Virus record (IMG/VR): IMGVR_UViG_3300025102_000038
Span: 1-54,099 of that record
Origin: a virus
Lineage: Duplodnaviria; Caudoviricetes
DNA: 54,099 nucleotides
Reading direction: 5' to 3' (one strand)
Positions within the stretch are counted from its first letter, which is position 1. Every line of letters begins with the position of its first letter. The notes below the pieces were generated by a model, which worked only from the letters and a program-made list of their open reading frames with translations, was not told the DNA's origin and searched no databases. The position numbers were made by a program, and so were the translations under genes. This document shows positions 1 through 54,099 of this stretch, piece by piece.

Positions 1-24
1 AATGACAGTACACGGAGATTTAGC

Positions 25-1092
25 ATGAGCAAAGCAGCAGAATTAGCAAACCTTATAGGCAACATCAACGCAGGGGGTGGTGGAGTAAACAGGAATGTCA
101 TCATCAATGGTGCAATGAACGTGGCACAGAGAGGAACGTCAAGCACAGGATTGGGTGCTACAGATGGATATTATACTTGTGATAGGTGGCATCTTGATTT
201 TGCTAGCACAGCAGGACGTTTGACCATGACACAGGATAGCTCTGCACCAGAGGGTTTTGCTAATAGTTTAAAACTAGATTGTACTACAGCAGATACCTCT
301 ATTGCTTCAGGAGAGCAGACAACTTTGCAACATAGGATAGAAGGACAAAATCTACAGATGTTTGCAAAAGGTACATCTAGTGCAAAACCATATGCATTAA
401 GTTTTTATGTAAAAGGCAATGCCAGTGCTACTTACGTGGCTGAATTATTTGATTTAGATAATACTAGAGTAGTGTCAAAATCATTTAGTGTTACAACAGA
501 TTGGGCAAGAGTTGAACTAAGTTTTCCTACGGACACAACAGGAGCATTTGCTGATGACAATGGGCTTTCTCTGATGTTGAATATTTGGTTACACGCAGGT
601 TCTGATTTTACAAGTGGCACATTGGGTACAACTTGGAGTAGTAAGACAGACGCTAACAGAGCCGTAGGTGGAAGTAGTTTCTTTTCAAGCACAGACAACA
701 CCTTCTTCATCACAGGTGTTCAGTTAGAAGTAGGGCAGAACGCAACGAGCTTTGAGCATGAGCCTTTTGAGAGGACATTGACTAAGTGTCAGAGGTATCA
801 TGAAATATTAAGTGTTGTTGCATCAACAAATAGTATGTCTGGTCCTGTAGCAGTTGGGCAAGATATTGCAGGTAGAAAAACAATAGGACCATATTTTTAT
901 AAAACTGAAAAAAGAGCTGCTCCAACTATTGCTAATGTTTCTATAGGTATTGATACAGGAGATACAAATCATACTTTTGTGTTTTCTACAGGAACACGTT
1001 CAACAAGTGGTTCATCAACATCATCTACAAGCATAGGTGAAGCTGATGGACTTGAGAATGATTTTAATATAATAGTAGATGCAGAATTATAG
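25..1092 (+). CDS. tail fibre / receptor-binding-type virion protein
   Basis: NRNVIINGAMNVAQRGTS...DRW and TGVQLEVG...FEH...L.KCQRY motifs typical of marine podovirus fibre domains; S/T/G-rich. Confidence 0.7.
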   Translation: MSKAAELANLIGNINAGGGGVNRNVIINGAMNVAQRGTSSTGLGATDGYYTCDRWHLDFASTAGRLTMTQDSSAPEGFANSLKLDCTTADTSIASGEQTTLQHRIEGQNLQMFAKGTSSAKPYALSFYVKGNASATYVAELFDLDNTRVVSKSFSVTTDWARVELSFPTDTTGAFADDNGLSLMLNIWLHAGSDFTSGTLGTTWSSKTDANRAVGGSSFFSSTDNTFFITGVQLEVGQNATSFEHEPFERTLTKCQRYHEILSVVASTNSMSGPVAVGQDIAGRKTIGPYFYKTEKRAAPTIANVSIGIDTGDTNHTFVFSTGTRSTSGSSTSSTSIGEADGLENDFNIIVDAEL

Positions 1093-1100
1093 GAGTTAAA

Positions 1101-1274
1101 ATGATTGAAGAAGTTATAAAAGATTATGCAAAAGATGGCTCTACCGTAATTAATTATCAAGCAAAAATAAACGGAGCTTGGTATTCTGTACCACTAGACC
1201 CTGCTAACAGACAATACGCAGAGATAATGCAACAAGTAAAGGAAGGCACACTGACTATCAAGGACGCTGAGTAG
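1101..1274 (+). CDS. small tail-fibre-associated protein (57 aa, not in ORF track)
   Basis: AGGAG RBS, MIEEVIKDY...VPLDPANRQYAEIMQQVKEGTLTIKDAE; stop overlaps the next GTG start. Confidence 0.7.
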   Translation: MIEEVIKDYAKDGSTVINYQAKINGAWYSVPLDPANRQYAEIMQQVKEGTLTIKDAE

Positions 1275-1768
1275 TGTTTGACCCAATCACCATATCTGCT
1301 GCAGTCGCAACTGCAAGCACAGCCTTCAACGGAATCAAGAGGGCATTTGCAGCAGGACGAGACTTAGAAGCAATGTCGCAGGACTTGTCACGGTGGATGG
1401 GAGCAGTCAGTGATGTAGACAACGCACACAAGTCAGCCAAGAACCCATCAATGGTTCGTAAGATGTTTGGTGGTGGCAGTATAGAACAGGAAGCCATTGA
1501 AGCGTTTACTGCTAAAAAGAAGCTAGAAGAGCAACGCTATGAGCTAAAACAGTTTTTGATGTTTACCCACGGAAGTAAGTCATGGGACGATTTGCTTGCA
1601 ATGGAAGGGCAGATACGCAAGAGAAGACAGAAAGAAGTATATGACAAGCAAGTGTTCAGAGAAAAGGTTATAACATATGTCGCTGTGGCAGTGGTTCTGG
1701 TTGTTGGCTTTAGTATTCTGGGTACTGTTATATACGGTCTTATGGGGTTCGACAGAGGTTGGTGGTAA
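1274..1768 (+). CDS. conserved phage membrane protein (coiled coil plus C-terminal TM helix)
   Basis: GTG start coupled to upstream stop; C-terminal hydrophobic segment. Confidence 0.7.
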   Translation: MFDPITISAAVATASTAFNGIKRAFAAGRDLEAMSQDLSRWMGAVSDVDNAHKSAKNPSMVRKMFGGGSIEQEAIEAFTAKKKLEEQRYELKQFLMFTHGSKSWDDLLAMEGQIRKRRQKEVYDKQVFREKVITYVAVAVVLVVGFSILGTVIYGLMGFDRGWW

Positions 1769-2144
1769 CTGCGTAAGAAAAGATGGTGGTCAGTACACGT
1801 TTGAGTGGCTTTGTGCAGACAACAGTGGTATAATACACCTAGCACAATCTGACAACATTAAGAACTGCTACACCTGCTTTCTCAAAAGGTTCAGTGACTG
1901 GACATGGGAGCAGGAAATACGGAAAGGCAAACGTGAAGACCCAAAGCACATCACATGCCGTAGATACAAAAGAGTGCAAGCAAAGAACGGACAGCAGGTC
2001 TGTCTGTACAAAGGGGCAAACGATACATACACGCTAGTGGTAGAGGGGAACTGCCCAAATGAGTACCGTTGCAAGTATGACCCAAATGGTCAGCCACCTA
2101 ACATAGATAGTGTTTTAGATTCAATGAATAAGAGTTTTAAGTAA
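1677..2144 (+). CDS. Cys-rich exported protein
   Basis: hydrophobic N-terminus followed by 8 Cys; abuts next gene; start uncertain. Confidence 0.55.
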   Translation: MSLWQWFWLLALVFWVLLYTVLWGSTEVGGNCVRKDGGQYTFEWLCADNSGIIHLAQSDNIKNCYTCFLKRFSDWTWEQEIRKGKREDPKHITCRRYKRVQAKNGQQVCLYKGANDTYTLVVEGNCPNEYRCKYDPNGQPPNIDSVLDSMNKSFK

Positions 2145-2145
2145 T

Positions 2146-2382
2146 ATGGAAATAGACCCAGTAATGTTTTGGAATTTAATTCTAACCCTTGTGATAGCAC
2201 CTGCTATATGGACATTTCGTAATGTAATGATTGAGTTGAAACGCATAGACATACTCCTGAATAAAACGAGAGAAGAGTATGCATCAAGAGCAGAGGTAAA
2301 GCAGGAGATGCATGGAGTGATGGAAGCATTACATAGACTAGAAGATAAACTAGATAGGGTATTAAGTAGAGAGAGCAAATGA
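2146..2382 (+). CDS. small membrane/coiled-coil protein (possible lysis accessory)
   Basis: N-terminal TM helix and coiled coil ending RLEDKLDR. Confidence 0.65.
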   Translation: MEIDPVMFWNLILTLVIAPAIWTFRNVMIELKRIDILLNKTREEYASRAEVKQEMHGVMEALHRLEDKLDRVLSRESK

Positions 2383-4250
2383 TTCAGTTTCAAGGATTTA
2401 AGCCATCAGGCATGGAAAAGATAGCCAATGCTATGGGATTTCAAGGCAACATAAAAGATTTTCAAAAGTTTTTAGAAGACAACCCTGATAGACAAACAGA
2501 GATGATGCGTTATCAAGATGCTGCTAAACAGATGGCAGAGGGTGGTTATATTAAAAAGATGCAGACAGGTGGATCTATAGGAGAGATAACATCTAAAAGA
2601 GTTACTGATCCTAAACTTCCTACACAAGCTGTTGTTGCTCCTGTTGGTGTACCTCAGTCACCCGATCAGCTTATAGATCCTACAGGTTCTCAGTTAGGAA
2701 CTACACCTATGGCAGGTGGGGTAGGAGCTACAACCACTACAGCTACAACTGCACCTCAAAAAGATATAACTAAGTTTGAAGCTGATACAAAATCAGATGA
2801 GGTTCAGGCTACAGCGAGTGCTATAACGGCATCACAGGTAGATCCTACAGATCCTAGAGCAAAAGTAAATGCAGCCGAAGCTACTAAATCAAGTGTATCT
2901 GATTTAAATGCAGCCCAAGGCACAGCTATAAAGCTAGAGAATCCTGTACAAAGACAGATACAAGATGGAGAGATTATATCTGAAGTAGCAAATGCAGAGA
3001 AAGCATCTAAGTTTACAGAACAGATACAAGCTGCAGAAGCTACCCCATCAACACAAGCTACCGTACAAGGACAGTTAGCTAATCTTACAGCTAACTTTGA
3101 TGCTACTAACCCACCTGCTTGGGCAGCAGGGGCTTTAAGAGGTGTGCAAGCTATGATGGCACAGCGAGGATTAGGTGCATCTAGCATGGCAGGACAAGCT
3201 CTTGTACAGGCAGCAATGGAATCAGCCCTGCCAATAGCACAGGCAGATGCTCAAACCATAGCATCGTTTGAAGCACAAAACTTATCTAACAGACAGCAAA
3301 GAGCAATGCTTGCTGCCCAACAACGTGCTACCTTTATGGGCATGGAGTTTGATCAAGGATTTCAAGCAAGAGTGCAGAATGCATCTCGTATTGCTGACAT
3401 AGCCAACATGAACTTTAATGCAGATCAACAGATAGCATTAGAGAATAGTCGTATGGCTAACACCATGAACCTCAACAATCTTACAAATAGACAAGCATTA
3501 GTCATGGCAGAAGCAAGTGCTTTGGCTAACTTAGATATGTCTAACTTAAATAATAGACAACAGGCAGCGGTAATGAATGCACAGTCATTCCTACAAAGAG
3601 ATATGGCTAACATGTCTAATAAACAACAGGTAGAAATGTTTAGAGGACAGCAGGTAATACAATCTTTGTTCACTGATCAGGCTGCAGAAAATGCAGCAAG
3701 ACAGTTTAATGCTACAAGTCAGAATCAAGTGGATCAGTTCTTTGCACAGCTATCTACACAGACATCACAGTTCAATGCATCACAAGCTAATGCACATGCA
3801 CAATTCAACGCAGGTGAATCTAATGCACTGTCTAAGTTTAACTCAGAAATGCAGAATCAACGTGATCAATTCAATGCAAAGAATAGACTTATAATAGATC
3901 AGAACAATGCACAGTGGAGGAGAGAGATAGCCACAGCCGATACTACAGCCTTAAATAGAGCTAACGAACTAAATGCTACTGCCTTGCTAAATATATCTAA
4001 TAGTGCCTATAATAATTTATGGCAGTATTATGGTGATATTATGGACATGGCTTGGGAAAGCACAGAGAACGAAAGAGAACGTGTTGTAAAGATGGCTATT
4101 GCACAGTTGAATGCTGACACAAACAGAGAACTAGGTGAGATGAAAAATGACTATGACTCATCCTTTGGTTTTGGTAGCCTAATTGGTACATTCTTGAGTG
4201 CAGGTAAAGATAGTGTCGTTGGATCTTTGTTTGGTCTAGGAGGAACATAA
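2379..4250 (+). CDS. internal virion (ejection) protein, Q/N/A-rich
   Basis: QFNA/NLSNRQQ-type repeats, helical composition, N-terminal MAEGG/MQTGG motifs, position after tail genes. Confidence 0.65.
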   Translation: MIQFQGFKPSGMEKIANAMGFQGNIKDFQKFLEDNPDRQTEMMRYQDAAKQMAEGGYIKKMQTGGSIGEITSKRVTDPKLPTQAVVAPVGVPQSPDQLIDPTGSQLGTTPMAGGVGATTTTATTAPQKDITKFEADTKSDEVQATASAITASQVDPTDPRAKVNAAEATKSSVSDLNAAQGTAIKLENPVQRQIQDGEIISEVANAEKASKFTEQIQAAEATPSTQATVQGQLANLTANFDATNPPAWAAGALRGVQAMMAQRGLGASSMAGQALVQAAMESALPIAQADAQTIASFEAQNLSNRQQRAMLAAQQRATFMGMEFDQGFQARVQNASRIADIANMNFNADQQIALENSRMANTMNLNNLTNRQALVMAEASALANLDMSNLNNRQQAAVMNAQSFLQRDMANMSNKQQVEMFRGQQVIQSLFTDQAAENAARQFNATSQNQVDQFFAQLSTQTSQFNASQANAHAQFNAGESNALSKFNSEMQNQRDQFNAKNRLIIDQNNAQWRREIATADTTALNRANELNATALLNISNSAYNNLWQYYGDIMDMAWESTENERERVVKMAIAQLNADTNRELGEMKNDYDSSFGFGSLIGTFLSAGKDSVVGSLFGLGGT

Positions 4251-4251
4251 T

Positions 4252-4473
4252 ATGACTTATAACCCAACAAACCCTGTTGCTGATGCTATGCAAGGTGTTG
4301 AAGCAATGCTAAAAAGAAAACCTGTAAAAATGGAAACTAAAAGAACAGGTATGCTTTCTAAGAGAACCCCATCTATGCAAAATAATATGGACGAGGACAA
4401 GGCAACCATAGCCATGTATGTACAAACCATAAGAGATGTAATAGAAGAGAACAAAAACAATGAGAAAACCTGA
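4252..4473 (+). CDS. hypothetical protein
   Basis: 73-aa ORF in tight operon with AGGAGG RBS. Confidence 0.6.
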   Translation: MTYNPTNPVADAMQGVEAMLKRKPVKMETKRTGMLSKRTPSMQNNMDEDKATIAMYVQTIRDVIEENKNNEKT

Positions 4474-4966
4474 ACCACAAGTTGATGCCCCGATTCCCGG
4501 ACAAAGCTTAACTGCACCTCTGGGTGGTAGACCTTGGCAACAACCACCACAATACGATACCGTAGAAGAAGCACTAGAATACTACGTTCCAAAGATGACA
4601 GACAGAGGATTTGTAAAGAAGCTGTTGACCATCATGGAGCTTGGTATACCTTTGACTACTATTGCTAACTCAATACAAACTGCTTCTGTAATGGAAGGCA
4701 AGCACAGCATAGATATAGGAGTTCTTGCTGCCCCTATACTTGTAGAGCTAATGAAAAATATAGGTGAAGCAAACGAGGTAAGTTACGTAGTGGGTACAGG
4801 GCAAGATGACATGAAAGACAGAGCAAGTATAGCTTTAGCTAATAAGAAAGGTGACATAAATTTATCAGATGAACCTGTGGCTGATGTACCTGTAGAAAAA
4901 GTTGAAGAGGTAGAACCCGAAGAAGAATTAAAAGGATTGATGGCAAGAAGGAGTAACGCACAATGA
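4460..4966 (+). CDS. conserved virion-associated protein
   Basis: DAPIPGQSLT...PWQQPPQY motif; acidic tail ending GLMARR. Confidence 0.65.
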   Translation: MRKPEPQVDAPIPGQSLTAPLGGRPWQQPPQYDTVEEALEYYVPKMTDRGFVKKLLTIMELGIPLTTIANSIQTASVMEGKHSIDIGVLAAPILVELMKNIGEANEVSYVVGTGQDDMKDRASIALANKKGDINLSDEPVADVPVEKVEEVEPEEELKGLMARRSNAQ

Positions 4967-6309
4967 GTTTAGGTGGATTTGCAGGTGGTATGGCATCAGC
5001 TTTTCAGAAGGCTATTGATAGAGAGCAAGAAGAAAAGATGGAAGCAAAAAGAGAAAAGGCAGCACAGCTACGTCAGGCTGCATCTTTTGCTCACTCTGAA
5101 AAGCTATACACTCGTAGGCTTATGGACGATGAAAGAAAGAGCCTTAGAGAAACAGAGCAAGGACTAAAAGCATTATTTGGATCAGGTCCTGACTCTTTAC
5201 CTTATGTGCAAGCATGGATGGGAATGGGTGGTGCAGGTATAGAACAGTTAAAAGAATTAAAAGAATTTGCCAAAGAAAAAAGAGTGCCATTTAAATCTTA
5301 CTTAGATCTGAGCTATCCTATAAACGATGAGACAGGGGAGTTGTTTACTCAAGAAAATTATGGTGCTATAAATTTAAATAACACCATAGAAACAATGATA
5401 AAGAGAAGGGTTGGCGATGATCCAAACGCAGCATTTGTTCGACCACAAATAGGTGGTGTAATAAAAGATTATGAAAAAGACTATTCTATATATAATCTGT
5501 CCTATGATGAAGTTAACGTAGAAATAGCAAGAGTCATGGATAACATTTCATTAGCAGAACAAGATAATAGCCCTGCGTTAGAGCTTAATAAAGAATTAGA
5601 AAATCTTAGAGCTTGGAGAAAAACTATATTAAGGAATAAAAGAGATATGGCTATAAACCAAGAGACAGCAGGAGATTCTGCTTCTGCTAAGAATGTTGTA
5701 AGAAGAGATGTTAACTCTTTATTAGACTCAGCTATACCTGATTCTAATATGAAACTAGGACTTGAAGCAGGAACTTTTTTAACTATGGAGGGTGATAGAA
5801 ATAGATATATAGATGCCTTTAACAGAGTCATAACAGAAATGGGTGATCCACAGGGGGGTATATATAGCGTCTATAAAGAGGGACAAAGAGAAGGTGTTAG
5901 TGGTGTAACACTTTTTAATGCTGCTTTAATACAGATGAACACAGTCGTATCAAGAAAAAATAGTTTAATGGAGCAAATGATTTCAGAATCCAAAGCAATG
6001 GACATTACAGGAACAGATGCAATTAGAGTTATAACAAAAACTTATGATCCAGAAAATAAAGATATTCATAATGATAAAATTGGAAAAGTTATAGCGATTC
6101 AATATGATGCAGAAGCAACACCTACGTATAAAATATTAAAGGGTATTAATCCTGCAAAGGCAACGGATGAAGCTGCGGCTAGAGCCAAAGCCAAACAAAT
6201 ACATGGTGATAACTACACTGAAAAACAATGGATTGCAGAATATAATCCATACGGAATGTTTTTTTACAAACAAAGTTCTAGGTTTACCATAGATGGTCCG
6301 GGTAAATAG
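4963..6309 (+). CDS. probable internal virion protein
   Basis: Gly-rich amphipathic N-terminus (MSLGGFAGGMASAF) then coiled coil; operon position. Confidence 0.6.
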   Translation: MSLGGFAGGMASAFQKAIDREQEEKMEAKREKAAQLRQAASFAHSEKLYTRRLMDDERKSLRETEQGLKALFGSGPDSLPYVQAWMGMGGAGIEQLKELKEFAKEKRVPFKSYLDLSYPINDETGELFTQENYGAINLNNTIETMIKRRVGDDPNAAFVRPQIGGVIKDYEKDYSIYNLSYDEVNVEIARVMDNISLAEQDNSPALELNKELENLRAWRKTILRNKRDMAINQETAGDSASAKNVVRRDVNSLLDSAIPDSNMKLGLEAGTFLTMEGDRNRYIDAFNRVITEMGDPQGGIYSVYKEGQREGVSGVTLFNAALIQMNTVVSRKNSLMEQMISESKAMDITGTDAIRVITKTYDPENKDIHNDKIGKVIAIQYDAEATPTYKILKGINPAKATDEAAARAKAKQIHGDNYTEKQWIAEYNPYGMFFYKQSSRFTIDGPGK

Positions 6310-6320
6310 GTATATAACAC

Positions 6321-9300
6321 ATGGATGAAGAAGATTTCAAAATGGATTACAACATAGGGGGTCTGGACACTAAAGAACAGACAGACACAAATACTAATGT
6401 TGTAGATGATGATGACGAAGACTTTAAAATGGATTACAATATGGGTGCTGATGAGGAAGCTCCCTCTAATCAGAACTCTAGTCACATCAAAGATACTTCC
6501 CAAAATAGCACAAATGAACATTTAACTGATAACGATCAAGTTCCTAATGTAGAGGTTGACGTAGATAAAAATCGTAGCCTGTTAGATTTAGGTGTTGATG
6601 GTGTAAAGTATACAGCCAAGTATGCACCACCAGATATGGCTAATTTTGCTACGTCACCAAGAGAGTGGTCATCTATACCAAAAGGCATGACCGCAGCTGC
6701 ATCAAATATCATGGAGTTTTTAGGAGATTTAGATCAGGCTAGTTATAAACTTTTTGGAGTGTGGACTTGGGGTGGTGATGGAGATAATAAATGGGAGTTT
6801 ACAGATGTATTGCCACAGTGGGTAGCTCCTTGGAGAACAGAAGAATTAAAAAAATATTACAAAGAGGAAAATAAAAGAGGTCACACATTTCATGCACTAG
6901 CTAATGCTTTTGATAAATCACAAGAAGTATTTCCAGAGGAGTACGAAACAGGAACTGCAGGGTTTACTTTTGAAGCATCTAGATTTTTAACAGGACTAAA
7001 AGGAATAGAAAAAACTTTTAAAATAACAAAAGCAAATAAGTTTTTTTCTAAAGACAGATTTAAAAATATGCTGTCTGGAGAAGCCTTAACAGGATATATT
7101 ATTTTTGGTAAAGACGATGAAGGTCTTGGAGATATGTTAAAACTTGCAGGACTTAATATACCTGAAGCTCTTACTCAGTCTGGTTGGGATGACACAAATG
7201 ATGAAGTATGGGTTAGAAGAGCATTAGGAGCAGTAGAAGGTATATTTACAGGAGCTTTACTAGACAGTGAATTGTATAAAGGCATTGGGAGTGTAGTAAA
7301 ATTAGTTAAAGGCAAAGAAAAAGCCATAAAAGAAAAAGTAAAAACTGGCACAATATCTGATGAAACTAACAAAGAGATAGACGATGCTATGGAAGAGATA
7401 GAAAGTATTGATGTAGAAAAAGGTGTTGAGCAAGCTAAAACTTGGAAGTTAAAAGATGACACTGTGTCACAAGCTAGAAAAAGAATAGAGAAGGCACAGA
7501 ATGCCACAGCAAACAGAACTAACATGCAAAGAATGAACAACGAGCAAGTTGTAAATAAGAACGTAGGCTACTACAATAATCTTGTCCGTGAGTTTGAGGA
7601 GAACCTATCCATAAATAAAAATAACGGTTTGAAAAGAGGGGACGATGGATTCTTCACAATCTCTAATATGGAGAACAATAAATTAGTAATAGACAAAGAT
7701 AAAATTACTAGACTAAGAAAACAAATTCTTACAGCTAAAGAAGAAAAACAAAAGTATTCACTTTCAGGACAGATAGCAGCCAGATCTACCATAGAAGGTT
7801 ATGAGATGGGTGAGGGTTCTATTGATTACATACTTGACCCTGATCAGATAGGTAACATTACAGCAGACGAACTAGATGCTCTGTCTACAAGGGTGTTAGA
7901 CACAGAAAATATAGAAGCTCTTACAACTGTGGCTGTTGAGTTAAAGAATGCCTATCCTAATAAATGGAAAAATAACCAGTCCGTTATGGAAAACATATTC
8001 CGTTTATCTACAATGAATGAATTGACTATAGCAAAAGACCATCCCTTATGGCAAGCTTTAGACAAGGCAGGTATGTCCTTTGAAGATTTTGTAACAGCAC
8101 ATCTAGGATCTGCATCAGAAGCAGGTAGAACTCTACAGAAATATTCCACTTTGTCAAAAAGACTAAAACCAAAAACACAAAAACAACGACAAGATAATAT
8201 GATAAAGAGACAGGGTTGGTTTGGTACATACTTTAGACGAGTAGAAAATATAAGACGAGGTCTTCTTGTATCACAGATAGCAACTGCTGCAAGAAACCTA
8301 GAGTCAGGGCTAATAAGATCTCCTGTAGAGTCTCTAAATAATATAATAGAAGTTGGGTTACAAGACATAGCACAAGGCAAGTTTTTTGCAAACAATAGAG
8401 TATTTCAAAGAACAACATGGCAAGACAGCTTTGCTAACCTACGGTACATATACTCTGACAGAGAGCTTGCAAAAGGCTTTACTGATATACTATTAAATCA
8501 ACCTGAGTTACAAAAGTTTAACAATCAAATGTTTAATACGATCAATGAGATACAGGTATCAACAGGTAGAGGATCAGGCACTGCTACAGACAAAGTTCTA
8601 TCTAAGATGGAAGACTTTACACTAGCCTTGAATGCACCTAACAGATGGCAAGACTTCTTGTTGAGAAGAGCAACATTCTTAGGAGAAGCCCGAAGACTGT
8701 TTAGACAGAAGATGGGTGTAGATTTAATTGAGGAGTTGGAGAACGGTAGATTAAAAGATCTGTTGCGTGATGCCAAGGATTTAAATAAGACACTAGATCA
8801 AGAAGATGGTGGGGTGTCAGCTATAGAATTATTTGCAGAAGCAACAGAGAGAGCTTTAGATCTAACTTATTCCTCTGCACCAGAAGTGCCACTAAATAAA
8901 TCCATAGCATCTTTTATTGTAAATAATAATCTTACTGTGTTTGTTCCTTTCCCACGGTTTATGTTCAAGAGTATGGAACTCATGGCTGAGAACTCTGCAG
9001 GTGCTTTGATAGTCCCTATCAGAAGAATGATACCTGAGTCTTTGGGTGGGCAAAAGGGTGGTCTTACTCAACGTGACTACAGAATGATATCTCGTAACTT
9101 AACAGGTGGCTCTGCTATAATGGCAGCAACCTATTTGCAGACTCAGAAAGAAGAGGGAGAGGATTATAAACTATTGAAGCTAGATGATGGCACTATGATA
9201 GATACTACTCCTCTGTTTCCATTACGACAGTTTATGTTCTTGGGTAAAATAGGCAGAGAGTTTTGGAGAGCTACATATGATGTAGGTGAAGGAGCTGCAG

Positions 9301-10331
9301 CAAAAGAAGCTTTCTTTGAAACATTCCCTCTAAGAGAAGCTCTTGAAACATTTGCAGGTTCTAATTTTAGAACTGGTGTAGCAGGTAATTTTGTAGATGA
9401 GTTTGCAAAACTACTTACAGAACAAGATGTAACACAGGGAGAAAGACTTACTGATGCAGGTGTGGCTGCTTTTTCAGAATACCTTGCATCTTGGGCAGTG
9501 CCTATGAACCAAGTTATAGATGCACAAAGAGCTTTAGAAGCTAGAGGTACAGTCTATAAAGAGACTTCTAAAGATCCTGAAATTTTAAATTTGGGTAGCA
9601 CTGCTTTAGAAGCATTTACAAAACCTTTTAGAAGACTAGACCCAACAGGTATATTAGTTAATGAAGAAGAGTTACCTGTAAAAGAAGATATATTCCAAGA
9701 GACAAAAGAACGTAAAGGATCTTTATACAAAGTTCTTACTGGTATAAATATGTATAGTGAAGAAAGTGATGTAGGTAAAAAACTTATATCTTTGGGTCTG
9801 ACCAAGTGGGATCTACAAAGTAAATCAAAGATACCTACAATAAAAAATTATGAGAACAAAATTATAAGAGAAAACTTAGATAAGGTACTGGCAGTAGCAG
9901 AAAGATATGCTGACATTGCAGGTAGAGAGTATGAAAGCAGAAGGGATGAGTTGTCCTCAGGATTCTTTGGGGGTATCAGCAAAAAGAAATTTGTAAACAT
10001 GCGAATAAAAGATCAAGTAATAAAGCAAGTAGATAGCCTAAGAGGAGATCCTAGAAATCTGTCTGTTATTGATGACAAGAGTAAAAGAATAGACTTGTTT
10101 TTACAGAGAGAGTATAGAAGGCTACCTACAAATGTAAAAACACAAGCCTATTATAAATTTAAAGGAAGGTATGACAGATTTCCGTTTGCCTTTACTAAAG
10201 ACTACTTTAGATCTCGATATCAAAACTATGATACATACACACAGGAGCAGAAGGATAGGGTGAAAGCTAGAGAAAAACAAAGAGATTTAAATAACCTAAC
10301 TGCCATTGGTAAATACATAGCAGGTCAATAA
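6321..10331 (+). CDS. large internal virion/ejection protein (1336 aa)
   Basis: size, helical composition, last gene of the structural arm, FVPFPRF motif. Confidence 0.65.
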   Translation: MDEEDFKMDYNIGGLDTKEQTDTNTNVVDDDDEDFKMDYNMGADEEAPSNQNSSHIKDTSQNSTNEHLTDNDQVPNVEVDVDKNRSLLDLGVDGVKYTAKYAPPDMANFATSPREWSSIPKGMTAAASNIMEFLGDLDQASYKLFGVWTWGGDGDNKWEFTDVLPQWVAPWRTEELKKYYKEENKRGHTFHALANAFDKSQEVFPEEYETGTAGFTFEASRFLTGLKGIEKTFKITKANKFFSKDRFKNMLSGEALTGYIIFGKDDEGLGDMLKLAGLNIPEALTQSGWDDTNDEVWVRRALGAVEGIFTGALLDSELYKGIGSVVKLVKGKEKAIKEKVKTGTISDETNKEIDDAMEEIESIDVEKGVEQAKTWKLKDDTVSQARKRIEKAQNATANRTNMQRMNNEQVVNKNVGYYNNLVREFEENLSINKNNGLKRGDDGFFTISNMENNKLVIDKDKITRLRKQILTAKEEKQKYSLSGQIAARSTIEGYEMGEGSIDYILDPDQIGNITADELDALSTRVLDTENIEALTTVAVELKNAYPNKWKNNQSVMENIFRLSTMNELTIAKDHPLWQALDKAGMSFEDFVTAHLGSASEAGRTLQKYSTLSKRLKPKTQKQRQDNMIKRQGWFGTYFRRVENIRRGLLVSQIATAARNLESGLIRSPVESLNNIIEVGLQDIAQGKFFANNRVFQRTTWQDSFANLRYIYSDRELAKGFTDILLNQPELQKFNNQMFNTINEIQVSTGRGSGTATDKVLSKMEDFTLALNAPNRWQDFLLRRATFLGEARRLFRQKMGVDLIEELENGRLKDLLRDAKDLNKTLDQEDGGVSAIELFAEATERALDLTYSSAPEVPLNKSIASFIVNNNLTVFVPFPRFMFKSMELMAENSAGALIVPIRRMIPESLGGQKGGLTQRDYRMISRNLTGGSAIMAATYLQTQKEEGEDYKLLKLDDGTMIDTTPLFPLRQFMFLGKIGREFWRATYDVGEGAAAKEAFFETFPLREALETFAGSNFRTGVAGNFVDEFAKLLTEQDVTQGERLTDAGVAAFSEYLASWAVPMNQVIDAQRALEARGTVYKETSKDPEILNLGSTALEAFTKPFRRLDPTGILVNEEELPVKEDIFQETKERKGSLYKVLTGINMYSEESDVGKKLISLGLTKWDLQSKSKIPTIKNYENKIIRENLDKVLAVAERYADIAGREYESRRDELSSGFFGGISKKKFVNMRIKDQVIKQVDSLRGDPRNLSVIDDKSKRIDLFLQREYRRLPTNVKTQAYYKFKGRYDRFPFAFTKDYFRSRYQNYDTYTQEQKDRVKAREKQRDLNNLTAIGKYIAGQ

Positions 10332-10480
10332 CGCTTCTTCATCTTCTCCATGTGATCATGCACTTGAGCCAGTAACTTCTTTAGCTCGTTGCAAACCTGC
10401 GTAAGAACCTTAATAGTATCATGGTCTTTGTTGATTTCTTTTCTGTCCATGAAAGCTTTTGCTTCTTTTTCTAATTCCAT
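10325..10480 (-). CDS. hypothetical protein (51 aa, MELEKEAK start)
   Basis: GAGGT RBS before ATG at 10480; last gene of the minus arm. Confidence 0.5.
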   Translation of the reverse strand: MELEKEAKAFMDRKEINKDHDTIKVLTQVCNELKKLLAQVHDHMEKMKKRY

Positions 10481-10673
10481 CTCTACCTCTATGTATATTA
10501 TCGTAATAGGCTGTGTTAAAGCCACGTTCCCACTCTCTATGTAGCATAGTGTCGGAACTATAGGGGTTGCGAATCTTTCCATAAACAAATGCATCGTAAC
10601 CTTTCATCCACTGTATCTTCAGTGGTGCATCATGTTTACCCAAACCTCTCTCTTTTCTAGATAAGTGTCTCAT
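10419..10673 (-). CDS. ribosome modulation factor-like small protein
   Basis: GY.A...G...NPY.......W.RG pattern resembles the RMF family. Confidence 0.45.
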   Translation of the reverse strand: MRHLSRKERGLGKHDAPLKIQWMKGYDAFVYGKIRNPYSSDTMLHREWERGFNTAYYDNIHRGRDGIRKRSKSFHGQKRNQQRP

Positions 10674-10674
10674 A

Positions 10675-12561
10675 TTAAGCTCCTATGTCCACTATCTCAC
10701 AACTGTCACCTGAACAGGCAAAAGTCTGAGAAGAGTTAGTGTTATCCTCTTTCTCGTAATCCGTAAATTTATTCCAATCAATATGACTGAACTTACTGCT
10801 AAAATCATTGTATACAGCTTCTGTACAGTCCTGATATGGTGCTTGCTGATAAGTATGATCGGAGTGTGGTAAGAAAGAAACACCTGACATCTCGTCAAAG
10901 TGTTTGAATACAAACGCACCCACATCCATCCACTCTTCATCACGCACTGATACAGTCACAGAGGGTTTATGCTCACACCAATGTCGCTGATAGAGAAGCC
11001 ACATCTCTAGCTGTTGGATAGCTGTCATGTCATTTCTGACTACAGACTTCTTTGGTGACTTCATTGGGAAGCTGAATACTGTCTGTGTATCAGGCTTCAT
11101 GAAGTCAGCTTCACTTGGTATGCCACTATCTTTCATGAAGTTAGTAAGAGGATCTTTATTATCACCCCTAACGGTACGAATATAATAATCGCTATGACGA
11201 GGGTGGATACCACTGCTTGAGTCCACAAGCTGTGATACTGTGCCACTGGGTTTGACACAGGTGATTGCTGTGCTTTGTGGGATTCCAAAGATGGCTGACC
11301 ATTCTTTGTTTGTTTCAACGGCAATTTCCCTGAGTGATGTAAGTGTCTTTTCAAGTCCATGTTTCTTTCCATTCGTTAATTCATTATCCATAATACCTGT
11401 AAGGCTGACCCCTAGAAGTCTCTCCTCTTCAGTATTCTTCTGCCATATCTTTCGCAAGTATGGGAACTTAGTGAGTGTAGCCTGTGCTGTGCCAAGTATA
11501 GTAGCAAGCATAACCTTCTTCTTCAAATCTTCAAACTTATCTTTCTCTCGTATTACAACCTCTGTAAGATTGCAGAACTGGTAGGGTCTAAGTATGATTT
11601 CACTGCAAGGATTACAACCAAACTCATGATCGGCATCTCTCCTGCCAAACTTCTTTGCTTGTTCCTTTGCAGATATTCTATTAAATATACCACGCTCTCC
11701 TGACTTAGACTCTACAAGAGATGTCCACTCACGTAGGAATGTTTCTCCGTCAGGCTTGTCGGTATACACAACAGAGTTATTGGACAGAGCCATCTGTGGT
11801 GCAGTCTCCCACCACTTGCCTGACTTGGCATGTCTCATGCGTTGGTCTGAGAGGTTAGATAAACTAATCATGGCAGATCTACGTACACCACCAGACACAA
11901 CAACTTCCCCAACCTTACACATTAGATTATGGCAGTCGTAGCTTGACAGCTTCTTGCCTTCATTCTGTCTGAACAAAGCTACAGTAAAATTAAACAGATC
12001 AATGAGAGGGGCAGGTCCACTGGCTCTACCACCGAACACTTTGAGTCTAGCACCTGCAGGTCTTACCTTTGACATGTCCCATACAGGAACTTCCCCCATA
12101 TACAGGTGTCCTATCAGCTTACGTAATGCTCTTGCCCATCCTTCTTTACTATCTTGTACCTGTATGCATGTGTCCACATGATCTAACTTCTGTGGTATCT
12201 CTGGTAGCTGAGACACATACTGTCTTTCAACAGAGAACCCCACACCTGTACCACACAATAATATATACATAGCTTCATCAAAAGCTTTTGGGTCATCAAC
12301 AGGCAGATAGCTACAGTTATATCCTGCTGTGTTATCTCTCTCAAGTGCAGGACCTGCAGTCATCAAAGCTCTCATAGAGGGCATAACATCTAAATTCTTT
12401 ATAGCAGAAAAGATCTGCTGTTTAGGTAGATGTCCCTTGACTTTATCAGTGATATAATCCACATACCTTTGCACAGTCTCTTCCCATGTTTCTCTTCTGT
12501 TTTCTTCATCAATCCATCTAGCGTATCTAGATATTGCAATAAATTTTTGATAATCATTCAT
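10675..12561 (-). CDS. nrdJ: class II (adenosylcobalamin-dependent) ribonucleotide reductase
   Basis: PSMRAL, YNCS, GTGVGFS, NPCSEI, CNLTEV, TCVKPSGT and C-terminal ACSGDSC; no small subunit gene. Confidence 0.92.
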   Translation of the reverse strand: MNDYQKFIAISRYARWIDEENRRETWEETVQRYVDYITDKVKGHLPKQQIFSAIKNLDVMPSMRALMTAGPALERDNTAGYNCSYLPVDDPKAFDEAMYILLCGTGVGFSVERQYVSQLPEIPQKLDHVDTCIQVQDSKEGWARALRKLIGHLYMGEVPVWDMSKVRPAGARLKVFGGRASGPAPLIDLFNFTVALFRQNEGKKLSSYDCHNLMCKVGEVVVSGGVRRSAMISLSNLSDQRMRHAKSGKWWETAPQMALSNNSVVYTDKPDGETFLREWTSLVESKSGERGIFNRISAKEQAKKFGRRDADHEFGCNPCSEIILRPYQFCNLTEVVIREKDKFEDLKKKVMLATILGTAQATLTKFPYLRKIWQKNTEEERLLGVSLTGIMDNELTNGKKHGLEKTLTSLREIAVETNKEWSAIFGIPQSTAITCVKPSGTVSQLVDSSSGIHPRHSDYYIRTVRGDNKDPLTNFMKDSGIPSEADFMKPDTQTVFSFPMKSPKKSVVRNDMTAIQQLEMWLLYQRHWCEHKPSVTVSVRDEEWMDVGAFVFKHFDEMSGVSFLPHSDHTYQQAPYQDCTEAVYNDFSSKFSHIDWNKFTDYEKEDNTNSSQTFACSGDSCEIVDIGA

Positions 12562-12562
12562 G

Positions 12563-12724
12563 TCAGTTCTCCATAGTTATTTTACAGTGTTTTATTTTCA
12601 ACCCATCAATATCGTAGATATACTCTTCTATTGCTTGTTGTAGTTCCTTAGTCACATCTCCATCAGCAGGTACAGGGTATTCTTCCTGATCAAGATCTAG
12701 GGTGAGGTATACTTTAACAACCAT
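12563..12724 (-). CDS. hypothetical protein (53 aa, not in ORF track)
   Basis: MVVKVYLTLDLDQEEYPVPADGDV...; fills the gap between neighbours. Confidence 0.65.
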   Translation of the reverse strand: MVVKVYLTLDLDQEEYPVPADGDVTKELQQAIEEYIYDIDGLKIKHCKITMEN

Positions 12725-13028
12725 CACTAAAGTCACTCAGTCCCTCAAGCAAATCAAGTTGCCCTGAACCTTCTTTCTTCTTTATCTCAAGAAGTCTACT
12801 GAGATACCACTGTGCTTTCTCAAGATCTTGAACACCATCCTTATATCGGTATCTCCAAAGGTATTTAATAATATTACCCTGCAAATAATATTCATATCCT
12901 TCTCCTGTAGCTGACTGGATAGCTTCAATACACTCAACACCATACTTGTTGTAATGTGGTGGACTGTTTACCATATCTTTATCCTTACAATTATTCATTT
13001 CCCATTTTGCCATATCATGCACTCCCAT
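12714..13028 (-). CDS. DUF3310-type (T7 gp1.7 nucleotide kinase-like) protein
   Basis: VNSPPHY...ECIEAI...GNIIKYLWRY..K.G.QDLEKA.WYL. Confidence 0.85.
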   Translation of the reverse strand: MGVHDMAKWEMNNCKDKDMVNSPPHYNKYGVECIEAIQSATGEGYEYYLQGNIIKYLWRYRYKDGVQDLEKAQWYLSRLLEIKKKEGSGQLDLLEGLSDFSDGC

Positions 13029-13410
13029 TATATTTACGGACCATTGATCTAAAGTCTACCTTAATAACGTTGTCATGTCTAGACATAATTGGTACAGGGA
13101 CATAAGGTTTATCACTCAAAGAGCTTTGTCTTTTTCTTTGCTCTTCATGTATCTCATCTTCTACTATTTTAAATACACGCTTAGAAAAATCTACGTCACT
13201 TCTAACCAGATCAATACCTACGAGACACATACGAGCAAAGAACATTAGCTCATTGTAATCATCATCGGACAATGGATTAGCAGGAGAATCTATTACAGAT
13301 AAATGCACATCTCCTGTCCAGTTGCCGTTGGAATCAAGGCTTGGTTGCATCCGTATGATTACGTCTTGGTCCTTTATGTTCATATGTAAATCTTTAAAAT
13401 CATTTGTCAT
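13015..13410 (-). CDS. hypothetical protein
   Basis: coupled ORF; C-terminal DNVIKVDF motif. Confidence 0.7.
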   Translation of the reverse strand: MTNDFKDLHMNIKDQDVIIRMQPSLDSNGNWTGDVHLSVIDSPANPLSDDDYNELMFFARMCLVGIDLVRSDVDFSKRVFKIVEDEIHEEQRKRQSSLSDKPYVPVPIMSRHDNVIKVDFRSMVRKYNGSA

Positions 13411-13870
13411 TAGTATAACTCCTTATAAATTTTGTACCAGAGAATTTTATTAACTCTGGGTGGTTGTTTTTTCCTTTCTCCTTTAGCCATGCTTCGGGAA
13501 TAATTCTGTCACTAAATAGAAATTTATTCTTGTCACACCACATAGCATATGAAGTCTTAGATCCTTTCTGTATCTTCCGTCTACTGCTTGTAAAAACAAA
13601 TCGTATGTCTAAACTAGGATGTTGCTTTTGTATACACACATGTTTGTATCTATCTGCAGGTGTAAATAATCCTTTCGTTTCTATTATAATACCATTAGGT
13701 AGTAAGAAATCAGGGGTGTATGTTCTATAGGCTAAGTCTTCCCACTCTATCTTGATACCCTCATAAATATATTTTATATTAAGAGAATCAAGAAAAGTAG
13801 AAAGACCTACCTCTAGACCACTACGATAGCCTAATCTTCGTGCTAGATTATATTTTCTACCACCGTACAC
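13400..13870 (-). CDS. T7 endonuclease I-like Holliday junction resolvase
   Basis: YRSGLE, YTPDF, IETKG, DIRFVF motifs; probable GTG start at 13870 after AAGGAG. Confidence 0.9.
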   Translation of the reverse strand: MYGGRKYNLARRLGYRSGLEVGLSTFLDSLNIKYIYEGIKIEWEDLAYRTYTPDFLLPNGIIIETKGLFTPADRYKHVCIQKQHPSLDIRFVFTSSRRKIQKGSKTSYAMWCDKNKFLFSDRIIPEAWLKEKGKNNHPELIKFSGTKFIRSYTNDK

Positions 13871-14733
13871 TATGCTATTTTCTCCTTTGCTATCTCTATA
13901 TAGGAAACGATCTTCGGTTCTTTTGCCTGAGACATAATAGATGGTAGCTCCTGCAGATCTTTCCAACAAGAATATTTATATCTACAGAATGAGCATGTAG
14001 ATCCTAAGATCTTATTACCTGTTGGCTTACCTCTGAACGTTTCTTCTACTGGTTCAAAACATCTTTTAAACTCGTTACTCTCTATTACATCTAAATTATT
14101 AGATAGTTTATCTACCTCTTTTGTCAAATCTAAACCATCGGCAGGTACATATTTAAAGCTACCATTTGCTTTATTTATCACCCACCACCCACCTGCTCTT
14201 TTGTTAAGAGCTTGTGCATACCCTGCCAACTGTCCCACGTAACCAAATGGATCTTCCTTGGCAAGAGTATCAAATGATTCAAACTTATTTCTATATGACC
14301 AATCAGATGCAGATTTAATATCGTCAACAGCATCGTCTATAACTATGTCATATGTGCCTTCTACCTTAGAATCAATAGCTAATTCCATAGATACTTTCTT
14401 AGAATCCTCATAAGCAACACCTGCCTGTCTGAGCAAACCCTTAAACACAGACTCAACTATGTCCCCCAACATCATGTTCATAACAAAGTTATTGGGAAGA
14501 GGTAAAGCTTTTTCAGGTTGGTTCTTCTCAAACCATAGCTGACAGGTAGGTCTGCCTACGTTAGACATCCTAATCCTGAACTCTTTCCTGCTATTCTTAG
14601 AGCCAAACTGACGGTGTAAGGCTTCCTTTATGTCTTTGCATATCTTATTGATATTCTTGCTAGACATAATGGCTTCACCGTCAGTGGCTTTCTCCAAGAA
14701 TCGGTGCAGTTGTAGTTCTGCCCTATGCTTCAT
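13870..14733 (-). CDS. PD-(D/E)XK / Cas4-like exonuclease
   Basis: RMSNVGRPTCQLW, GTYD...DDIKS, GY..QL..Y, CSFCRYK..CW. Confidence 0.8.
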   Translation of the reverse strand: MKHRAELQLHRFLEKATDGEAIMSSKNINKICKDIKEALHRQFGSKNSRKEFRIRMSNVGRPTCQLWFEKNQPEKALPLPNNFVMNMMLGDIVESVFKGLLRQAGVAYEDSKKVSMELAIDSKVEGTYDIVIDDAVDDIKSASDWSYRNKFESFDTLAKEDPFGYVGQLAGYAQALNKRAGGWWVINKANGSFKYVPADGLDLTKEVDKLSNNLDVIESNEFKRCFEPVEETFRGKPTGNKILGSTCSFCRYKYSCWKDLQELPSIMSQAKEPKIVSYIEIAKEKIA

Positions 14734-14734
14734 G

Positions 14735-15649
14735 CTACTGCACCTTCTCGCTGTCACTGGTTATATCAATAAAATTTTCAACAACAGCAGCATCCACTTC
14801 CTCGTGGGTATGTACATTCTCATCCCAAAGGTTGATTATGTACTGGTTGTAGTTTGTAACCCACGCTAGAAGGTTGGCGAATAGCTCTTGATCCTTGTCA
14901 GATGTTTCAATCTTACTGGTCAAGTCTAGCCTTGTGCTAGGAACATAGTAGCTGTTACCATTTGGCAACTTTCGTTCCTCTGATGAAGCAAACATGAGAT
15001 GATTTAAAGGATACCGTTTCATCTTGCCAAGCTTATCAAACACAGTACCCACTGTCTTGAAAGCTTCCTTGTTGTCAATCTCCCATATGAAAGGGACATG
15101 ACCTAGATCAGCATCAGTAACTGACCCACCTTCAACTCTCATGGCACGATCAAACTTAGCCAAACCAAACACTACACGCACACGCTTGATCTGTCTAATT
15201 AGATCTTTCTGCTTGTCAGGCAAGGCATCAAAATCCTTGACATAACCTGCAGGTTTACCACAGTTGTGACCACCATCGTTATCCTTGAGATCAATGTTAA
15301 GATTATCAGCCATGATAGTCTTGACATATCTGTTGGGTGTATCGTCATTACCCTTGATAAATCTCTTATACATAAAGCGTTGCATAAAAGGTCTGATCTC
15401 AATATCAGACTGGTAGTAGGTGGCATCATCAGGCACATCCAACTTGTAAGAACCACTAGGAACTTGCTCAACGTTTACTGACTTACCATTTATTTCTGTC
15501 GATCCCATGATAGGTGTGTGGTTCAACCGTAGCCTAGCTAACTGATTAGCAGACTTCTTCTCCACATCGGTGGATGCAGTTACAGTTGAAAGACCCATAG
15601 CTTTCGCCATCTCATCAAAGTTATTATTTATAGATACTACTTCATTCAT
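14735..15649 (-). CDS. probable ssDNA-binding / recombination protein
   Basis: position between polymerase and exonuclease, acidic C-terminus, own promoter. Confidence 0.55.
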   Translation of the reverse strand: MNEVVSINNNFDEMAKAMGLSTVTASTDVEKKSANQLARLRLNHTPIMGSTEINGKSVNVEQVPSGSYKLDVPDDATYYQSDIEIRPFMQRFMYKRFIKGNDDTPNRYVKTIMADNLNIDLKDNDGGHNCGKPAGYVKDFDALPDKQKDLIRQIKRVRVVFGLAKFDRAMRVEGGSVTDADLGHVPFIWEIDNKEAFKTVGTVFDKLGKMKRYPLNHLMFASSEERKLPNGNSYYVPSTRLDLTSKIETSDKDQELFANLLAWVTNYNQYIINLWDENVHTHEEVDAAVVENFIDITSDSEKVQ

Positions 15650-15683
15650 ATATATTCTCCTTATAATTTAAAAAAGTGTTATA

Positions 15684-15712
15684 GTTATACCATCATACAT
15701 CTTTAGTGTCAA
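15684..15712 (-). promoter_or_regulatory. sigma70-type promoter for the SSB-like gene
   Basis: minus strand TTGACA-17 nt-TATAAC with extended -10 TG. Confidence 0.7.
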
Positions 15713-17726
15713 GCCAGTTGTCACCTATTTTTGCATCTAATTTCAAAGGTACATTAAAGTCTATATCCCAACGTGTATCAATGATAGATTTCATTGAACT
15801 ATTAATACTATTTACTATGTTTAGAACATCATCCACTTCGTCAGGATGAACATCTATTACTATTGAATCATGCACAGTGTTCACTATGCAACTATTCATA
15901 TTCATGAGCATGTTATCAAAAGTCATGAGAATTAGTGGCACTATATCTGCTGTAGCAAATGCTTGCACAGGATAGTTCTTTATCTGAGTGAAGTGAGACA
16001 CAGTGCCATTGTTCTTTCTAGCGACATCAGGAAAAGCAAATGAACGACCAGACGGTATTCTTATACGACCTGTCTGTACGGCTTCATTGCCTAACTGCTT
16101 GTGCCAATCGGACACACCCTTGTACTTTCTACCAAACTGCTCGTAGTACATAGCTTCTGCTTCAGATCTGCCAAACCCTGTAGCACCATACAGAGGTGCA
16201 AAGGTGTGTGCCTTTGCTTCTTGCCTAGACGTAGGTTGCCCTGCGTTTGTGATGACCTGTGCTGTGTAGCTGTGGACATCAAAGCCTTCGCTTATCTCCT
16301 GCATTGCTACTTCGTCCTGTGATAAATAGGCAGCAGTTCTAAACTCTAGCTGTGCAAAGTCAGCTTCAAGTATCTTACCACCTTCCCATCGGGACACAAA
16401 GATCTTCTTTACAGGAAACGTACCACCTCTGGGCATGTTCTGCATGTTTGGATCTGCACCACTGAAGCGTCCTGTAGAGGTGCGATGTTGCAGTAGTCTA
16501 ACGTGTAGCTTACCGTCAGCTTTGGTGTAGGTAGATATACCCTCAACAAAACTAGAGAGATAGGTATCTAGAGCAGACAGTCTGCGAACATTCTTGAGGA
16601 ACAACTCTGCCTTGGTATTACCTGTACGCTTGGCATGATGTTCTAATATTTCTAAGTTTACTTTGTTTGTGCTGAAGCCGTTAGCACTGACCCACTTAGG
16701 ACTAGGTGGTGTAAAGCGTAACCCTGCCATCTGTGGTCTGTTCTTGTACACCCAACCTGATTCGTTACAGGTAGTACACTTGTTAGGTTTCTTGTAAGGT
16801 GTACCATCCTTTCTTACTTTGGTTATCTTACCCCGACCCTTACAAGTTGGACATGTGTTGGCTGTAACTTTATATACAACGTTTGAGTGCATATCAACTA
16901 GACCGTTGAACAATGACTTGTCCATGTATGGTTCAAAGTAATTAGCCCACATAGATTTGTCTTTTGGTTTACGGCTGTAGATAACCCACGACAACTGCTC
17001 TGGACTATTAAGATTGATAGGTCTGTCACCCATGAGATCACGAACCTGTTGGCTGAGATCATTCCATATACTCACCTTCTCCTTCTCAAACTCCTTGCGA
17101 ACCTCGTCTAGTTTCTTGGAGTCCACACTGAATCCACGTTGATATATCTTACACAAGCACACGGCAACCATGTTGGTATGTGTAACTGTATCCATAAGAT
17201 CAGCATCACCGTTGGTTAGCCTTTGATGTATCTTGTTTGATAGGTCATATGTAGCTCTGATATCGTGTAGCAGGTAGTCTGATAACTCTTGATGTGGGAT
17301 CTCAGATACAAGTATACCACGCTGAAAGTAACTCTTCATTGTATCCTGCTTTTTATTATCTAGATCGTATCGTTCAGCACATTGCTCCAAGGATAGTGGT
17401 TGCTTCTGTCCACGCTGTAGCACATACTCACCTAGCATAGTATCAAATACGACACCATCATACTTGAACCCCGACTCCCACAACCAAATCAAATCGTGAG
17501 CTACGTTATGACATACAAGCACAGTAGTTTTATCTAACTGCTCCTGCACCATAGCATGACCGTTAGGTGTAGGTGGGGCATATGCATGGTCAAACGTAAC
17601 TATTCTCTCCCAGTTATCTGTCTTCATGCCTACCATAACTAAACTATTCTCAGGCTCAAAGGGATCTAGGTGTAGCTTGTCATTACGCTTGATCACATTA
17701 TTTTCTATGTCTAATATTAATCTCAT
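15693..17726 (-). CDS. polA: family A DNA polymerase with inserted DnaJ-type zinc-finger
   Basis: 3'-5' exo DIE/HN..HD; TGRFS, DFAQLEFR, AKAHTFAPLYG, VHDS; insert CPTCKGRG...CTTCNESG. Confidence 0.95.
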   Translation of the reverse strand: MRLILDIENNVIKRNDKLHLDPFEPENSLVMVGMKTDNWERIVTFDHAYAPPTPNGHAMVQEQLDKTTVLVCHNVAHDLIWLWESGFKYDGVVFDTMLGEYVLQRGQKQPLSLEQCAERYDLDNKKQDTMKSYFQRGILVSEIPHQELSDYLLHDIRATYDLSNKIHQRLTNGDADLMDTVTHTNMVAVCLCKIYQRGFSVDSKKLDEVRKEFEKEKVSIWNDLSQQVRDLMGDRPINLNSPEQLSWVIYSRKPKDKSMWANYFEPYMDKSLFNGLVDMHSNVVYKVTANTCPTCKGRGKITKVRKDGTPYKKPNKCTTCNESGWVYKNRPQMAGLRFTPPSPKWVSANGFSTNKVNLEILEHHAKRTGNTKAELFLKNVRRLSALDTYLSSFVEGISTYTKADGKLHVRLLQHRTSTGRFSGADPNMQNMPRGGTFPVKKIFVSRWEGGKILEADFAQLEFRTAAYLSQDEVAMQEISEGFDVHSYTAQVITNAGQPTSRQEAKAHTFAPLYGATGFGRSEAEAMYYEQFGRKYKGVSDWHKQLGNEAVQTGRIRIPSGRSFAFPDVARKNNGTVSHFTQIKNYPVQAFATADIVPLILMTFDNMLMNMNSCIVNTVHDSIVIDVHPDEVDDVLNIVNSINSSMKSIIDTRWDIDFNVPLKLDAKIGDNWLDTKDV

Positions 17727-18211
17727 ACGTTGTCCTTCAAACTTACTAACTCAGCTTCTCCGTATGGTATATGGAAAAAGTGTTCCTTCCTACCTACATT
17801 GCCAAGCCATATTTCTTTTATACATTCTTGCGTCATCTGATAGTCTTTTATTCTCCAAGCGAACTCACAGTCCCTCCTTATAACATAGAAGTTAAAGAAA
17901 GCATCCTTGTCGTTCATCTCTCTAAACTTATTTACGAGTTTTATTTTACGATGTGGTATACGTATCTCCTTCCATGTGGGATTCCAATCTCCAGTCCACT
18001 GGTTCTTCATCTCTACCTCAGAATAATACCTGTGTCCATTCTTTTCTGAACTTATATCAAAAGAGTAGTTCTCACCTGATGATATATTTACATGTCCATT
18101 ACGTTCTAAATAATCAATCACAATCTGTTTAGCCTTGCCATCGTTCTCCTTGTATGAGCTAGGCTGAAAGCGTCTATGAAACGCACCTTTTACTGGTTCT
18201 AATCTATTCAT
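17723..18211 (-). CDS. PD-(D/E)XK nuclease-fold protein
   Basis: FDI...EVEMK catalytic-like pattern. Confidence 0.55.
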   Translation of the reverse strand: MNRLEPVKGAFHRRFQPSSYKENDGKAKQIVIDYLERNGHVNISSGENYSFDISSEKNGHRYYSEVEMKNQWTGDWNPTWKEIRIPHRKIKLVNKFREMNDKDAFFNFYVIRRDCEFAWRIKDYQMTQECIKEIWLGNVGRKEHFFHIPYGEAELVSLKDNV

Positions 18212-19431
18212 GCTGAGTACCTCGCTGTGTATGGGTCTAGCTCACAGACAATCTTGCCATGCCAACCAGACAGTTTGTTTTTTACAACGTTGATATGTCT
18301 CTGTGGGGATTGTTCTTCCTCACCTTCAACGTCAGGGTTCTTGGCTAGTAGTAGCATCAGATCTGCTTCTGCAGCTTTACCTGTTCTACTACCTTCCATC
18401 ATGGCTTGGTTGAGTACAACCTTGCCTTCTGCTTCAGCAGATAGCTGTGACATGTAAAATATGGCACAACCATACTGCTTGGCTATCATACGAGCATAGA
18501 TAGCATTTGCTTTCAGAGCTTCGTCTTGTCGAGCAAACCCTGCTGTCTTAGCAAACTTATCGCCCATATCTAGCACAACTATATCGGGTCTGTGTGACTT
18601 AGCCACACTCTCAACCCATGTCATATCACGACCAGTGCAATCAATCATCTCTATATTCTGACGCACTGTAGCATACTTCTCCTGTGTAAGCTGTGGATTC
18701 TTGACTATCTGTTCTTGTGTCATGCCTGTGCTTGCAGTTAAATATCTAATACCAACTCTATGTACTGCTTCCTCGTTACAGAGGATGACACACTTAGCAC
18801 CCTGCCTAGCAAAACCATTCTGTCCTGCTATCATGGATGCATGAAAAGATGTTTTACCTGTGTTAGGTCTAGCTCCAACCTCTATCAGGTGACCCTCGTT
18901 TACACCCTCAATCTTACGTGTAAGACTTGGTATATTGAATGTCCACCTTGCTTCCATAGCATTTTTAGCAAGCAATGTCTCCATAGATATATCTGCCCAC
19001 TCTACATTGAGTGTAGGTATGAAGTCATCGCCATACTGCTCTAACATATTACGTAGTGGCTCAAGACTTGACTTGCTACCATTGACGTAATCAAAACCTA
19101 AGTTAGCTATCTCTTCACCCACAACCTGCTGAAACAACTTGGATAACACCTCTTGTGCTACATCATTACCGAGTGGTTGTTCCTTCTTGATACGAACAAA
19201 GAAGTCACCGTATGCTTGCTTCTGTGCTGTGGTCATTGTTGGATTATTAGCCAAGAACAGTGCTTCAACCTCATCAGGTGTTACTGATCTATTGTACCGT
19301 TGCATGGCATAATCAATAGAGTTTTTGATCTTACGTAAATCCTTGCTAAATAACTTATCGGGACAACGTATACCTCTATGTTCATCATAGAAGTCTTTCT
19401 TCATTAGACTACGTATTAATGCTATTTCCAT
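18208..19431 (-). CDS. SF4 (DnaB-like) replicative helicase
   Basis: Walker A GARPNTGKT, VVLDMGD, SQLS, EADL, KNK motifs. Confidence 0.92.
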   Translation of the reverse strand: MEIALIRSLMKKDFYDEHRGIRCPDKLFSKDLRKIKNSIDYAMQRYNRSVTPDEVEALFLANNPTMTTAQKQAYGDFFVRIKKEQPLGNDVAQEVLSKLFQQVVGEEIANLGFDYVNGSKSSLEPLRNMLEQYGDDFIPTLNVEWADISMETLLAKNAMEARWTFNIPSLTRKIEGVNEGHLIEVGARPNTGKTSFHASMIAGQNGFARQGAKCVILCNEEAVHRVGIRYLTASTGMTQEQIVKNPQLTQEKYATVRQNIEMIDCTGRDMTWVESVAKSHRPDIVVLDMGDKFAKTAGFARQDEALKANAIYARMIAKQYGCAIFYMSQLSAEAEGKVVLNQAMMEGSRTGKAAEADLMLLLAKNPDVEGEEEQSPQRHINVVKNKLSGWHGKIVCELDPYTARYSA

Positions 19432-20194
19432 TTATTTGTTCTCCTATTGCTGTTAGTTTTTCAATGTCGTTAGGACGTCTGTACTTCAGGTCATCGGTTA
19501 ATCGTAATACTCGTACATCATTTACAATACTTTTTAATTCTCTAAAAAATTCCATAGCTTTTGTTAGTGCATCGGGGTCTAAAGCTATAACTGCTGAAGA
19601 GAACTGTGACAAGTACCTCTTGTGTATATCAGACAGGGATGTGCCTAACACAGCAACCCCAACATACACATCACTGCCTACAACTACGGCACTGACACAG
19701 TCCTCAACAACTACAGCGACCTTACCACATCCAGATGTGAATGGCAAGCCACTATTCCCATATTTTTTCCATTTAGGTAAACTATTTCTCAAGCTCCTAC
19801 CTACAGCATCTACCACTATACCATCATGCACAATCGGAAACACAGCCCTGTTATCTTTTACATCGTGGTGTAGCCCCCACTCGTCAATGCCAAACCTAGA
19901 TGTAAACCCAGTAATCTCACGCTGCCCCTTGTATGGCACAATGTATTCAGGCATGGTAAACATTTCTTTATCTTTCTCTTTCTTGGAGAAGGCATTACGG
20001 ATATCCTTGATAGACATGTGTACAGGTTTAGATCCTGATATATTACACGATGCCTTGTAGCAGTTCCAAAGCAGTCTACCCATATTGTTCGTGGCAGTGA
20101 AGGTTTTGTATCCACCACACTCAGGACAGTTCATTCTTTTTGTTTCACCATTATCTATATTTATATCATTTATAATGTTATATATATTATACAT
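19409..20194 (-). CDS. DNA primase (Zn finger plus TOPRIM)
   Basis: CPECGG...WNCYKASC; VVVEDCVSA; ALDPDA; AGGAG RBS before ATG at 20194. Confidence 0.9.
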   Translation of the reverse strand: MYNIYNIINDINIDNGETKRMNCPECGGYKTFTATNNMGRLLWNCYKASCNISGSKPVHMSIKDIRNAFSKKEKDKEMFTMPEYIVPYKGQREITGFTSRFGIDEWGLHHDVKDNRAVFPIVHDGIVVDAVGRSLRNSLPKWKKYGNSGLPFTSGCGKVAVVVEDCVSAVVVGSDVYVGVAVLGTSLSDIHKRYLSQFSSAVIALDPDALTKAMEFFRELKSIVNDVRVLRLTDDLKYRRPNDIEKLTAIGEQINGNSINT

Positions 20195-21275
20195 TGTATT
20201 TACTCCTTGTATTGAGAGCGTTCTTAGCACTCTCGTATGTGTGTTTCATGTATGGCTTTACTGACTGCACGTTTGTATGTCCAGTTACAGACATAACTTG
20301 CCCCATCGGGACACCACTGTCAATCATTTCTGTTACACCTGTCCTTCTTAGATCCATAAGTCTGAGTTCATCGGGCAGTTCTATCTCTCTCATTATCCGT
20401 CTGCCTTTCTTAGATACACCCTCTAGTGTGTATGGATTATATTCTCCATTGACAGGTCTTACGTTAGGTGCTACATATTGTTGGAATCCATAGTCTTCGT
20501 TCTGTTGTAGTAGCATGTCATATAAACTATCTGTTATCGGTAGGTACACTTTAGATCTACGCTTTGATTGTTCTAGCGTCAGCTTGCCCTTGTCTAGGTC
20601 AAGGTTATCCCATCGTAGCATTCTCATGTCTCCGATTCTCTGACACCATTCGTATGCCATGTGTACTATCAGTCCAACACTTCTGTACTCAAAGTAGGCG
20701 TAAGCATAGTCAAGAAATTGACGCACCTGTTCTTTATCCCATACAACTCTGCGTGGCTTGGGTGACTTACGTCTTATATTAGAAAATGGATTGTGATTTC
20801 CATACTCCATCTCAGATGCGTAGTTATATATTCGTGATGCTGTACTGCAAATGTGGTTAGCAAAAACTACACCACGTTTTACCCACACCTCGTATGTCCT
20901 CTTTGCTAGTCTAGCTGAGACAGTATGCCACTTCTTATTACCCAAACTGTCACATAATATCTTAATAAAGTATATGTAATCAGCTTTAGTACTGTCTCGT
21001 AAGGCTTTGAAATCATTAGACAATAAGTAGTTGTCACATAATTGTGACAGAGTAGTAGATCTATTAACTGTTATCTCTGTAAATTTTTCTTTACGATAGT
21101 CATCAATTAAACTGTTTAGATAACGTGCAGTCTTCTTAGCTCCTGCCAGATCATAGCCTAACTCTCTACGAGACACAACTCCAATGTCAATAAGTTGACG
21201 AGGGGGATTGAACCTGTAAGACTTGATGCCTTTGGGTGTGTGTCTTTGCTGCATGTATCGTAGTAGTTTCGTCAT
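20187..21275 (-). CDS. tyrosine recombinase/integrase
   Basis: QRIGD (R), QSK (K), DLRRT (H replaced by D), GHT, PY catalytic Tyr. Confidence 0.88.
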   Translation of the reverse strand: MTKLLRYMQQRHTPKGIKSYRFNPPRQLIDIGVVSRRELGYDLAGAKKTARYLNSLIDDYRKEKFTEITVNRSTTLSQLCDNYLLSNDFKALRDSTKADYIYFIKILCDSLGNKKWHTVSARLAKRTYEVWVKRGVVFANHICSTASRIYNYASEMEYGNHNPFSNIRRKSPKPRRVVWDKEQVRQFLDYAYAYFEYRSVGLIVHMAYEWCQRIGDMRMLRWDNLDLDKGKLTLEQSKRRSKVYLPITDSLYDMLLQQNEDYGFQQYVAPNVRPVNGEYNPYTLEGVSKKGRRIMREIELPDELRLMDLRRTGVTEMIDSGVPMGQVMSVTGHTNVQSVKPYMKHTYESAKNALNTRSKYNV

Positions 21276-21574
21276 TCATTATCTCCTATTTTATAATATA
21301 ATTTGTTTCCCCCATGCTTCTTTATTATATTAGGGGTGCTTAGTTTCTTGAGGTGGTCAAGCCATTTATTCTTATGTATTTTCACCTTGATATTTCCACC
21401 ACCCTCCCATATCTGTACGGTGGATAGGTAGACCCACTTCCAACCTTTGTCCACTACCCATATACAACGACTGTCACCACCTAGCACTGGTGGTGCATAT
21501 CTAATATAATATTTAGTGGCATCATCCCATCGCTTACCTATGGGTCTACCATTTTTTCTTGGTGTTTTTATCAT
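21272..21574 (-). CDS. hypothetical protein
   Basis: coupled ORF, Trp/Lys-rich. Confidence 0.6.
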   Translation of the reverse strand: MIKTPRKNGRPIGKRWDDATKYYIRYAPPVLGGDSRCIWVVDKGWKWVYLSTVQIWEGGGNIKVKIHKNKWLDHLKKLSTPNIIKKHGGNKLYYKIGDNE

Positions 21575-22007
21575 GTTTCTTTTCCCACCTGTAAAATATA
21601 TGACTGTCTATCCTAGTTGTGCGAGTCTTTGTCTTTGCCCAAGAAGGACGGACATATGTAGCATGGTAGTGTGTAGCTCCCTCTGTTAGGTCAAGGCTAA
21701 TCTTTCCATGCAAAACGATTATAGCATTTTGTAGTGCAGATGACCATTCTTTAGTGTCCTTTCTTACGTCATCTTTTTGACCATCGCAGTACCAACTGAA
21801 GCTACAGCGATGGAGTATGGGTTTATTTGTACCCTTGTGAGTGATAGCTTGCTTTACTACTTCACATACTGTATCTGGGAATCTATTGTCATCTACCCTG
21901 TTCATTACCACTTGGGCAACTGCTAGTTGACCAATCGTGGACTGTGATCTAGCTTCGTGGTATATGTTGAATGCTAGACACATGAGTGCTGTTTCTAAGA
22001 TAGCCAT
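21546..22007 (-). CDS. SleB-like cell wall hydrolase (Hydrolase_2)
   Basis: CLAFNIYHEAR, VAQVVMNRV, FSW, GATHYHA.YV.P.W, HIFY. Confidence 0.9.
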   Translation of the reverse strand: MAILETALMCLAFNIYHEARSQSTIGQLAVAQVVMNRVDDNRFPDTVCEVVKQAITHKGTNKPILHRCSFSWYCDGQKDDVRKDTKEWSSALQNAIIVLHGKISLDLTEGATHYHATYVRPSWAKTKTRTTRIDSHIFYRWEKKHDKNTKKKW

Positions 22008-22102
22008 GTGCCTACCAAAGAAAATACTATAGCTAATATAAATACAGTGATAGCGTAGCACCATGTTATGTATGCTACATCAGGTTCTTCATTCTTTTTC
22101 AT
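21995..22102 (-). CDS. small membrane peptide (35 aa)
   Basis: AGGAG RBS; MKKNEEPDVAYITWCYAITVFILAIVFSLVGTWLS. Confidence 0.5.
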   Translation of the reverse strand: MKKNEEPDVAYITWCYAITVFILAIVFSLVGTWLS

Positions 22103-22141
22103 TTGTGTAATCTCCTATGTTAGATGTGATATTATATTTGC

Positions 22142-22636
22142 TCATGCAGCCATCCACTTAGGCATGGATCTGCCTTTAGTGTAACGTGCAAACTTGAGCT
22201 TGTCTGCCTTGTAGAACTCACGATATGCCTTGATAGGAAACTGCTCGTCAGTCTTGAGGTGGTCAAGCCCACTGAAACACTGTGGATGTGGTGTCTGCCA
22301 TCCTTCTGGTATCCTAAGTCTACCTTGCCACAAAGGTATTTGATGTTTACATGCACCATGAAATTTACCATACCTATGAGTGTACTCATGTAACATAGCA
22401 CTATATAATTGATATGCAAAAATATAGTTAGCTCTGGTCTGCATAGCCCACAATGTACAGGGATGTTTTTGATGCACAGGTTTGTACAATCCCTCTAGTT
22501 CTGCATACTCAGGATCATGATGCCATAACGCTGTGCATAACATTTGTGCTTCTTCAAGTGGCATCTTTACAATGTGCTGATCACACAGCGACTTTGCAAT
22601 GTCCTCTACGTTGAACTCTATAATAAATCTATTCAT
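22142..22636 (-). CDS. pyrimidine-dimer DNA glycosylase-like protein
   Basis: CDQHIVKMPLE.AQML, HPCTLW, EY..RYGK.H, AYR.FY motifs. Confidence 0.7.
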   Translation of the reverse strand: MNRFIIEFNVEDIAKSLCDQHIVKMPLEEAQMLCTALWHHDPEYAELEGLYKPVHQKHPCTLWAMQTRANYIFAYQLYSAMLHEYTHRYGKFHGACKHQIPLWQGRLRIPEGWQTPHPQCFSGLDHLKTDEQFPIKAYREFYKADKLKFARYTKGRSMPKWMAA

Positions 22637-22722
22637 ATAAATACTCCTATGGTTGTGTTAGTTATTAATGTTATAAGTATGACAAATGCTATTGTCAATA
22701 ATAATACTTGTCCTTCAGTCAT
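22633..22722 (-). CDS. small membrane peptide (29 aa)
   Basis: MTEGQVLLLTIAFVILITLITNTTIGVFI; coupled to both neighbours. Confidence 0.45.
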   Translation of the reverse strand: MTEGQVLLLTIAFVILITLITNTTIGVFI

Positions 22723-22954
22723 CACAAAAGTTCCTCCAAAATTTACAGTTGTTAAATCGTTTACAGACACGCTCATGCTTTGCACTCTCCCAACACTCTG
22801 TCTGCCAAGGTGAGAAATACTTTCTAGCAAATCTCTCTGCCCAATCCTCTCCATCGTTTAACCATAAAGCAAGAATAGGTAAAGGTATAAGCAGTAGGAA
22901 CACAAAGAAGAAGGCAGTTCCAAAGCCTTTGTTATGATAAGGTTTGTTATCCAT
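22715..22954 (-). CDS. membrane protein with Cys-rich tail
   Basis: TM helix then four Cys; probable ATG at 22954. Confidence 0.6.
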   Translation of the reverse strand: MDNKPYHNKGFGTAFFFVFLLLIPLPILALWLNDGEDWAERFARKYFSPWQTECWESAKHERVCKRFNNCKFWRNFCDD

Positions 22955-23135
22955 ACTGCACCACCTGTCCTGTGTTCCACTTGGCTGCTTCCTTCTGTGC
23001 GTCCTCATGAGTATCAAACAGTTTGATAGGACTCTTGTCATCCCACATAGCACCACAGCCTTGTTTAACGTAGGTCAAGCCTTCCTCTTCAAAAGGCTCA
23101 AACACTACTGCGTATTGTATAAGTTTTGTTGTCAT
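22947..23135 (-). CDS. hypothetical protein
   Basis: coupled ORF with GGAG RBS. Confidence 0.6.
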   Translation of the reverse strand: MTTKLIQYAVVFEPFEEEGLTYVKQGCGAMWDDKSPIKLFDTHEDAQKEAAKWNTGQVVQYG

Positions 23136-24136
23136 GAATATACTCCTTCTAATATGTGCGAGATCACTGCACGAGTGAAGCCATTGCCGATCATCTTGTA
23201 GCGTTGGCTGTTTGATATAGGCTTGAGTTTGTGTACCCGAAACCCCATGTGTTTATCCTGCTCGACAAACTGTCCATACTCTGTCCATCCATCAGGCAAA
23301 GTCTGTAGACGCTCACATTCTAAAGGTGTTAATGCTCTCCAATGTAGCTCGTCTGTCTCTACCTTGGGCATTCGCCATCCACCTTGCATGGTAGTCAGGG
23401 TAGGACTCTTGCCTTGCCTAGAGTACACACGCTTGATGATGTCATAGCCTTTGAGGTCAGCTTCACCGACTTGCTTACAACCTTTGTGATTGAAGACTAC
23501 TTGTCTACGAGACTTCTCAAAGTACATCTTCATGCTACCACCTTTGAAGTAGTTGGCATCAATGCAGTAGGACTTGTCTCTATCTGCCATAGCACCATCT
23601 TCTAGCACATCATTGAGTACGATGCCCATGTCAGCTAACTCGTCATGTGGTGAGTTAGTTATGTAGACACGCTTTCTCTCCTGACCTGTCACCTTGCCAC
23701 TGTTGTGAGATCGCATCTGTGCATCTGGACGTATGGCACTGATACGCTTGTACCACTCATGCTTGGCTTTGGACTCGACATTCTCAAACAGATAGAACTC
23801 TGGGTTCAAACCTTCCAATGCATCATACATAACCTCAGACAAGTCACGACTATCTGAAGTGCCAAGCTGTTTACCTGCCACGCTGTAAGGCTGACAAGGG
23901 AAACCTGCGATCAGAAGAAAGACATCTCTGCCCAACAGTTCTCGCCAACCATTGGCATCGCCATGATGTATGGCATGAGGTATGTTATGTTTGGACACAG
24001 CACTAGCATACTTGTCTGTTTCGAATGTGTGATACTCGTAGTCACCATCAGGTGATACATCAATACCTGCATCAAGGCATGAGAGGTAGGCACTGTCTGT
24101 GCCACCACACAAACTAACTACTATCTTTTTCGTCAT
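23132..24136 (-). CDS. C5 cytosine DNA methyltransferase (orphan)
   Basis: GFPCQ catalytic motif, ENV, Q.R.RVY, TP.ECERLQT, YKMIGNG. Confidence 0.9.
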   Translation of the reverse strand: MTKKIVVSLCGGTDSAYLSCLDAGIDVSPDGDYEYHTFETDKYASAVSKHNIPHAIHHGDANGWRELLGRDVFLLIAGFPCQPYSVAGKQLGTSDSRDLSEVMYDALEGLNPEFYLFENVESKAKHEWYKRISAIRPDAQMRSHNSGKVTGQERKRVYITNSPHDELADMGIVLNDVLEDGAMADRDKSYCIDANYFKGGSMKMYFEKSRRQVVFNHKGCKQVGEADLKGYDIIKRVYSRQGKSPTLTTMQGGWRMPKVETDELHWRALTPLECERLQTLPDGWTEYGQFVEQDKHMGFRVHKLKPISNSQRYKMIGNGFTRAVISHILEGVYS

Positions 24137-24302
24137 TAGCACTCTCCTTTCTTAAATCGTTTATCATGTTTACCCACTTAGACATCTCTTGCTGATGCCT
24201 AAGTTGGGCTTCTTTCTCACGTTTGTCCTGCACAATCTGCGACTTCTTACGCAGGATGTGAGGATTGCGTGGCTTCCACGCTTTGATCTTCTTGTTAGCC
24301 AT
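24114..24302 (-). CDS. small basic protein
   Basis: KPRNP motif; coupled ORF. Confidence 0.55.
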   Translation of the reverse strand: MANKKIKAWKPRNPHILRKKSQIVQDKREKEAQLRHQQEMSKWVNMINDLRKESANDEKDSS

Positions 24303-24303
24303 G

Positions 24304-25161
24304 TTAAGCCACTACCAACTGCTTGAAGGTAGGTGAGTCTACCCACTTGGCAACCTCTTGCTCTCGCTTGAACAGGGTGACTTCTCTGGTATCCTTACCA
24401 GTGTTCCTGATCTTGAAGTTGTTTCTCTCGTCACCATAGGTAGCGTAGTTGGTGAAAGCACTGTACAGTGAGAATACATTCTCACCCCTAGTATGAGACT
24501 CGTCTTTGTACAAGGAGAACATTTTCTCTGCCTTCTTCTCAGAAGGTATTATCTTGGACAAGATACTTGGCACATCAAGACTAGCAAGATTTATCTTGCC
24601 CCAAGTATTGAGCCTACCCATACGATCAGAGAAGTCTGTGTACCCATCGTATAGTCTCTTCTCCAGACCACCGATGGTAAAGTTAGAAGTGTTCTTACAC
24701 TTCGTCATGTCATACTCACCTGTGATCATACCATTGGTGCAGAAGAAGTCGATAGCACCAAAGTAAATCAGATTACCACATGTACCATCCACACCATGCA
24801 ACGCAATGATACGATAGCCTGTCTTGGTCTTGTGACCATTGTTGGTAACGATATCATAAGTCACATTAGGTAATGTGATATCCATTCGTAGCCAACCACC
24901 ACCATGAGCAGATCGGAAGGCTACAGTCATACCTTCTAGCTGTTCGGGTGTATGGTTGTCACGGACAACCTTGTAGACAGAAGAGCAGAATGCTCTGTGT
25001 CCTGCAGGGCTAAAGCCCTTGCCCATATGAGCAATGACATCGCCAGTCACAGGGTTGACCACAAACTTGTGACCTTCCATCCGTGACTTCTCGTACTGAG
25101 GTACGAAATCACAGATCTCTGGAAGTTGTTGGATTGTGTTAGGTGTAAAATCTAAAGCCAT
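24304..25161 (-). CDS. DUF932-like early protein
   Basis: H..DG....,FFCTNGM, YSAFTNYAT motifs; GAAAGGAG RBS. Confidence 0.75.
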   Translation of the reverse strand: MALDFTPNTIQQLPEICDFVPQYEKSRMEGHKFVVNPVTGDVIAHMGKGFSPAGHRAFCSSVYKVVRDNHTPEQLEGMTVAFRSAHGGGWLRMDITLPNVTYDIVTNNGHKTKTGYRIIALHGVDGTCGNLIYFGAIDFFCTNGMITGEYDMTKCKNTSNFTIGGLEKRLYDGYTDFSDRMGRLNTWGKINLASLDVPSILSKIIPSEKKAEKMFSLYKDESHTRGENVFSLYSAFTNYATYGDERNNFKIRNTGKDTREVTLFKREQEVAKWVDSPTFKQLVVA

Positions 25162-25181
25162 AATTGACTCCTTTCTCTTGG

Positions 25182-25421
25182 TTAATGATAAGTTGGCATC
25201 TCAGGATGCTGTTCATAGACATAGCCTACGTCTGGCTCTGAGTCAAGTAGATACTCTTTTACAAAGAGAAACTCTACCTTGGCATCAGGATAGCAAGACC
25301 TAGTTACGTCCAATGCGTAGTTAATTGCAGATGAACTGTCCATAATGGTGGGGTACGAGTAAGACACTCGCACCACACCCTTCTGTTCATCTACGGATAC
25401 AAAGACCTCGTAGTGGATCAT
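25182..25421 (-). CDS. hypothetical protein
   Basis: 79-aa ORF in early operon. Confidence 0.6.
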   Translation of the reverse strand: MIHYEVFVSVDEQKGVVRVSYSYPTIMDSSSAINYALDVTRSCYPDAKVEFLFVKEYLLDSEPDVGYVYEQHPEMPTYH

Positions 25422-25423
25422 TG

Positions 25424-25738
25424 TTAGGCTACCTTCTTCTGGATGAGGAAGGACTTGATTGGCACATATTGTGCCACTCTTCGCTTGCCCTTTCTATCGT
25501 AGGCATGGAAGCAAGAGTAACTCTTGCCAAAGTTCAAGCGAACCAAAGGTTCACCTGACTTGCCACCTTTACCCTTACGGATAAACCATCCTGTCTCTTG
25601 GACTTTGTCATTCCTGTAGATGACAGGCTTGTAGCCTTGTAGCTTCAGCTTGATTGCTGTAGCAATAATTTTGATGGCAGTGAAACCACCAGAGATTTTT
25701 GTGCCTTTTGGCAAGTTGTCAAAGTTAAATGTAAGCAT
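25424..25738 (-). CDS. basic hypothetical early protein
   Basis: GAAAGGAG RBS; 104 aa. Confidence 0.7.
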   Translation of the reverse strand: MLTFNFDNLPKGTKISGGFTAIKIIATAIKLKLQGYKPVIYRNDKVQETGWFIRKGKGGKSGEPLVRLNFGKSYSCFHAYDRKGKRRVAQYVPIKSFLIQKKVA

Positions 25739-25763
25739 GGTAATGCTCCTTTCTGTGTTGTGT

Positions 25764-25782
25764 CTCCCAACAATGTCGGGAA
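25764..25782. repeat. near-palindromic element copy 1 (TCCCAACAATGTCGGGA)
   Basis: five copies in the same orientation within 25.7-28.9 kb. Confidence 0.9.
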
Positions 25783-25800
25783 ACGTTGGGTTTATGTACC

Positions 25801-25847
25801 ACAGTTATATAGTACTTTCACTAAAGTTCAAGTACTATATTAACTGT
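25801..25847. promoter_or_regulatory. long hairpin with loop TCACTAAAGTTC
   Basis: stem TATAGTACTT/AAGTACTATA plus outer ACAGTTA/TAACTGT. Confidence 0.75.
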
Positions 25848-26244
25848 ATACTCTAATGAGAGGTCTTCCCTCTCTTATCATGAGCTTGACCATCGTCATG
25901 TCATTGCCCACTGTCTCACCTGTATCTTCGTAGACAAAGGTGGTGTTCTTGTATGGATTGTACGTCACATTTCTCCACGTTTTACCTGAGTAGTAGTAAT
26001 CGTCCCACTCTTCAGCCGTAAACTTGTAGGGTCTATACCCTACAGCAAAGGCATGGACATTCTTCTTGCCCTCTTCAATGACACGCTTACGTCCCCCTTG
26101 TCTTACGACAAAGCTAGGGTTGGTAAGAAATACGTCATTGGTTCGGTCAATCACACGGTTAGTCTTGTAGTCCTGTAAGGAATACATACCCTTGTGAATA
26201 TTCCAATATGCTCTTACGAATTGATCATACATAGTCACCTCCAA
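25840..26244 (-). CDS. conserved phage hypothetical protein
   Basis: YWN.HK..YS, FVVRQGGRKRV..EGKKNVHAF, VTYNPY motifs. Confidence 0.75.
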   Translation of the reverse strand: MEVTMYDQFVRAYWNIHKGMYSLQDYKTNRVIDRTNDVFLTNPSFVVRQGGRKRVIEEGKKNVHAFAVGYRPYKFTAEEWDDYYYSGKTWRNVTYNPYKNTTFVYEDTGETVGNDMTMVKLMIREGRPLIRVYS

Positions 26245-26521
26245 AAGTTATAGTTGTTTCTCTCAAGCTACTATAAGTAGCTCCTACTGGTACAATTACC
26301 TTGTGTCCTTCAGACCATAGGTGTTCACCTATAGACTTCCAAGCTTCTTCCAGATAATAGTCAAGATCTGTATAGAATATACAGAGAGGATACTGCTTAA
26401 CTTTGTTAAGCCTTGTTGTACCTTCATCATAGGCATAGATATCATATGCCCACTTCTTTGCTATATAGGACAAAGACCTACTATGATCAAGAGGTAATTC
26501 GTCTTGAAATACTATCATCAT
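26225..26521 (-). CDS. hypothetical protein
   Basis: AAGGAGTAGC-ATG junction. Confidence 0.65.
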   Translation of the reverse strand: MMIVFQDELPLDHSRSLSYIAKKWAYDIYAYDEGTTRLNKVKQYPLCIFYTDLDYYLEEAWKSIGEHLWSEGHKVIVPVGATYSSLRETTITFGGDYV

Positions 26522-26522
26522 G

Positions 26523-26663
26523 CTACTCCTTTGCGTCTATGGAATCTTCAAGAACTTGTTTAAGTTCTAGTAGAACAGCTAAAGTAAACTCATCTCTGAT
26601 GAGATACTTTACCTCATGTATTTTATTTTTCTGCACAATAATTTTATCTTCATTGTCCATCAT
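26523..26663 (-). CDS. hypothetical protein (46 aa)
   Basis: GAAAGGAGTAGC-ATG junction; MMDNEDKIIVQKNK... Confidence 0.6.
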   Translation of the reverse strand: MMDNEDKIIVQKNKIHEVKYLIRDEFTLAVLLELKQVLEDSIDAKE

Positions 26664-26664
26664 G

Positions 26665-26823
26665 CTACTCCTTTCTGCTTGAGTTTATTTCTATTTCAGT
26701 TAAAAGATACTCTTGTTCAGTTATATAAGAATAACTTTCAAGAAACTCTTCCTTCGATAGTTGATGAAAATCAACCATCTTTTCTGCATCATCAGAAAAA
26801 TCTTTGTATTCAACGTCAGTCAT
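26665..26823 (-). CDS. small acidic protein (52 aa)
   Basis: GAAAGGAG RBS; MTDVEYKDFSDDAEKMVDF...EEFLESYSYITEQEY. Confidence 0.65.
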   Translation of the reverse strand: MTDVEYKDFSDDAEKMVDFHQLSKEEFLESYSYITEQEYLLTEIEINSSRKE

Positions 26824-26904
26824 TATGCTACTCCTTTCTGACGTAGTCTAAGTTTACGGACAAGCCTTCTCTCTCTAAGAGAGTTGTGCTTATCCCTTCT
26901 GTCA

Positions 26905-26923
26905 TTCCCAACATTGTCGGGAA
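26905..26923. repeat. near-palindromic element copy 2 (TTCCCAACATTGTCGGGAA)
   Basis: identical to copy at 27754. Confidence 0.9.
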
Positions 26924-26970
26924 ACACTTTCCTCTTCTTGGAAGAGGAAGCATTCTTTTGAAAGTTAATA

Positions 26971-27732
26971 TTACTTTGTGTCATTTGCTATCTCCGATGC
27001 TTTAGCTTTTCTGTTACCATGTGCAGGGAAACCAATAATGGTTTCTCTGTGAGACATAGCACAGAGTTTACATTTAGCACAGTCCATATCGTCCCGATAT
27101 GTAGCAGGACAGACTGTGACCTTCTTCCCCTTCGGGGTCTTGATGTTCCACAGATCAACTCTTGATCTGTACTCATCATAAGTCTCTGACCAGACACCTT
27201 TCTTGACATGCTTTCTTTCGTAGAAAGATGGCATGACAGCAGTGACTGGAGCAGGTTTGTGTCCAAAGGACACAAGTTCTGCCAAGTCATCAGCATGAGA
27301 CATGCTGTTACCTGACAAGTTAATGACAAAGCTTGCTTGTTTGTTACAGACCATGACTATCAGTCTATTCATAGGATCTGACATGTCATGATGAGTATAA
27401 GTGAAGCCTTTCTTGCCACCAAGTCTACAAGCTTCTTCAAGCTTGAAGACCTTATCAGCATCAATCTCCCCATTCTTATGGGGAAGATCTCCTGCTTGAT
27501 TATGTCTCCACAAAGCTGTGGCTTTGTCCTGTACTGTCTGACAAAAGTCATCCCAGTCAAGACCAATGTCTGGAACTCTGTTCCAGTGTCCCTTCAAAGG
27601 GTAGCCATCTGCATAGCAACCCTTTCTTCTTAGAGGACAAGAGGTAGGACAAGAGTCCTCTTCAGTCGTACTGACTGAAATCTCACCAGTCTTGATATTC
27701 GATGACTTCAAAGTCAAGTGAACTTTACTCAT
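26971..27732 (-). CDS. Cys-rich early protein (Gp88-like, possible metal/Fe-S binding)
   Basis: CPTSCP....CYA, RHNQAGD, FTYTH, INLS, CPA.....C..C.LC, FPAHG. Confidence 0.7.
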   Translation of the reverse strand: MSKVHLTLKSSNIKTGEISVSTTEEDSCPTSCPLRRKGCYADGYPLKGHWNRVPDIGLDWDDFCQTVQDKATALWRHNQAGDLPHKNGEIDADKVFKLEEACRLGGKKGFTYTHHDMSDPMNRLIVMVCNKQASFVINLSGNSMSHADDLAELVSFGHKPAPVTAVMPSFYERKHVKKGVWSETYDEYRSRVDLWNIKTPKGKKVTVCPATYRDDMDCAKCKLCAMSHRETIIGFPAHGNRKAKASEIANDTK

Positions 27733-27753
27733 TTTAAACTCCGTTTAAGTTGC

Positions 27754-27772
27754 TTCCCAACATTGTCGGGAA
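27754..27772. repeat. near-palindromic element copy 3
   Basis: TTCCCAACATTGTCGGGAA, about 21 nt upstream of ATG 27732. Confidence 0.9.
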
Positions 27773-27799
27773 TGGTTTCGGTTTGGTCGGCACTAAAGT

Positions 27800-27863
27800 C
27801 TATAACACTAATAGAAATATAACACCTTCACTAAAGTTCAGGTGTTATATTTCTGTGTTATAG
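27800..27863. promoter_or_regulatory. long hairpin with loop TCACTAAAGTTC
   Basis: 15-bp stem AGAAATATAACACCT/AGGTGTTATATTTCT plus outer CTATAACAC/GTGTTATAG. Confidence 0.8.
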
Positions 27864-27886
27864 TCTAAGTCTCTTCGGCAATCAAG

Positions 27887-27967
27887 TCATAGTCTGAATC
27901 CCCCACTAAGCCAATAGCAATAAAAAAAGACTAGCATAAATGCTAGTATCAAAAGTAAACAAGTCAT
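27887..27967 (-). CDS. putative 26-aa membrane peptide
   Basis: GGAG RBS; MTCLLLILAFMLVFFYCYWLSGGFRL. Confidence 0.4.
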   Translation of the reverse strand: MTCLLLILAFMLVFFYCYWLSGGFRL

Positions 27968-28040
27968 AGTTTAATCTCCGATTAAAAGGGTTGAAACAAA
28001 AAAAAGAGCATAGCACCTTAGTGCTATACTCTTTAGGTGA

Positions 28041-28775
28041 AAGGTAGCTTACGCTACCTTCCTCTTCTTCTGAGAAACCTTTGGTTTCTCTTGTGAAGCA
28101 TGGTGCAACTCTATGAGTTGCAGTATAACCTCTTCGAGGTTAAGTTGCTTCTTAGAAGCAAGTTCAGCAGTGAACTGAGCCAAACCCTTGGGGTTTGTAG
28201 GGACTTTAACCTTGGTTAACTTCTTTACAGAAGTTACCTCATTCCCAACATTGTCGGGATTGACCTCAACCTTTGGTTGAGACTGAGAAGTCGTAGACTT
28301 CTTCTTGGAAGCCTTTGGCTTCTTCCTTGTTGAGAAGTCACCGACTTCTTCAACAAATGCTCTTTTCATCGCTGAAAGCGATGTAAAGCCAAGGGATTGT
28401 TTTCCACTAGTGAGAACTCTGTTCTCAAGCCAAGCAGTGATTTGATCATGGTTCTTATAGAACCATAATGTTTCACTTCTCCTCTGAGAAGTGAGTTTGT
28501 TCAGAGAACACTCTTCCAATCTCTGATTGGAGATCCTGCCGTATTTGCTTTCCAAGCAAAGCTCATCGATCAGCTTACCAGTTTGGTAAGCTAGTCCACC
28601 AGACTGAGTATCAGTCTTGTGAAGCTTGGAATGCTCTAACAGAAACTGAGCAGTTTCTGAAGCAATGACAGCTCCCCTAGCTTCAAAAGTACCACTGTAC
28701 TTTTGGAAAGCTTGAGGTTTCTTAGAAACCTTAGGAGCAACTTTAGTTGCTTTAGCAGAGTTGCTCTTTAGAGCA
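28041..28775. repeat. tandem array of short inverted repeats inside coding sequence
   Basis: 28 hairpins (5-9 bp stems, 2-4 nt loops) read directly from the sequence. Confidence 0.92.
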
Positions 28776-28804
28776 GTTACGAGTTTGGATTTTGTGTTTG
28801 GCAT
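28049..28804 (-). CDS. first early gene, Lys/Ser-rich protein of unknown function
   Basis: 251-aa ORF with GAAGGAGG RBS. Confidence 0.75.
   Translation of the reverse strand: MPNTKSKLVTALKSNSAKATKVAPKVSKKPQAFQKYSGTFEARGAVIASETAQFLLEHSKLHKTDTQSGGLAYQTGKLIDELCLESKYGRISNQRLEECSLNKLTSQRRSETLWFYKNHDQITAWLENRVLTSGKQSLGFTSLSAMKRAFVEEVGDFSTRKKPKASKKKSTTSQSQPKVEVNPDNVGNEVTSVKKLTKVKVPTNPKGLAQFTAELASKKQLNLEEVILQLIELHHASQEKPKVSQKKRKVA
28243..28259. repeat. near-palindromic element copy 4 (intragenic)
   Basis: TCCCAACATTGTCGGGA. Confidence 0.9.
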
Positions 28805-28878
28805 TTTGCCCTCCTTCTATTAATTGGTTAACACATTTGTAAACAAATGTTGTGTTAACCAATTACTAGGGTTGCCGA

Positions 28879-28896
28879 TCCCAACAATGTCGGGAA
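28879..28896. repeat. near-palindromic element copy 5
   Basis: TCCCAACAATGTCGGGAA upstream of first early gene. Confidence 0.9.
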
Positions 28897-28959
28897 TGGA
28901 TCATACCCCCTTGGGGTATGTTTTTGGATGACCAAAGAATGACCATAGGCTTTAGCCTA

Positions 28960-29260
28960 AACCTAATTTTTTCAGAAATCTTGACCTCAATCGACTGATT
29001 GCCTATGGCAACTGATGTGATAACAGTTGCTTTTAAAAACAAACTCGTTTGTTTTCAAGGCGATGGGCATTCCAAGGTGCATTGCGATGCACAATTTGCG
29101 TTCACCACGCATCGGGATGCACGATTTTACCTGCATCGGGCATCGGGACGCATGGGGAAGGGGGGGTGCGTCAGATATATACATATATAAATACACAGAT
29201 TAGGAAAAATGAGTGTTAACCACTTTGGTACGGATATAGACAGGGGTGTCAAATAATTGG
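28960..29260. other. strand-switch region; candidate genome terminus/packaging or origin site
   Basis: non-coding, GC-rich GCATCGGG repeats and G-run followed by AT-rich tract, between divergent arms. Confidence 0.45.
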
Positions 29261-29262
29261 TA

Positions 29263-29291
29263 TTGACTACTAAAAGCATACATGATATAAT
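29263..29291 (+). promoter_or_regulatory. sigma70-type promoter for the late arm
   Basis: TTGACT-17 nt-TATAAT. Confidence 0.75.
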
Positions 29292-29428
29292 TATATAAAC
29301 TAGGATGACATATTAAGTGTTACATTAAAATGTTTATTCAATATAAATAAATAATCACTTACATGTAACATATTAAATGTATGTCTATATAGGGATTTAT
29401 CCGTACTTTTTTAAATTAATGTTTGACA

Positions 29429-29638
29429 ATGGGAAAAAAATCCGTAAAACTATACACAGATAATGTAATTGAAGAGTTTTATTCTGCTGTGGCTAATAAC
29501 AACTTAAATAAATTACATATACCTCACAGTGATGTTTTCTACGTAAGAGCCGCAGTGGAAGCCCACTATGGCAGATCTTTTACTTTGAAAGAGGTAGAAG
29601 ACGCTATGATAGCTGAAGGTTGGTCAGACCATAAATAG
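29429..29638 (+). CDS. hypothetical protein
   Basis: first ORF of plus arm; HIPHSDVFYVR; start uncertain. Confidence 0.55.
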   Translation: MGKKSVKLYTDNVIEEFYSAVANNNLNKLHIPHSDVFYVRAAVEAHYGRSFTLKEVEDAMIAEGWSDHK

Positions 29639-29648
29639 GAGCAAAACT

Positions 29649-29942
29649 ATGGTAATGAAAAAAGATAAAATGAAGAAAAAAGGCATGGCAGTGGGAGGAC
29701 TCAAAAAACCTGCAACAGGAGCTAAAGGACTAAAGAAGTTGCCTACACCTGTACGTAATAAAATGGGCTACATGAATAAAGGTGGCACAATGAAGAAGAA
29801 GGGTATGGCTCGTGGTGGAGCTATGAAGAAAAAAGGTTACGCAAAAGGTGGAGCAATGAAAAAGTACGGCACTATGTATAAAGCAGGTGGTGCTGTGGCA
29901 GGAAAAAAGTACGGAATGATTGACAAGAAGAAGAAGAAATAG
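29649..29942 (+). CDS. Lys/Met/Gly-rich repeat protein with five xxxGG motifs
   Basis: AGGAG RBS; MKKKG[MY]AxGG repeats. Confidence 0.8.
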   Translation: MVMKKDKMKKKGMAVGGLKKPATGAKGLKKLPTPVRNKMGYMNKGGTMKKKGMARGGAMKKKGYAKGGAMKKYGTMYKAGGAVAGKKYGMIDKKKKK

Positions 29943-29957
29943 TATAATTATGTCACT

Positions 29958-30668
29958 ATGGCATATTTACAAAGTAACATTCCGTATTTCAAAGCTTGGG
30001 TAAGACGAGAGTATACCTGTAACTTTGAAAAATATTATGGCGAGTTTTTACACTGCATGGTTATAGCTGTAACAACTATGCCAAATAGGTCACTCAGCTT
30101 TCAAGTTATATTTACTGGCTGTGAGACTGACGATACTGACGAACCAAATGTGCATGGTGGAGCTATGTGGGCTAGAATGCCTATCACAGCCCTAGTAGGA
30201 GACACTCCTGTAGAAGACTGGGCTGAAGAAATGCCACCCTACATAGCACAACCTTGGGATTGTATGTCCCATGATCATAGTGTGTATGTATTAGACAGAG
30301 CTACACCTGCACCGTGGATAGCAAAAGTGGATGGAGAGTTCTATCCTGCTAAATATTACTTTACTGTGGACTACACAAACAGTGAGATAGCTGATGATCC
30401 TGCACAACATAAGCAGTCACACGTACTAGAACTGATGGATGCAGGTAAATACACAGGAAACATTGTGGCATTACCTAATAATAGAGTCAGAGTGACACAT
30501 CCTGCATGGTTTGAAGCAGGAGAAGGACCACCTGACTTTAGACCCTCCCAAAGAATCTTTCATTCAAAGCAAGAAACGGAATATGTGTGGGATACTGGAA
30601 GAGTATTCAATAACTTATATGCAAAGGAAAAGAAAAATGGCAGCAACACCAAGAAAAAAAGTAAATAA
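29958..30668 (+). CDS. conserved phage protein of unknown function
   Basis: globular 236-aa ORF with PWDC, YYFTVD, HKQSH, LPNNR motifs. Confidence 0.75.
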   Translation: MAYLQSNIPYFKAWVRREYTCNFEKYYGEFLHCMVIAVTTMPNRSLSFQVIFTGCETDDTDEPNVHGGAMWARMPITALVGDTPVEDWAEEMPPYIAQPWDCMSHDHSVYVLDRATPAPWIAKVDGEFYPAKYYFTVDYTNSEIADDPAQHKQSHVLELMDAGKYTGNIVALPNNRVRVTHPAWFEAGEGPPDFRPSQRIFHSKQETEYVWDTGRVFNNLYAKEKKNGSNTKKKSK

Positions 30669-30918
30669 AGTTATAAAAGGATTAAAAAAAGCTACAAAGT
30701 TACACTCGCAACAAGCTAAGTCTTTATCTACTTTAAAATTAAGTAAAGGTGGTAGCACTGTAAACAAAGCAGGTAACTATACCAAGCCCGGAATGAGAAA
30801 AAGAATGTTCTCAGCCATAAAAGCAGGGTCAAAGGGTGGTAATCCCGGACAGTGGTCTGCAAGAAAGGCACAATTACTAGCAGCACGCTACAAAAAAGGT
30901 GGTGGGGGCTATAAGTAA
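30637..30918 (+). CDS. small basic protein
   Basis: NYTKPGMRKR...GQWSARKAQLLA..YKK.GGGY. Confidence 0.75.
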   Translation: MAATPRKKVNKVIKGLKKATKLHSQQAKSLSTLKLSKGGSTVNKAGNYTKPGMRKRMFSAIKAGSKGGNPGQWSARKAQLLAARYKKGGGGYK

Positions 30919-31217
30919 TGGCTGACCCTAAGGTTGGCACAGGCAAAAAGCCTAAAGGAAGTGGTAGAAGACTCTACACGGATGAGAATCCTAAGGATAC
31001 AGTGAGTATCAAGTTTGCTACGGTAGAAGATGCAAAGAAAACTATTACAAAAGTTAAAAAGATTAACAAACCCTATGCGAGGAAGATACAAATCCTCACC
31101 GTTCTTGAACAACGAGCTAGGTTTGCAGGAAAAACTGAGCAAGCTGCCCTTGCAAAGAAGGCAAAAGAGCAACTAAGGAGACAACATGGCACTAGCAAAA
31201 AGTCAAAGAAGTCTTAA
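30918..31217 (+). CDS. small basic protein
   Basis: LYTDENPKDTV.IKF...EQRA motif. Confidence 0.75.
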   Translation: MADPKVGTGKKPKGSGRRLYTDENPKDTVSIKFATVEDAKKTITKVKKINKPYARKIQILTVLEQRARFAGKTEQAALAKKAKEQLRRQHGTSKKSKKS

Positions 31218-31434
31218 ATCATGGACAAAGCAAAAGTGGAGAACAAAAAGTGGTAAGCCAAGTAAAAAAACTGGAGAGCGTTATTTACCAACAGCTGCAA
31301 TCAAAGCTCTATCACCCCAAGAGTACGCAGCGACAACTAGAGCTAAAAGAAAAGGCAAGGCAGCAGGCAAGCAATTCGTTAAACAGCCTAAAGGTATTGC
31401 TAAGAAAACGAGAAGTTATAGAAAGGTTACATAA
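31186..31434 (+). CDS. small basic protein
   Basis: SLKSWTKQKW...GERYLP...KQFVKQP. Confidence 0.75.
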   Translation: MALAKSQRSLKSWTKQKWRTKSGKPSKKTGERYLPTAAIKALSPQEYAATTRAKRKGKAAGKQFVKQPKGIAKKTRSYRKVT

Positions 31435-31445
31435 CATGGGGTACT

Positions 31446-31733
31446 TTGAGAATGATAGCTGAAGCATGGTTTGCAGTGGCAGTAATGCTAGGAGTACACA
31501 ATAATGGTATGCAGGATATACTTATATTTAAGCAACCAGAACACGGACACTTTCATAGTGTAGAAGAATGTAAGACTTTTGTGCAAGAAAATCCTGCACC
31601 TCTAGTAAAAACAATATGGAAGTTCTATGGGCAAAGACCTGTAGAGAGAGTCATATGTGTAAATGAAGATGTTATTAATCAATTTATAGCACAGCAGAAT
31701 GAGATCCTTTTAGATAGAATACCAATATACTAA
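31446..31733 (+). CDS. hypothetical exported protein
   Basis: hydrophobic N-terminus; F.S.EEC...C. Confidence 0.6.
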   Translation: MRMIAEAWFAVAVMLGVHNNGMQDILIFKQPEHGHFHSVEECKTFVQENPAPLVKTIWKFYGQRPVERVICVNEDVINQFIAQQNEILLDRIPIY

Positions 31734-31870
31734 TGCTTTATGAACCTACCTGTGAGATCTGTGGCAGTCACATTGAAGACGATAGATGTGAAGTGTGTGA
31801 ACATACTGGTGATAATGGTGACTGGGTAAAGGAAGTTATAAAGGAAAAAGATGACTCCACAGACTCTTGA
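31733..31870 (+). CDS. small zinc-ribbon protein (45 aa)
   Basis: CEIC...CEVC; TAATG coupling. Confidence 0.55.
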   Translation: MLYEPTCEICGSHIEDDRCEVCEHTGDNGDWVKEVIKEKDDSTDS

Positions 31871-32078
31871 CAAATGGCGAATACTACCAAGACTAATGAT
31901 GCTTGTAATGACAGGTGTTTATATTCGTTGCATTGAGTGGGCATTGAGTCAGCCTGACTTGACTACGCAACAGGCAGGATTAGTATCCGTGATTACAGGA
32001 GCAATGACAGGAAGCTTTGCTATATGGATGGGAGCAGAGAAGTCAGAACCCAAGAGAATGGAGAGAGAAGAACGATGA
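31851..32078 (+). CDS. two-TM membrane protein (holin-like)
   Basis: WRILPR followed by two hydrophobic helices, in lysis cluster. Confidence 0.6.
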   Translation: MTPQTLDKWRILPRLMMLVMTGVYIRCIEWALSQPDLTTQQAGLVSVITGAMTGSFAIWMGAEKSEPKRMEREER

Positions 32079-32149
32079 GAAAGTATTTAAAAAGATTATG
32101 GTGTGCATTATTAAATAAGAAGTGTCATGACGATTGTGACTGCGTATAA
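32075..32149 (+). CDS. 24-aa Cys-rich peptide
   Basis: MRKYLKRLWCALLNKKCHDDCDCV; ATGA and TAATG coupling on both sides. Confidence 0.5.
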   Translation: MRKYLKRLWCALLNKKCHDDCDCV

Positions 32150-32508
32150 TGATAGGAACTATACTTAGCTCCGTATCTACTTTAGCGTCATCCTATATAG
32201 AGGGTAAGACAGCCATACAGAAGGCTGAAGCCACTATAAGGATGAAAGAAGCAACAGGTGAGATAGACTGGGACTTAGCTGCTATGAGGGCATCTCAAGG
32301 CTCGTGGAAAGACGAATGGCTGACTTTACTTTTCAGTATTCCTCTAGTACTGAGCTTCTGTGGTGAATGGGGTAGGGCAATAGTGGCAGACGGATTTACT
32401 GCTTTGGCAGGTATGCCACAGTGGTATCAGATAGCGTTAGGAGCTATCGTATCTGCAAGCTTTGCTACACGGTCTGCAGGTAAATTTTTTAATATGAGGA
32501 AAAAATAA
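32149..32508 (+). CDS. holin-like membrane protein
   Basis: SWKDEW + TM, P.WYQ + TM; near endolysin. Confidence 0.65.
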   Translation: MIGTILSSVSTLASSYIEGKTAIQKAEATIRMKEATGEIDWDLAAMRASQGSWKDEWLTLLFSIPLVLSFCGEWGRAIVADGFTALAGMPQWYQIALGAIVSASFATRSAGKFFNMRKK

Positions 32509-32999
32509 TGCCCAGATTAAAAGCTGCAGTTAAGGCTGCAATAACCCGAAAGAAAAATAAAGAAGCTAGAGAAGCCACAGAAAGAAAGAAGCAGGATCAG
32601 AAGCTTGAGACTAGAACAAAGATTAAAGAAGAGGAAACTGTAAGACGAGTTGATCCTGAAAAAGAACTAAAGTTTAGAATAGATGAAGTAGAGAATGAAA
32701 TACTAGATGTGCTAGGTTCAAACAAACGTGGCTCTGTTTCTCCCGAACAATACGGAAGTTACATGGACATGAACGAGGATCAACTTAGAGATCTGGTTAC
32801 TACACTGAAGAGTTTAAGAACTAGGCTACGTGATAAGAACTACAAGAGTGGTGCAGAGATAGGGGGCTTCTTAGAGGAGTTTGGAATTAAACGTGCTGAA
32901 GATGCTATGAAAGCAAAGTTTAATTTTAAGTTTAAGCGTGGGGGAAGTGTCAATGGCTTTCTTGCTCATACTATTAAAAAGAAAAAGGGAACTAGATAA
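32508..32999 (+). CDS. hypothetical protein with C-terminal FKRGG motif
   Basis: coupled ORF, charged helical. Confidence 0.65.
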   Translation: MPRLKAAVKAAITRKKNKEAREATERKKQDQKLETRTKIKEEETVRRVDPEKELKFRIDEVENEILDVLGSNKRGSVSPEQYGSYMDMNEDQLRDLVTTLKSLRTRLRDKNYKSGAEIGGFLEEFGIKRAEDAMKAKFNFKFKRGGSVNGFLAHTIKKKKGTR

Positions 33000-33464
33000 A
33001 TGTATAAGTTATCAGGAAGAAGTTTAAATAAATTAGAAGGTGTGCATCCTACAATGGTAGATACAGTTAAACGTGCCATTGAACTGAGCAAAGTAGACTT
33101 TGGAGTGATTTATGGTGTTCGTTCCCTTGCAGAACAAAAGAAGTTGTATGAAGCAAAAAGATCACAGACCATGAAATCTAAACATCTTGTGCAGGAAGAT
33201 GGATACTCACACGCTGTCGATTTAATGGCTTATGATGGCAGTAATCCAAGTTGGGACATTGTAATGTATGATGATATAGCTGACGCAATGAAAGCTGCAG
33301 CGAAAGAAACTGGAGCTAGAATACGTTGGGGAGCAGCGTGGACAATAGATAATATAGCTGAGTGGGAAAGACCAATGCAAGATGCTATGAACAACTATAT
33401 TGATATAAGACGTAGATCTAATAGGACTCCATTTATTGATGGTCCTCATTTTGAGTTAAACTAA
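33000..33464 (+). CDS. endolysin, M15 family (L-Ala-D-Glu) peptidase
   Basis: G.RS..EQ, S.H......AVD, WG..W, DGPHFEL. Confidence 0.9.
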   Translation: MYKLSGRSLNKLEGVHPTMVDTVKRAIELSKVDFGVIYGVRSLAEQKKLYEAKRSQTMKSKHLVQEDGYSHAVDLMAYDGSNPSWDIVMYDDIADAMKAAAKETGARIRWGAAWTIDNIAEWERPMQDAMNNYIDIRRRSNRTPFIDGPHFELN

Positions 33465-33769
33465 TGGCAGAACGTAAAAAATCTAAAGGCAGAAAAAAAG
33501 ATACCATGAAAGGTATGTCCCAGAAGAGTGGGGACAAGCGATCCACTAAGTCAGGTGCAGGTATGACTGCCAAAGGTGTGGCTAAATATAATAGACGCAC
33601 AGGTGGTAATTTAAAAACAGCAGTAACAGAAAAAGATCCAAAAGGTAAACGAGCAGCAAGAAGAAAATCCTATTGTGCTAGAAGTGCAGGACAAATGAAA
33701 AAATTTCCAAAGGCTGCGGCAAACCCAAATAGTAGATTACGACAAGCTAGAAGACGGTGGAGATGCTGA
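33464..33769 (+). CDS. small basic protein
   Basis: GMTAKGV...RRKSYCARS.GQ...ARRRWRC. Confidence 0.75.
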   Translation: MAERKKSKGRKKDTMKGMSQKSGDKRSTKSGAGMTAKGVAKYNRRTGGNLKTAVTEKDPKGKRAARRKSYCARSAGQMKKFPKAAANPNSRLRQARRRWRC

Positions 33770-33770
33770 C

Positions 33771-34133
33771 ATGAGACAGCTTACAGAGAAACAACAAAAG
33801 TTTTTAGATGTGCTATTCGATGGTGCAAATGGAGATATAGGGGAAGCAATAAAGCTTGCAGGATATGCAAAGGGTGTTAGTCCCTCCCAAGTTACCACTG
33901 GATTAAAAGAAGAGATACTTGAAGCTACTCAGATGTATATGGCACGTAATGCTCCAAAGGCAGCGATGGCTGTTGTAAATGGTTTGTATGACCCAACAGA
34001 GCTAGGTATACGTGATAAGATGTCTGCAGCCAAAGAACTACTAGATAGAAGTGGTTTAATTAAAACTGAAAAAGTTCAGCTAGAAACATCAGGTGGTGTA
34101 ATGCTAATGCCACCTAAGAACAAAGAGGAGTAG
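33771..34133 (+). CDS. terminase small subunit (probable)
   Basis: LTEKQQKFL..A.KLAGY HTH-like start, AAKELLDR, C-terminal LMPPK. Confidence 0.7.
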   Translation: MRQLTEKQQKFLDVLFDGANGDIGEAIKLAGYAKGVSPSQVTTGLKEEILEATQMYMARNAPKAAMAVVNGLYDPTELGIRDKMSAAKELLDRSGLIKTEKVQLETSGGVMLMPPKNKEE

Positions 34134-34137
34134 TTCA

Positions 34138-34806
34138 ATGGTATTTAAATTTTTAAAAGGGGTAAGTAAAAAGGGATCACAAAAGGGAATAAAGAAACTA
34201 TCAGGTGTAGGAGATCAGGCTAGATCAGATATAGCTAGAGGTCTATCAAAGATCAGTAAGTCTGATACGGAAGCTTTGTATAAAGCACAGTCAAAGATTA
34301 GAGGACTAGCAGCTGAAGCTAAGATGCAAGTAAAAGCATTTAGAAAAAAGAATCCAAACAATCCTCACGTTAAAACTATATATAGAATAAAACCAGAGAT
34401 AGAGCAGAGAGATAGAGGTAAAGCTACAATAGCCCCTACGACAACCACCAAGCTTCCAACCAAAACTACAACTAGTAAAACACGTAAGAAGAAGACTACA
34501 ACAACAACAAAAACTGCTATTAAAAAAGATATAGATGATTTAGCTAAAACAGGAACACCTACAAAGACTGTATACAATTTAGGAAAAACTGAAGGTAAAG
34601 TAACAGCAAAGCAAAAAGCAGCAATGAAAAAGTTTGCTGAGTTTAAGCCGACTAGTAGAGTGGGAACAGCAGAATATGACAGAGAGATAAACAAGGCAAG
34701 TGCTGAGTTAGCACGAGCTATGGGAAAGACCTCTGCCGCAGGTAAGAAGTACATACGAAAAAAGAGAAGAACAAGAAGAACAAAGAAAAAGGCAGATGGC
34801 AAATAG
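34138..34806 (+). CDS. Lys/Thr-rich basic protein
   Basis: 222-aa ORF with GAGGAG RBS. Confidence 0.65.
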   Translation: MVFKFLKGVSKKGSQKGIKKLSGVGDQARSDIARGLSKISKSDTEALYKAQSKIRGLAAEAKMQVKAFRKKNPNNPHVKTIYRIKPEIEQRDRGKATIAPTTTTKLPTKTTTSKTRKKKTTTTTKTAIKKDIDDLAKTGTPTKTVYNLGKTEGKVTAKQKAAMKKFAEFKPTSRVGTAEYDREINKASAELARAMGKTSAAGKKYIRKKRRTRRTKKKADGK

Positions 34807-35221
34807 AGAACTAGGGAAATGGAAACTCCCTCAACCACTTGACCTACATGACGAAACAGAGTGGCTACCCATACCGAGAATAGCTAGAACAGTTCCGTTT
34901 GGATATGAGTTAGACTCAGCAGATGATAGTATGCTGTTGCCTATAAAACAAGAACTAGATTTATTACACAAAGCAAAATCTCTAGTTAAACAATACTCCT
35001 ACAGAGAAGTAGCACTATGGTTAACTAAAAATAGTGGCAGACATATATCTCATGTAGGATTAATGAAACGATTAAAGAATGAAAAAAGACGGAAGAACAA
35101 AGCTTTCAGCTTACGCAGATGGGCAGACTATGCCCAAAAAGCGATCCAAAAAGCCGAGCAAATCGAAGAAAGCAGAACAGGTGCAAGAAACGAAAGTAGT
35201 GGAGAGACAGCCCCTACCTGA
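34796..35221 (+). CDS. DNA-binding protein with recombinase-like (PFGY) domain
   Basis: RTVPFGY...SYREVA.WL...GR.ISH.GL. Confidence 0.6.
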   Translation: MANRELGKWKLPQPLDLHDETEWLPIPRIARTVPFGYELDSADDSMLLPIKQELDLLHKAKSLVKQYSYREVALWLTKNSGRHISHVGLMKRLKNEKRRKNKAFSLRRWADYAQKAIQKAEQIEESRTGARNESSGETAPT

Positions 35222-36647
35222 AGTACGTGAAAATTTTGCTGTGCAGGAAACACGTAATGTTGTGTTTAAACCAAACGAAGGACCACAAACAGAGTTCTTG
35301 GCAGCTAATGAAAGAGAAGTTTTATATGGTGGATCTGCAGGTGGCGGCAAGAGTTACGCTATGTTGGCAGATCCTTTGCGTTATATGGGACATCCTGAGT
35401 TCAGTGGCTTGCTCTTGCGTCACACCACTGAGGAACTACGAGAGCTTATATTTAAAAGCCAAGAACTGTACCCGAAAATCTGGAAGGGTATCAAGTGGTC
35501 AGAACGAAAGATGCAGTGGGTTGCTCCGTCAGGGGCAAGACTGTGGATGTCCTACCTTGATAGAGATGACGATGTCCTACGCTATCAAGGACTAGCTTTT
35601 AGTTGGATAGGATTTGACGAACTTACACAGTGGGCTACACCGTTTGCTTGGAACTATATGAGATCACGTTTACGATCTACATCATCTGACCTACCTGTAT
35701 ATATGAGAGCTACAACAAACCCCGGAGGTAGGGGACATCACTGGGTCAAGAAGATGTTCATAGACCCTGCACCATACAACAAGGAATTTAATGCAACAGA
35801 CATCGAAAGTGGAGAAGAACTTAAATATCCTGCAGGACACAGCAGAGCAGGACAGCCACTATTCAAACGTAGGTTTATACCTGCTAGACTTACAGATAAC
35901 CCTTATCTCTCATCTCAAGGAGATTATGAAGCAATGCTTCTATCCCTTCCTGAACAGCAAAGAAGACAACTACTGGAAGGCGATTGGGATATTAAAGAGG
36001 GAGCGGCATTCACCGAGTTTGATCGCAAGTTACATGTGGTTGAGCCTTTCCGTATACCTAGTAATTGGGTTAAGTTTCGGGCATGTGACTATGGGTATGG
36101 AAGTTATTCTGCCGTTGTCTGGTTTGCTGTTGCTCCGTCAGAACAGCTAATAGTATATAGAGAAATGTATGTATCAAAAGTGTTAGCAACAGATCTGGCT
36201 GACATGATATTAGATGTAGAAGCAGAGGATGGTAATATAAAGTATGGAGTGTTAGATAGCTCACTTTGGCACAAACGTGGAGATACAGGACCTAGCCTAG
36301 CAGAACAAATGATACTAAGAGGATGTAGGTTTAGACCATCAGATAGAAGTAGAGGAAGTAGAGTTGCAGGTAAAAATGAAATACATAGAAGATTACAGAC
36401 GGATGAATTTACAGAAGAGCCACGCTTGGTTTTTTTTAGCACATGTACTAACATCATTTCGCAACTTCCTGCTATTCCGATAGACAAGAAGAATCCCGAA
36501 GATGTGGACACACAATCTGAAGATCACTTGTATGACGCATTAAGATATGGTATAATGTCAAGACCTAAGTTCAGTATATTTGACTATGATCCTGCAAGTC
36601 GGCAAACGAACTCAATGCCCATAGCAGACGCAACATTTGGATATTAA
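35079..36647 (+). CDS. terL: terminase large subunit
   Basis: YGGSAGGGKS Walker A, GFDE Walker B, TTNPGG, DYG, DH.YDALRY; start may be 35130. Confidence 0.93.
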   Translation: MKKDGRTKLSAYADGQTMPKKRSKKPSKSKKAEQVQETKVVERQPLPEVRENFAVQETRNVVFKPNEGPQTEFLAANEREVLYGGSAGGGKSYAMLADPLRYMGHPEFSGLLLRHTTEELRELIFKSQELYPKIWKGIKWSERKMQWVAPSGARLWMSYLDRDDDVLRYQGLAFSWIGFDELTQWATPFAWNYMRSRLRSTSSDLPVYMRATTNPGGRGHHWVKKMFIDPAPYNKEFNATDIESGEELKYPAGHSRAGQPLFKRRFIPARLTDNPYLSSQGDYEAMLLSLPEQQRRQLLEGDWDIKEGAAFTEFDRKLHVVEPFRIPSNWVKFRACDYGYGSYSAVVWFAVAPSEQLIVYREMYVSKVLATDLADMILDVEAEDGNIKYGVLDSSLWHKRGDTGPSLAEQMILRGCRFRPSDRSRGSRVAGKNEIHRRLQTDEFTEEPRLVFFSTCTNIISQLPAIPIDKKNPEDVDTQSEDHLYDALRYGIMSRPKFSIFDYDPASRQTNSMPIADATFGY

Positions 36648-36648
36648 T

Positions 36649-38805
36649 ATGGCAGAAGATGACAACAATGAAATAACGATGGATGATCAGGTTATATCTG
36701 TAGAAGATGTAGCATCTGATGAGCCTGACCCAACGCAAAGCACAAACATGATATCGTTTATTATGGATAGATATAAACGAGCAGATGATTACAGAGAGCA
36801 AGATGAGCAGAGATGGCTAAGAGCATACAGAAACTACAGAGGTTTGTATGGATCAGATGTACAGTTTACAGAAGCTGAGAAGTCACGAGTATTTATAAAG
36901 GTAACTAAAACTAAAACACTGGCAGCATACGGTCAGATAATAGATGTGTTGTTTGCTAATAATAAGTTTCCGTTGACTGTAGAGCCAACAGAATTACCTG
37001 AAGGTGTAGTGGCTGATGTAAGCTTTGATCCTGCAGAACCACCACAAGTTAGAAACGATGAGATGTCTAGCCCATATGGGTTCAAAGGAGATGGTAAAGA
37101 TTTACCTGCAGGTGCTACACGACAATCTTTGATGGATAATCTAGGTCCTCTTCAAGGTAAGTTTGATGATATAAATAATTTAAAAGAGGGTGTGGGCAAG
37201 ACACCTACTTCTGTTACGTTTAGTCCTGCTATGGTAGCAGCTAAAACTATGCAGAAAAAAATACATGATCAGTTAGAAGAGTCTAATGCAAACAAACATT
37301 TACGAAGCACAGCCTTTGAGATGGCTTTGTTTGGTACAGGTGTTATGAAAGGACCTTTCGCTGTAGATAAAGAATATCCAAACTGGGATGAAGAAGGTGA
37401 GTATTCACCTGTATTTAAAACAGTGCCACAAGTTTCACATGTGTCAGTCTGGAACTTCTTTCCTGATCCTGATGCAAACAATATGGATGAAGCACAGTAT
37501 GTTATAGAAAGACACAAGCTATCACGTACCCAGTTACGTGCATTGAAGAAACGTCCACACTTTAGAGAGCAGGTTATTGAAACAGCAATAGCACTAGGTG
37601 AAAACTATAATAAAGAATATTGGGAAGATGATCTATCTGATTATGCACCTGAACATGCTATAGATAGGTATGAAGTGTTAGAGTATTGGGGTACTGTAGA
37701 TATTGACATGTTAGTTACAGAGCAGGTAGAGATACCACCTGAACTACAAGACTATGATGAAATACAGTGTAATGTGTGGATATGTAATGGACAAGTATTA
37801 AGAATGGTACTTAATCCATTCAAACCTGCAAACATACCTTACATGGCAGCACCCTATGAGCTTAACCCATACAGCTTCTTTGGTGTAGGTATTGCAGAGA
37901 ACATGGATGATACACAAACATTAATGAATGGTTTTATGCGTATGGCTGTGGACAATGCTGTAATGTCAGGTAATCTGTTGATAGAGATAGATGAAACCAA
38001 TCTAGTTCCCGGACAAGACCTAAGTGTATATCCCGGAAAAATATTTCGAAGACAAGGTGGGGCACCCGGACAAGCCATCTTTGGTACAAAGTTTCCTAAC
38101 GTAGCAGGTGAGAACATGCAACTGTTTGATAAAGCACGAGTGCTTGCCGATGAAAGCACAGGGTTACCAAGCTTCTCACACGGACAAACTGGTGTGATGG
38201 GAGTAGGACGAACAGCATCAGGTATATCTATGTTAATGAACGCTGCCAGTGGTGGTATTAAGAATGTTATAAAGAATGTAGATGACTATCTTCTTAGACC
38301 ATTAGGAGAGGGACTATTTAGGTTTAACATGCAGTTCAACTACGACAAAGCTACTAAGGGCGATCTAGAAGTAAAAGCTCGTGGCACAGAAAGCTTGATG
38401 GCAAACGAAGTGCGTAGTCAAAGACTCATGCAGTTTATGCAGGTAGCATCTAGTCCTGCACTTGCACCTTTTGCAAAGTTTCAGTATGTAATACGAGAGA
38501 TAGCTAAGTCACTAGATTTAGATCCCGACAAAGTAACTAACAACATGGATGAAGCCACACTACAGGCAGAGATCATGAAAAAATTTCAGCAACCTCCTCA
38601 AGCACCTACACCTCCTGCAGGAGCAGATCCAAAAGATCCAACAGGAGCAGGTGGTGCAACAATAGGCACAGGTCAAGTGCCTATGCCACAGGAACAAGGA
38701 TTCTCAGGAAATGAACAACAACAACCAAAACAACCCACAAATCAACCTATACAGCAAGCTGAAGCCACTGGTCAACAACAAGGACCACTGGGACAGCTTC
38801 AGTGA
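36649..38805 (+). CDS. portal protein
   Basis: follows TerL; FGTG.MK, FFPDP, RTASGISML motifs; Q/P-rich tail. Confidence 0.88.
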   Translation: MAEDDNNEITMDDQVISVEDVASDEPDPTQSTNMISFIMDRYKRADDYREQDEQRWLRAYRNYRGLYGSDVQFTEAEKSRVFIKVTKTKTLAAYGQIIDVLFANNKFPLTVEPTELPEGVVADVSFDPAEPPQVRNDEMSSPYGFKGDGKDLPAGATRQSLMDNLGPLQGKFDDINNLKEGVGKTPTSVTFSPAMVAAKTMQKKIHDQLEESNANKHLRSTAFEMALFGTGVMKGPFAVDKEYPNWDEEGEYSPVFKTVPQVSHVSVWNFFPDPDANNMDEAQYVIERHKLSRTQLRALKKRPHFREQVIETAIALGENYNKEYWEDDLSDYAPEHAIDRYEVLEYWGTVDIDMLVTEQVEIPPELQDYDEIQCNVWICNGQVLRMVLNPFKPANIPYMAAPYELNPYSFFGVGIAENMDDTQTLMNGFMRMAVDNAVMSGNLLIEIDETNLVPGQDLSVYPGKIFRRQGGAPGQAIFGTKFPNVAGENMQLFDKARVLADESTGLPSFSHGQTGVMGVGRTASGISMLMNAASGGIKNVIKNVDDYLLRPLGEGLFRFNMQFNYDKATKGDLEVKARGTESLMANEVRSQRLMQFMQVASSPALAPFAKFQYVIREIAKSLDLDPDKVTNNMDEATLQAEIMKKFQQPPQAPTPPAGADPKDPTGAGGATIGTGQVPMPQEQGFSGNEQQQPKQPTNQPIQQAEATGQQQGPLGQLQ

Positions 38806-38956
38806 TTATATAGGGTTCTTGATAGTACAGAATCACGCTATTATGGAGCAGACAAACGACTTAGTCACACTTCATAGATCACAAGGTGCTATCGCTATGC
38901 TAAGACGATTACGACAACTAAGGGATCATGTAAACTCCAATGGGTCTACTAAGTAA
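38711..38956 (+). CDS. small conserved protein after portal
   Basis: HRSQGAI..LRRL motif. Confidence 0.65.
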   Translation: MNNNNQNNPQINLYSKLKPLVNNKDHWDSFSDYIGFLIVQNHAIMEQTNDLVTLHRSQGAIAMLRRLRQLRDHVNSNGSTK

Positions 38957-41900
38957 AGCTGTAAAACAGGGATTAATAGACAATCCCCAAATCATTACTA
39001 AGAAACAGGATGAAGTTGCTAAAGAAGCAAAGGATAGGGCTGACTTAAATGCAAACGATCCTAACACAAATCCTGATGTGTATGATGAGCAGATGGCAGA
39101 TCCTAATGTGTCTAAGATCACAGTGCCTGAAGATCCCACTCCTATTCTTGGAAGTATGTATGGAGACTTAGTGCAAACATTTGAGTCCATGCCCTTTTAC
39201 GGAAAAGAGACAATATCAGGAGCAAACTTTGTAGAACAGTTAAATTATTATGTAAAAAATATTCAAGGCAGAAATATACCATTGTATAAATTTATGGAGA
39301 AGCGAGGAGCTTTTAAAAAATTTAGAGACAATCCCAAAAAACAATTTACAAAAAAAGAAATATTAGATTCTTTAAAAGACTTTTCTTCTTTTGAATTTAG
39401 AATAAGAGTGGATAAAGATACATTATACCGACCTCAACAAAGACTACCTATTGATGAGAGTGCAGGAGATTATAAAAAAGTAGGTTATGCTGAAGTAACT
39501 TTACATGCTCCCATAGATAATACTGTACCTTCAATACAAAAATTTGCAGACAAACACTTTAAGGGAAATACTATAGGACACACTAGATCTTCTTTTGTGT
39601 ATAACAATAAAACTAAAGAGTCGGCTGTTATGCCTGAAGAGGTACAAGGAGATCTTTTTCAAAACATTGGAAAAACAGTAGATGTTACAAGAGATAGATT
39701 AACTAACATACCTACATATGATAATTTTCAAGAGACAACTTTGGTTGGTAATCAAACAATGAGTTTAGTAGGTATTAGAGCAGATACTACACTAACTAGA
39801 TCTGAATCCCCTAGTTGGTTTGCTACTTCATTTATAGCACCTACTCGATCTTATAACAACCTAAAAGAAAATTTAAGGCTTGAATATTTTCTTATGGAAG
39901 ATAATGCAATGCTACTTAATAGGATAAAAGAAGGTAGAGTTCCACTAAATGAAGAAGTTGCTAATGCCATAGGAAGAGATAAAGGTATAATGAACATTGG
40001 CTCTCCAGATGCAACAAGCAGGATGGATGAAAACAAAAGTAGATTTATATCACAATTATTTGCTAAAGGTTTTTCACCAAAACAAATTAGAGAAAGGCTA
40101 GAAAAATATTTTTCTAAATCTAGTTCTGAACTAAAAGGTGAAAGTTTAACTGAAAGACAGATACAATCATTTTTAAGAAAAGAGAAACAAAATAAAATAG
40201 ACCATTATAAAGAAGTATTTAATAAAAATTTTATTGGTATTGGAGAGGAAGCTCAAGATATTAGTGGTGGCACTATAACTGCATTTAGTGAGTTACCTAG
40301 ATTAGGTGCATTAATAGATAAATTAGAAAAAAATTATGCAACAGGTTCGGCTGAAAGACAACCTTTTTTTACATTGCGATATATGCAAAGTTCTCTTTAT
40401 GAAACTCTAAGAAATTTAGAACTTGGAGAATCATTTGACGATATAACGGATTTTTCTCAATTTAAAAGTTACGAAAAACTAAGAAAGTTAAATGCACAAA
40501 AATTAAAAGATATTCAAAACACTATGCCTAGAACAATGGTATCTGGTTATGACTATAGAAATCCTAGTGCGATACCTGTATTTATGCAACGTTTTGCTGC
40601 TCATGGTTTTAACATGACAGAGAGAACAGATATGATTAATAGTATTCTTTCTAAATATAATTTAAATTATTTTAGAGGTGCAAATATAAGAAAGGGTCAT
40701 CAAGACGGACAGGTAAATGATGGTGAGAGAGATAGATTTTTAACTGATGGTTCTACTAATTATGCAGGGCAAATAAAATATCCTGATGGTTCTATTAAAA
40801 CTTATATGAATGCCAATGAAAGATTTTTAAGATATTTTGATGAAATAAATGAAGATAGACAAATAGGAGCTTCTACTTGGTCTGACCACCATCCTGAATA
40901 TCAAGAGCATTTAATTCAAGAAGAATTTAAGTTACCTGATTTTGAAGATGCATATCCAAACATATCACAACCTTTACCTTACAATTTTGAAGACACTAAA
41001 AAAAGAATGAAAAAAATTGTTGACGATTTAAATGAACAATACAAAGCTATAAATGAAGCCAGACAAGAGTTTAGCAAAAATTATATGAAAGCTTTTGAAG
41101 AGGATAATTTACATAATATACCAGTAGATCCTTTTGGAGATGCAGGTCCTTTTTCTTATACCCGACTCACAAATGTTACTATGTGGAGAGAGACTAAAAA
41201 TAAAGCAGTAGTAGGAAAAGATGCAGGTGACTATGGACGTTACTATGATGATACAATTAGTCCTCCACAAAAAGAAGTTATATCTACTGACTATGAACAA
41301 AATTTTATAGATAATCAAAATGCTGTTACACAGGAACGAGATGCTTACAATAGAAAAGAAGATGAAATTACAGATTTAGAAAATGATCCACGATTGAATG
41401 ACCCATCTGGTGATGATGGTCTTTCTGAACAACTAGACGAGTTATACAATGATCTATCCGATATAGCACTAGATATAGATAAGGCAGAAGAAAGAATGTT
41501 AAGAGATTTAACAGCAAAAAATATAGGCAATTTTGCTACACTCTTTGACCCTTTTGAACATGTATTTGATCCGAAACAAATAAATGAACTAAAGTTAATT
41601 GACTTTGATGAAATAGTAGATGACTATGGAACAGAAAAAGATCCTAGATTTGGTGCAAGCTTTGTTGCTCATGTAATGCGTGAAGTTACAAAACAAGATT
41701 ATTTAAATGGTTTAAATGATTTTGGTTATACTGTGTTTAGTGAGCTAGATATGAATAGATTAAAAAATACTCTTAGTAGTGTCGAAGCCAGAAAAACTTC
41801 TATGGAATCATATCAAAGATTAGAGGATCTGTCATATAACCCATTAAAGAAAGATGACTATATTACAAAAGGTTTAAACAGGGTTGTAGAAAAAGATGAT

Positions 41901-43718
41901 TTACCTATAGCAGACAAGTTAGACTTTTTGTACAAAATGGTTATTGGGCAAATGATGCTTGCTAAAAAATTAAAAACAAACAAAGTAATCATACCAAATG
42001 CTTCTGAGTTAATTAATTTAAGAGAAAAGCCTACCCCCGAACAAATGGTAAAATTAGGAAGATTTAAGGCTAATAGTAGAGAGTTTAAAAAGGCTGAAAA
42101 AGAGTATGATGAATTAAGGCACACAAGAGCAGATGGTACAAAGTATAGTGATAGACAAAAAAGAAAAGGTAAAGATGATCTCTATAATAAATCAAGAGTA
42201 TTAATGATGGATCTATTAAAGAAAAGATTTGGGGATGATGTAAAAATATATGAGATAAAACAAACTTTTAACAATCCTCCTAGAGAAGTACCTGCAACAG
42301 TTATAGAGTTTAACTTTGACTTTGATCCTGAAAAACAAATGATAAAAATGAAAGAGGGTGGGCTTGTACAGATAGACAATATGCGAGAGTCAATGAATTT
42401 GTTTACAGACCCAAAAGCATTTGGTGATGATGAGTATAGACAAAATGCTATACGAGAAGCTTTGGAAGCAGGTGTAATATCATTTAACTTTAACGAAGGG
42501 GGAGTAACTGATCCTGCACCTAAACCACCGATGATAGATTATATAACACAACAAGACTATAAAGAAAGAGCAGGAGAACTGTTTGAGAAAGATGACTTAT
42601 ATAGAAAGTATCCCAGTTCTTTTTATGCATATAGAAAACAGACGTTTGACTTTCCAGATTCTGCAGAGCAACCTGAGTTTGAAAAGGCTAGTCCAATGCT
42701 AGGTAGCTTAGAGTTTGAAGCTGATGTTATTCCCAAGTTTAGAACTACAGCTTTAGGCAGGCTAGGGTTCTATAGTGCAAGTGATGGCACAGGAATGTCT
42801 GATCCAAAGGTAGAAAAGGTAGACGAAGCTTTTCAAGGATCACAAGGATCATTTCGTCCATCAAATATGACCATAGCATTAACAAATGATCCCGAAGAGG
42901 GAGATAGAATACGAGCTTATAGAAGAATAGTATCAGAAAAAGATCCACTAAGAATACCACCATCCTCGCTTCCTCATCCTGAGTTAGAGAGAATGTACAC
43001 TTTAAATGCAGAAAATCCTACACCTGAACATGAATCTATTCATAGAGCAATATTAATATTACAAAACTATTATGCAAATGATAGAGACTATGTTGTTAAG
43101 AAGTATGGTGAAGAAACAGGTAATGTTTTATTTGATTTATTAAATCCTTCTAGAGATAATAATTATTTTCAACTATCTAATGAAGTATTAACTGAACAAA
43201 ATGATGCCATAAGATCAGGTGCTAAGTTTGATTCTGAAACGTATTTACGAAGAACACTTGGTGAGAGAGATGTAGATTTAAGAAACTATAAAGCAAAATA
43301 TAAAGACATGTTTAACGAAAAAGACTCATTAGCAAACAATATAGATCGCATTGTTAGAGCAGGGGGAGAAGAACCTAGACATATACTAAATAGAATAAGA
43401 GGTAGTTCTAGAGAAGGACATGCAGACATTGTATTGAGTATATTTGATAGAATAACAAAGCAGTTACCTAACTTAGAAGAGTTAGCCAAAGAAAGATTGT
43501 ATGACAGAAATCCTAAAGGTGGACCTACCTTTGATGCAAGAGGAATAGCAAAGGGAAGTTTAGACAAAGGGTTTTATGATAACTTAAAAGTAGACAGAGC
43601 ATCTGGAGAGGAGACAAAAAACTTTCTGCAGAGACAACTACAAAAATTTAGAGATCGAAGAAATTTGAAATCTAATATTAGAGCAAGTGAATCAATGGAC
43701 TTAGGTGGAAGGTTTTAA
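38940..43718 (+). CDS. large multi-module (polyvalent-like) virion protein
   Basis: 1592 aa; H.R...EEVQGD motif; HESIH; internal MKEGG/FNEGG. Confidence 0.7.
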   Translation: MGLLSKAVKQGLIDNPQIITKKQDEVAKEAKDRADLNANDPNTNPDVYDEQMADPNVSKITVPEDPTPILGSMYGDLVQTFESMPFYGKETISGANFVEQLNYYVKNIQGRNIPLYKFMEKRGAFKKFRDNPKKQFTKKEILDSLKDFSSFEFRIRVDKDTLYRPQQRLPIDESAGDYKKVGYAEVTLHAPIDNTVPSIQKFADKHFKGNTIGHTRSSFVYNNKTKESAVMPEEVQGDLFQNIGKTVDVTRDRLTNIPTYDNFQETTLVGNQTMSLVGIRADTTLTRSESPSWFATSFIAPTRSYNNLKENLRLEYFLMEDNAMLLNRIKEGRVPLNEEVANAIGRDKGIMNIGSPDATSRMDENKSRFISQLFAKGFSPKQIRERLEKYFSKSSSELKGESLTERQIQSFLRKEKQNKIDHYKEVFNKNFIGIGEEAQDISGGTITAFSELPRLGALIDKLEKNYATGSAERQPFFTLRYMQSSLYETLRNLELGESFDDITDFSQFKSYEKLRKLNAQKLKDIQNTMPRTMVSGYDYRNPSAIPVFMQRFAAHGFNMTERTDMINSILSKYNLNYFRGANIRKGHQDGQVNDGERDRFLTDGSTNYAGQIKYPDGSIKTYMNANERFLRYFDEINEDRQIGASTWSDHHPEYQEHLIQEEFKLPDFEDAYPNISQPLPYNFEDTKKRMKKIVDDLNEQYKAINEARQEFSKNYMKAFEEDNLHNIPVDPFGDAGPFSYTRLTNVTMWRETKNKAVVGKDAGDYGRYYDDTISPPQKEVISTDYEQNFIDNQNAVTQERDAYNRKEDEITDLENDPRLNDPSGDDGLSEQLDELYNDLSDIALDIDKAEERMLRDLTAKNIGNFATLFDPFEHVFDPKQINELKLIDFDEIVDDYGTEKDPRFGASFVAHVMREVTKQDYLNGLNDFGYTVFSELDMNRLKNTLSSVEARKTSMESYQRLEDLSYNPLKKDDYITKGLNRVVEKDDLPIADKLDFLYKMVIGQMMLAKKLKTNKVIIPNASELINLREKPTPEQMVKLGRFKANSREFKKAEKEYDELRHTRADGTKYSDRQKRKGKDDLYNKSRVLMMDLLKKRFGDDVKIYEIKQTFNNPPREVPATVIEFNFDFDPEKQMIKMKEGGLVQIDNMRESMNLFTDPKAFGDDEYRQNAIREALEAGVISFNFNEGGVTDPAPKPPMIDYITQQDYKERAGELFEKDDLYRKYPSSFYAYRKQTFDFPDSAEQPEFEKASPMLGSLEFEADVIPKFRTTALGRLGFYSASDGTGMSDPKVEKVDEAFQGSQGSFRPSNMTIALTNDPEEGDRIRAYRRIVSEKDPLRIPPSSLPHPELERMYTLNAENPTPEHESIHRAILILQNYYANDRDYVVKKYGEETGNVLFDLLNPSRDNNYFQLSNEVLTEQNDAIRSGAKFDSETYLRRTLGERDVDLRNYKAKYKDMFNEKDSLANNIDRIVRAGGEEPRHILNRIRGSSREGHADIVLSIFDRITKQLPNLEELAKERLYDRNPKGGPTFDARGIAKGSLDKGFYDNLKVDRASGEETKNFLQRQLQKFRDRRNLKSNIRASESMDLGGRF

Positions 43719-43720
43719 TC

Positions 43721-45745
43721 ATGGAACAGCAACAAATGAACTTATTTGAAGATGGTGGACTACGTGATCAGGGTGGTGGTAAAGATCCTGTATCAGGTAA
43801 CAATGTGCCTGTTGGCTCACTAGAAAAAGAAGTACGAGATGATATACCTGCAATGTTAAGCGAAGGAGAGTTTATTTTTCCTGCTGACGTAGTGCGTTAT
43901 TGGGGATTAGATTTGTTAATGCAGATGCGTCAAGAAGCAAAGCAGGGGCTGAAAAAGATGGATGATATGGGACAGATGGGTAACAGCGAAGAAGCTACAC
44001 TTCCTGATGACATGCCGTTTAACATGGACGATATAGAAACAGGAGATGAACCTTCTTTTAAGTTTAACGTTGGTGGTCTGGCAGCTGATCCACGATTTGC
44101 AACACAAAATGTAAACGTTCCTACATACACAGAAGAAGACAAGAAGAACATGGAAACGGCTGTGCTAAGTGGTATATTCGGTGACATAACCATGAAGCGA
44201 TATGTCAATGCAGATGGTAAAGTTATATACATACCGTTTATTGGAGACAAACCACAAGCACCTGTTCCTGAAGGATATAGCTTAGATGAGTCACCAGTTG
44301 TCTCATCTCCATCTACAACACAAGCTACTACAGATAGTGGAGGTGGTGGTAGCACATACGACCCTGCTCTCTCCCCTCTTGACAGGGCATTGCAACAACC
44401 AGACATGCCAAAGGTAAAGTCTGTTGATATAAATAAAATGTCTCCTGAAGAGCTAGTGGCATATTATGAATCGTTTACTAGCCCGATGGCTAGGTTTGCA
44501 TCTGTGGGTGCAGGGCTACTCTTTGGTCCTCTTATAGGTGCAGGATTAGCTTTAGCTCAACAATGGAGCATTAGAAACGGACCTAATAGTTTTGTAAACA
44601 CAGAGAAAAAACTTGCAGAGTTAATATCTACAGGTAAGCTAAAAGATGCAGGACTAATGAAAAGAATAACAAATGCTAGAAAACTTGCTAAAGAAAATGG
44701 TGTAGGACCTGTAAGTTTATTATCTAAGATAGGCGAAAAATTAGGCTTGTCAGAAGGACCAGATTCTGATATACTATCAAAAGATTTAGCTAATGCTATT
44801 AAGAATGGTGTATTACCTAAAAATGCAGCAGAAATTCTTAATCAAAAAGACGTAATAGACCAAGCTTTTAAAGAGATAGATCCGAAAACTCTTCCTCAGT
44901 CTGGTACATTTGGTACAAAAGTTCAGCCTTCTAATATTGATAGAGGTGATTTTGAAACAATAGGCACTAGTCCTACTAATTTTAATTATGGTGCTGTACC
45001 TGAGTTTGGTGAAGGACAACGTGTACAACCTGCTACAGTTGACTCTGATGCAGATTATTTAGAAGCGAGTGGTGCAGGGACTGCCACCACACTTCCTACT
45101 GAGAGGGCAAAGGTAAAACCAGTAAAATCAGTGTCGGCTACATCATATGATCCTAATAAAGATCCATTTGTTTTACCATCGACTCAATTTGTTCCTGACT
45201 ACGGTTTTGATCCTAAAGATCAAAGGCGAGCTAGGGAAGAACGAATGAGAGATAGGAGAACACTGGGAGATAAATTCTTTGGACCTAAACTTGAGGAAAA
45301 ATTTGGAGTAGCACAAAGTGACAAGATAGATTATACTCCTGCCTACGTTCCAACTTATGATCCTGATGATAAAAGAAGAACTGCAGCAGATTTTTATGAT
45401 CTTCCACAGCAACAGGATGACGATAGAGATGATGGTGGACCATCTTCTGATCCACAAACTTATGGTTCTCCGTTTGATAATACTGGACAAACTACAACAC
45501 CTAGAACTGATACATATGCAGATTTAACAGGTAGTCCTTTTGGAGATAGAGGTAGATCTCAAGCACCACAAACAGTAGGAACTGGTGGTGGTTCAGGACA
45601 AAGATTTGGTCCTACTGGTGGATTCTATGTAGGTGGTGTACCCACTAAACCTATGAAGCCACAGAGACTAAAGAAAGGTGGTTTAGCTAAATCTAAAGTT
45701 AAACCAAAAAGAATGAAGAAGGGTGGACTGGCTTCTAAAAAATAA
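43721..45745 (+). CDS. virion protein with N-terminal DDIPAMLSEGEF domain
   Basis: conserved N-terminal domain, central hydrophobic helix, low-complexity tail, five xxxGG motifs. Confidence 0.7.
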   Translation: MEQQQMNLFEDGGLRDQGGGKDPVSGNNVPVGSLEKEVRDDIPAMLSEGEFIFPADVVRYWGLDLLMQMRQEAKQGLKKMDDMGQMGNSEEATLPDDMPFNMDDIETGDEPSFKFNVGGLAADPRFATQNVNVPTYTEEDKKNMETAVLSGIFGDITMKRYVNADGKVIYIPFIGDKPQAPVPEGYSLDESPVVSSPSTTQATTDSGGGGSTYDPALSPLDRALQQPDMPKVKSVDINKMSPEELVAYYESFTSPMARFASVGAGLLFGPLIGAGLALAQQWSIRNGPNSFVNTEKKLAELISTGKLKDAGLMKRITNARKLAKENGVGPVSLLSKIGEKLGLSEGPDSDILSKDLANAIKNGVLPKNAAEILNQKDVIDQAFKEIDPKTLPQSGTFGTKVQPSNIDRGDFETIGTSPTNFNYGAVPEFGEGQRVQPATVDSDADYLEASGAGTATTLPTERAKVKPVKSVSATSYDPNKDPFVLPSTQFVPDYGFDPKDQRRAREERMRDRRTLGDKFFGPKLEEKFGVAQSDKIDYTPAYVPTYDPDDKRRTAADFYDLPQQQDDDRDDGGPSSDPQTYGSPFDNTGQTTTPRTDTYADLTGSPFGDRGRSQAPQTVGTGGGSGQRFGPTGGFYVGGVPTKPMKPQRLKKGGLAKSKVKPKRMKKGGLASKK

Positions 45746-45759
45746 GTTCACAATATGTT

Positions 45760-45800
45760 GGCTACCTAACTCCCCACTAACATGGCATACAGTTAGCCCT
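45760..45800 (+). promoter_or_regulatory. structured RNA leader of scaffold gene
   Basis: CTAACT/AGTTAG and CCA/TGG stems with CC/YAC internal loops. Confidence 0.5.
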
Positions 45801-45817
45801 AACGAAAGGTAAGTAAA

Positions 45818-46687
45818 ATGGCAGAAGCAAAAGTAATGGTGAAAGATGCAACACCAAAAAAAGTAATGTCTTTAGCATCTCGTAAGTATTCACGAGATGA
45901 CAAAATACAAAAAGACGAAGAGGAATTAAATCAGTTAATCGCAGAGCAAAAAGGTGAAGTAACAGAAGAGGTACAAGCAGAAGCTGAACCTACATCTGCA
46001 GAGGAGAGAACTTTTAAGAAACGCTATGGTGATCTTAGAAGACACTCACAACAAAAGGAAGCTGATCTGCAGGAGCAGATAAACAGTTTAAAAACACAGC
46101 TTGATGAAGTTACTAAAAAAGAAATCAGGCTACCAAAGTCAGACGAGGACTTAGAAGCATGGGCAACTAAACATCCTGATGTAGCAGCAATAGTTGAGAC
46201 TATAGCCATCAAGAAATCTAAAGAGCAATCTAAAGATCTTGAGGACAGGATTAAAAAAATAAACGAAATGCAAGAATCTGCTACTAAAGAGAAAGCAGAG
46301 GTAGAGCTACTAAAAATACATCCTGACTTTATAGAGATACGTGAAGACGATGAGTTTCATAACTGGGCTGAAGATCAACCTAAGTGGGTACAGCAAGCTC
46401 TTTATGAAAATGATGATGACGCAAAGTCTGCAGCTCGTGCTATAGACTTATACAAAGCTGATAAGGGTATTACTAAAAAGAAAGCAAGCACATCAAAGGA
46501 CGCTGCATTTGCTACAAATACCAAAGCATCACGGTCTAAACCTCAGACAAATGATCAGTCATCATATCTGAGGGAATCACAAGTACAAAAGATGTCAGCA
46601 CAAGAGTACGAGAAACGACAAGAGGAGATTATGGAAGCAATACAGACAGGTAAGTTTGTATATGATGTTTCTGGATCTGCACGATAA
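45818..46687 (+). CDS. capsid scaffolding protein
   Basis: acidic coiled coil, FKKRYGDLRRH, HPDF; directly before MCP. Confidence 0.8.
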   Translation: MAEAKVMVKDATPKKVMSLASRKYSRDDKIQKDEEELNQLIAEQKGEVTEEVQAEAEPTSAEERTFKKRYGDLRRHSQQKEADLQEQINSLKTQLDEVTKKEIRLPKSDEDLEAWATKHPDVAAIVETIAIKKSKEQSKDLEDRIKKINEMQESATKEKAEVELLKIHPDFIEIREDDEFHNWAEDQPKWVQQALYENDDDAKSAARAIDLYKADKGITKKKASTSKDAAFATNTKASRSKPQTNDQSSYLRESQVQKMSAQEYEKRQEEIMEAIQTGKFVYDVSGSAR

Positions 46688-46692
46688 AAAAG

Positions 46693-46720
46693 TTGACATT
46701 TAAAAATTTATACATATAAC
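46693..46720 (+). promoter_or_regulatory. sigma70-type promoter for capsid gene
   Basis: TTGACA-16 nt-TATAAC. Confidence 0.6.
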
Positions 46721-46734
46721 TATGTATAATACGT

Positions 46735-46865
46735 AAATACATACACATAGCCCCTTTATGGACACCTAAAGTATGTATTTTTATCACAAACGACAATGCG
46801 ATGAGACTTACCTAGTTTGTCTAGCCCAGTGTGTACAACTGCACCTAGAATTAAATTAGCCCCTA
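46735..46865 (+). promoter_or_regulatory. structured RNA leader of MCP gene
   Basis: repeated TAGCCC and ACCTA elements forming stems. Confidence 0.5.
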
Positions 46866-46918
46866 TATCAGTAATTGTAATTTGTATCTGTGACCTTGAA
46901 AAGTAAGGAGGAACAACT

Positions 46919-47986
46919 ATGGCTTTTCAAACTGCTGCAGGGCATACCAGTTTACCTAATGGTAACTTTAGTCCTGTCATATATTCCAAACAGGTACAGC
47001 TTGCTTTCCGTAAGTCATCTGTTGTGGAAGGGATCACAAACTCTGATTATTTTGGTGAGATTAGTCAGATGGGTGATACCGTTAAAATTATCAAAGAGCC
47101 AGAGATTACTGTAAAAGAGTATGCTCGTGGCACACAAATCACACCTCAGGACTTGGACGATGAGGACTTCTCTCTTACCGTTGACAAAGCAAACTATTTT
47201 GCATTTAAAGTTGACGATATTGAGGAAGCTCACTCACATGTTAACTTCCAATCTTTAGCTTCCGATAGAGCAGCTTATAGACTTTCAGATCAGTACGATC
47301 AGGAAGTTCTAGGCTATCTAGCAGGTTTCAAGCAGTCTGCATTGAACACTGTAGCAGGAACAGCCAACACTACCGTTAACGGTACAAAGGCTGTATCAAC
47401 TGCAGGTTCTAACGAACTACTTGGTTCTATGCTAGTTGATGCCGCTGACTTTAACGGTGGTTCAGCAAACAACTCTATTGTTGTTCAGCCAAGAGGACAG
47501 GGTGACGGTGTTAATACAACAGCTGCTCACGCTACACCTTTAGCTGTCATCAACAGAATGTCAAGAAAACTTGACCAACAGTTTGTTGACAAAGAGGGAA
47601 GATGGCTTGTAATCGACCCAGTCTTTGCTGAATTGCTAAAAGACGAAGATTCCAGAATTATGAATGGTGACTTTGTTTCTTCAAAGGACGAACTCAAAAA
47701 TGGAATGATCTTTGGCAACTTGCATGGCTTTAAAGTGTACATGTCTAACAACCTACCTGCGAAGGGTAATGGTCCTACAGGAGCAACTGCTACTGGATCA
47801 TCACACTACGGAGTTCTTGTTGCAGGACATGGTTCAGCAGTAGCCACTGCAGAGCAAATCAACAAAACAGAGACATATCGTGACCCTGACAGCTTTGCTG
47901 ACATTGTTAGAGGTATGCATCTCTATGGACGTAAAATATTACGACCTGAAGCACTTACTCGTGCTTTTTATGTATCTAAATTCTAA
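46919..47986 (+). CDS. major capsid protein
   Basis: F.P.IYS, GDTVKI, F.D.VRG..LYG.K..RPE; AGGAGG RBS. Confidence 0.92.
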   Translation: MAFQTAAGHTSLPNGNFSPVIYSKQVQLAFRKSSVVEGITNSDYFGEISQMGDTVKIIKEPEITVKEYARGTQITPQDLDDEDFSLTVDKANYFAFKVDDIEEAHSHVNFQSLASDRAAYRLSDQYDQEVLGYLAGFKQSALNTVAGTANTTVNGTKAVSTAGSNELLGSMLVDAADFNGGSANNSIVVQPRGQGDGVNTTAAHATPLAVINRMSRKLDQQFVDKEGRWLVIDPVFAELLKDEDSRIMNGDFVSSKDELKNGMIFGNLHGFKVYMSNNLPAKGNGPTGATATGSSHYGVLVAGHGSAVATAEQINKTETYRDPDSFADIVRGMHLYGRKILRPEALTRAFYVSKF

Positions 47987-47999
47987 GGAGTATTGAACT

Positions 48000-48530
48000 A
48001 TGGCTACTTTTGACATGACCTCAAAAGCTACTGCAGGAGTTAGTTCAGACTCTATAGTAGCTCTACAAGCAAACCGAAATGGAACTGCTATGAGAATGGT
48101 TGAGGGTATCTTGGATATTTCTAAGATAACTGACTATTCTTGTACTGATGGGGACATCTTTCAATTACTTGAAATCCCTGCAGGTGTGCTAGTTCTATTT
48201 GCAGGAGCAGAAGTGCTTACTGCTTTTGATGGTACATCACCAACTGTGGATATTGACTTTGCCGCAGGTGATGACATCATCGATGGTGGTGATGTATCTT
48301 CAACAGGCTTTCTTGCAGAAGGTTCGAATGGACAAGCTAACGATGTTACTACAGGTGCTGCATCACTATTCACACAGTTTCAGTCTTCAACTGACACTAT
48401 CGATGTGAAACTAATTGCAGGATCTGCAGATGTTACTGTTGGTAAAATACGAGTGTATGCTTGTGTTATCGACTGTAATGGTGAGCATAAGCAGTTAGCA
48501 GACGAAGTTGATAGGGATCAACTCGCCTAA
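48000..48530 (+). CDS. probable capsid decoration/minor capsid protein
   Basis: beta-rich acidic protein after MCP and before terminator. Confidence 0.6.
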   Translation: MATFDMTSKATAGVSSDSIVALQANRNGTAMRMVEGILDISKITDYSCTDGDIFQLLEIPAGVLVLFAGAEVLTAFDGTSPTVDIDFAAGDDIIDGGDVSSTGFLAEGSNGQANDVTTGAASLFTQFQSSTDTIDVKLIAGSADVTVGKIRVYACVIDCNGEHKQLADEVDRDQLA

Positions 48531-48540
48531 ATTAAAACTT

Positions 48541-48580
48541 AGGGGGCAGGTGTAACAGGATTGACCTGCCCTCTATTTTA
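48541..48580 (+). terminator. intrinsic terminator candidate
   Basis: GGGCAGGT...ACCTGCCC stem followed by T-rich tract. Confidence 0.6.
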
Positions 48581-48596
48581 ACATAAAGGAATACTA

Positions 48597-48995
48597 ATGG
48601 CAGATACAGTCACATCACAAACAATACTTAACACACCTTATAGATTAGTTATGAAATTCACTAACGTAAGTGATGGTACAGGAGAAAGTGCCGTTAAGAA
48701 AGTAGATGTAAGCACATTCACTGCAGGTGAAAAAGGTGCTACATGCACTGGTGCAACAATAGATAAAATACATTTTGTAAATGATGGAATGAAAGTACAA
48801 ATATTTTGGGACGCTTCATCAAATGTAGAAGCATACAAACTATTAGACACTGAAGGATATTATGACTTCTCACATTTTGGTGGATTACAAAACAATGCAG
48901 GTTCAGGTAAAACAGGCGATATATTATTTACAACTGTTGGACATGCTAACACGGAAACATATAACATCATACTAGATATGACAAAACAATCCTAA
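48597..48995 (+). CDS. virion structural protein
   Basis: MADTVTSQT...SDGTGESAV.KVD...TGDI.FTT. Confidence 0.7.
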   Translation: MADTVTSQTILNTPYRLVMKFTNVSDGTGESAVKKVDVSTFTAGEKGATCTGATIDKIHFVNDGMKVQIFWDASSNVEAYKLLDTEGYYDFSHFGGLQNNAGSGKTGDILFTTVGHANTETYNIILDMTKQS

Positions 48996-49004
48996 GAGGA
49001 TAAA

Positions 49005-49943
49005 ATGTCTGGTACATATCTAACACTTACAAACAATACACTAGCAAGACTAAATGAAGTACAGCTAACTTCTTCTAACTTTAGTAATGCTAGAGGTATA
49101 CAGGTGCAAGCACAAAACGCTGTAAATGAATCTATACGATATATAAATCAAAAAGAGTTTTCGTATCCATTTAATCATTCAACAGAAACTAAAACGTTAA
49201 CAGCAGGTACAGTTAGATATAGTCTGCCAACATCAACTAAACATGTGGATTACAATACGTTTAGATTAATAAAAGATGATGACTTGAGTACAAGTGGTGG
49301 TAAATTAGGTATATTACAATACAATGATTATGTTAATAATTATATAACACAAGAAGATCAAATAGTTACCACAACATTAAGTCAAACTCACACAGATTCT
49401 GTGACCACACTAACAGTGGCAAGCACAACAGGATTCGACAGTGCAGGTACTGTGCATGTCGGAAATGAAATAATGACCTACACTGCTGTAGGTTCTTCAA
49501 CAACCCTTACAGGTGTCACACGAGCAACAAGTGGCACAACAGCATCTGCCCATGCCAGTGGAGTGCAAGTGGCACAGTTTGAAGAAGGAGGAGTTCCTAG
49601 ACATGTGGTTAGATCTCCAGACAACGGTTATCTTTTATACCCTTTTCCTACTAAGTCTTATTCTGTAAAATTTGACTATTATACTTTCCCAACAGATTTA
49701 TCAGCACACGATGACACAACAAGTATACCTGCACGTTTTGATGCAGTTATAATAGATGGAGCTACAGCTTTTGTATATCAGTACAGGGGTGAAACAGCAC
49801 AGTATCAGTTAAACTTTGCAAGATACGAACAGGGTATCAAGAATATGCAAACCTTATTAGTAAACAAGTTTGAGTATATACGTTCAACATTTATACCAAG
49901 AACACCAACAAACGTATTGGATTTAAACCCAAGAGTATTATAG
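49005..49943 (+). CDS. head-tail adaptor (tail tubular A-like) with inserted beta domain
   Basis: YL.LTN..L.RLNEV start, YP.P...Y, IP.RF; position. Confidence 0.75.
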   Translation: MSGTYLTLTNNTLARLNEVQLTSSNFSNARGIQVQAQNAVNESIRYINQKEFSYPFNHSTETKTLTAGTVRYSLPTSTKHVDYNTFRLIKDDDLSTSGGKLGILQYNDYVNNYITQEDQIVTTTLSQTHTDSVTTLTVASTTGFDSAGTVHVGNEIMTYTAVGSSTTLTGVTRATSGTTASAHASGVQVAQFEEGGVPRHVVRSPDNGYLLYPFPTKSYSVKFDYYTFPTDLSAHDDTTSIPARFDAVIIDGATAFVYQYRGETAQYQLNFARYEQGIKNMQTLLVNKFEYIRSTFIPRTPTNVLDLNPRVL

Positions 49944-49944
49944 T

Positions 49945-51474
49945 ATGCCTGATCTATCACAAGTACAGCCTACAGCATTTAACTGTCAAGGTGGATTAGT
50001 TTTAAATCGTTCTACATTTATGATGCAACCCGGAGAAGCATTAGAACTACAAAACTTTGAGCCTGACATTGAAGGTGGTTACAGAAGAATAAATGGTTTT
50101 AGTAAATACGTAAGTGCTGTTGTACCTCAAACAAGTTCTTCTAGTGAAAAAGTTTTGATGGTAGCAACATTCGGTGATCTAGTAGTTGCAGCCAGAGGTG
50201 AAAAGATATTTAGTGCTACAGCAGGTGGTTCTAGTTGGACAGAAAGAGATACTGGTAGAACAAGTGCAGGGACATATGCTTTTGAAAGATATAACTTTGA
50301 TGGTAATGACAAGCTTATAGTAGTAGACGGAGCAAATGCTCCTACATTCTTTAACTCAGCAATGTCAGCAACAGATGTAAGCAATAGTGATGTAGCAGGT
50401 TCTAAGTTTGTGACAGCATTTAGAAGTCACATGTTTTATGCAGGAAAATCTACAACACCTCAGACCTTAATATTTAGTCAGCCTTTTGATGAAGATGCTT
50501 TTAGTAGTGGCAGTGGTGCAGGAAGTATAAAAGTAGATGATGTTATAACAGGTCTAAAAGTTTTCCGTGATAATTTATTTATCTTTTGTGAAAACAGAAT
50601 ATTTAAACTGAGTGGCAGTAGTTCTAGTGACTTTGCCATATCTGCCGTTACCAGAGATATTGGTTGTATAAACGGCAATACAATACAGGAATTTGCAGGT
50701 GACTTAATATTCTTAGGACCTGATGGTTTAAGAACAGTTGCAGGTACAGCAAGAATTGGTGACGTTGAACTTGGCACGATTAGCTCTAATGTGCAGTCTA
50801 TATTTGATGATAACTTATCAAGTGCATCTGAGTTTCAAAGTGTTGTTATACCAGATAGAACTCAGTATAGAATATTTTTTACAAAAGATAGTGTGGCACA
50901 GAATAGCACAAAAGGTATAGCTTGTGTTCTAAAAGGACAGACATTTGAGTTTTCAGAACTAAGAGGTATAAGACCTGCATCTACAGATAGTTTTGTAAAG
51001 TCAGGTGATGTTATAGTTTTACATGGTGATTATTCTAATGGTTATGTATACAGACAAGAATCAGGTAATACCTTTGATGGTACAGCTATATTAGCAAAGT
51101 ACAGAAGTCCTGACATGACGTTTGGTGACGCAGGTATACGAAAGCACATGCAACGTGTGGTAGTAAACTTTAAGCCTGAGTCATCTATAGATGCAGATTT
51201 ATTTTTACGATATGACTATGAATCTAAAGACTCAGCACGACCTACAGCCTATGAGTTAGATTCACAAGATATTGCAGCCATATATGGTACAACAACATAC
51301 GGCACATCATCCTCTGTTGTGGGTACATATGGTGGTGCATCACAGCCACTGTTTAGACAGTCCGTAGAAGGTTCAGGGTTTGCAGTAGCACTAAGAGTAA
51401 ATGACGGTGGAGAAACAGCACCGTATTCACTAAAAGGTTTTCAGTTAGAATATCAAGTAGGAGCAAGAAGGTAA
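49945..51474 (+). CDS. tail nozzle (tail tubular B-like)
   Basis: GGL..., NFE....GGY.RI.G, beta-propeller-like repeats. Confidence 0.75.
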   Translation: MPDLSQVQPTAFNCQGGLVLNRSTFMMQPGEALELQNFEPDIEGGYRRINGFSKYVSAVVPQTSSSSEKVLMVATFGDLVVAARGEKIFSATAGGSSWTERDTGRTSAGTYAFERYNFDGNDKLIVVDGANAPTFFNSAMSATDVSNSDVAGSKFVTAFRSHMFYAGKSTTPQTLIFSQPFDEDAFSSGSGAGSIKVDDVITGLKVFRDNLFIFCENRIFKLSGSSSSDFAISAVTRDIGCINGNTIQEFAGDLIFLGPDGLRTVAGTARIGDVELGTISSNVQSIFDDNLSSASEFQSVVIPDRTQYRIFFTKDSVAQNSTKGIACVLKGQTFEFSELRGIRPASTDSFVKSGDVIVLHGDYSNGYVYRQESGNTFDGTAILAKYRSPDMTFGDAGIRKHMQRVVVNFKPESSIDADLFLRYDYESKDSARPTAYELDSQDIAAIYGTTTYGTSSSVVGTYGGASQPLFRQSVEGSGFAVALRVNDGGETAPYSLKGFQLEYQVGARR

Positions 51475-53835
51475 ATGGGAGCAACATATACAAGACAGTC
51501 TTCATACTCTGACGGTGATGTTATCACGGCAGCCCACACTAATGACGAGTTCAATCAGTTATTAGCTGCCTTTGCATCATCATCAGGACACACACATGAC
51601 GGCACATCTGCTGAAGGTGGTCCTATTACAAAGCTACTAGGTAACACACTTACCTTTGGTGCAGGGACAGCAGGAACAGATATAACAGTAACCTTTGACG
51701 GTGAGACATCAGACGGTGTACTCAAGTGGATGGAAGATGAGGACTATTTTGAGTTCTCTGATGACATACTTGTAGCGTCTACAGAGAAGCTACAGTTCCG
51801 TGACACAGCTATATACATCAACTCTAGCACAGACGGACAGCTTGACATTGTAGCTGACACAGAAGTACAGATTGCAGCCACAACTATAGATATGAATGGT
51901 AATGCTGATGTATCAGGAACACTTACATATGGTAGTTTGTCAGATGGTGCAATAACAATCACAGCGTTTGTAGACGAAGATAACATGGCTTCTAATAGTG
52001 CTACTCTCGTACCAACACAACAATCTGTAAAAGCATACGTAGATACACAGCTAACAGCAGAGGATTTAGACTTTCAAGCTGATAGTGGTGGCGCATTAAG
52101 TATTGACTTGGACAGTGAGACACTCACATTTACAGGTGGCACAGGCATTGATACAAGTGGAAGTGGTAATGCTGTTACTTTTGCAATAGACTCTACTGTA
52201 GCCACACTTGCAGGTACACAAACATTTACAAACAAAACACTAACCTCACCAAAGATAAATGAGAACGTAGCACTAACAGCCACAGCTACTGAGTTAAATT
52301 TACTAGATGGTGTATCAGGATTAGTACAAGCTGACTTTACAAAACTAGCTGCTGTTGATTCAACTGCTACAGAGCTTAATATAGTTGACGGTAATACATC
52401 TATAGGAACAACTACCGTATCTGATGGGCATGGTATTGTAATGAATCATGGTGGCACTATGGCACAAACCACAGTGCAAACTTTAGCTGCCTACCTTGAT
52501 GATGAAATAACAGCTATGCCTAACCTTGTTACAACTGCAGCTACAACTGTTGGTGCATTGAACTCAGGTAGCATTACTTCTGGCTTTGGCACAATAGACA
52601 CAGGCTCATCTACAATAACAACCACAGGGCTTATTACAGGTGGCTCACTTGACATTGATGACGTTCTTATAAACGGTACAACTATTGGTCATACAGATGA
52701 CACGGATTTAATTACTCTTTCAAATGGTGTTGTAACCGTAGCAGGGGAGGTTGATGCAGTAACATTAGACGTTAGTGGCAATATAGATGTTGACGGAACA
52801 GCTAATTTAGATAATACAGATATAGATGGCACATTAGTTGTAGACGGTTCTAACATATCATTAGACAGTACATCTACTTTAAACATAGATAACTCTAATA
52901 CATCCAACGGTATAACAATAGGTACAGCTACATCTGGTGTGCCAGTATCTATTGGTCACACAACATCTGAAACTACAGTAAACGACAACCTGACTGTTAC
53001 AGGTGACTTAACTGTATCAGGGACAACAACTACAGTAAACTCAACCACTGTAAATCTAAACGACCACAACATCGTGTTAGACACTGGTAATACTACCTCT
53101 GCTGTTATAAACGGTGCAGGTATAACAATAGAAGGTGGTAGTGGCGATGATGCAACATTTACCTATAACACTACAGGACCACAGTTTGAATTAAAGTTAG
53201 GTTCTAGCTTTGAAGATTTACAGACAGCTAAACTTACAGCTACTGAATTAGATATATCAGGTGACGTAGATGTTGATGGCACACTAGAAGCTGATGCTAT
53301 AACAGTCAACGGTACAGCTTTAGGAACAGTGATTGCAGGTACTACAGTTACAAATGCAACTACTGCAGCCGTTGCAACAACTGTAACCATTAGTGACAAT
53401 GAAAACACAGATGAAGATAACGCTATCATATTCACAGCAGGTGGTGATGTAGACGGTGGTAACATTGGATTAGAATCAGATGGAGATTTAACTTACAATC
53501 CAAGCACAGGAAGGTTGACAGCAACACAATTATCTGGTACACTGCAGACTGCGGCACAAGCAAATGTAACATCATTAGGAACGCTGACTACCCTTACAGT
53601 GGATAATGTTATAATCAATGGGTCAACCATTGGACACACAGGCGATACAGACTTAATGACAGTCGCTAGTGGTGTACTCACCGTAGCAGGTGAAGTCGAT
53701 GCTACAAGTTTAGATATAAGTGGAGATGCCGACATTGACGGTACACTTGAAGCAGACGCAATTACTGTAAACGGCACAGCCTTAAACACAGTTATAGCTA
53801 ACGAAGCCACGGCACTAAGCATAGCCTTAGGCTGA
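51475..53835 (+). CDS. tail fibre protein
   Basis: YTRQS...EFNQL...GH.HDG N-terminal anchor; T/D/G-rich internal repeats; ends A.SIALG. Confidence 0.8.
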   Translation: MGATYTRQSSYSDGDVITAAHTNDEFNQLLAAFASSSGHTHDGTSAEGGPITKLLGNTLTFGAGTAGTDITVTFDGETSDGVLKWMEDEDYFEFSDDILVASTEKLQFRDTAIYINSSTDGQLDIVADTEVQIAATTIDMNGNADVSGTLTYGSLSDGAITITAFVDEDNMASNSATLVPTQQSVKAYVDTQLTAEDLDFQADSGGALSIDLDSETLTFTGGTGIDTSGSGNAVTFAIDSTVATLAGTQTFTNKTLTSPKINENVALTATATELNLLDGVSGLVQADFTKLAAVDSTATELNIVDGNTSIGTTTVSDGHGIVMNHGGTMAQTTVQTLAAYLDDEITAMPNLVTTAATTVGALNSGSITSGFGTIDTGSSTITTTGLITGGSLDIDDVLINGTTIGHTDDTDLITLSNGVVTVAGEVDAVTLDVSGNIDVDGTANLDNTDIDGTLVVDGSNISLDSTSTLNIDNSNTSNGITIGTATSGVPVSIGHTTSETTVNDNLTVTGDLTVSGTTTTVNSTTVNLNDHNIVLDTGNTTSAVINGAGITIEGGSGDDATFTYNTTGPQFELKLGSSFEDLQTAKLTATELDISGDVDVDGTLEADAITVNGTALGTVIAGTTVTNATTAAVATTVTISDNENTDEDNAIIFTAGGDVDGGNIGLESDGDLTYNPSTGRLTATQLSGTLQTAAQANVTSLGTLTTLTVDNVIINGSTIGHTGDTDLMTVASGVLTVAGEVDATSLDISGDADIDGTLEADAITVNGTALNTVIANEATALSIALG

Positions 53836-53849
53836 TATAGGAGAGAAAC

Positions 53850-54099
53850 ATGGCAAATACATTTAAAGTGGTGACAAAGGCAGGAGTAACGTCAGCAGAT
53901 GTTATATACACTGTAGCAGGTAGTACAACAACCGTTATACTAGGTCTGATACTAGGTAATACAACAACAAGCCAAGTTACATCTACCGTCACACTCAGTT
54001 CAGACACAAGTAGTAGAGCAGGAGCAAACAACGAAGCTAACCAAAACGTAGAGTTAGTAACCAATGCTCCCATACCTGCAGGTTCATCACTAGAACTTC
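53850..54099 (+). CDS. virion protein, truncated at window end
   Basis: AGGAG RBS; MANTFKVVTKAGVTSADVIYTV... Confidence 0.7.
   Translation, partial: MANTFKVVTKAGVTSADVIYTVAGSTTTVILGLILGNTTTSQVTSTVTLSSDTSSRAGANNEANQNVELVTNAPIPAGSSLEL

Follow-up and report, generated by a model that had tools for sequence, protein, structure and literature searches.

A one-sided zone of short hairpins

The window, that is, the whole 54.1-kb stretch of DNA analysed here, is the genome of an HMO-2011-type marine podophage, and it raises the question of why, in an abundant type of marine phage, the first 4–5 kb of one arm should be tiled with hairpins that are written through coding genes, and whether these hairpins act as DNA or as RNA. 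Defining a hairpin as a perfect inverted repeat with a stem of at least 7 bp and a loop of 0–8 nt, we found that 56 of the 77 hairpins in the genome fall between 24.3 and 29.1 kb (24300..29060, no strand assigned; 4.8 kb; binomial p 7e-42), at a density of 11.7 per kb as opposed to 0.43 per kb outside, with local dinucleotide shuffles yielding 0.1–1.2 per kb (maximum 4). The stems are 7–9 bp long, the loops mostly 3 nt, and the stem sequences all differ from one another; stems with one mismatch are few (8 vs 56 perfect). The excess noticed in the preliminary description of this sequence is therefore real. Each hairpin quoted there is present (at 28902, 26929, 27150, 27257, 27291, 27434, 27570, 25460 and 25511, the last reading GCAAGAGT-a-ACTCTTGC), and the gene at 26971–27732, credited with about 11, contains 12, or 10 if loops are restricted to 1–6 nt.

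The zone begins about 250–300 bp upstream of the first leftward gene (hereafter gene 1) and is one-sided, the rightward arm showing no hairpin excess. The counts per kb bin are 6, 2, 8, 14, 25 and 1 for kb 24 through 29 and 0–3 in the remaining bins, so that the proposed gradient decaying away from the strand switch is seen over 24–29 kb but is not strictly monotonic: there are more hairpins at 24–25 kb (6) than at 25–26 kb (2), one gene within the zone has none, and the left edge is a gene boundary just before a methyltransferase gene, with no smooth tail. The GC-corrected folding-energy residual per 150 nt follows the same grading across 24–28 kb (-5/-9, -5/-10, -5/-9, -10/-15 and -18/-18 kcal/mol on the +/- strands for kb 24 to 28); outside the zone, most bins differ from zero by no more than about 5 kcal/mol (about 9 at most), the largest residuals being those of kb 47–48 on the + strand and of kb 1 and 14 on the - strand.

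Genes and conserved elements of the leftward arm

Gene 1 (28049..28804, - strand), which occupies the first position throughout the family, encodes a 251-aa protein with Lys-rich ends and no match in Pfam or PHROG. Its 21 hairpins, about one per 33 nt, cover 51% of its bases, and it folds with a z of -11.4 as sense RNA and of -19.5 as + strand DNA under DNA energy parameters. It is followed on the same strand by a DUF7227 gene (26971..27732; Pfam E 5e-71), where the 12 hairpins are accommodated by codon choice, a 98-aa ORF (26225..26521; 4 hairpins), a gene similar to mycobacteriophage L5 gp82 (25840..26244; 1), the gene for a 104-aa basic protein (25424..25738; 2), a 79-aa ORF (25182..25421; 0), the 285-aa p285 gene (24304..25161; 6) and a C5 cytosine methyltransferase gene (23132..24142; 0). 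Beyond DUF7227 and the L5 gp82-like gene, comparison of the zone genes with Pfam and PHROGs revealed no known family.

Superimposed on the unrelated hairpins is a repeated hairpin motif, TCCCGACA[AT]TGTTGGGA, with five copies in the window, all on the - strand: upstream of gene 1 (28878..28896), within gene 1 (28242..28260, coding for PDNVGNE, where the NVG residues and a palindrome are retained across the family), some 20 nt ahead of the DUF7227 ribosome-binding site (27754..27772), at 26905..26923, and upstream of the 104-aa gene (25764..25782). The zone co-extends with 4–7 same-orientation copies of such a lineage-specific motif sited before genes. An intrinsic-terminator-like hairpin, with 14 pairs and a trailing T run, lies just after gene 1 (28003..28034, -), and an intergenic hairpin with the conserved loop TGAACTTTAGTGAA (27817..27851, -) has a paralogue at 25807..25841 (-), the stems of the two differing through compensatory changes. 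Immediately ahead of the ribosome-binding site of gene 1, a long operator-like inverted repeat built on GTGTTAACCA (28821..28866, no strand assigned) holds TAATTGGTTAACAC...GTGTTAACCAATTA, the first of the intergenic hairpins originally pointed out. Further up are a family-conserved hairpin, CAACTGTTAT-N3-4-ATCAGTTG (29009..29031, -), and a C-rich tract on the leftward sense strand (29150..29174, -), which is conserved in position across the family and just downstream of which the zone starts. The divergent switch itself contains the family-conserved block GTGGTTAACAC-N6-TTTTCC(T)(G/A)ATCTGTGT (29193..29223, -). Two sigma-70-like promoters point rightward, a near-consensus one (29263..29291, +; TTGACT-17-TATAAT) that faces the arm without hairpin excess, and a consensus one (29920..29948, +; TTGACA-17-TATAAT).

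Recurrence among related phages and the extent of the zone

Plotted against coordinate in the window, hairpin density is not flat, and the one-sided peak recurs in 66 non-identical related loci. In a meta-profile of these loci anchored on gene 1, the dense group (14 loci) shows at most 0.3 hairpins per kb beyond -1.25 kb, 0.7–1.2 from -1.0 to -0.25 kb, 15 at -250 to 0, 18–28 within gene 1, about 10 at 1–3 kb and about 1–2.5 by 4–5 kb; the weaker group (52 loci) shows 5.3 per kb at -250 to 0, 4.5–8.3 up to +1.25 kb and about 1–2 thereafter. The cultured phages CRP-1 and HMO-2011 display the trait weakly, and it is conserved down to about 22–25% overall gene 1 identity (local matches 27% and up).

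In each of the two dense clades the zone runs up to the methyltransferase gene, ending at about +3.3 kb in one clade and at about +4.4 kb in the second. Members of the p285 family located 2–5 kb from gene 1 (4 loci) carry 5.8–7.9 hairpins per kb vs 0.5 in those at 5–9 kb (5 loci); p285 is hairpin-bearing only where it is sited before the methyltransferase gene, and its orthologues outside the zone in the L011-like clade have about none. Hairpins are likewise missing from distant DUF7227 homologues that do not belong to this phage group.

These boundaries bear on the possibility, which we regard as a serious but rather doubtful one, that the hairpins act as single-stranded DNA. The zone would then adjoin a packaging or entry end, or an origin, and either of its strands would often be exposed by unwinding or resection; hairpins folding in both strands would protect or cap it against exonucleases or enzymes of the RecBCD/AddAB type, and variable headful cut sites would call for protection over several kb with falling probability, hence the gradient. 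The sharp one-sided onset by a conserved non-coding block that includes repeats, AT-rich DNA and a C/G-rich tract is in keeping with this, and so is the relative phiM6, which is reported to be pac-type and terminally redundant and whose PhageTerm-predicted initiating cut lies inside the equivalent divergent switch, which allows for an end near 29 kb in the window. With such an end, both of the convergent arms would be read from the genome ends toward the interior, the layout of phage N4. However, phiM6 has a flat hairpin profile with no zone and shares none of the family's switch blocks, and if packaging proceeds in the direction given in the phiM6 record, toward the terminase genes, the terminal redundancy would fall on the hairpin-free side. 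The far edge tracks a gene boundary rather than a fixed distance, double-stranded phage DNA is single-stranded only briefly, and the portions of the family literature retrieved by a term search do not mention termini.

A double-stranded form of action, with the palindromes serving as cruciform-prone supercoiling sinks or as targets of a structure-specific protein (the gene 1 product and the 104-aa protein being candidates), appears very improbable. The repeats do have perfect two-fold symmetry and short spacers, and the 104-aa protein, for which sequence searches gave no matches, is present in all 11 high-density loci that extend far enough downstream (91–99% identical in 10, 56% in L102), with no copy found in the low-density ones. 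The clades that show this association, however, are only two and are related, and common descent may lie behind it; arms of 7–9 bp are short for cruciform extrusion; and, because all stem sequences differ, no sequence-specific binder fits.

Selection for hairpin density through codon choice

Synonymous-codon shuffles of gene 1 yield 1.8 hairpins (maximum 5) vs the 21 observed, and those of the DUF7227 gene yield 0.64 (maximum 4) vs 12. Amino acid identity to distant homologues is about equal in stem codons (0.436) and other codons (0.473), and among close relatives the rates of amino acid change are equal in the two classes; thus, the hairpins were fitted by codon choice and not by the simultaneous rewriting of 2–3 codons. 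When stems are defined in a third genome, synonymous third positions diverge by 1.6–2.6% in stems vs 6.3–7.0% (p 0.003–0.05). Within two clades, there are about 3-fold fewer variants per site in stems (0.027) than in the surroundings (0.083), and an excess of compensated pairs in stems (8). Between clades, 0–2 of the 12 DUF7227 hairpin centres coincide (0.2–1.1 at random), as do 8 of 21 in gene 1 (5.2 at random, p 0.07). Between clades, density is kept and hairpin positions are not, a pattern of bulk rather than positional function.

Such turnover would also be expected if the repeats were a by-product of locally raised template-switch (quasi-palindrome) mutation, which would make and re-repair them to no function. 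Template switching can create hairpins, and the perfect, strand-symmetric stems, the short loops, the paucity of one-mismatch stems and the excess of compensated pairs are all compatible with it; nevertheless, we consider this origin unlikely. The hairpin coverage of gene 1, along with conservation of the trait at such low identity, is hard to explain without selection, stem codons are as conserved in protein as the others, and the methyltransferase gene, although within the distance range, has no hairpins.

The hairpins are therefore a property of the region and not of one protein, as the preliminary description had argued, given that unrelated genes carry them, that they are placed by synonymous codons under constraint in the stems, that p285 has them depending on its position and distant DUF7227 homologues lack them, and that positions turn over while density is kept. 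That interpretation as a whole is only partly supported: selection on DNA rather than RNA does not follow from these data, the extent of the zone suiting a class of transcripts at least as well. Real, one-sided and tied to position, the tiling is a conserved, selected feature with no described counterpart, and we found no account of such a hairpin zone in the literature.

Base pairing, strand bias and a proposed shielding of the first transcripts

The zone matches a set of putative transcription units marked by the repeated motif, and in two clades one and the same gene ends it, at a distance that differs between them; a class of transcripts hence accounts for its extent no less well than does remoteness from a DNA end. 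We put forward, with somewhat less than even confidence, a selected structured domain in which bulk self-structure shields the first transcripts; that RNA is the acting molecule, and that the role is protective, we infer. The first 3–5 kb of the leftward arm would be kept densely self-complementary regardless of the resident gene, with the number and density of hairpins counting and individual hairpins not. Tiled in this manner, the first set of transcripts would have no long unpaired stretch and would be poor substrates for factors that need single-stranded RNA to load on or to scan, at a time when phage proteins have yet to be made, candidate threats being attack by RNase E or J, Rho loading, endoribonuclease toxins and guide-RNA pairing. 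The need would be greatest in promoter-proximal genes, which would produce the gradient. Early transcription by the host polymerase is insufficient on its own, since the rightward arm has two consensus sigma-70-like promoters and no hairpins. A few RNA-library contigs, all short, lie on the region.

Further observations count for the transcripts. The window's enrichment of stems that have a single internal G.T is 6.5x for the sense strand and 2.5x for the antisense strand; the loops, read on the sense strand, are rich in A (45% vs 32%); and in the window clade the G.T wobble of the repeated motif is on the sense strand only, where pairing is better than on the template strand. Against RNA, which should tolerate G.U, the enrichment over shuffles is almost wholly one of perfect Watson-Crick stems (40–55x vs about 2x where a stem has at least two G.T pairs). 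Across 40 representative loci, G.T-containing stems number 188 vs 164 and 124 vs 86 (sense vs antisense), a ratio no greater than the compositional bias of the other arm. Uncompensated transitions in stems, 10 wobble-making vs 14 mismatch-making (154 vs 176 outside stems), have no skew to sense-strand G.U, and stem-flanking mismatches are G.T in 12 cases on the + strand and 15 on the - strand. The excess is highest for 7-bp stems and slight at 5 bp, a peak that, by our own reasoning, is nearer the stability threshold of DNA hairpins than that of RNA hairpins. The enrichment is thus essentially Watson-Crick only, with no robust strand bias, and this symmetry, together with the strong gene 1 z under DNA parameters, speaks for single-stranded DNA.

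Comparison with known systems

A close parallel to structured first transcripts is the genome-scale ordered RNA structure of some RNA viruses, along with the highly structured genomes of RNA phages. There, as in the zone, structure pervades coding sequence through codon choice, and its overall level rather than fixed helices is conserved; in both, it would limit access to single strands. Unlike these, the zone is in a double-stranded DNA phage and limited to 4–5 kb of one arm, and its uniform stems are almost without G.U enrichment.

The leading region of conjugative plasmids and the first-step-transfer region of T5 had both been offered as analogies. The former is likewise a first-acting segment of a mobile element with apparently adapted composition and hairpin-forming DNA, but its hairpins are long, specific and few, and as single-strand promoters they restore promoter boxes on the transferred single-stranded DNA, in contrast to some 56 short, unrelated ones inside double-stranded phage genes. 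The T5 region resembles the zone in lying at one map end, in being rich in repeats and palindromes and in holding the earliest genes; its palindromes cluster in the non-coding injection-stop region, whereas those of the zone tile genes. We know of no two-step transfer in HMO-2011-type phages.

The repeated elements have parallels of their own. N4 virion RNA polymerase recognizes hairpin promoters that, like the five-copy motif, are short, have 3-nt loops and recur in the same orientation at the early end only. No RNA polymerase was detected in the window genome, where large virion ORFs have no Pfam or PHROGs match and crude motif scans were negative, and in the window clade the two strands of the motif differ, pairing being more complete on the sense strand than on the template strand. 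The PeSL (promoter-early stem-loop) cassettes of T4-type phages, intergenic units of promoter plus terminator, do not explain hairpins of unrelated sequence tiled within coding sequence; like the motif and the paired conserved-loop hairpins, they are small stem-loop cassettes repeated between early genes of a variable region.

A marine phage with two divergent gene arms

The genes in the window identify a podovirus-like phage with two divergent arms. The leftward arm, on the minus strand from 28.8 to 10.7 kb, encodes ribonucleotide reductase, a Cas4-like exonuclease, DNA polymerase A, a DnaB-like helicase, an integrase and a C5 methyltransferase, and the rightward arm, on the plus strand from 29.4 kb onward, encodes the large terminase, the portal and the major head and tail proteins; the arms diverge at about 28.8–29.4 kb (hereafter, the switch). 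On the basis of the large terminase, which shares 82% identity with its counterpart in Roseobacter phage CRP-1 and 80% with that in Puniceispirillum phage HMO-2011, we assign the window, a complete contig of 54,099 bp, to the HMO-2011-type marine phages. Such phages are very common in marine viromes and rank among the most abundant marine viruses. There is no overlap between the contig ends that would indicate a circular genome, and the ORF at the 3' end terminates just beyond the junction.

More than 590 relatives were matched in one scan. Sequencing runs containing the stretch or part of it come from 12 studies, with at least half of its words present in six runs; the matches (20 holders) are assembled contigs. 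Pieces from RNA libraries on the region are short and few (24467–24917 and 29907–30329) and uninformative as to the hairpins. A megablast search of the 24–30 kb region against phage records, an Rfam search of the whole window at the gathering score, and a search of representative genomes for prophages or hosts with a profile of the first leftward gene (gene 1; 28049–28804, minus strand, 251 aa) produced no matches, and the window contains no tRNA or tmRNA genes. Between 24000 and 38000, the summed depth of marine metagenome contigs is about 17–60 (mostly 17–36) over 24–29 kb vs 100–1700 in parts of the rightward arm, so that the first leftward genes look strain-specific and parts of the rightward arm common to co-occurring relatives.

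Short perfect hairpins are concentrated at the start of the leftward arm

Hairpins were defined as perfect inverted repeats with a stem of at least 7 bp and a loop of at most 8 nt. The preliminary description, made from the sequence alone, reported a local excess of such elements, and all the hairpins quoted there were found in the sequence. Between 24 and 29 kb, successive 1-kb bins contain 6, 2, 8, 14, and 25 hairpins, compared to 0–3 in all other bins and 0.1–1.2 per kb in local dinucleotide shuffles; of the 77 hairpins counted genome-wide, 56 fall within 4.8 kb (the zone, 24300–29060; binomial p 7e-42). Loops of 3 nt are present in 27 of 55 zone hairpins. Stems of 5, 6, 7, 8, and 9 bp number 32, 24, 31, 16, and 7, respectively, with none of 10 bp or more, and the excess over the rest of the genome is highest for 7-bp stems. 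Gene 1 alone encompasses 21 hairpins that cover 51% of its bases, and folds with a z-score of -11.4 as sense RNA and -19.5 as plus-strand DNA. The GC-corrected energy profile shows the same grading, with sharp edges and a regional residual of -9 to -18 kcal/mol per 150 nt. The gradient decaying away from the switch, as originally proposed, holds in that the density grades across 24–29 kb, but the fall-off is not strictly monotonic, and one gene within the zone lacks hairpins.

The one-sided peak recurs in related phages

Near-identical contigs show the same profile as the window, and terminase-anchored loci that extend far enough upstream have the zone at the same place. Using a profile built on gene 1, we fetched 80 loci, 66 of them non-identical, comprising 14 dense loci (two clades) and 52 weaker ones. 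Upstream of gene 1, the dense loci contain at most 0.3 hairpins per kb beyond -1.25 kb and 0.7–1.2 per kb from -1.0 to -0.25 kb; the density then rises to 15 per kb between -250 bp and the gene 1 start and to 18–28 per kb within gene 1, remains near 10 per kb up to 3 kb downstream, and has gone down by 4–5 kb. The weaker loci display the same shape at a lower level (5.3 per kb from -250 bp to 0, 4.5–8.3 per kb up to +1.25 kb, and 1–2 per kb thereafter). CRP-1 is weakly positive (8, 3, 3, and 2 per kb from gp01), as is HMO-2011, with 13 hairpins in 3 kb spanning the record junction. The rightward arm shows no hairpin enrichment in any related locus profiled. Across the 66 loci, the density profile is a recurrent one-sided peak rather than a flat line. 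In phiM6, a more distant relative, the hairpin zone is absent.

In both dense clades, the zone ends at the C5 cytosine methyltransferase gene (23132–24142 in the window, minus strand), which lies at about +3.3 kb in one clade and about +4.4 kb in the other. The encoded protein is 71–98% identical in the dense loci that reach it, and the gene contains no hairpins in the window and almost none in the dense clades.

Hairpin density is under selection and depends on position

In shuffles of synonymous codons that preserve both the protein and the codon usage, most of the hairpins are lost: gene 1 has 21 vs 1.8 (maximum 5) in the shuffles, the DUF7227 gene (26971–27732, minus strand) 12 vs 0.64 (maximum 4), and the 285-aa gene (24304–25161, minus strand) 6 vs 0.47. 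The stem codons are not distinguished at the protein level, with identity to distant homologs of 0.436 vs 0.473 for other codons and equal rates of amino-acid change among close relatives. Synonymous third positions, by contrast, diverge by 1.6–2.6% in stems vs 6.3–7.0% elsewhere (p 0.003–0.05; stems defined in a third genome). Among variants within two clades, counted in well-aligned columns passing a local-identity filter, stems carry 37 uncompensated changes in 1385 sites plus 8 compensated pairs, compared to 533 changes in 6401 sites elsewhere. Between clades, hairpin positions in orthologous genes coincide no more than by chance; the trait that is kept is density, not particular helices.

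The density follows location. The 285-aa family, represented in two lineages, has 5.8–7.9 hairpins per kb where it lies 2–5 kb from gene 1 (4 loci) vs 0.5 per kb at 5–9 kb (5 loci), and DUF7227 homologs in an unrelated contig type show background density. Together with the codon shuffling, these comparisons bear out the suggestion that selection concerns a region and not one protein, be it at the level of DNA or of RNA. The hairpin feature is real, strong and conserved, is under selection, and is a property of the region, not of any single gene. A mutational by-product is third in our ranking of explanations, and we consider it unlikely; a templated mutational origin would yield the pairing pattern described in the next section.

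RNA-level and DNA-level explanations

The explanation that we rank first, with a probability somewhat short of even, is that the hairpins would form a bulk structural shield of the first transcripts. Several observations count in favor of sense-strand RNA as the structured molecule: the zone matches the units marked by a repeated palindromic motif, and its far edge is defined by a gene; the G.T wobble of the window's motif is on the sense strand only; loops are A-rich on the sense strand; and one-wobble stems in the window number 16 in the sense vs 6 in the antisense orientation. Other observations count against RNA. Perfect stems are enriched 40–55x vs about 2x for stems with at least two G.T pairs, and mismatches flanking the stems are strand-symmetric. 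As in genome-scale ordered RNA structure, there is excess folding energy through coding sequence that is lost on codon shuffling, but the G.U participation and sense-strand preference expected of such structure were not found: pairing is Watson-Crick only, the family-wide sense-to-antisense ratio of wobble stems does not exceed the compositional bias of the other arm, and uncompensated stem transitions include 10 wobble-making vs 14 mismatch-making changes (n = 24).

Watson-Crick-only pairing without strand preference is what would be expected of single-stranded DNA exposed on either strand, and exposure of single strands near an end or origin is our second-ranked explanation, possible but less probable than the transcript shield. 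With regard to a physical end, the announcement of the phiM6 genome describes a terminally redundant genome predicted by PhageTerm, in which numbering starts at the initiating pac cut (position 1). In the phiM6 record, this position falls inside the divergent switch, so an end near the switch is possible in the family. The conserved switch blocks sought in phiM6 were not found, and this phage also lacks the hairpins. Two DNA contigs stop at about 29463, at which point the summed depth jumps; we interpret this point as a graph branch with relatives rather than a molecule end.

Tentatively, and with a chance well below even, we propose that HMO-2011-type phages use structure, not a protein, to guard the first nucleic acid exposed in a newly infected cell, such that tiled short perfect hairpins would hide the earliest transcripts, the DNA strands that enter first, or both from host nucleases, helicase-loaders or guide-based defenses until phage proteins take over. 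If true, this would be a cis-encoded, sequence-independent type of anti-defense layer that has not been described for double-stranded DNA phages. CRISPR evasion was set low because CRISPR is rare in the known hosts of the group (SAR116, the Roseobacter RCA lineage and SAR11). We found no earlier description of the zone in literature on HMO-2011 and hairpins, in broader queries, or in the main texts of the family papers searched by term. The zone shows that, in a double-stranded DNA phage, codon choice in several unrelated genes can be overridden by selection on nucleic-acid structure. Since dense, weak and absent variants all exist, the zone is a clean natural system for studying early-infection threats to a phage, and because the trait is easily scored in any sequence without further data, it could serve to recognize which end of an uncultured phage genome is 'first-acting'.

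Comparison with known hairpin systems

The initial reading likened the zone to the leading region of conjugative plasmids and the first-step-transfer region of T5. Single-strand promoters of plasmid leading regions (Frpo/ssi type) are long hairpins that rebuild double-stranded -35/-10 boxes on the transferred strand, whereas the zone stems are 7–9 bp long and unrelated in sequence, and a scan found no promoter boxes inside them. Such plasmids enter as single-stranded DNA with the leading region first; the window belongs to a tailed double-stranded DNA phage. The T5-type region has a fixed physical terminus that is first to enter, followed by a pause; for the relative phiM6, a pac-type, terminally redundant genome has been reported. 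Promoters of the N4 type are few conserved hairpins (5–7 bp, 3-nt loop) upstream of early genes; a five-copy motif of the window fits this shape and placement, and about 50 other zone hairpins share no common sequence. Among the 1336-, 1592-, 674-, 623-, and 448-aa ORFs, no Pfam or PHROG match and none of the motif patterns tried for an N4-type virion RNA polymerase were detected, although a very divergent one may be present.

Repeated motif and intergenic elements

This motif, TCCCGACA[AT]TGTTGGGA, occurs in five same-orientation copies on the minus strand (25764–25782, 26905–26923, 27754–27772, 28242–28260, and 28878–28896), four of them shortly upstream of genes, and is absent from the remainder of the genome. 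A distinct palindrome variant is present in each of the relatives examined (for example, GTCCAACGTTGGAC, GTCCGATGTCGGAC, and TAGTCCGACAGCGGACTA) in 4–7 copies over the same span. These variants constitute a family with a GTCC..GGAC core that is limited to the first 2.5–5 kb of the leftward arm (loci L098–L167, CRP-1, and HMO-2011), with one copy inside gene 1 in every relative examined, and this copy codes for a conserved NVG. Covariation between lineages is seen in the stems, and not all of the loops are palindromic. The motif could function as an operator, as part of a promoter or as a regulatory hairpin in RNA.

Gene 1 ends with an intrinsic-terminator-like hairpin. Two intergenic hairpins (25807–25841 and 27817–27851) are paralogous, with the common loop TGAACTTTAGTGAA and stems that differ by compensatory changes; in one of the TGAACTTTAGTGAA-loop hairpins, TTGAAC-16-TATAAC was recognized by eye. 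By analogy, these hairpins may represent promoter/terminator cassettes comparable to the PeSLs described for T4-type phages, which are repeated intergenic units of a sigma-70-like promoter and a terminator stem-loop. The motif and the paired hairpins resemble such units; the likeness would extend to the intergenic cassettes only, not to the hairpin tiling. A hydrophobic ORF of about 26 aa (27889–27966, minus strand) with its own ribosome-binding site separates the terminator of gene 1 from the following cassette.

A basic protein of 104 aa (25424–25738, minus strand), known from marine metagenomes only, is present in each of the 11 dense-clade loci with sufficient downstream sequence (91–99% identity in 10, and 56% in locus L102) and absent from all weaker relatives examined; the adjoining genes are about 48–62% identical between the two dense clades. 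PDB sequence profiles gave no significant match for this protein or gene 1, and the protein atlas no usable match for the former. The 104-aa protein may be a candidate hairpin partner, or it may just have been acquired by recent transfer. Our fourth-ranked explanation, that the hairpins have a role as double-stranded DNA or in protein binding, appears improbable; the zone stems are mutually unrelated sequences.

The switch contains blocks conserved across the family, and the zone starts just downstream of a C-rich tract, the position of which is also conserved. In the window, 29075–29174 comprises GC-rich repeats (GCATCGGG-like) along with a G-rich/C-rich tract, and the next 230 bp are AT-rich; these repeats and tract could represent an origin, a leader element or a pac site. 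There are three copies of GTGTTAACCA (28821–28866 and 29211–29223), two of which form a long inverted repeat directly next to the ribosome-binding site of gene 1, and in related loci the switch contains several GTTAC/GTAAC half-sites. Considered along with the integrase, these repeats and half-sites resemble an operator region of the immunity type.

At the start of the rightward arm, there are two predicted consensus-like sigma-70 promoters. Nearby, a small gene (29649–29942, plus strand) contains a 21-nt repeat (AATGAAGAAAAAAGGCATGGC-like) in three internal copies and occurs in several length variants among metagenome contigs. The 1592-aa ORF (38940–43718, plus strand), located between the portal gene and the 674-aa ORF, has no family match and a very low GC content (0.30–0.33). 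CRP-1 and HMO-2011 have one gene only at this place, of about 715–760 aa, and the 1592-aa ORF is possibly a recent insertion.

Follow-up and report, generated by a model that had tools for sequence, protein, structure and literature searches.

What is the function of a 17-nt palindrome that is repeated in a single orientation among the early genes of a marine podovirus, and does it act as DNA or as RNA? The DNA analysed here (the window, 54,099 nt) is the whole virus record and a complete 54-kb HMO-2011-type podovirus. A reading of the sequence alone (hereafter the sequence-only reading) had reported five same-orientation copies in the early region, and an exact scan of all 54,099 nt bore this out: TCCCAACAWTGTCGGGA has five exact plus-strand matches (25765-25781, 26906-26922, 27755-27771, 28243-28259, and 28879-28895), spanning 3.1 kb, while 100 dinucleotide-preserving shuffles contained none. 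With up to one mismatch, the full record has five forward and no reverse matches; with up to two, the only extra matches are the same five sites on the opposite strand, with two mismatches each.

Five hairpin copies and their neighbourhood

The copies and the two reading frames that hold copies are as follows.

28879-28895, minus strand: hairpin copy 5, the first copy, ending 74 nt before the gene 1 ATG (28804)
28049-28804, minus strand: gene 1 (251 aa), an orphan and the first leftward gene
28243-28259, minus strand: hairpin copy 4, within gene 1 in the interdomain linker, about 190 nt before the stop
27755-27771, minus strand: hairpin copy 3, ending 22 nt before the ATG (27732) of a DUF7227 gene
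26823-26984, minus strand: conserved 53-codon Arg/Lys-rich ORF holding copy 2, missed by the sequence-only reading
26906-26922, minus strand: hairpin copy 2, within the 53-codon ORF, ending 82 nt before the ATG at 26823
25765-25781, minus strand: hairpin copy 1, ending 26 nt before the ATG (25738) of a 104-aa gene

One copy does lie inside the first gene, as had been described, but because copy 2 lies in the 53-codon ORF the intragenic copies are two of the five and not one. Both are in the same reading frame and encode P-D-N-V-G. These two conserved positions are in coding sequence, where ribosomes would melt a hairpin, which speaks against a leader role.

The palindrome has a single asymmetry, and the earlier description of it is correct for all five copies: it is an A.C mismatch on the plus strand and a G.T pair on the minus (gene) strand. 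RNA folding of the five copies gave -9.7 to -14.1 kcal/mol for the minus strand versus -5.8 to -8.7 for the plus-strand version. The values for copy 5, whose gene-strand sequence is UCCCGAC-AUU-GUUGGGA, are -11.0 and -8.7 kcal/mol, and in copy 1 flanking bases lengthen the stem to 10 pairs (-14.1 kcal/mol, z -4.17).

Further elements surround the copies.

28902-28920, minus strand: G+C-rich hairpin, CATACCCCAAGGGGGTATG on the gene strand, 6 nt upstream of copy 5
28822-28864, minus strand: 43-nt near-perfect palindrome between copy 5 and the gene 1 ribosome-binding site
28265-28281, minus strand: small hairpin CTCAACC-AAA-GGTTGAG, read from the sequence, 5 nt upstream of copy 4
28003-28034, minus strand: strong intrinsic-terminator-like hairpin directly after gene 1, 14 pairs followed by TTTTTGTTT
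27817-27851, minus strand: companion element D8, a hairpin about 45 nt upstream of copy 3
26928-26950, minus strand: hairpin CTTCCTCTTC-CAA-GAAGAGGAAG, 5 nt upstream of copy 2
25807-25841, minus strand: second D8 element, about 25 nt upstream of copy 1, with TTGAAC-16-TATAAC (9/12)

D8 has a conserved 14-nt loop (TGAACTTTAGTGAA) on a variable, covarying stem, and a promoter-like TTGATT-17-TATAAC (hexamers read by eye) lies just upstream of the element at 27817-27851. An ATACCCC block precedes the first copy in four of five aligned sequences and in several further lineages; the fifth aligned sequence has ATATCCCC in its place, and its first copy is inverted and imperfect.

Versions of the repeat in related phages

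In relatives the system is conserved, though not its sequence. Each lineage has its own small palindrome, present as 5-11 gene-strand repeats at the start of the early operon, with several copies at orthologous places. The pattern is also found in the cultured phages HMO-2011, CRP-1, and CRP-345. HMO-2011 has five copies within 3.3 kb and a 55-kb relative genome has 11 within 9 kb; four of the five copies of CRP-1 lie within about 2.5 kb of the record ends (the remaining one at about 7 kb), as do four of the six of CRP-345 (the others at about 7 kb and 14.5 kb). Orthologous sites with a concerted, lineage-specific sequence precede the 104-aa gene and the DUF7227 gene; others are in the gene 1 linker, where relatives have their own motif version at the site of copy 4, and in the 53-codon ORF, whose homologues carry the motif of their lineage in frame.

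Three stem positions have different Watson-Crick pairs between lineages (covariation), the stem base TCC/GGA is kept in most lineages, and among 16 representative tabulated copies from two lineages all stem mismatches are G.T or T.G on the gene strand. The centre is far freer. In the TCCGA lineage AG, TG, TTG, TGG, CTG, CAA, and CAGT occur within single genomes and at orthologous sites, loop length as well as loop sequence varies (2-4 nt) within genomes of one sister lineage, and HMO-2011 has ACAG four times and CTGT once. Sister lineages supply the argument from loop length, since in the lineage of the window itself the spacer is of constant length.

The counts support a tie of the copies to ribosome-binding sites and not to promoters. 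A Shine-Dalgarno-like sequence with a start codon was found at most 40 nt away for 66 of 108 copies (mode 19-21 nt), compared with 1254 of 5700 random positions in the same regions (22%); the other 42 copies, about four in ten, have no adjoining start codon. Copy 3 lies 10 nt before the GGAG in the DUF7227 ribosome-binding site, and one relative has its hairpin directly against the ribosome-binding site. The distance to a good sigma-70-like promoter upstream, where one is seen, ranges between 18 and 58 nt. Relatives have host-type consensus promoters in this region, and none of the rightward consensus promoters of the window has a copy. In several sister lineages the first copy is located upstream of the sole strong sigma-70-like promoter seen there, and it may therefore escape transcription unless a weaker promoter lies further upstream. 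The earlier idea that the sequence favours a strand-specific hairpin on the minus strand gains from the folding energies, the stem covariation, the loop-length variation in the sister lineage, and the tie to ribosome-binding sites.

Gene 1, cassette junctions, and the search for a reader

The gene 1 product, for which neither a fold nor a family could be assigned, has a helical N-terminal domain, a low-complexity linker with copy 4, and a short C-terminal domain of two helices. Among four relatives sharing one motif, gene 1 identity is 26-47% upstream of the internal copy and 79-100% downstream. This low identity of the N-terminal domain among phages with the same motif argues against the suggestion that the 251-aa product is the cognate factor. 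That the 53-codon ORF is coding is shown by synonymous differences between it and its relatives (codons compared by eye).

Similarity breakpoints fall within 30 nt of a copy in 38 of 136 cases versus 13.7 expected, counts that take in closely related loci and are not independent events. Within 15 nt they are barely enriched (12 versus 8.1 expected), and most fall at the next start codon, 18-30 nt downstream of the hairpin itself. In one close relative, two copies with identical leaders enclose an additional gene. As the same short sequence stands at many gene starts, it would also provide a junction for the exchange of gene cassettes and domains, and the hairpin is best read as also marking cassette junctions.

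For the cognate factor, no protein matched an RNA polymerase or sigma family even at permissive thresholds, and no repressor was found, with no helix-turn-helix or other DNA-binding family in any early protein; the sequence-only reading had likewise found no polymerase or obvious repressor gene. The search identified no candidate RNA-binding protein or nuclease and detected no Cas6-like or RAYT-like protein. T7-like replication genes are present, as are a tyrosine integrase, which four of five relatives tested also have, and in the virion block two giant orphan proteins (1592 and 1336 aa) with no assigned function. The DxDxD motif is absent from the 1592-aa protein.

Possible roles and comparison with known systems

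At close to an even chance, we tentatively favour the motif as an RNA leader hairpin of early genes that acts after transcription. The region would be transcribed leftward as drawn, and the active form would be RNA and not DNA: a 3-nt loop on a stem of 7-10 pairs, one of them G.U, forming in early leftward mRNA. In a system that would be common to one branch of the HMO-2011-type phages, most early cistrons would open with a cassette, downstream of host-type promoters, of a strong G+C hairpin, a leader of about 10 nt, a ribosome-binding site, and ATG. Each genome has one stem for all its copies; lineages differ in it by paired changes and keep the UCC...GGA base. The hairpin may act in cis and post-transcriptionally at the 5' boundary of early cistrons, marking where early polycistronic RNA is processed and/or protected, or where translation is gated. 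The stem-loop is probably read by a lineage-specific factor, which would be phage-encoded and would recognise the stem and not the loop. Taken singly, processing or protection is a minority possibility, a purely structural hairpin without a specific reader is rather unlikely, and translational gating is improbable.

The sequence-only reading had offered a dimer operator, a phage-specific promoter, and a boxB-like or processing site. The RNA site is kept, with processing still in play, although free loops misfit a boxB-type site read through its loop; the other two are weakened, the operator by the 2-4 nt spacer variation. Duplex-DNA operator, recombination site, and hairpin promoter are all weaker than the RNA stem-loop. 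As an operator, the palindrome would be bound by a phage-encoded dimeric regulator, serving as an early-gene shut-off or as a lysogeny repressor, and RNA polymerase would be blocked at or just after early promoters, as with L5 stoperators or the unexplained Cluster O 7-3-7 repeats. Near-perfect dyad symmetry, identical copies per genome, and lineage-specific sequence are as in repressor-operator pairs, copies in coding sequence or upstream of a promoter pose no problem for a DNA site, and both orientations of the centre are found in HMO-2011 and in the TTCCGA lineage. Palindromic identical copies that also fit a duplex-DNA dimer site count against the RNA reading. The integrase leads one to expect a repressor, but none was recognised and the early proteins lack a DNA-binding family. 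Dimers rarely tolerate spacers that differ (2, 3, or 4 bp) between the copies of a genome and at orthologous sites, the asymmetry is a gene-strand G.T wobble and not a random mismatch, the set distance is kept to the ribosome-binding site and not to the promoter, and the rightward consensus promoters lack a copy, all of which leaves an operator unlikely. We give a low probability to the hairpin being a crossover point for cassette exchange, with a secondary effect on expression, working through short homology or site-specifically, possibly as a single-strand hairpin on which the tyrosine integrase of the phage acts, much as with integron attC sites. The mosaic boundary at the copy within gene 1, the breakpoint excess within 30 nt, the bracketed extra gene, the limitation of copies to the variable early region, and the integrase in the window and its relatives would all fit, and folded attC sites have a comparable strand-specific imperfection. 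The position of most breakpoints at the next start codon and the weak enrichment within 15 nt do not, 13-17 bp with a centre of 1-4 nt is less than a usual tyrosine-recombinase core, phages commonly have mosaic joints at gene boundaries without a special site, and the set distance to ribosome-binding sites would be left unexplained.

A phage-specific promoter, either duplex or an extruded single-stranded hairpin as in coliphage N4, is very improbable, since the polymerase or sigma factor that it calls for was not found, even at permissive thresholds. One of the giant orphan virion-block proteins could be the polymerase or specificity factor, the replication genes are T7-like, and the lineage-specific identical copies resemble the promoter-polymerase co-evolution of the T7 group; the 1592-aa protein, however, lacks DxDxD. 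N4 early promoters likewise have 5-7 bp stems and 3-nt loops in few copies of one orientation upstream of the earliest genes. They need a virion RNA polymerase and a template-strand hairpin with conserved loop bases, whereas here it is the non-template (RNA-like) strand that forms the better hairpin, the template strand having the A.C mismatch, and in a sister lineage neither the sequence nor the length of the loop is fixed. Hairpins very close to, or in one relative abutting, the ribosome-binding site leave little room for a start site, and relatives have host-type promoters in the region. There is a slim chance of antitermination of the lambda nut type, with D8 as the boxA part, the lineage-specific hairpin as the boxB part, and gene 1 or the small Arg-rich ORF as an N-like protein by which polymerase would read through the terminator that follows gene 1. 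The order of upstream hairpin, fast-evolving first gene, strong terminator (28034-28003), and further genes is that expected, a conserved element stands beside a phage-specific early-leader hairpin, and a copy always accompanies the small basic ORF. Lambda nut sites (boxA and boxB, with N protein) number two per genome, are read through the loop, and work only in untranslated RNA, whereas here 5-11 sites have free loops and two are inside translated sequence; moreover, the gene 1 N-terminal domain does not track motif type, and no family or fold match was found.

For the favoured RNA hairpin, an analogy, though one of logic alone, is offered by REP elements and by CRISPR repeats, whose hairpins are read by Cas6/Csy4-type endoribonucleases. 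These too are short hairpins, identical per genome and lineage-specific, which are recognised through the stem and serve to cut or stabilise parts of a long transcript; their Cas6-like or RAYT-like partners were, as noted, not detected here. The Start-Associated Sequences of Cluster K mycobacteriophages are not hairpins and occupy the start site itself. The PeSL (promoter-early stem-loop) cassettes of T4-type phages were reportedly presented by Arbiol et al. in 2010. In the parts of Comeau et al. (2014, PMC4122927) drawn on here, PeSLs are composite terminator/promoter motifs. Like the present repeat, they are short conserved stem-loop regulatory repeats between early genes of variable regions and exchange points between otherwise unrelated genes (PMC4122927). 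Unlike them, the conserved unit here is a 13-19 nt hairpin alone, in some lineages with leader and ribosome-binding site, without a conserved promoter and at a varying distance from one; lineage-by-lineage stem covariation is not in those parts of the PeSL description.

Cluster O mycobacteriophages have a 17-bp 7-3-7 repeat with invariant arms, a variable centre, and unknown function, and the parts of the account drawn on here (Cresawn et al., 2015, PMC4351075) give more than 30 repeats, genome-wide, not closely linked to translation starts and of no meaningful orientation. The likeness lies in 7-bp inverted repeats around 3 bp, in many copies per genome, some in coding sequence (PMC4351075); the differences are that the present system has 5-11 copies at the early operon start only, mostly about 20 nt before start codons, and a strand-specific G.T pair. 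From the same parts of that source, Cluster A stoperators (e.g., of L5) are asymmetric, not palindromic, and silence the prophage via a known repressor, and Cluster K Start-Associated Sequences are tied to translation starts (PMC4351075). Both resemble the present repeat in being numerous, short, identical, and lineage-specific, and in lying near gene starts in the direction of transcription, whereas the repeat here is palindromic and without a known repressor.

Since related phages, three of them cultured, have their own hairpin versions at the same places, this looks like an undescribed candidate signal for early-gene control, carried by a very abundant group of ocean phages.

Hairpin copies and the genome that carries them

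The five exact, same-strand copies described in the sequence-only reading were all recovered, and a motif scan found them to be the only near matches within the 54,099 bases of the genome, while 0 of 100 shuffles gave a match. The five-copy feature is real and non-random. The copies are as follows, gene 1 being the first early gene, with an orphan product of 251 aa.

25765-25781, minus strand: copy 1
26906-26922, minus strand: copy 2, inside a small basic ORF (26823-26984)
27755-27771, minus strand: copy 3
28243-28259, minus strand: copy 4, in the linker of gene 1 (28049-28804)
28879-28895, minus strand: copy 5, upstream of gene 1

On the gene strand, which is the minus strand here, the motif reads TCCCGAC-AWT-GTTGGGA and forms a 7-pair stem, including one G.T pair, with a 3-nt loop; the stem is often lengthened to 8-10 pairs by flanking bases. 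The strand-specific hairpin proposed for the minus strand was borne out by RNA folding, with -9.7 to -14.1 kcal/mol on the gene strand versus -5.8 to -8.7 kcal/mol on the opposite strand, which has an A.C mismatch and folded no better than shuffles in three of the five copies. Four copies had been placed before early start codons and one inside the first gene; three do precede start codons (at distances of 74, 22 and 26 nt), and two are intragenic, not one, being located in the gene 1 linker and in the small ORF of 53 Arg/Lys-rich codons, both framed as P-D-N-V-G. This ORF is kept in relatives with synonymous differences. All five copies are confined to 3.1 kb with uniform orientation relative to transcription (5/5), and the sequence upstream of them has no conservation. 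A Rfam scan of 24000-30500 gave two matches, both well under gathering scores and neither on a copy. An internal translation start after copy 4 was dropped, because the window has no start codon at a suitable distance.

The window is an entire IMG/VR virus record, rated complete by CheckV. Minus-strand genes, including small orphan genes, run from 28804 to ~10300, and the plus strand carries lysis, packaging and virion genes with a portal and an adaptor of SU10 type. Principal gene products are the following.

28804 to ~10300, minus strand: C5-cytosine methylase, cell-wall hydrolase and tyrosine integrase, by family matches
Within 28804 to ~10300, minus strand: class II ribonucleotide reductase
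Minus strand: T7-like replication set of primase, DnaB-like helicase, family A DNA polymerase (15693-17726), Cas4-like exonuclease and endonuclease I
38940-43718 and 6321-10331, plus strand: two giant proteins of the virion gene block, of 1592 and 1336 aa, respectively

The DNA polymerase shares 65.5% identity with its counterpart in Puniceispirillum phage HMO-2011 and 63% with the counterparts in Roseobacter phages CRP-1 and CRP-345. A weak match to the DnaJ CXXCXGXG zinc finger (E 0.00012, below the Pfam cut-off) lies between its exonuclease and polymerase domains, and the HMO-2011 polymerase is annotated with the same insertion. Because of the polymerase identity and the shared DnaJ insertion, the window is classed as an HMO-2011-type podovirus. 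A search of cultured phages for DNA near-identical to 24000-30000 gave zero matches.

In agreement with the sequence-only reading, which had reported no RNA polymerase or obvious repressor gene, comparison of the 57 proteins with Pfam and PHROGs, in which large orphan proteins were scanned at permissive thresholds (E up to 1-5), gave no RNA polymerase, sigma factor or recognisable DNA-binding regulator. The two giant proteins had zero Pfam, PHROG and Atlas matches, and in the 1592-aa protein, for which Atlas gave nothing usable, the DxDxD motif is absent; both are probably internal or ejection proteins. A 97-aa protein (29649-29942) is built mostly from KKKG(M/Y)A-GG repeats, and a similar KKGGLA repeat (45650-45745) is found at the C-terminus of a 674-aa protein.

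Lineage versions of the hairpin and its surroundings

The exact motif is present in multiple copies in seven IMG/VR contigs, which are close relatives with near-identical flanks and therefore give little independent information; gene replacements and one inserted gene adjoin copies among them. Distant relatives were collected via the neighbouring L5-gp82-like gene, and in 26 of the resulting 29 loci the window motif was missing as a repeat (up to 4 mismatches). In many of these 26 loci, a different small palindrome is repeated on the gene strand of the same region, and we name the lineages by their own versions (e.g. the TCCGA lineage). On the gene strand the versions read as follows.

CCCG-ATGT-CGGG; GTCCGA-TTG-TCGGAC; TTCCGA-TTG-TCGGAA
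TCCTA-AGT-TAGGA; TGTCCCA-AGT-TGGGACA
GTTACCT-AGT-AGGTAAC; TGTCAA-NNN-TTGACA

Cultured phages also have such versions. HMO-2011 carries GTCCG-NNNN-CGGAC five times within 3.3 kb spanning the start of its circular record, and GTCCAA-NN-TTGGAC occurs five times in CRP-1 and six times in CRP-345. In both CRP phages, four copies fall within ~2.5 kb of the ends of the record; the remainder are found at ~7 kb and, for CRP-345, also at 14.5 kb. The 11 copies of a complete 55-kb relative are all inside 9 kb, with the central base identical on one strand. Orthologous positions recur across lineages, namely upstream of the 104-aa and DUF7227 genes, within the linker of gene 1 and within the small basic ORF, where the encoded peptide is PDNVG, PDVG or SNVG, following the lineage motif.

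Zero repeated palindromes (5-bp arms, at least 3 copies) were found in the early regions of HTVC033P, CRP-3, CRP-603 and CRP-207, which are also without the whole early gene set of the window, and nine of ten further fetched loci, some with little upstream sequence, likewise had none. When wobble-pair variants (TCCCRACAWTGTYGGGA) were searched in the virus collection, all 22 new loci were single-copy in unrelated contigs, and a multi-copy G-C or A-T sister family was not found among them. A prophage scan of 185,579 species genomes gave 88 stretches, a number at or below chance for 596 Gb by our own arithmetic; the 80 listed are single matches in scattered taxa, none multi-copy, and no host or lysogen was found in these genomes. 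Judged from these comparisons, the feature is maintained as a system in one branch of an abundant group of marine phages, and the motif sequence itself is lineage-specific.

Stems were compared in a centre-anchored table of representative copies, gaps in the MAFFT alignment having broken the register. The same stem positions show different Watson-Crick pairs between lineages, the stem base TCC...GGA is retained in most lineages, and stem-internal mismatches are all G.T or T.G on the gene strand. The centre is AG, TG, TTG, TGG, CTG, CAA or CAGT within single genomes of the TCCGA lineage, and in HMO-2011 it is CTGT once and ACAG four times.

When all lineages are pooled, with close relatives counted too, 66 of 108 copies are followed within 40 nt by a Shine-Dalgarno-like sequence plus a start codon, the commonest distance being 19-21 nt, versus 1254 of 5700 random positions (22%) in the same regions. 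The -10 element is 18-58 nt from the hairpin where a good sigma-70-like promoter is seen upstream. Since start distances cluster and promoter distances vary, the hairpin is positioned relative to the ribosome-binding site, not to the promoter.

Other elements of the early region, including a companion hairpin (D8), are as follows.

25807-25841 and 27817-27851, minus strand: D8, inverted repeats of differing sequence around the conserved 14-nt centre TGAACTTTAGTGAA
28003-28034, minus strand: strong terminator-like hairpin immediately behind gene 1
28822-28864: 43-nt near-perfect palindrome between copy 5 and the ribosome-binding site of gene 1
~29030-29005: conserved hairpin AACTGTTAT..CAGTT, also in HMO-2011
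~29225-29180: conserved block GTGGTTAACA...TTTTCCTAATCTGTGTATTT, also in HMO-2011
29263-29291, plus strand: sigma-70-type promoter TTGACT-17-TATAAT with upstream TG, near-consensus and kept in relatives
29920-29948, plus strand: consensus sigma-70-type promoter TTGACA-17-TATAAT

D8 stems covary, with compensatory stem change in close relatives, and versions of D8 are present in HMO-2011, CRP-1, CRP-345 and other lineages. D8 often precedes the lineage hairpin or gene 1, and in several cases it directly follows a -10-like hexamer and stands 25-45 nt before the lineage hairpin. This suggests an order of promoter, D8, hairpin and ribosome-binding site, in which D8 could be a 5'-terminal leader hairpin or a promoter part. 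Both plus-strand promoters face the lysis, packaging and virion genes, and the one at 29263-29291 is back to back with a conserved leftward TTGACA, which lies ~350 nt upstream of copy 5 without a good -10 element. The window has no convincing leftward promoter upstream of copy 5, and promoter-like matches in the region are no commoner than in shuffles. The palindrome at 28822-28864 is kept in close relatives, and distant lineages have other hairpins there.

Non-coding blocks in the divergent intergenic region (~29000-29260) are kept across lineages with different motifs, raising the question of an origin, leader RNA or attachment site. A 26-codon hydrophobic ORF (27967-27887) comes next after the terminator-like hairpin, where relatives have a small membrane-protein gene. 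A recurring junction, AAAGGAGTAGCATnATG, joins a gene stop to the next start (26498-26532, 26803-26837 and other junctions), and because of it several early proteins end in K-(G/K/V)-V-A.

Copies also lie close to places where similarity between relatives ends. Among four CCCG-ATGT-CGGG relatives, identity in gene 1 rises from 26-47% ahead of its internal copy to 79-100% beyond it. Pairwise comparison inside three lineages placed 38 of 136 similarity ends within 30 nt of a copy (13.7 expected), counted as non-independent events; the excess within 15 nt is slight (12 observed, 8.1 expected). Most near-copy ends are just downstream of the hairpin, at the next start codon. Hairpin and leader thus form conserved islands between exchangeable genes, and the hairpin is best read as a mark of cassette junctions as well.

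Possible functions of the hairpin

We tentatively read the motif as an RNA hairpin in the leaders of early genes, specific to each lineage, with somewhat less than even confidence. Counting against this are the roughly four in ten copies without an adjacent start codon, the two conserved copies in translated sequence, several sister lineages in which the first copy is upstream of the only strong promoter-like site, and the negative search of the window for a convincing leftward promoter ahead of copy 5. Because of these points, an operator on duplex DNA is a serious rival, unlikely as we judge it to be. Spacing suitable for a dimer is fixed at 3 bp in the window lineage, whereas the homologous system of the TCCGA lineage has spacers of 2-4 bp, which differ at orthologous intergenic sites of close relatives; a variable centre is tolerated by a hairpin and usually not by a duplex-bound dimer. 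The early proteins, among which orphans remain, matched no DNA-binding family. A recombination site, to which the similarity ends near copies would be relevant, is quite improbable. The integron attC site is an imperfect inverted repeat of ~60-140 nt with paired R/L boxes and extrahelical bases, served by an IntI-type integrase; the present element has only 13-19 nt, and the integrase matches the general phage integrase family only.

The sequence-only reading had also offered a phage-specific promoter and a boxB-like antitermination site, and both are weakened. In a promoter of N4 type, the template strand forms the hairpin, and its 3-nt loop has conserved bases. The window has a 3-nt loop; its template (plus) strand has the A.C mismatch and the weaker fold, sister-lineage loops vary in sequence and length, and no RNA polymerase family was matched in the 57 proteins by Pfam or PHROGs, at the level of family matches. 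We regard such a promoter as highly improbable. A nut-like antitermination site would agree with a hairpin in gene-strand RNA; lambda-type boxB is read through its loop, in an untranslated leader and in few copies, whereas the loops here are free, two of the five copies are coding and there are 5-11 copies per genome, making this reading very unlikely.

Other classes were rejected. No copy (0/5) has the T run of an intrinsic terminator on the gene strand, and none was listed by the terminator scan. In an unrelated A+T-rich phage family (loci L008, L013, L058, L062, L067, L069, L072, L074, L077 and L079 of other virus contigs), the same 17-mer followed by TTTTTTATTTTT is an intrinsic terminator, and its fifth pair is G-C, A-T or G.T depending on the contig, as a textbook wobble intermediate. 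RNase III sites of the T7 early type need about two turns of double-stranded RNA, and the stems have 7-10 pairs. L5-type stoperators share the uniform orientation (5/5 in the window); they are asymmetric, genome-wide and bound by a known repressor, whereas the present sites are palindromic and within 3.1 kb only, with no repressor recognised. A T7-primase-type GTC site is inconsistent in strand between lineages.

In format, the nearest counterpart is the 17-bp 7-3-7 repeat of Cluster O mycobacteriophages, itself of unknown function; as far as the consulted part of that source describes it, it differs in copy number, distribution and start-codon link (PMC4351075). In behaviour, the hairpin most resembles the PeSL cassette of T4-type phages, described in the consulted part of its source as a conserved island between exchangeable genes (PMC4122927). 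The hairpin likewise lies at boundaries of gene insertion, deletion and replacement between close relatives. As a conserved unit of promoter and stem-loop, PeSL does not fit, since the upstream sequence is unconserved and the promoter-hairpin distance ranges over 18-58 nt.

A putative reader and early-gene control

Stems are identical at 5-11 sites per genome, and those at orthologous sites have changed together in sister lineages, even under reading-frame constraint. A phage-encoded reader is favoured by these concerted stems, because a purely structural hairpin would drift site by site. The same pattern is known from promoters of T7-group phages, stoperators, nut sites and CRISPR repeats, each co-evolving with a reader that the genome itself encodes. 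We therefore put the existence of a phage-encoded factor at better than even.

Candidates were examined among the neighbouring genes, and none was identified as the reader. The methylase, the gp82-like protein and, in most relatives, the 104-aa protein were rejected as reader, being 81-94% identical between two motif types; the same conservation of the methylase excluded the motif as a methyltransferase target. The DUF7227 protein was rejected since its allele fails to track the motif. The gene 1 product, earlier named as a candidate cognate factor, lost favour for its N-terminal domain, which is only 26-47% identical among four relatives sharing one motif and in another lineage groups differently from the outer stem pair. 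Two parts do follow the motif, the short gene 1 C-terminal domain and the small basic ORF; a copy is physically joined to each, so that linkage accounts for the association no less well than function. Atlas look-alikes of gene 1 are unnamed viral clusters, the best named being DUF3102 (score 0.89, a lead only). A PDB sequence search with the protein and a 16-member profile gave nothing under E 0.1, and a Pfam scan of all 16 family members gave nothing meaningful. The AlphaFold model is of low confidence (mean pLDDT 58.6), and Foldseek against PDB gave zero matches at E up to 0.001, with generic helical bundles only.

A possible though rather doubtful reading is that one branch of the HMO-2011-type phages, which rank with the most abundant in the sea, runs its early genes by a private hairpin code, in which a phage protein that has so far escaped recognition would read the stem of the leader hairpin. 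Such a reader might cut and protect, or gate translation, as Cas6 reads the CRISPR repeat, and joint evolution with its sites would have given at least nine specificities; the sites would serve as standard connectors for exchanging early genes and even protein domains. The first candidates would be the small Arg-rich ORF and the gene 1 C-terminal domain, which bears a copy in some lineages.

HMO-2011-type phages are described, in the consulted part of PMC9038755, as a dominant and widely distributed marine viral group. The texts searched say nothing on how these phages regulate their genes: promoters, palindromes, stem-loops and hairpins are unmentioned in the main texts of PMC9038755 and PMC6918029. 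Literature searches pairing HMO-2011 with regulatory terms turned up no such repeats, and articles on HMO-2011 and promoters do not deal with the subject, judging by their titles and abstract openings. A conserved, lineage-specific signal where the early operon begins provides a handle on early-gene timing in phages where no RNA polymerase is found, and the hairpin system also bears on the shuffling of accessory early genes. Because the system is present in cultured HMO-2011, CRP-1 and CRP-345, the question is open to direct laboratory testing. Should there be a factor that reads the stem, its several natural specificities would constitute a set of orthogonal hairpin-protein pairs.

What the first reader, a model, noticed from the sequence alone, without database searches (positions are those of the whole stretch)
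28041..28775. First early gene is tiled end to end with short perfect hairpins
Seen in sequence: within the 251-aa ORF I count 28 back-to-back inverted repeats, about one per 26 bp, nearly all with different sequences. Examples: AAGGTAGC-ttac-GCTACCTT (28041), GAGAAACC-ttt-GGTTTCTC (28072), TGCAACTC-tat-GAGTTGCA (28104), TAACCTC-ttc-GAGGTTA (28126), TTGCTTC-tta-GAAGCAA (28145), CAAACCC-ttg-GGGTTTG (28181), CTCAACC-ttt-GGTTGAG (28265), CATCGCT-gaa-AGCGATG (28367), ATGGTTCT-tat-AGAACCAT (28448), TCACTTCTC-ctct-GAGAAGTGA (28473), AGCTTACCA-gtt-TGGTAAGCT (28572), CAAAAGTAC-cact-GTACTTTTG (28684). A rough estimate for random DNA is about one 6-bp tight hairpin per kb. The architecture is shared but not the sequence, and it coexists with an open reading frame. 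Inference: this end of the genome is selected to fold as a single strand. Options are protection of ssDNA exposed during entry or terminus processing, a cruciform/decoy array, or an mRNA shielded from host nucleases or guide-based defences. I know of no description of this in a dsDNA podovirus.
Basis: partly seen in the sequence, partly recalled or inferred. Interest (0 to 1): 0.95.

Follow-up and report, generated by a model that had tools for sequence, protein, structure and literature searches.

The report
Hairpin-tiled early genes of marine phage
The first 5 kb of early genes of this abundant type of marine phage are overlaid with dozens of different short hairpin-forming sequences that evolution keeps intact, most likely so that the first messenger RNAs fold tightly, a layer of selection not described for this phage group.

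Summary
The 251-aa ORF (28049..28804, minus strand) holds 25 perfect inverted repeats (stem ≥6, loop ≤6). Synonymous shuffles give 3.6±1.8.

The dense zone runs from about 29250 down to 24267. It has 16.6 hairpins per kb, against 1.81 per kb in the rest of the window, and its limits are sharp. It covers several real genes of an HMO-2011-type podovirus.

- **Not an artefact.** Twenty DNA runs from 12 studies hold the stretch, and independent contigs cover it.
- **Selected.** Close relatives keep the hairpins. Third-codon sites vary half as often in stems as outside them, and paired double substitutions occur.
- **A force on the zone.** Conserved genes carry 12-14 hairpins here, against 1-2 in homologues elsewhere.
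- **Family trait.** Weaker versions occur in CRP-1, HMO-2011 and other lineages. All of these also carry the first-gene protein family.

Best reading (confidence 0.45): selected local structure of the early mRNAs that shields them from host factors needing single-stranded RNA. The strand evidence is moderate. G·U-dependent hairpins are enriched more in the sense orientation, but whole-gene folding energies show no asymmetry. DNA-level roles, protein-binding sites and mutational origin remain open. A repeated palindrome cassette upstream of the early genes is a second finding.

The parts
24267..29250 (-). Hairpin-dense zone: 83 perfect inverted repeats (stem 6-9, loop mostly 3) laid over the early-arm genes and their leader
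   Evidence: 16.6 per kb against 1.81 per kb outside. Loop lengths: 3 nt in 35 of 83, 2 nt in 18, 4 nt in 18. The closing pair is 5'Y-R3' in 62 of 83, against 36 of 87 in the background.
28049..28804 (-). First early gene (gp1 family, 251 aa), the densest part: 25 hairpins, 33 per kb
   Evidence: Homologous to CRP-1 gp01 (30% identity, E 1e-13). The family has 2419 hits with E<=1e-3, all unnamed and without Pfam domains.
28805..29290 (-). Non-coding leader and control region upstream of gene 1. It is structured and hairpin-rich and holds short CCCGATGC-type repeats.
   Evidence: RNA fold z-score -6.21. No Rfam family reaches its gathering score.
28003..28034 (-). Terminator-like hairpin (14 pairs plus a T run) directly after gene 1
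   Evidence: consensus scan only
27930..27947 (-). Second terminator-like hairpin after gene 1
   Evidence: consensus scan only
28878..28895 (-). Repeated 18-nt palindromic motif, copy 1, 73 nt upstream of the gene 1 start
   Evidence: 5 sites (10 matches, each found on both strands), against 0.04 matches expected by chance. On the minus strand it folds as an 8-pair stem with a conserved G.T/G.U pair and a 3-nt loop.
28242..28259 (-). Motif copy 2, inside gene 1, where it encodes the nearly invariant ..NVG.. of the gp1 linker
27754..27771 (-). Motif copy 3, 21 nt upstream of the DUF7227 gene start
26905..26922 (-). Motif copy 4, 81 nt upstream of the next gene start (26823)
25764..25781 (-). 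Motif copy 5, 25 nt upstream of the gene start at 25738
26971..27732 (-). DUF7227 gene carrying 14 hairpins
   Evidence: Pfam PF23872, E 5.4e-71. It has 14 hairpins, against 1.7 in synonymous shuffles. Homologues in L014 and L015 have 1 each.
24304..25161 (-). Last gene of the zone (285 aa, conserved across the family), carrying 12 hairpins
   Evidence: mean 1.99 and maximum 5 in 78 other loci, against 12-13 in the window lineage. No extra amino-acid divergence at stem codons.
27817..27851 (.). 35-nt repeat with TGTTATA (extended -10-like) arms, a candidate internal promoter. It lies in a hairpin-free gap (27749-27929).
   Evidence: The promoter role is inferred.
25807..25841 (.). Second copy of the 35-nt repeat, in the hairpin-free gap 25667-25857
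29263..29311 (.). Divergent sigma-70-like promoter matches: + strand 29263-29291 (11 of 12 matches, with TG) and - strand 29311-29282 (9 of 12). The hairpin zone begins just downstream of these on the minus strand.
   Evidence: consensus scan; the total number of matches is no higher than in shuffles

Best explanation
The window is an HMO-2011-type marine podovirus. Its early arm is the minus-strand genes from the divergent control region near 29300 down to the 285-aa gene ending at 24304. This arm is overlaid with about 80 different mini-hairpins with stems of 6-9 bp and loops of mostly 3 nt. The hairpins are real and are kept by selection on the nucleotide sequence; both points are shown. 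They have been written into genuine, in part conserved, protein genes, mainly through synonymous and tolerated positions, and with no detectable protein cost in the one conserved gene tested; this is also shown. The molecule that folds is most probably the early mRNA; this is inferred, from moderate evidence. The likely effect is an RNA of 'beads on a string' form that folds as it leaves RNA polymerase. Such an RNA offers no long single-stranded stretch, apart from the ribosome-binding sites, to host factors that need one: RNase E-type decay and Rho loading. This would matter most before any phage protein has been made, which is inferred and untested. The window's lineage is the extreme form of a trait seen in every family lineage examined that carries the gp1 first-gene family.
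For: **Excess over chance.** Gene 1 has 25 hairpins, against 3.6 in synonymous shuffles. The DUF7227 gene has 14, against 1.7.

**Selection.**
- Seven relatives at 92-98% protein identity keep 25-29 hairpins each.
- In gene 1, variable sites make up 6.3% of stem positions (26 of 412), 13.7% of unpaired positions (56 of 408) and 18.5% of loop positions (15 of 81).
- Over the whole zone, third-codon sites vary at 11.8% in stems (30 of 255) against 21.7% outside (165 of 762).
- Paired double substitutions that keep the pair occur in 4 hairpins (28601-28617, 28217-28236 twice, 28072-28090, 26266-26282), plus one doubtful case. RNAalifold recovers the hairpins from 8 sequences and finds 3 pairs changed on both sides.
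- Among stems with >=8 pairs, 24 are perfect and only 8 carry one mismatch.

**A force on the zone, not gene history.**
- The conserved 285-aa gene has 12-13 hairpins here, against a mean of 1.99 and a maximum of 5 in 78 other loci.
- The DUF7227 gene has 14 here, against 1 in homologues elsewhere.
- Stem codons are no more diverged from the family consensus than other codons: 51.9% against 47.9% overall, and 5 of 22 against 24 of 104 at conserved columns.

**Architecture.** Loop length peaks sharply at 3 nt, the closing pair is biased to 5'Y-R3', and loops are A-rich in the sense strand (A 107, T 57, G 51, C 30). The same trends appear, more weakly, in 5 other lineages.

**Fit to transcripts.**
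- The zone begins just downstream of promoter-like sites.
- Its hairpin-free gaps fall at the putative internal promoters.
- It ends at a gene border, and density rises again in the last gene rather than falling steadily.
- Of the 12 start-codon regions (-20..+10), 11 are free of stems. In the twelfth, the GGAG sits across the loop.

**Strand.**
- Hairpins containing G.U, 7 lineages: sense 124 against 64.6+-6.5 in shuffles; antisense 89 against 74.7+-9.4.
- Stricter G.U-dependent hairpins, 6 lineages: sense 64 against 41.8+-5.8; antisense 46 against 43.8+-6.1.
- A second set of 19 non-redundant zones, G.U-dependent: sense 124 against 78.6+-8.0; antisense 100 against 83.0+-6.6.

**Plausibility of the role.** Rut sites lie in C>G regions of limited secondary structure, with an optimal length of 60-90 nt, and Rho silences horizontally acquired A/T-rich DNA (PMC12360218, passages read). 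Masking single-stranded RNase E sites by duplex formation stabilises mRNAs during infection by a marine phage (PMC3113571, abstract read).
Against: - **No strand asymmetry in gene 1 itself.**
  - Whole-gene folds: RNA sense -292.8 kcal/mol (z -11.4), RNA antisense -294.2 (z -13.5), DNA sense -165.2 (z -17.7), DNA antisense -163.0 (z -19.5).
  - Hairpins containing G.U in gene 1: 4 in each orientation.
  - First mismatch outside the stems: G.T 17 against A.C 16.
  - Single changes in relatives: G.U in sense 15 against A.C 12.
- **Weaknesses in the strand tests.**
  - The window's own sense excess is largely its 5 copies of the repeated motif.
  - In the larger set the antisense orientation is also enriched (z about 2.6).
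  - Per locus, the sense count is higher in only 11 zones, lower in 7 and equal in 1.
- **Perfect Watson-Crick stems dominate.** That suits DNA, or an origin by copying, at least as well as RNA.
- **No stem effect at non-coding positions.** Stems there are no less variable than other sites: 10.8% (19 of 176) against 10.8% (90 of 835).
- **Only a small difference in predicted unpaired stretches.** Fraction paired is 0.61 in the zone, against 0.52-0.55 elsewhere. Unpaired runs of >=30 nt number 0 per kb, against 0.23-0.49.
- **No RNA data.** Promoters and terminators rest on consensus scans only, and the number of promoter-like matches is not above shuffles.
- **About half of the family lineages examined lack the feature**. 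A plain shield model does not explain this, nor why the feature tracks the gp1 family.
Confidence: 0.45

Rival explanations
1. The hairpins work at the DNA level. They fold in single-stranded or supercoiled DNA of the early arm: the non-template strand during heavy early transcription, the lagging-strand template, resected or first-entering DNA, or small cruciforms as at N4 early promoters. There they would exclude SSB, RecA or ssDNA sensors, discourage R-loops, or absorb supercoils.
For: Nearly all stems are perfect Watson-Crick, and both strands fold equally well. DNA-parameter z-scores are -17.7 and -19.5, larger than the RNA ones. The closing pair is 5'C..G3' or 5'T..A3', and 3-nt loops are the geometry that lets N4 promoter hairpins extrude at low superhelical density (PMC4496689, passages read). 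Loops are T-rich on the plus strand. The zone lies next to the divergent control region.
Against: The excess of G.U/G.T-dependent hairpins is larger in the sense orientation. N4-type extrusion needs 5'G and 3'A in the loop; here only 6 of 35 3-nt loops are G-N-A on either strand (read). Replication would expose the whole genome rather than 5 kb with sharp limits. The density profile is not a steady gradient from an end, and no physical end is shown there. N4 and T7 themselves have no such zone. The phage family encodes a T7 endonuclease I-type resolvase (HMO-2011 annotation), which would cut extruded cruciforms.
Confidence: 0.2
2. The hairpins are cis-sites for a structure-specific protein. 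The best candidate is the product of the first gene (gp1 family), which would bind hairpin RNA, hairpin DNA or palindromic DNA throughout the early arm, for regulation, protection or antitermination.
For: The gp1 family is present in 9 of 9 hairpin-rich loci and in 0 of 11 others. The two kinds of lineage are interspersed on the tree of the conserved 285-aa protein: parsimony needs 5 changes, and well-supported branches force at least 2. A palindromic motif with the same architecture (6-8 bp arms, 2-3 nt centre) recurs 4-10 times per early arm. One copy lies inside gp1, where it fixes the nearly invariant S-N-V-G of the linker. The window's gp1 has lysine-rich tails.
Against: Nothing is known about gp1's function or fold: there are no Pfam, PHROG or PDB matches, and the structure prediction could not be run. 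The hairpins share no sequence, so recognition would have to be purely by shape. The early module may simply be inherited as a block, which would also link gp1 to hairpins. The hairpin-rich/poor labels on the tree are not significantly clustered or dispersed (58 of 500 shuffles score as low).
Confidence: 0.12
3. The structured early RNA hides targets from guide-based or sequence-specific host defences, such as RNA-targeting CRISPR types, Argonautes and endoribonuclease toxins, rather than from housekeeping decay or termination.
For: The structural evidence is the same as for the best explanation. Linkers between perfect stems in gene 1 are at most 28 nt (read), which is shorter than typical guide footprints (recalled). 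Early transcripts are the first phage molecules a defence system can see.
Against: No host and no defence system is identified. No spacer or toxin-site analysis was possible. The trait is present in only about half of the lineages, and no host information links the trait to a defence system.
Confidence: 0.08
4. The hairpins are a mutational by-product. Template switching within quasi-palindromes during replication or repair of this region keeps converting imperfect repeats into perfect ones, and the hairpins themselves have no function.
For: The stems are perfect. Paired double changes could come from single conversion events. A 21-nt insertion in one relative is itself a new hairpin unit resembling its neighbour. 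Template switching between short inverted repeats is an established source of multinucleotide changes (PMC8604942, abstract start seen in the listing).
Against: The architecture is narrow: loop length peaks at 3 nt, stems are 6-9 bp, and the closing pair is biased. The zone has sharp borders at a promoter region and a gene end. Start-codon regions are kept free of stems. Hairpins are retained at the same places across 3-8% nucleotide divergence, with stem third-codon sites half as variable as others. Perfect stems far outnumber one-mismatch stems. The G.U excess is biased to the sense orientation. A purely mutational process would still need a reason to act on these 5 kb only.
Confidence: 0.08
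5. The feature is an assembly, amplification or chimera artefact.
For: None found.
Against: Twenty DNA runs from 12 studies hold the stretch, and independent contigs cover it with 0-3% differences. Seven IMG/VR contigs from different samples carry it with compensatory variation. The reading frames stay open, and their proteins have homologues.
Confidence: 0.01

Closest known systems
Genome-scale ordered RNA structure (GORS) in positive-strand RNA viruses
   Same: Both show pervasive, selected secondary structure laid over coding sequence. Folding energy is well below that of shuffled controls, and the positions of the structures are only partly conserved between relatives. In the papers PMC3950689 and PMC7642675 I saw only the titles and abstract starts, in the listing.
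   Different: Here the genome is dsDNA, and only a 5-kb early transcription zone is affected. The elements are discrete, perfect mini-hairpins of 6-9 bp with 3-nt loops, not extended structure. The host is a bacterium, so the defences invoked for GORS do not apply.
Masking of RNase E sites by RNA duplexes during marine phage infection (Prochlorococcus/P-SSP7)
   Same: The principle proposed is the same: paired RNA hides single-stranded RNase E recognition sites and stabilises mRNAs during infection (PMC3113571, abstract read). P-SSP7's own left-end genes also show a mild hairpin excess of 10 and 8 per kb, against about 2 in the background.
   Different: In that system the duplexes are intermolecular (long antisense RNAs) and protect host mRNAs. 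Here the pairing is intramolecular, encoded in the phage genes themselves, and its effect on decay is untested.
Hairpin promoters of coliphage N4 virion RNA polymerase
   Same: Both are small hairpins (5-7 bp stem in N4, 3-nt loop, 5'C..G3' closing pair) at the early end of a podovirus genome. N4 shows that such short hairpins can matter and can extrude from supercoiled DNA (PMC4496689, passages read).
   Different: N4 has three conserved promoter hairpins with a G-N-A loop, read by an injected 3500-aa polymerase. Here there are about 80 unrelated hairpins, mostly inside genes, and G-N-A loops are a minority. No virion polymerase was detected: the two giant virion ORFs have no Pfam, PHROG or PDB hits and no DxDxD motif. 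N4 itself shows no hairpin-dense zone.
Coding palindromes in Nematomorpha mitochondrial genes
   Same: [quoted passage not shown]
   Different: Those repeats are long (up to 284 bp), few per gene and mitochondrial, and both arms encode conserved protein. Here the repeats are 6-9 bp, number 25 per gene, and lie in a phage early operon.
Repeated regulatory stem-loop cassettes in phage early regions (T4-type 'promoter-early stem-loop' elements, T7 RNase III sites; recalled, not checked in a paper)
   Same: This comparison applies to the repeated palindrome cassette, not to the unique hairpins. A conserved hairpin-forming motif recurs in front of many early genes, 15-25 nt upstream of the start codon.
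   Different: The motif differs from lineage to lineage. One copy lies inside the gp1 coding sequence. Its role (RNA element, operator or promoter part) is unknown.

Membership tests
N4-type hairpin-promoter early transcription | A virion-packaged RNA polymerase gene | tested here: not met
   No polymerase-like hit for any large ORF. ORFs 38940-43718 (1592 aa) and 6321-10331 (1336 aa) have 0 Pfam, PHROG and PDB matches, no DxDxD motif, and only unnamed Atlas neighbours scoring under 0.9. A very diverged polymerase cannot be excluded, because the structure prediction could not be run.
N4-type hairpin-promoter early transcription | A few conserved promoter hairpins with a 5'G..3'A loop and a C:G closing pair, centred about 11 nt upstream of the start site | tested here: not met
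   About 80 hairpins of unrelated sequence lie mostly inside genes. G-N-A loops make up 6 of 35 3-nt loops on each strand (read). The requirement is taken from PMC4496689. The 5-copy motif has an AAT or ATT loop.
Intrinsic (Rho-independent) terminators | A G+C-rich stem followed by a U run on the transcribed strand | tested here: not met
   Only 3 of the 19 terminator-like sites in 23500-29900 are on the minus (sense) strand: 28034-28003, 27947-27930 and 26603-26589. The other hairpins have no T run in the sense orientation.
Dispersed repeat families (REP/BIME-like elements, MITEs, CRISPR arrays) | Copies that share sequence | tested here: not met
   The hairpins differ in sequence. The repeat search finds only three two-copy direct families in the whole window, none among the unique mini-hairpins; one (D2) lies in the zone and is the 35-nt promoter-like repeat. 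No tandem or CRISPR-like regularity was seen. Only the 18-nt motif (5 copies) and the 35-nt repeat (2 copies) are repeated.
Known structured RNA families (Rfam) | A match at the family's gathering score | tested here: not met
   The best matches in 23500-30000 score 24.2, 21.1 and 18.9 bits, against gathering scores of 57, 49.5 and 40. No tRNA or tmRNA was found.
Selected RNA secondary structure in coding sequence (GORS-like) | Folding energy far below sequence-matched shuffles | tested here: met
   Gene 1 folded as RNA gives z -11.4. Sliding windows give z -1.7 to -8.7 in the zone, against about -0.3 to -0.8 in the flanks.
Selected RNA secondary structure in coding sequence (GORS-like) | Evolutionary conservation of pairing (fewer changes in stems, compensatory changes) | tested here: met
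   Caveat: only close relatives (92-98% protein identity) could be aligned, and non-coding stems show no reduction.
Selected RNA secondary structure in coding sequence (GORS-like) | The folding molecule is the RNA (strand-specific signal such as G.U pairs) | tested here: inconclusive
   The sense-biased G.U excess appears in three tests. There is no asymmetry in whole-gene MFE or in gene 1 counts. No RNA probing or RNA-seq is available.
Template-switch (quasi-palindrome) mutagenesis product | Arm homogenisation together with spacer inversion, arising as single events and without selection for the structure | tested here: inconclusive
   Paired double changes and a hairpin-unit insertion are compatible with it. 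The loop changes seen are not inversions. Reduced stem variability and the narrow architecture argue for selection.

The most novel reading that the evidence does not exclude
In one of the ocean's most abundant phage groups, the early genes have been rewritten at synonymous and tolerated sites into arrays of unique mini-hairpins. These would work together with the uncharacterised first-gene protein (gp1) and a lineage-specific palindrome cassette in front of each early gene. Together they would form a structure-based early-expression or counter-defence system, made of hairpin nucleic acid and a hairpin-reading protein, with no described counterpart in dsDNA phages.
Probability: 0.15. Interest if true: 0.9.

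Novelty: new variant of a known kind. Interest (0 to 1): 0.8.

Why it matters
HMO-2011-type phages are described as a dominant and widely distributed marine viral group (abstract of PMC9038755, seen in the listing). The two main comparative papers on the group do not mention hairpins, inverted repeats or secondary structure anywhere in their main text.

A strong selective layer at the nucleotide level over early genes would matter in several ways:
- It changes how these genes should be read. Synonymous sites there are not neutral, so rate and selection estimates are biased.
- It means protein evolution in these genes may be constrained by RNA or DNA structure.
- It offers a concrete and testable strategy by which a phage lacking its own RNA polymerase could secure its first transcripts in slow-growing hosts. 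That these hosts are poor in ribosomes is my assumption.
- It gives a handle on gp1, a very large protein family of unknown function, and on a conserved regulatory cassette.

Cultured systems exist for testing it: CRP-1 on strain FZCC0023 and HMO-2011 on IMCC1322 (records seen).

Tried and rejected
- **Artefact:** rejected.
- **RNA evidence:** no RNA holder is listed among the sequencing runs, so nothing can be said about expression. The laid contigs cannot show molecule ends.
- **Virion RNA polymerase, N4-like:** no support.
- **Known RNA families and tRNAs:** none found.
- **gp1 function:**
  - Pfam, PHROGs, a PDB profile search, scanning 33 family members against Pfam, and the ESM Atlas gave nothing usable.
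  - The nearest named cluster is DUF3102 at a score of 0.89, which is a lead only.
The one accepted job failed. So no fold, no fold search and no complex test were done.
- **Other early genes:** only an L5 gp82-like domain and domains of unknown function.
- **Start-codon regions free of stems:** real, but it does not discriminate, because a DNA palindrome also folds in its mRNA.
- **Predicted unpaired stretches from local MFE structures:** only small differences, because any sequence folds in silico.
- **Whole-gene MFE as a strand test:** no asymmetry.
- **Hairpins as a property of gene families:** rejected for the window lineage. In other lineages, gene families shared with hairpin-poor phages show only 3.46 against 2.10 hairpins per kb.
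- **A simple gradient from a genome end:** not supported.
- **Literature:**
  - Searches for this feature found nothing on phages.
  - The survey PMC13155455 has no occurrence of the word 'phage' in its main text.
  - The PNAS paper describing HMO-2011 is not held.
Full report
**What is there**

The region lies on the minus strand of a genome of the HMO-2011 type. DNA and protein searches hit only Roseobacter phages CRP-1, CRP-345 and relatives and Puniceispirillum phage HMO-2011.

As in those phages, two gene arms diverge from a non-coding control region. In the window this region is about 28805-29420.
- Minus-strand genes run from 28804 down to about 10000: early genes, then methyltransferase, integrase, helicase and DNA polymerase.
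- Plus-strand genes start at 29423.

The ORF named in the finding (28049..28804, 251 aa) is the first gene of the early arm.

All quoted hairpins are present. The counts are as follows.

| Measure | Observed | Comparison |
|---|---|---|
| Perfect inverted repeats in the ORF (stem ≥6, loop 0-6) | 25 | synonymous shuffles 3.62±1.84 (max 9 of 300); codon permutation 1.44; dinucleotide shuffles 1.82 |
| Zone 24250-29250 | 83 (16.6 per kb) | 89 in the other 49 kb (1.81 per kb) |
| Zone, stems ≥7 | 55 | 15 outside |

- The zone has sharp limits. There is nothing from 29500 to 31000 and nothing in 24001-24250.
- Density is stepwise by gene rather than a smooth gradient:
  - about 33 per kb in gene 1;
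  - 18 per kb in the DUF7227 gene (26971..27732);
  - about 6 per kb around 25200-26250;
  - 14 per kb in the 285-aa gene 24304..25161, and then zero.
- The non-coding leader of gene 1 is also hairpin-rich and strongly structured (z -6.2).
- The architecture is narrow:
  - stems are 6-9 bp;
  - loop length peaks at 3 nt (35 of 83);
  - the closing pair is 5'-pyrimidine..purine-3' in 62 of 83, against 36 of 87 in the background;
  - loops are A-rich on the sense strand.

**It is not an artefact**
- Twenty DNA runs from 12 studies hold the stretch.
- Contigs of four runs cover it, some identical and some about 3% different.
- Seven IMG/VR contigs carry the same gene with 25-29 hairpins each.

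**It is maintained by selection**

Evidence comes from seven relatives at 92-98% protein identity.
- In gene 1, variable sites are 6.3% of stem positions, 13.7% of unpaired positions and 18.5% of loop positions.
- Over the whole zone, third-codon sites vary in 30 of 255 stem positions (11.8%) against 165 of 762 elsewhere (21.7%). First and second positions differ little. Non-coding positions do not differ at all (10.8% in both classes).
- Double substitutions that keep the pair occur in four hairpins, one of them in two different ways. RNAalifold recovers the mini-hairpins from the alignment.
- Among stems of ≥8 pairs, 24 are perfect and only 8 carry one mismatch. That is not what decaying neutral palindromes would look like.
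- One relative has a 21-nt insertion that is itself a new hairpin unit.

**It is a property of the zone, not of the genes**
- The 285-aa gene is conserved across the family. In 78 other loci it carries 0-5 hairpins (mean 1.99). In the window lineage it carries 12-13.
- The DUF7227 gene has 14 hairpins here and 1 in homologues from other phages.
- The hairpins cost the protein nothing detectable. Stem codons of the 285-aa gene differ from the family consensus as often as other codons: 51.9% against 47.9% overall, and 5 of 22 against 24 of 104 at conserved columns.

**It is a family trait of variable strength**
- CRP-1 has 14, 11, 8 and 9 hairpins per kb in its first 4 kb. HMO-2011 has 12-13 per kb at the start of its early arm.
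- Twenty-nine loci were examined: 26 viral contigs with at least 3 kb upstream of the anchor gene, the window, HMO-2011 and CRP-1. In 20 of them the point where the two arms diverge lies inside the sequence.
- Of those 20 loci, nine are hairpin-rich (three belong to the window lineage), ten are at background level, and one (L061) has hairpins only in the control region.
- Across 80 loci aligned on the 285-aa gene, the density of stems ≥7 is 1.1-2.6 per kb upstream of that gene, against 0.1-0.9 per kb downstream (mostly under 0.6).
- T7 and the first 40 kb of N4 show nothing comparable. HTVC010P shows 9 in its first kb only. P-SSP7 shows a mild rise (10 and 8 per kb) over its first genes.

**Which molecule folds**

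This is the weakest link in the argument.

*For the sense strand*
- Hairpins that contain G·U pairs exceed shuffles in the sense orientation and little or not at all in the antisense orientation.

| Test | Sense (observed vs shuffles) | Antisense (observed vs shuffles) |
|---|---|---|
| Any G·U, 7 lineages | 124 vs 64.6±6.5 | 89 vs 74.7±9.4 |
| G·U-dependent only, 6 lineages | 64 vs 41.8±5.8 | 46 vs 43.8±6.1 |
| G·U-dependent, 19 non-redundant zones found through the cassette motif | 124 vs 78.6±8.0 | 100 vs 83.0±6.6 |

- The zone begins just downstream of promoter-like sites.
- It has hairpin-free gaps exactly where a 35-nt repeat with extended -10-like arms sits.
- Gene 1 is followed by two terminator-like hairpins.
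- The zone ends at a gene border.

*Against, or neutral*
- In gene 1 both strands fold equally well as RNA or as DNA.
- Counts of hairpins containing G·U in gene 1 are equal in the two orientations.
- The first mismatch beyond the stems is G·T 17 times and A·C 16 times.
- Single changes in relatives give G·U 15 times and A·C 12 times.
- Much of the window's own sense excess comes from its five motif copies.
- In the largest data set the antisense orientation is also enriched, and the per-locus comparison is only 11 to 7.

I therefore put about even odds on RNA as the folding molecule and about one in five on a DNA-level role.

**Likely function**

If the RNA is what matters, the array gives an mRNA that folds locally as soon as it emerges from the polymerase. 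Apart from the start-codon regions (11 of 12 are stem-free, and in the twelfth the GGAG sits across the loop), it leaves linkers of at most 28 nt between perfect stems in gene 1 (read).

Host factors that need long single-stranded RNA would be excluded:
- Rho prefers 60-90 nt of weakly structured, C>G RNA and silences A/T-rich foreign DNA (PMC12360218, passages read).
- RNase E sites can be masked by base pairing during marine phage infection (PMC3113571, abstract read).

This role is inferred and nothing here tests it. It also does not explain why half of the family does without the hairpins.

**A second finding and an unexplained link**

Every lineage has its own 14-18 bp palindrome repeated 4-10 times in the early arm.
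- It is usually 15-25 nt upstream of a start codon and in a fixed orientation relative to its flanks. In the window it is TCCCGACAATGTTGGGAA, present five times.
- In hairpin-rich lineages one copy lies inside the first gene, where it encodes the nearly invariant S-N-V-G of the protein's linker.
- An extended form of the motif occurs in 87 stretches of viral contigs.

The first-gene protein family (2419 hits, unnamed, no Pfam domain) is present in 9 of 9 hairpin-rich loci and in 0 of 11 others. The two kinds of lineage are interspersed on the tree of the 285-aa protein. Whether gp1 reads hairpins, or is merely inherited together with a hairpin-rich module, is open.

**Comparison with known systems**

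The closest known systems are:
- pervasive RNA structure in RNA-virus genomes;
- duplex masking of RNase E sites;
- N4 hairpin promoters;
- coding palindromes in Nematomorpha mitochondria.

Each shares one aspect, and each fails on defining features (see the membership table). I found no description of this feature in phage papers. The two main HMO-2011-type papers contain none of the relevant words. Supplementary files and the original HMO-2011 paper could not be seen.

**Verdict**

This is a real, strong, selected and apparently undescribed feature of an abundant phage group. The mechanism is not settled. An mRNA shield is the best-supported reading, at a confidence of about 0.45.

Noticed in passing
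window 28878-28895, 28242-28259, 27754-27771, 26905-26922, 25764-25781 (minus strand); also L053, L074, L086, L092, L032, L039, L044, L061, and HMO-2011 and CRP-1 loci: Each HMO-2011-type lineage has its own 14-18 bp palindrome, repeated 4-10 times in the early arm. It usually sits 15-25 nt upstream of a start codon, with conserved flanks (GAAAC..ACTTT in several lineages). An extended form occurs in 87 stretches of viral contigs. Its role (RNA element, operator or promoter part) is unknown.
   Followed up: partly
window 28242-28259, within ORF 28049..28804: The nearly invariant S/D-N/D-V-G in the otherwise variable linker of the gp1 protein family is encoded by a copy of that palindrome. The peptide conservation may therefore be a by-product of a nucleic-acid signal inside the gene.
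   Followed up: partly
L099 (Prochlorococcus phage P-SSP7) 1000-3000: The first genes of this T7-like cyanophage have 10 and 8 tight perfect hairpins per kb, against about 2 per kb elsewhere. This hints that hairpin enrichment in early genes may reach beyond the HMO-2011 group.
   Followed up: no
window 38940-43718 (+) and 6321-10331 (+): Two very large ORFs (1592 and 1336 aa) in the structural arm have no Pfam, PHROG or PDB sequence match. They are probably internal or ejected virion proteins, judged by position and size; this is an inference.
   Followed up: partly
window 27817-27851 and 25807-25841: A 35-nt repeat whose inverted arms read TGTTATA (extended -10-like) lies about 45-60 nt upstream of two copies of the palindrome. 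These are candidate internal early promoters or operators.
   Followed up: no
window 29649-29942 (+): A 97-aa ORF is very rich in K, G and M (repeats of the type KKKGMA.GG). Contigs from other runs show many length variants and internal rearrangements here: joints skipping 89-194 nt, and goes-back joints, at 29628-29851.
   Followed up: no
window 29040-29160 (minus strand): The leader of gene 1 holds three similar short hairpin-forming units built around CCCGATGC/GCATCG. They could be iterons or operator sites.
   Followed up: no
L004 near 2950 (aligned to window 28072): A 21-nt insertion relative to the window is itself a hairpin unit that resembles the neighbouring hairpin. This suggests that units can arise by local duplication.
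   Followed up: partly
loci L019-L096: Many IMG/VR contigs of this family begin within 0.1-2 kb upstream of the conserved 285-aa gene. This may reflect assembly breaks in the hypervariable, hairpin-rich early module.
   Followed up: no

Follow-up and report, generated by a model that had tools for sequence, protein, structure and literature searches.

The 674-residue protein p674 of an HMO-2011-type marine podovirus begins with a conserved module that is bracketed by two xxxGG motifs, recurs within tape measure proteins and forms the one constant part of proteins with varying N-terminal cargo. The explanation we tentatively favour, as possible rather than probable, is that this module serves, without catalytic activity, as the handle or junction of a polyvalent virion protein that the phage ejects. 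The window (the whole stretch of DNA analyzed, 54,099 nucleotides) is the genome of such a phage, with Puniceispirillum phage HMO-2011 and the Roseobacter CRP phages as its closest cultured relatives. The features discussed below are collected in Table 1.

Table 1. Position of p674, its module and associated genes and motifs in the window.
Feature	Position	Strand	Basis
p623, second putative virion protein	2379..4250	+	tandem GG motifs at aa 52-66
Tandem MAEGGY...MQTGGS, p623 aa 52-66	2532..2576	+	alignment A2
Portal gene, SU10-type; upstream synteny anchor	36637..38805	+	PF23899, E 3.6e-25; phrog_332, phrog_1216
p1592 ORF (1592 aa), detached cargo half	38940..43718	+	blastp to fused homologues
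Pre-motif MDLGG, C-terminal in p1592, 15 residues before FEDGG	43695..43709	+	homologue spacing
p674 ORF (674 aa), module-bearing half of putative split polyvalent virion protein	43721..45745	+	ORF list
GG-bracketed conserved module, aa 1-125	43721..44095	+	alignment A1
First bracket FEDGG, aa 9-13, then L14	43745..43759	+	alignment A1
Core DDIPAMLSEGEFIFPADVV, aa 40-58, part common to tape measure proteins	43838..43894	+	PHROG matches, alignments
Predicted helix, aa 55-88, sole moderately confident element	43883..43984	+	AlphaFold2
Second bracket FNVGG, aa 115-119	44063..44077	+	alignment A1; homologues inspected
Hydrophobic glycine-rich 19-mer, aa 260-278, possible membrane segment	44498..44554	+	Kyte-Doolittle mean 1.75
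Basic C-terminal tail, tandem LKKGGL / MKKGGL, ends GGLASKK	45668..45742	+	p674 translation
Scaffold-like gene; downstream synteny anchor	45818..46687	+	phrog_13678 (unknown function), E 2.8e-65
Major capsid protein gene	46919..47986	+	phrog_267, E 5.6e-69

Conservation of the module was examined in alignment A1, which comprises 27 relatives with 60-76% identity to the window sequence. Both brackets named in the earlier note, which had placed the domain at 43721-44080 (residues 1-120), are present in p674 and kept in these relatives, and the feature is not fortuitous. The alignment revealed 45 invariant columns, including both glycines of the first bracket (G12 and G13) and the following L14, and F9 is found in at least 90% of the sequences. 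The second bracket recurs as xxxGG[LFMIY] in the rows whose fetched stretch extends that far and was present in 16/16 homologues inspected. A search for the module family recovered 4002 proteins at E<=0.001 among 4129 candidates, and a profile search recovered 3769 cluster representatives at the same threshold, the best 150 of which all belong to the close family. Across 71 more distant loci the median identity was 66% for the module, compared with 77% for the portal, 72% for the capsid protein and 62% for the scaffold-like protein; the remainder of p674 outside the module was detectable in three of these 71 loci. Identity comparable to that of the portal, capsid and scaffold-like proteins, in a protein whose other parts are so rarely recognizable, points to structural constraint on the module. 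Among six-frame segments of the window (n = 764), the module occurred in one copy only.

AlphaFold2 modelled the module as one helix (residues 55-88, drawn as helices 55-61 and 63-88) in an otherwise extended chain, with a mean pLDDT of 57.6 and a pTM of 0.26, a low confidence that may partly stem from the shallow alignment (27 sequences, Neff 1.6); the block of residues 51-80 reached a pLDDT of 70-76. Judged by this model, the module is non-globular and the absence of a fold is likely. A search of PDB sequences with the A1 profile returned a chance-level match only (a Myb domain, E 0.16), and a homo-oligomer prediction for three copies of residues 1-130 with A1 scored 0.00 against a mark of 0.42 without controls, which we regard as neutral. 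No model of Pfam or NCBIfam covers the module, and for Pfam this applies to its copies inside tape measure proteins as well. As leads only, the nearest clusters in the ESM Atlas were unnamed viral proteins, the structural rows of low TM-score included tape-measure clusters, and a feature match of 0.82 was recorded to a crAss cargo domain.

The earlier note had read the module as a candidate protease or cargo-sorting domain that recognizes or cleaves xxxGG motifs in trans; as a small protease acting on other virion proteins, it would stand in for the prohead protease. Two of the premises held: the p674 gene directly precedes those for the scaffold-like protein and the capsid, and no other maturation protease emerged when the large ORFs of the window were scanned with Pfam and PHROG. 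The enrichment of xxxGG motifs in putative virion proteins would also fit. HMM comparison and structure prediction, both proposed in that note, gave no protease family and the non-globular, low-confidence model described above. At E<=1 Pfam had 0 families for p674 in full length, and at E<=10 nothing relevant for the 27 module sequences; PHROG returned only tape-measure or unknown families for the module, and NCBIfam gave 0 matches. No catalytic set is kept across relatives: D40, S47 and D56 are invariant within the podovirus family, but all three are replaced in lambda gpH and the D56 position varies in other tape measure relatives, leaving P-A...E-[FYH]-V...G as the only skeleton common to the module and the tape measure relatives examined. 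Moreover, tape measure proteins contain the module internally and often twice, which is not how proteases are deployed, and such a motif is absent from the capsid and scaffold-like proteins. The one likeness to prohead maturation proteases is a gene that precedes those for scaffold-like protein and capsid; the module gave no profile match, no globular fold in the predicted model and no conserved catalytic residues. The position itself is better explained as a portal-adjacent slot for packaged minor head or ejected proteins, and we consider a trans-acting protease barely credible.

The resemblance to tape measure proteins claimed in the earlier note was borne out for tape-measure PHROG families and genes, and was weak for lambda gpH alone. 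Members of A1 matched phrog_3547 (27/27, best E 4.2e-5), phrog_5448 (26/27), phrog_6090 (26/27) and a fourth tape-measure PHROG (24/27); these matches are weak but consistent, fall on module residues ~37-96 and are confined to ~60 aa, whereas the profiles have lengths of 1767-3103 positions. By tblastn, 142 phage records showed a match; among the 60 listed, 14 were HMO-2011-type, and 39 of the other 46 fell within genes annotated as tape measure (best E 4e-3). The phages among the matches listed infect Gram-negative as well as actinobacterial hosts. The module HMM (Z = 4 million) detected the 023Pt protein (E 7e-6), the tape measure of Arthrobacter phage Auxilium (E 1.6e-4) and HTVC027P gp82 (E 1e-3), and the module could be aligned to all three. 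The GG-bracketed core was readable in six tape measure proteins and in two podovirus proteins, both of which head gene clusters ending in a structural protein of ~1340-1390 aa. In the tape measure sequence 8zdo_S, a solved-structure entry, two module copies flank an NlpC/P60-like domain.

Siphovirus tape measures that carry '...TSDSIPAMLSNGEFV...' include Auxilium gp19, the protein of Burkholderia phage vB_SBP33 and Gordonia phage Kwekel gp30, with lambda gpH 733-782 as a divergent case. Tape measures and p674 have one layout in common, in which xxxGG and a stretch rich in glycine are followed by D-[DS]-I-P-A-x-L-S-x-G-E-[FH]-V, then by a helix and finally by [FY]xxGG. Compared with tape measures, the podovirus module has a longer loop between the first GG and the core, its helix and the residues from there to the second bracket show greater length and far stronger conservation, and it is placed N-terminally or after enzymatic cargo in a portal-adjacent gene. 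The genome also differs: p674 belongs to a podovirus without tail tube, chaperone or tape measure. As the earlier note had stated, no tape measure gene was found by Pfam and PHROG scans of the window's large ORFs, and the same two libraries gave no tail tube or chaperone match in the genomes scanned. The usual context of a tape measure gene in a long-tailed phage, after the major tail and chaperone genes and with a product whose length corresponds to that of the tail, is absent at the p674 locus, where podovirus genes are found instead (SU10-type portal and adaptor, nozzle-type protein, tail fibres). In the part of the literature covered, HMO-2011-type phages and tape measures are paired in incidental mentions only, and the titles and abstracts of work on conserved motifs of podovirus internal or ejection proteins and tape measure proteins contain nothing on the module.

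Lambda gpH does contain the motif described in the earlier note, reading FATGG (733-737)...PAGIVHRGEFVF...YATGG (778-782). Alignment of module residues 46-76 with gpH 751-782 by hhalign gave an E-value of 0.002 at a probability of 13% over 31 columns, and the module HMM scored gpH at E 170 in a nominal space of 4 million proteins; by these sequence comparisons the lambda similarity would not be significant by itself, and a direct link to gpH appears weak. PF09718 and TIGR01541 gave no match to the module at E<=10 (Pfam) and E<=1 (NCBIfam); in lambda, PF09718 corresponds to gpH 651-701, upstream of the module, and TIGR01541, a lambda-type equivalog model, to 651-813. The cut that yields gpH* lies in a glycine-rich region at about residues 690-710, and the part of the source covered gives neither its site nor its protease as known (PMC12617516). 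FATGG at 733-737 is downstream of this cut, and the gpHC fragment therefore carries the module. In the tail-tip maps as described in the sources covered, the last lambda copy, MRDGG (842-846), lies within residues 818-849, which were built in association with gpI; lambda residues ~690-817 are unresolved and only the last 33 residues of the JBD30 protein were built, so that the module falls in the unbuilt part.

The gene order around p674 is conserved. In the HMO-2011 and CRP genomes the p674 orthologue likewise lies between the portal and scaffold-like genes, and of 80 metagenomic loci, 72 have the portal upstream and 69 have the scaffold-like gene downstream, the rest being cut by contig ends. 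The product of the scaffold-like gene is a putative scaffold by position and composition.

The distance from the portal gene to the module ranged from 165 to 4997 nt in the 80 metagenomic loci. Of 369 proteins, 121 have the start of the module among their first 15 residues and 211 have it past residue 150. A Pfam scan identified recognized domains in 13/16 homologues, all N-terminal of the module: Phage_lysozyme2, SLT, Hydrolase_2, LysM, ART-PolyVal, LPD23, L5_gp82 and SprT-like. No recognized cargo or lytic domain was found by Pfam in p674 itself or in p1592, the product of the gene immediately upstream. In blastp comparisons with fused homologues (36 HSPs at E<=1e-3), residues 1-268 and ~973-1180 of p1592 showed 23-30% identity to the N-terminal portions of these proteins. 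The junction between the two genes (TAA, 2 nt, ATG) is kept in 10/10 close relatives, together with a GGAAGG Shine-Dalgarno-like stretch. A programmed frameshift or readthrough joining p1592 to p674 was rejected: the frames differ by -1, all 10 relatives keep the TAA-2 nt-ATG arrangement, upstream of p674 its reading frame closes after 30 nt and there is no X XXY YYZ slippery site. As a protease candidate, an HExxH motif in p1592 (nt 43029-43043) is at most a lead; it is invariant in 7/7 close relatives, but it gave no Pfam match at E<=10, the AlphaFold2 model was unusable (pLDDT 41.9), comparison by hhalign with the SprT-like homologue P0290 gave no match at this site and no Atlas score reached 0.9.

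In every one of 247 fused homologues another xxxGG precedes the first bracket by 10-19 aa (by 14-15 aa in 163), and across the p1592/p674 boundary the corresponding spacing is 15 residues, placing the split within a conserved spacer between GG motifs. Since p1592 is a separate polypeptide that ends in its own xxxGG 15 residues ahead of the module's, recognition by the module in trans is conceivable, in line with the cargo-sorting half of the idea in the earlier note. GG motifs are also frequent elsewhere. Outside the module, [FM]xxGG[LV] was about five-fold enriched (584 observed versus 117 expected); in the window, GG motifs numbered 12 on the late strand (4.3 expected) and 1 on the early strand (1.9 expected), concentrated in putative virion proteins. 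In an alignment of 25 relatives of p623 that are 30-69% identical (A2), G56 of its tandem motif was invariant and M52, G55 and G64 occurred in at least 90%. We take this enrichment and conservation, along with the position of MRDGG in the gpI-associated part of lambda gpH, as support for a function of the motifs. N-terminal GG motifs were also seen in p1336 and p448, relatives of which were found at only 2 and 1 loci, respectively. The basic tail type of p674 occurs in 202/369 family members, with +10 as the median net charge of the final 25 aa. HMO-2011 gp49 and CRP-1 gp49 lack it and carry the two bracket motifs only, a distribution that weighs against the handle explanation. Cutting at tandem GG motifs at extreme C-termini would free tiny peptides only, which favours docking over cleavage.

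Cleavage is nevertheless central to the main rival explanation, which we consider rather unlikely: the module and its upstream GG motifs would mark the cut of a polyprotein that frees the cargo, made by a phage or host protease or autocatalytically in cis, in parallel to the conversion of gpH to gpH* and gpHC and to T5 pb2. It would account for the pre-motif found in every fused homologue, for the module-first proteins (121/369), which begin just past the expected place of the pre-motif, and for the gene split within the pre-motif spacer, a coincidence of boundary and motif that is typical of polyprotein cleavage sites. Natural N-termini, gene split and lambda cut all fall just upstream of the module, and judging from these positions a cleavage site would also give this pattern. 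Extra motif copies near cargo-domain boundaries in fused homologues, the paired modules of 8zdo_S and the presence of the module in gpHC fit as well, and Iyer et al. 2017, in the part covered, argue that polyvalent proteins are processed after delivery. On the other hand, the phages concerned have no protease in common, the module has no catalytic residues conserved across relatives, and the residue after GG is L, V, F or M, not a nucleophile. Tandem motifs that lie 9-16 aa apart, like motifs 2-7 aa from a C-terminus, make poor sense as cut sites, and the lambda cut has been estimated tens of residues upstream of FATGG.

According to the non-catalytic handle explanation, p674 would contribute the unvarying half of a polyvalent virion protein; packaged in the head beside the portal, this protein would be expelled into the host at infection. 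We infer its presence in the virion and its ejection from the cargo domains of homologues and from gene position. The module, comprising a GG motif, a hairpin-like P-A-x-L-S-x-G-E-F-V core, an amphipathic helix and the second GG motif, would serve as a fixed structural handle that folds only on contact with a partner, which may be itself or a conserved virion component, and would hold the hypervariable, largely disordered protein and its N-terminal cargo for packaging and exit. As parts of this system, the [FM]xxGG[LV] motifs that surround the module or occur in the basic tail and in further virion proteins would act as short elements for docking or as hinges. In the lineage of p674 the cargo has become a separate gene (38940..43718), the C-terminal GG motif of which may tether the cargo non-covalently to the module. 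Its carriers, which are tape measures and putative pelagiphage-type podovirus internal virion proteins, would have in common that they exit through the tail ahead of the DNA. The lumen of a tail tube is unlike a podovirus head, which makes it difficult to point to one conserved partner in the virion; given where the module occurs, self-association or a host-side role may fit as well or better.

Such a host-side role, in which the ejected module nucleates oligomers of a trans-envelope conduit or binds peptidoglycan or membrane beside lytic domains, is in our estimate quite unlikely. What tape measures and the podovirus internal-protein candidates have in common is the crossing of the envelope and not their surroundings in the virion, and lambda gpH* and other tape measure proteins have been proposed, in the sources covered, to build a periplasmic channel. 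Many homologues and two tape measures also carry peptidoglycan hydrolase domains next to the module. In p674 a hydrophobic segment follows the module, and HTVC027P gp82 and the 023Pt protein have hydrophobic N-terminal regions rich in glycine ahead of it. However, such a segment follows the module in only 48/346 homologues and is not a family feature, and p674 itself has no lytic domain. Host-facing modules usually diverge with the host, whereas this one equals portal and capsid in conservation among phages that infect different alphaproteobacterial hosts and extends to phages of both Gram-negative and actinobacterial hosts.

A broader proposal, distinctly unlikely in our view, is that the module and the scattered [FM]xxGG[LV] motifs form a shared 'junction code' of tail-exiting proteins, in which the module recognizes a GG strand in a donor-strand-like manner, in cis or in trans, so that cargo is tethered and sometimes cut. 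If true, one mechanism would cover the natural N-termini, the gene split (p1592 ends in MDLGG-RF) and the cleavage of gpH to gpH* and gpHC, and tape measures and podovirus ejection proteins would be linked by descent of a common module.

p674 can be compared with several known systems. Like the polyvalent proteins described by Iyer et al. 2017, homologues of p674 join lysozyme, ART-PolyVal, LPD23, SprT-like and further domains in a single product of a late gene beside virion genes, and p674 is itself encoded between the portal and the scaffold-like and capsid genes. The p674 family differs in that its constant element is a tape-measure-like module and not MuF or MPTase; the several effector or LPD domains, found in 13/16 homologues scanned, are absent from p674 and p1592 by Pfam. 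Neither 'tape measure' nor 'HMO-2011' appears as a term in the main text of that paper. The gene slot directly after the portal is also that of SPP1 gp7 and Mu gpF, in which an anchoring part is combined with variable C- or N-terminal cargo in some lineages; compared with these proteins as they are generally described, p674 has no MuF match in Pfam, and its module is far smaller and not globular.

If the handle explanation holds, an unannotated conserved gene of HMO-2011-type phages, which are among the most abundant marine viruses, would gain a reasoned role as the carrier of variable injected cargo. The module is now defined although it is widespread in tape measure proteins without a Pfam or NCBIfam model, and it provides a direct sequence link from tape measures to putative injected proteins of short-tailed phages. 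It falls in parts of tape measures left unbuilt by cryo-EM and beside cleavage events, and the defined motif set makes both testable. It could also be used as a practical marker in metagenomes for variable anti-host cargo such as lysins and ADP-ribosyltransferases.

Podovirus internal virion proteins (T7 gp14-16 type; SU10 gp20-24) are large, fast-evolving, partly lysin-bearing and presumed to exit through the tail, and the p674 family is alike. Its homologues carry Phage_lysozyme2, SLT and Hydrolase_2 domains, which p674 itself does not, and its gene is found between portal and scaffold, not behind the tail genes; PHROG families of internal virion proteins gave no match to p674 at E<=0.01. 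In the part of Hardies et al. 2016 covered, internal virion proteins variably host the tail lysozyme and cytoplasm-destined domains, and no IVP-D is listed for HMO-2011. A separate cluster in the window, at 2379..10331, resembles a classical ejection-protein set by position and size.

The N-terminal segment of p674, the 674-aa protein encoded downstream of the portal gene, was compared with related viral proteins over its conserved region of about 125 residues, referred to here as the module. The earlier note had read this N-terminus as a tape-measure-type domain and a candidate xxxGG-specific protease or cargo-sorting module, and the residues it quoted were found in the translation: FEDGG at aa 9-13, DDIPAMLSEGEFIFPADVV at aa 40-58 and FNVGG at aa 115-119. 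Alignment of 27 relatives (60-76% identical) revealed 45 invariant columns, including G12, G13 and L14 at the first xxxGG bracket and P43, A44, S47, G49, E50 and F51 in the core, and where the sequence fetched for a row extends far enough, the module ends in a second xxxGG. A relative was encoded in 216 of 221 candidate IMG/VR stretches. A near-length search gave 4002 proteins with E<=0.001 among 4129 candidates, and an exhaustive profile search gave 3769 cluster representatives at E<=0.001. Over 71 more distant loci the median identity of the module was 66%, compared with 77% for the portal, 72% for the capsid and 62% for the scaffold-like protein, and the remaining 540 residues of p674 were detectable in only three of these loci. 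Only one of 764 six-frame segments of the window contains the module. The segment is a genuine, conserved module.

The window is an HMO-2011-type marine podovirus genome. A tblastn search of phage records with the p674 product matched 14 records (11 Roseobacter CRP phages, two Puniceispirillum phage HMO-2011 records and one uncultured Caudoviricetes), with query coverage below 80% in all 14 and most matched only over approximately the first 70-190 residues. The match in both HMO-2011 and CRP-1 was gp49, located directly 3' of the portal, with a gene of 289-290 aa and then the coat gene downstream; the order portal, p674-type gene, coat is the same in the window (see table), and p674 lies before the scaffold-like and major capsid genes, as the earlier note described. 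Across 80 loci the portal-to-module distance varied from 165 to 4997 nt with gene order unchanged. Of the 369 family members fetched, 121 had the module start within their first 15 residues; in the others it was internal, its start lying beyond residue 500 in 127. A tyrosine integrase gene is present, and the phage may be temperate; a temperate state is reported for several HMO-2011-type subgroups in the accessible text of Qin et al. 2022.

Positions of features in the window
Feature	Position	Strand	Remarks
ORF at window start	25-1092	+	matches C-terminal end of tail fibre PHROG
ORFs of 623, 448 and 1336 aa (p623, p448, p1336)	2379-10331	+	downstream of tail-fibre genes; no family match
Tyrosine integrase gene	20187-21275	-	PF00589, E 6.9e-18
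Hydrolase_2 (cell wall hydrolase) gene, free-standing	21546-22064	-	E 3e-25; early/replication region
Phage_L5_gp82 gene, free-standing	25840-26244	-	E 4.6e-27; early/replication region
97-aa lysine-rich ORF	29649-29942	+	no family match
Large terminase	35079-36647		
Portal, SU10-type	36637-38805		PF23899
p1592, 1592-aa ORF	38940-43718	+	
HExxH motif (HESIH)	43029-43043		C-terminal part of p1592
p674, 674-aa ORF with module	43721-45745	+	
Scaffold-like ORF	45818-46687		
Major capsid protein	46919-47986		
Adaptor, SU10-type	49005-49943		
786-aa tail-fibre-like protein	51475-53835	+	bactofilin-like stretch aa 590-640, PF04519 E 2.5e-7, no single domain passing

Pfam and NCBIfam searches with the module gave no match. 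The tape-measure PHROG phrog_3547 was matched by 27/27 aligned sequences (best E 4.2e-5), and three others were matched by 26/27 (phrog_5448), 26/27 (phrog_6090) and 24/27 (phrog_37649), all four over aa ~37-96. Under a permissive threshold, tblastn with residues 9-100 returned 142 records; among the 60 listed, 14 were HMO-2011-type, 39 of the 46 remaining rows fell in tape-measure-annotated genes (best E 4e-3; Arthrobacter, Gordonia, Streptomyces and Burkholderia phages) and two more in a Vibrio phage gene occupying the position of a tape measure. Reading these sequences revealed a common layout of xxxGG, a glycine-rich stretch, D-[DS]-I-P-A-x-L-S-x-G-E-[FHY]-V, a helix and [FY]xxGG, present in Auxilium gp19, Vibrio phage 1.215.A, Kwekel gp30 and vB_SBP33, and in JustBecause gp54 with a weaker closing motif (RSGG replacing [FY]xxGG). 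Lambda gpH carries a divergent form at residues 733-782. When a local HMM of the podovirus family was applied, with E-values scaled to a nominal 4 million proteins, the Auxilium tape measure scored 1.6e-4, four other tape measure proteins ~1-3 and lambda 170; hhalign of the module against lambda gave E 0.002 at 13% probability. The likeness to lambda gpH drawn in the earlier note thus holds as a description; the statistical support comes from other tape measure proteins. The Pfam family Tape_meas_lam_C covers gpH residues 651-701, upstream of the module, and no Pfam model lay over the module in any of eight proteins scanned; p674 fits neither Tape_meas_lam_C, by family model, nor the tape measure proteins proper, by gene context. 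The deposited tape measure sequences of two solved-structure entries, 8zdo_S and 8rk3_A, contain the module, 8rk3_A in one copy. In the sequence of 8zdo_S (1699 aa), copies at ~964-1014 and ~1411-1478 flank an NlpC/P60-like domain at ~1291-1369, which would suit excision or hinging of the lytic domain alike. Residues ~690-817 of lambda gpH are unresolved in the structure according to the accessible text of PMC12617516, and only the last 33 residues of the JBD30 tape measure are modelled. The sharing of the module between tape measure and podovirus proteins would be accounted for by a host-side role in crossing the envelope, a role that we regard as unlikely.

No protease profile in Pfam, PHROG or NCBIfam matched the module or any other window ORF scanned, which agrees with the earlier observation that no maturation protease is recognisable elsewhere. 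The AlphaFold2 model of aa 1-130 was of low confidence (mean pLDDT 57.6, pTM 0.26), with a helix at aa 55-88 and hardly any further structure, and the possible catalytic residues of the podovirus family were not retained in the tape measure relatives. Profile searches, structure prediction and residue conservation all argue against the proposal that the module is a protease acting in trans on xxxGG motifs, which is highly improbable; p674 does not fit the protease kind on profile match or conserved catalytic residues. The data point to a non-catalytic element that gains structure within a complex, because core-virion-level conservation, a constant portal-adjacent position and cargo independence are combined with a probable lack of an autonomous fold.

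Pfam domains were recognised in 13 of 16 long homologues scanned, all N-terminal of the module: Phage_lysozyme2, SLT, Hydrolase_2, LysM, ART-PolyVal, LPD23, L5_gp82 and SprT-like metallopeptidase. Polyvalent proteins have this architecture; the accessible text of Iyer et al. 2017 describes them as products of late genes, for which packaging and injection are proposed. Hydrolase_2 and Phage_L5_gp82 are separate genes in the window and are fused N-terminal to the module within the portal-adjacent protein of other family members; these two domains thus exist both as free-standing genes and joined to the module. In the pelagiphage-type podoviruses HTVC027P and 023Pt_psg01 (local HMM, 4 million scale: E 1e-3 and 7e-6) the module is C-terminal in a 339- or 459-aa protein heading a gene cluster whose last member is a ~1340-1390-aa structural protein, resembling the T7-type internal-virion-protein operon in size and order. 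The closest known things are an uncurated tape measure segment, polyvalent proteins and podovirus ejection proteins; p674, through its homologues, fits the polyvalent or ejected-protein kind. No description of the module in podoviruses was found in the literature searched, and several core genes are left without function in the accessible text of the HMO-2011-type genome paper (Qin et al. 2022).

The putative cargo protein upstream, p1592, had no family match (Pfam, PHROG). Its residues 1-268 and ~973-1180 aligned with N-terminal parts of homologues in which cargo and module form one protein (23-30% identity, 36 HSPs). A further xxxGG precedes the first bracket by 10-19 residues in 247/247 fused homologues (14-15 residues in 163). 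p1592 ends ...MDLGGRF, p674 begins MEQQQMNLFEDGG, and the spacing from MDLGG to FEDGG across the gene boundary is 15 residues; the boundary layout of TAA, two bases and ATG is the same in 10/10 close relatives. The two ORFs are unlikely to be joined by frameshifting, since no slippery site is present and the frame of the downstream ORF stays open over just 30 nt. The p1592 homology, the motif spacing and the kept boundary therefore indicate that a once-fused gene was divided in this lineage, within the spacer that separates two GG motifs. The HESIH motif of p1592 lies in a stretch invariant in 7/7 close relatives and could be a zincin-type peptidase, a kind proposed to process polyvalent proteins; its region gave no Pfam match, no support from hhalign and an unusable AlphaFold2 model (pLDDT 41.9).

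Outside the module, [FMYLIW]xxGG[LVFIMY] was observed 584 times in the 369 proteins compared with 117 expected from shuffles, with extra copies in the tail, close to cargo boundaries and immediately preceding the module. A strongly basic C-terminal tail with tandem copies ending ...GG[LM]AS-KK was identified in 202/369 proteins, including p674 (MKKGGLASKK), and was absent from the cultured HMO-2011 and CRP-1 orthologues. Natural N-termini, the gene split in the window and the cleavage that yields lambda gpH* all fall just upstream of the module, as would be expected of a processing signal, the main rival explanation; the accessible text of PMC12617516 gives the site and enzyme of the lambda cleavage as unknown. 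Tandem motifs 9-16 residues apart and at extreme C-termini would fit docking better than cutting, and a processing signal is somewhat unlikely. The last lambda copy, MRDGG at 842-846, falls in a stretch built beside gpI in the available tail-tip maps. The lambda gene K product carries a JAB-type peptidase domain. We tentatively favour a handle or junction role, in which the module would keep p674 and its cargo inside the particle and position both for exit; the GG motifs would serve for docking or as hinges.

The late strand of the window carries 12 GG motifs compared with 4.3 expected, and the early strand one compared with 1.9. Five are in p674, two in p1592 (plus the C-terminal MDLGG) and one, at or near the N-terminus, in each of three proteins of the 2379-10331 cluster; the scan found none in the capsid and scaffold-like proteins. 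By size and position the ORFs of this cluster look like a classical ejection-protein set. p448 begins MSLGGF, p1336 has YNIGGL at aa 10-15 and p623, a second putative virion protein, ends GLGGT. For the N-terminal regions of p448 and p1336, IMG/VR contains hardly any relatives (1 and 2 loci). The p623 family keeps tandem MAxGG / MQxGG across 25 relatives of only 30-69% identity. The product of the 97-aa lysine-rich ORF starts MVMKKDKMKKKGMAVGGLKK and so has at its N-terminus a copy of the basic GG motif present in the p674 C-terminal tail.
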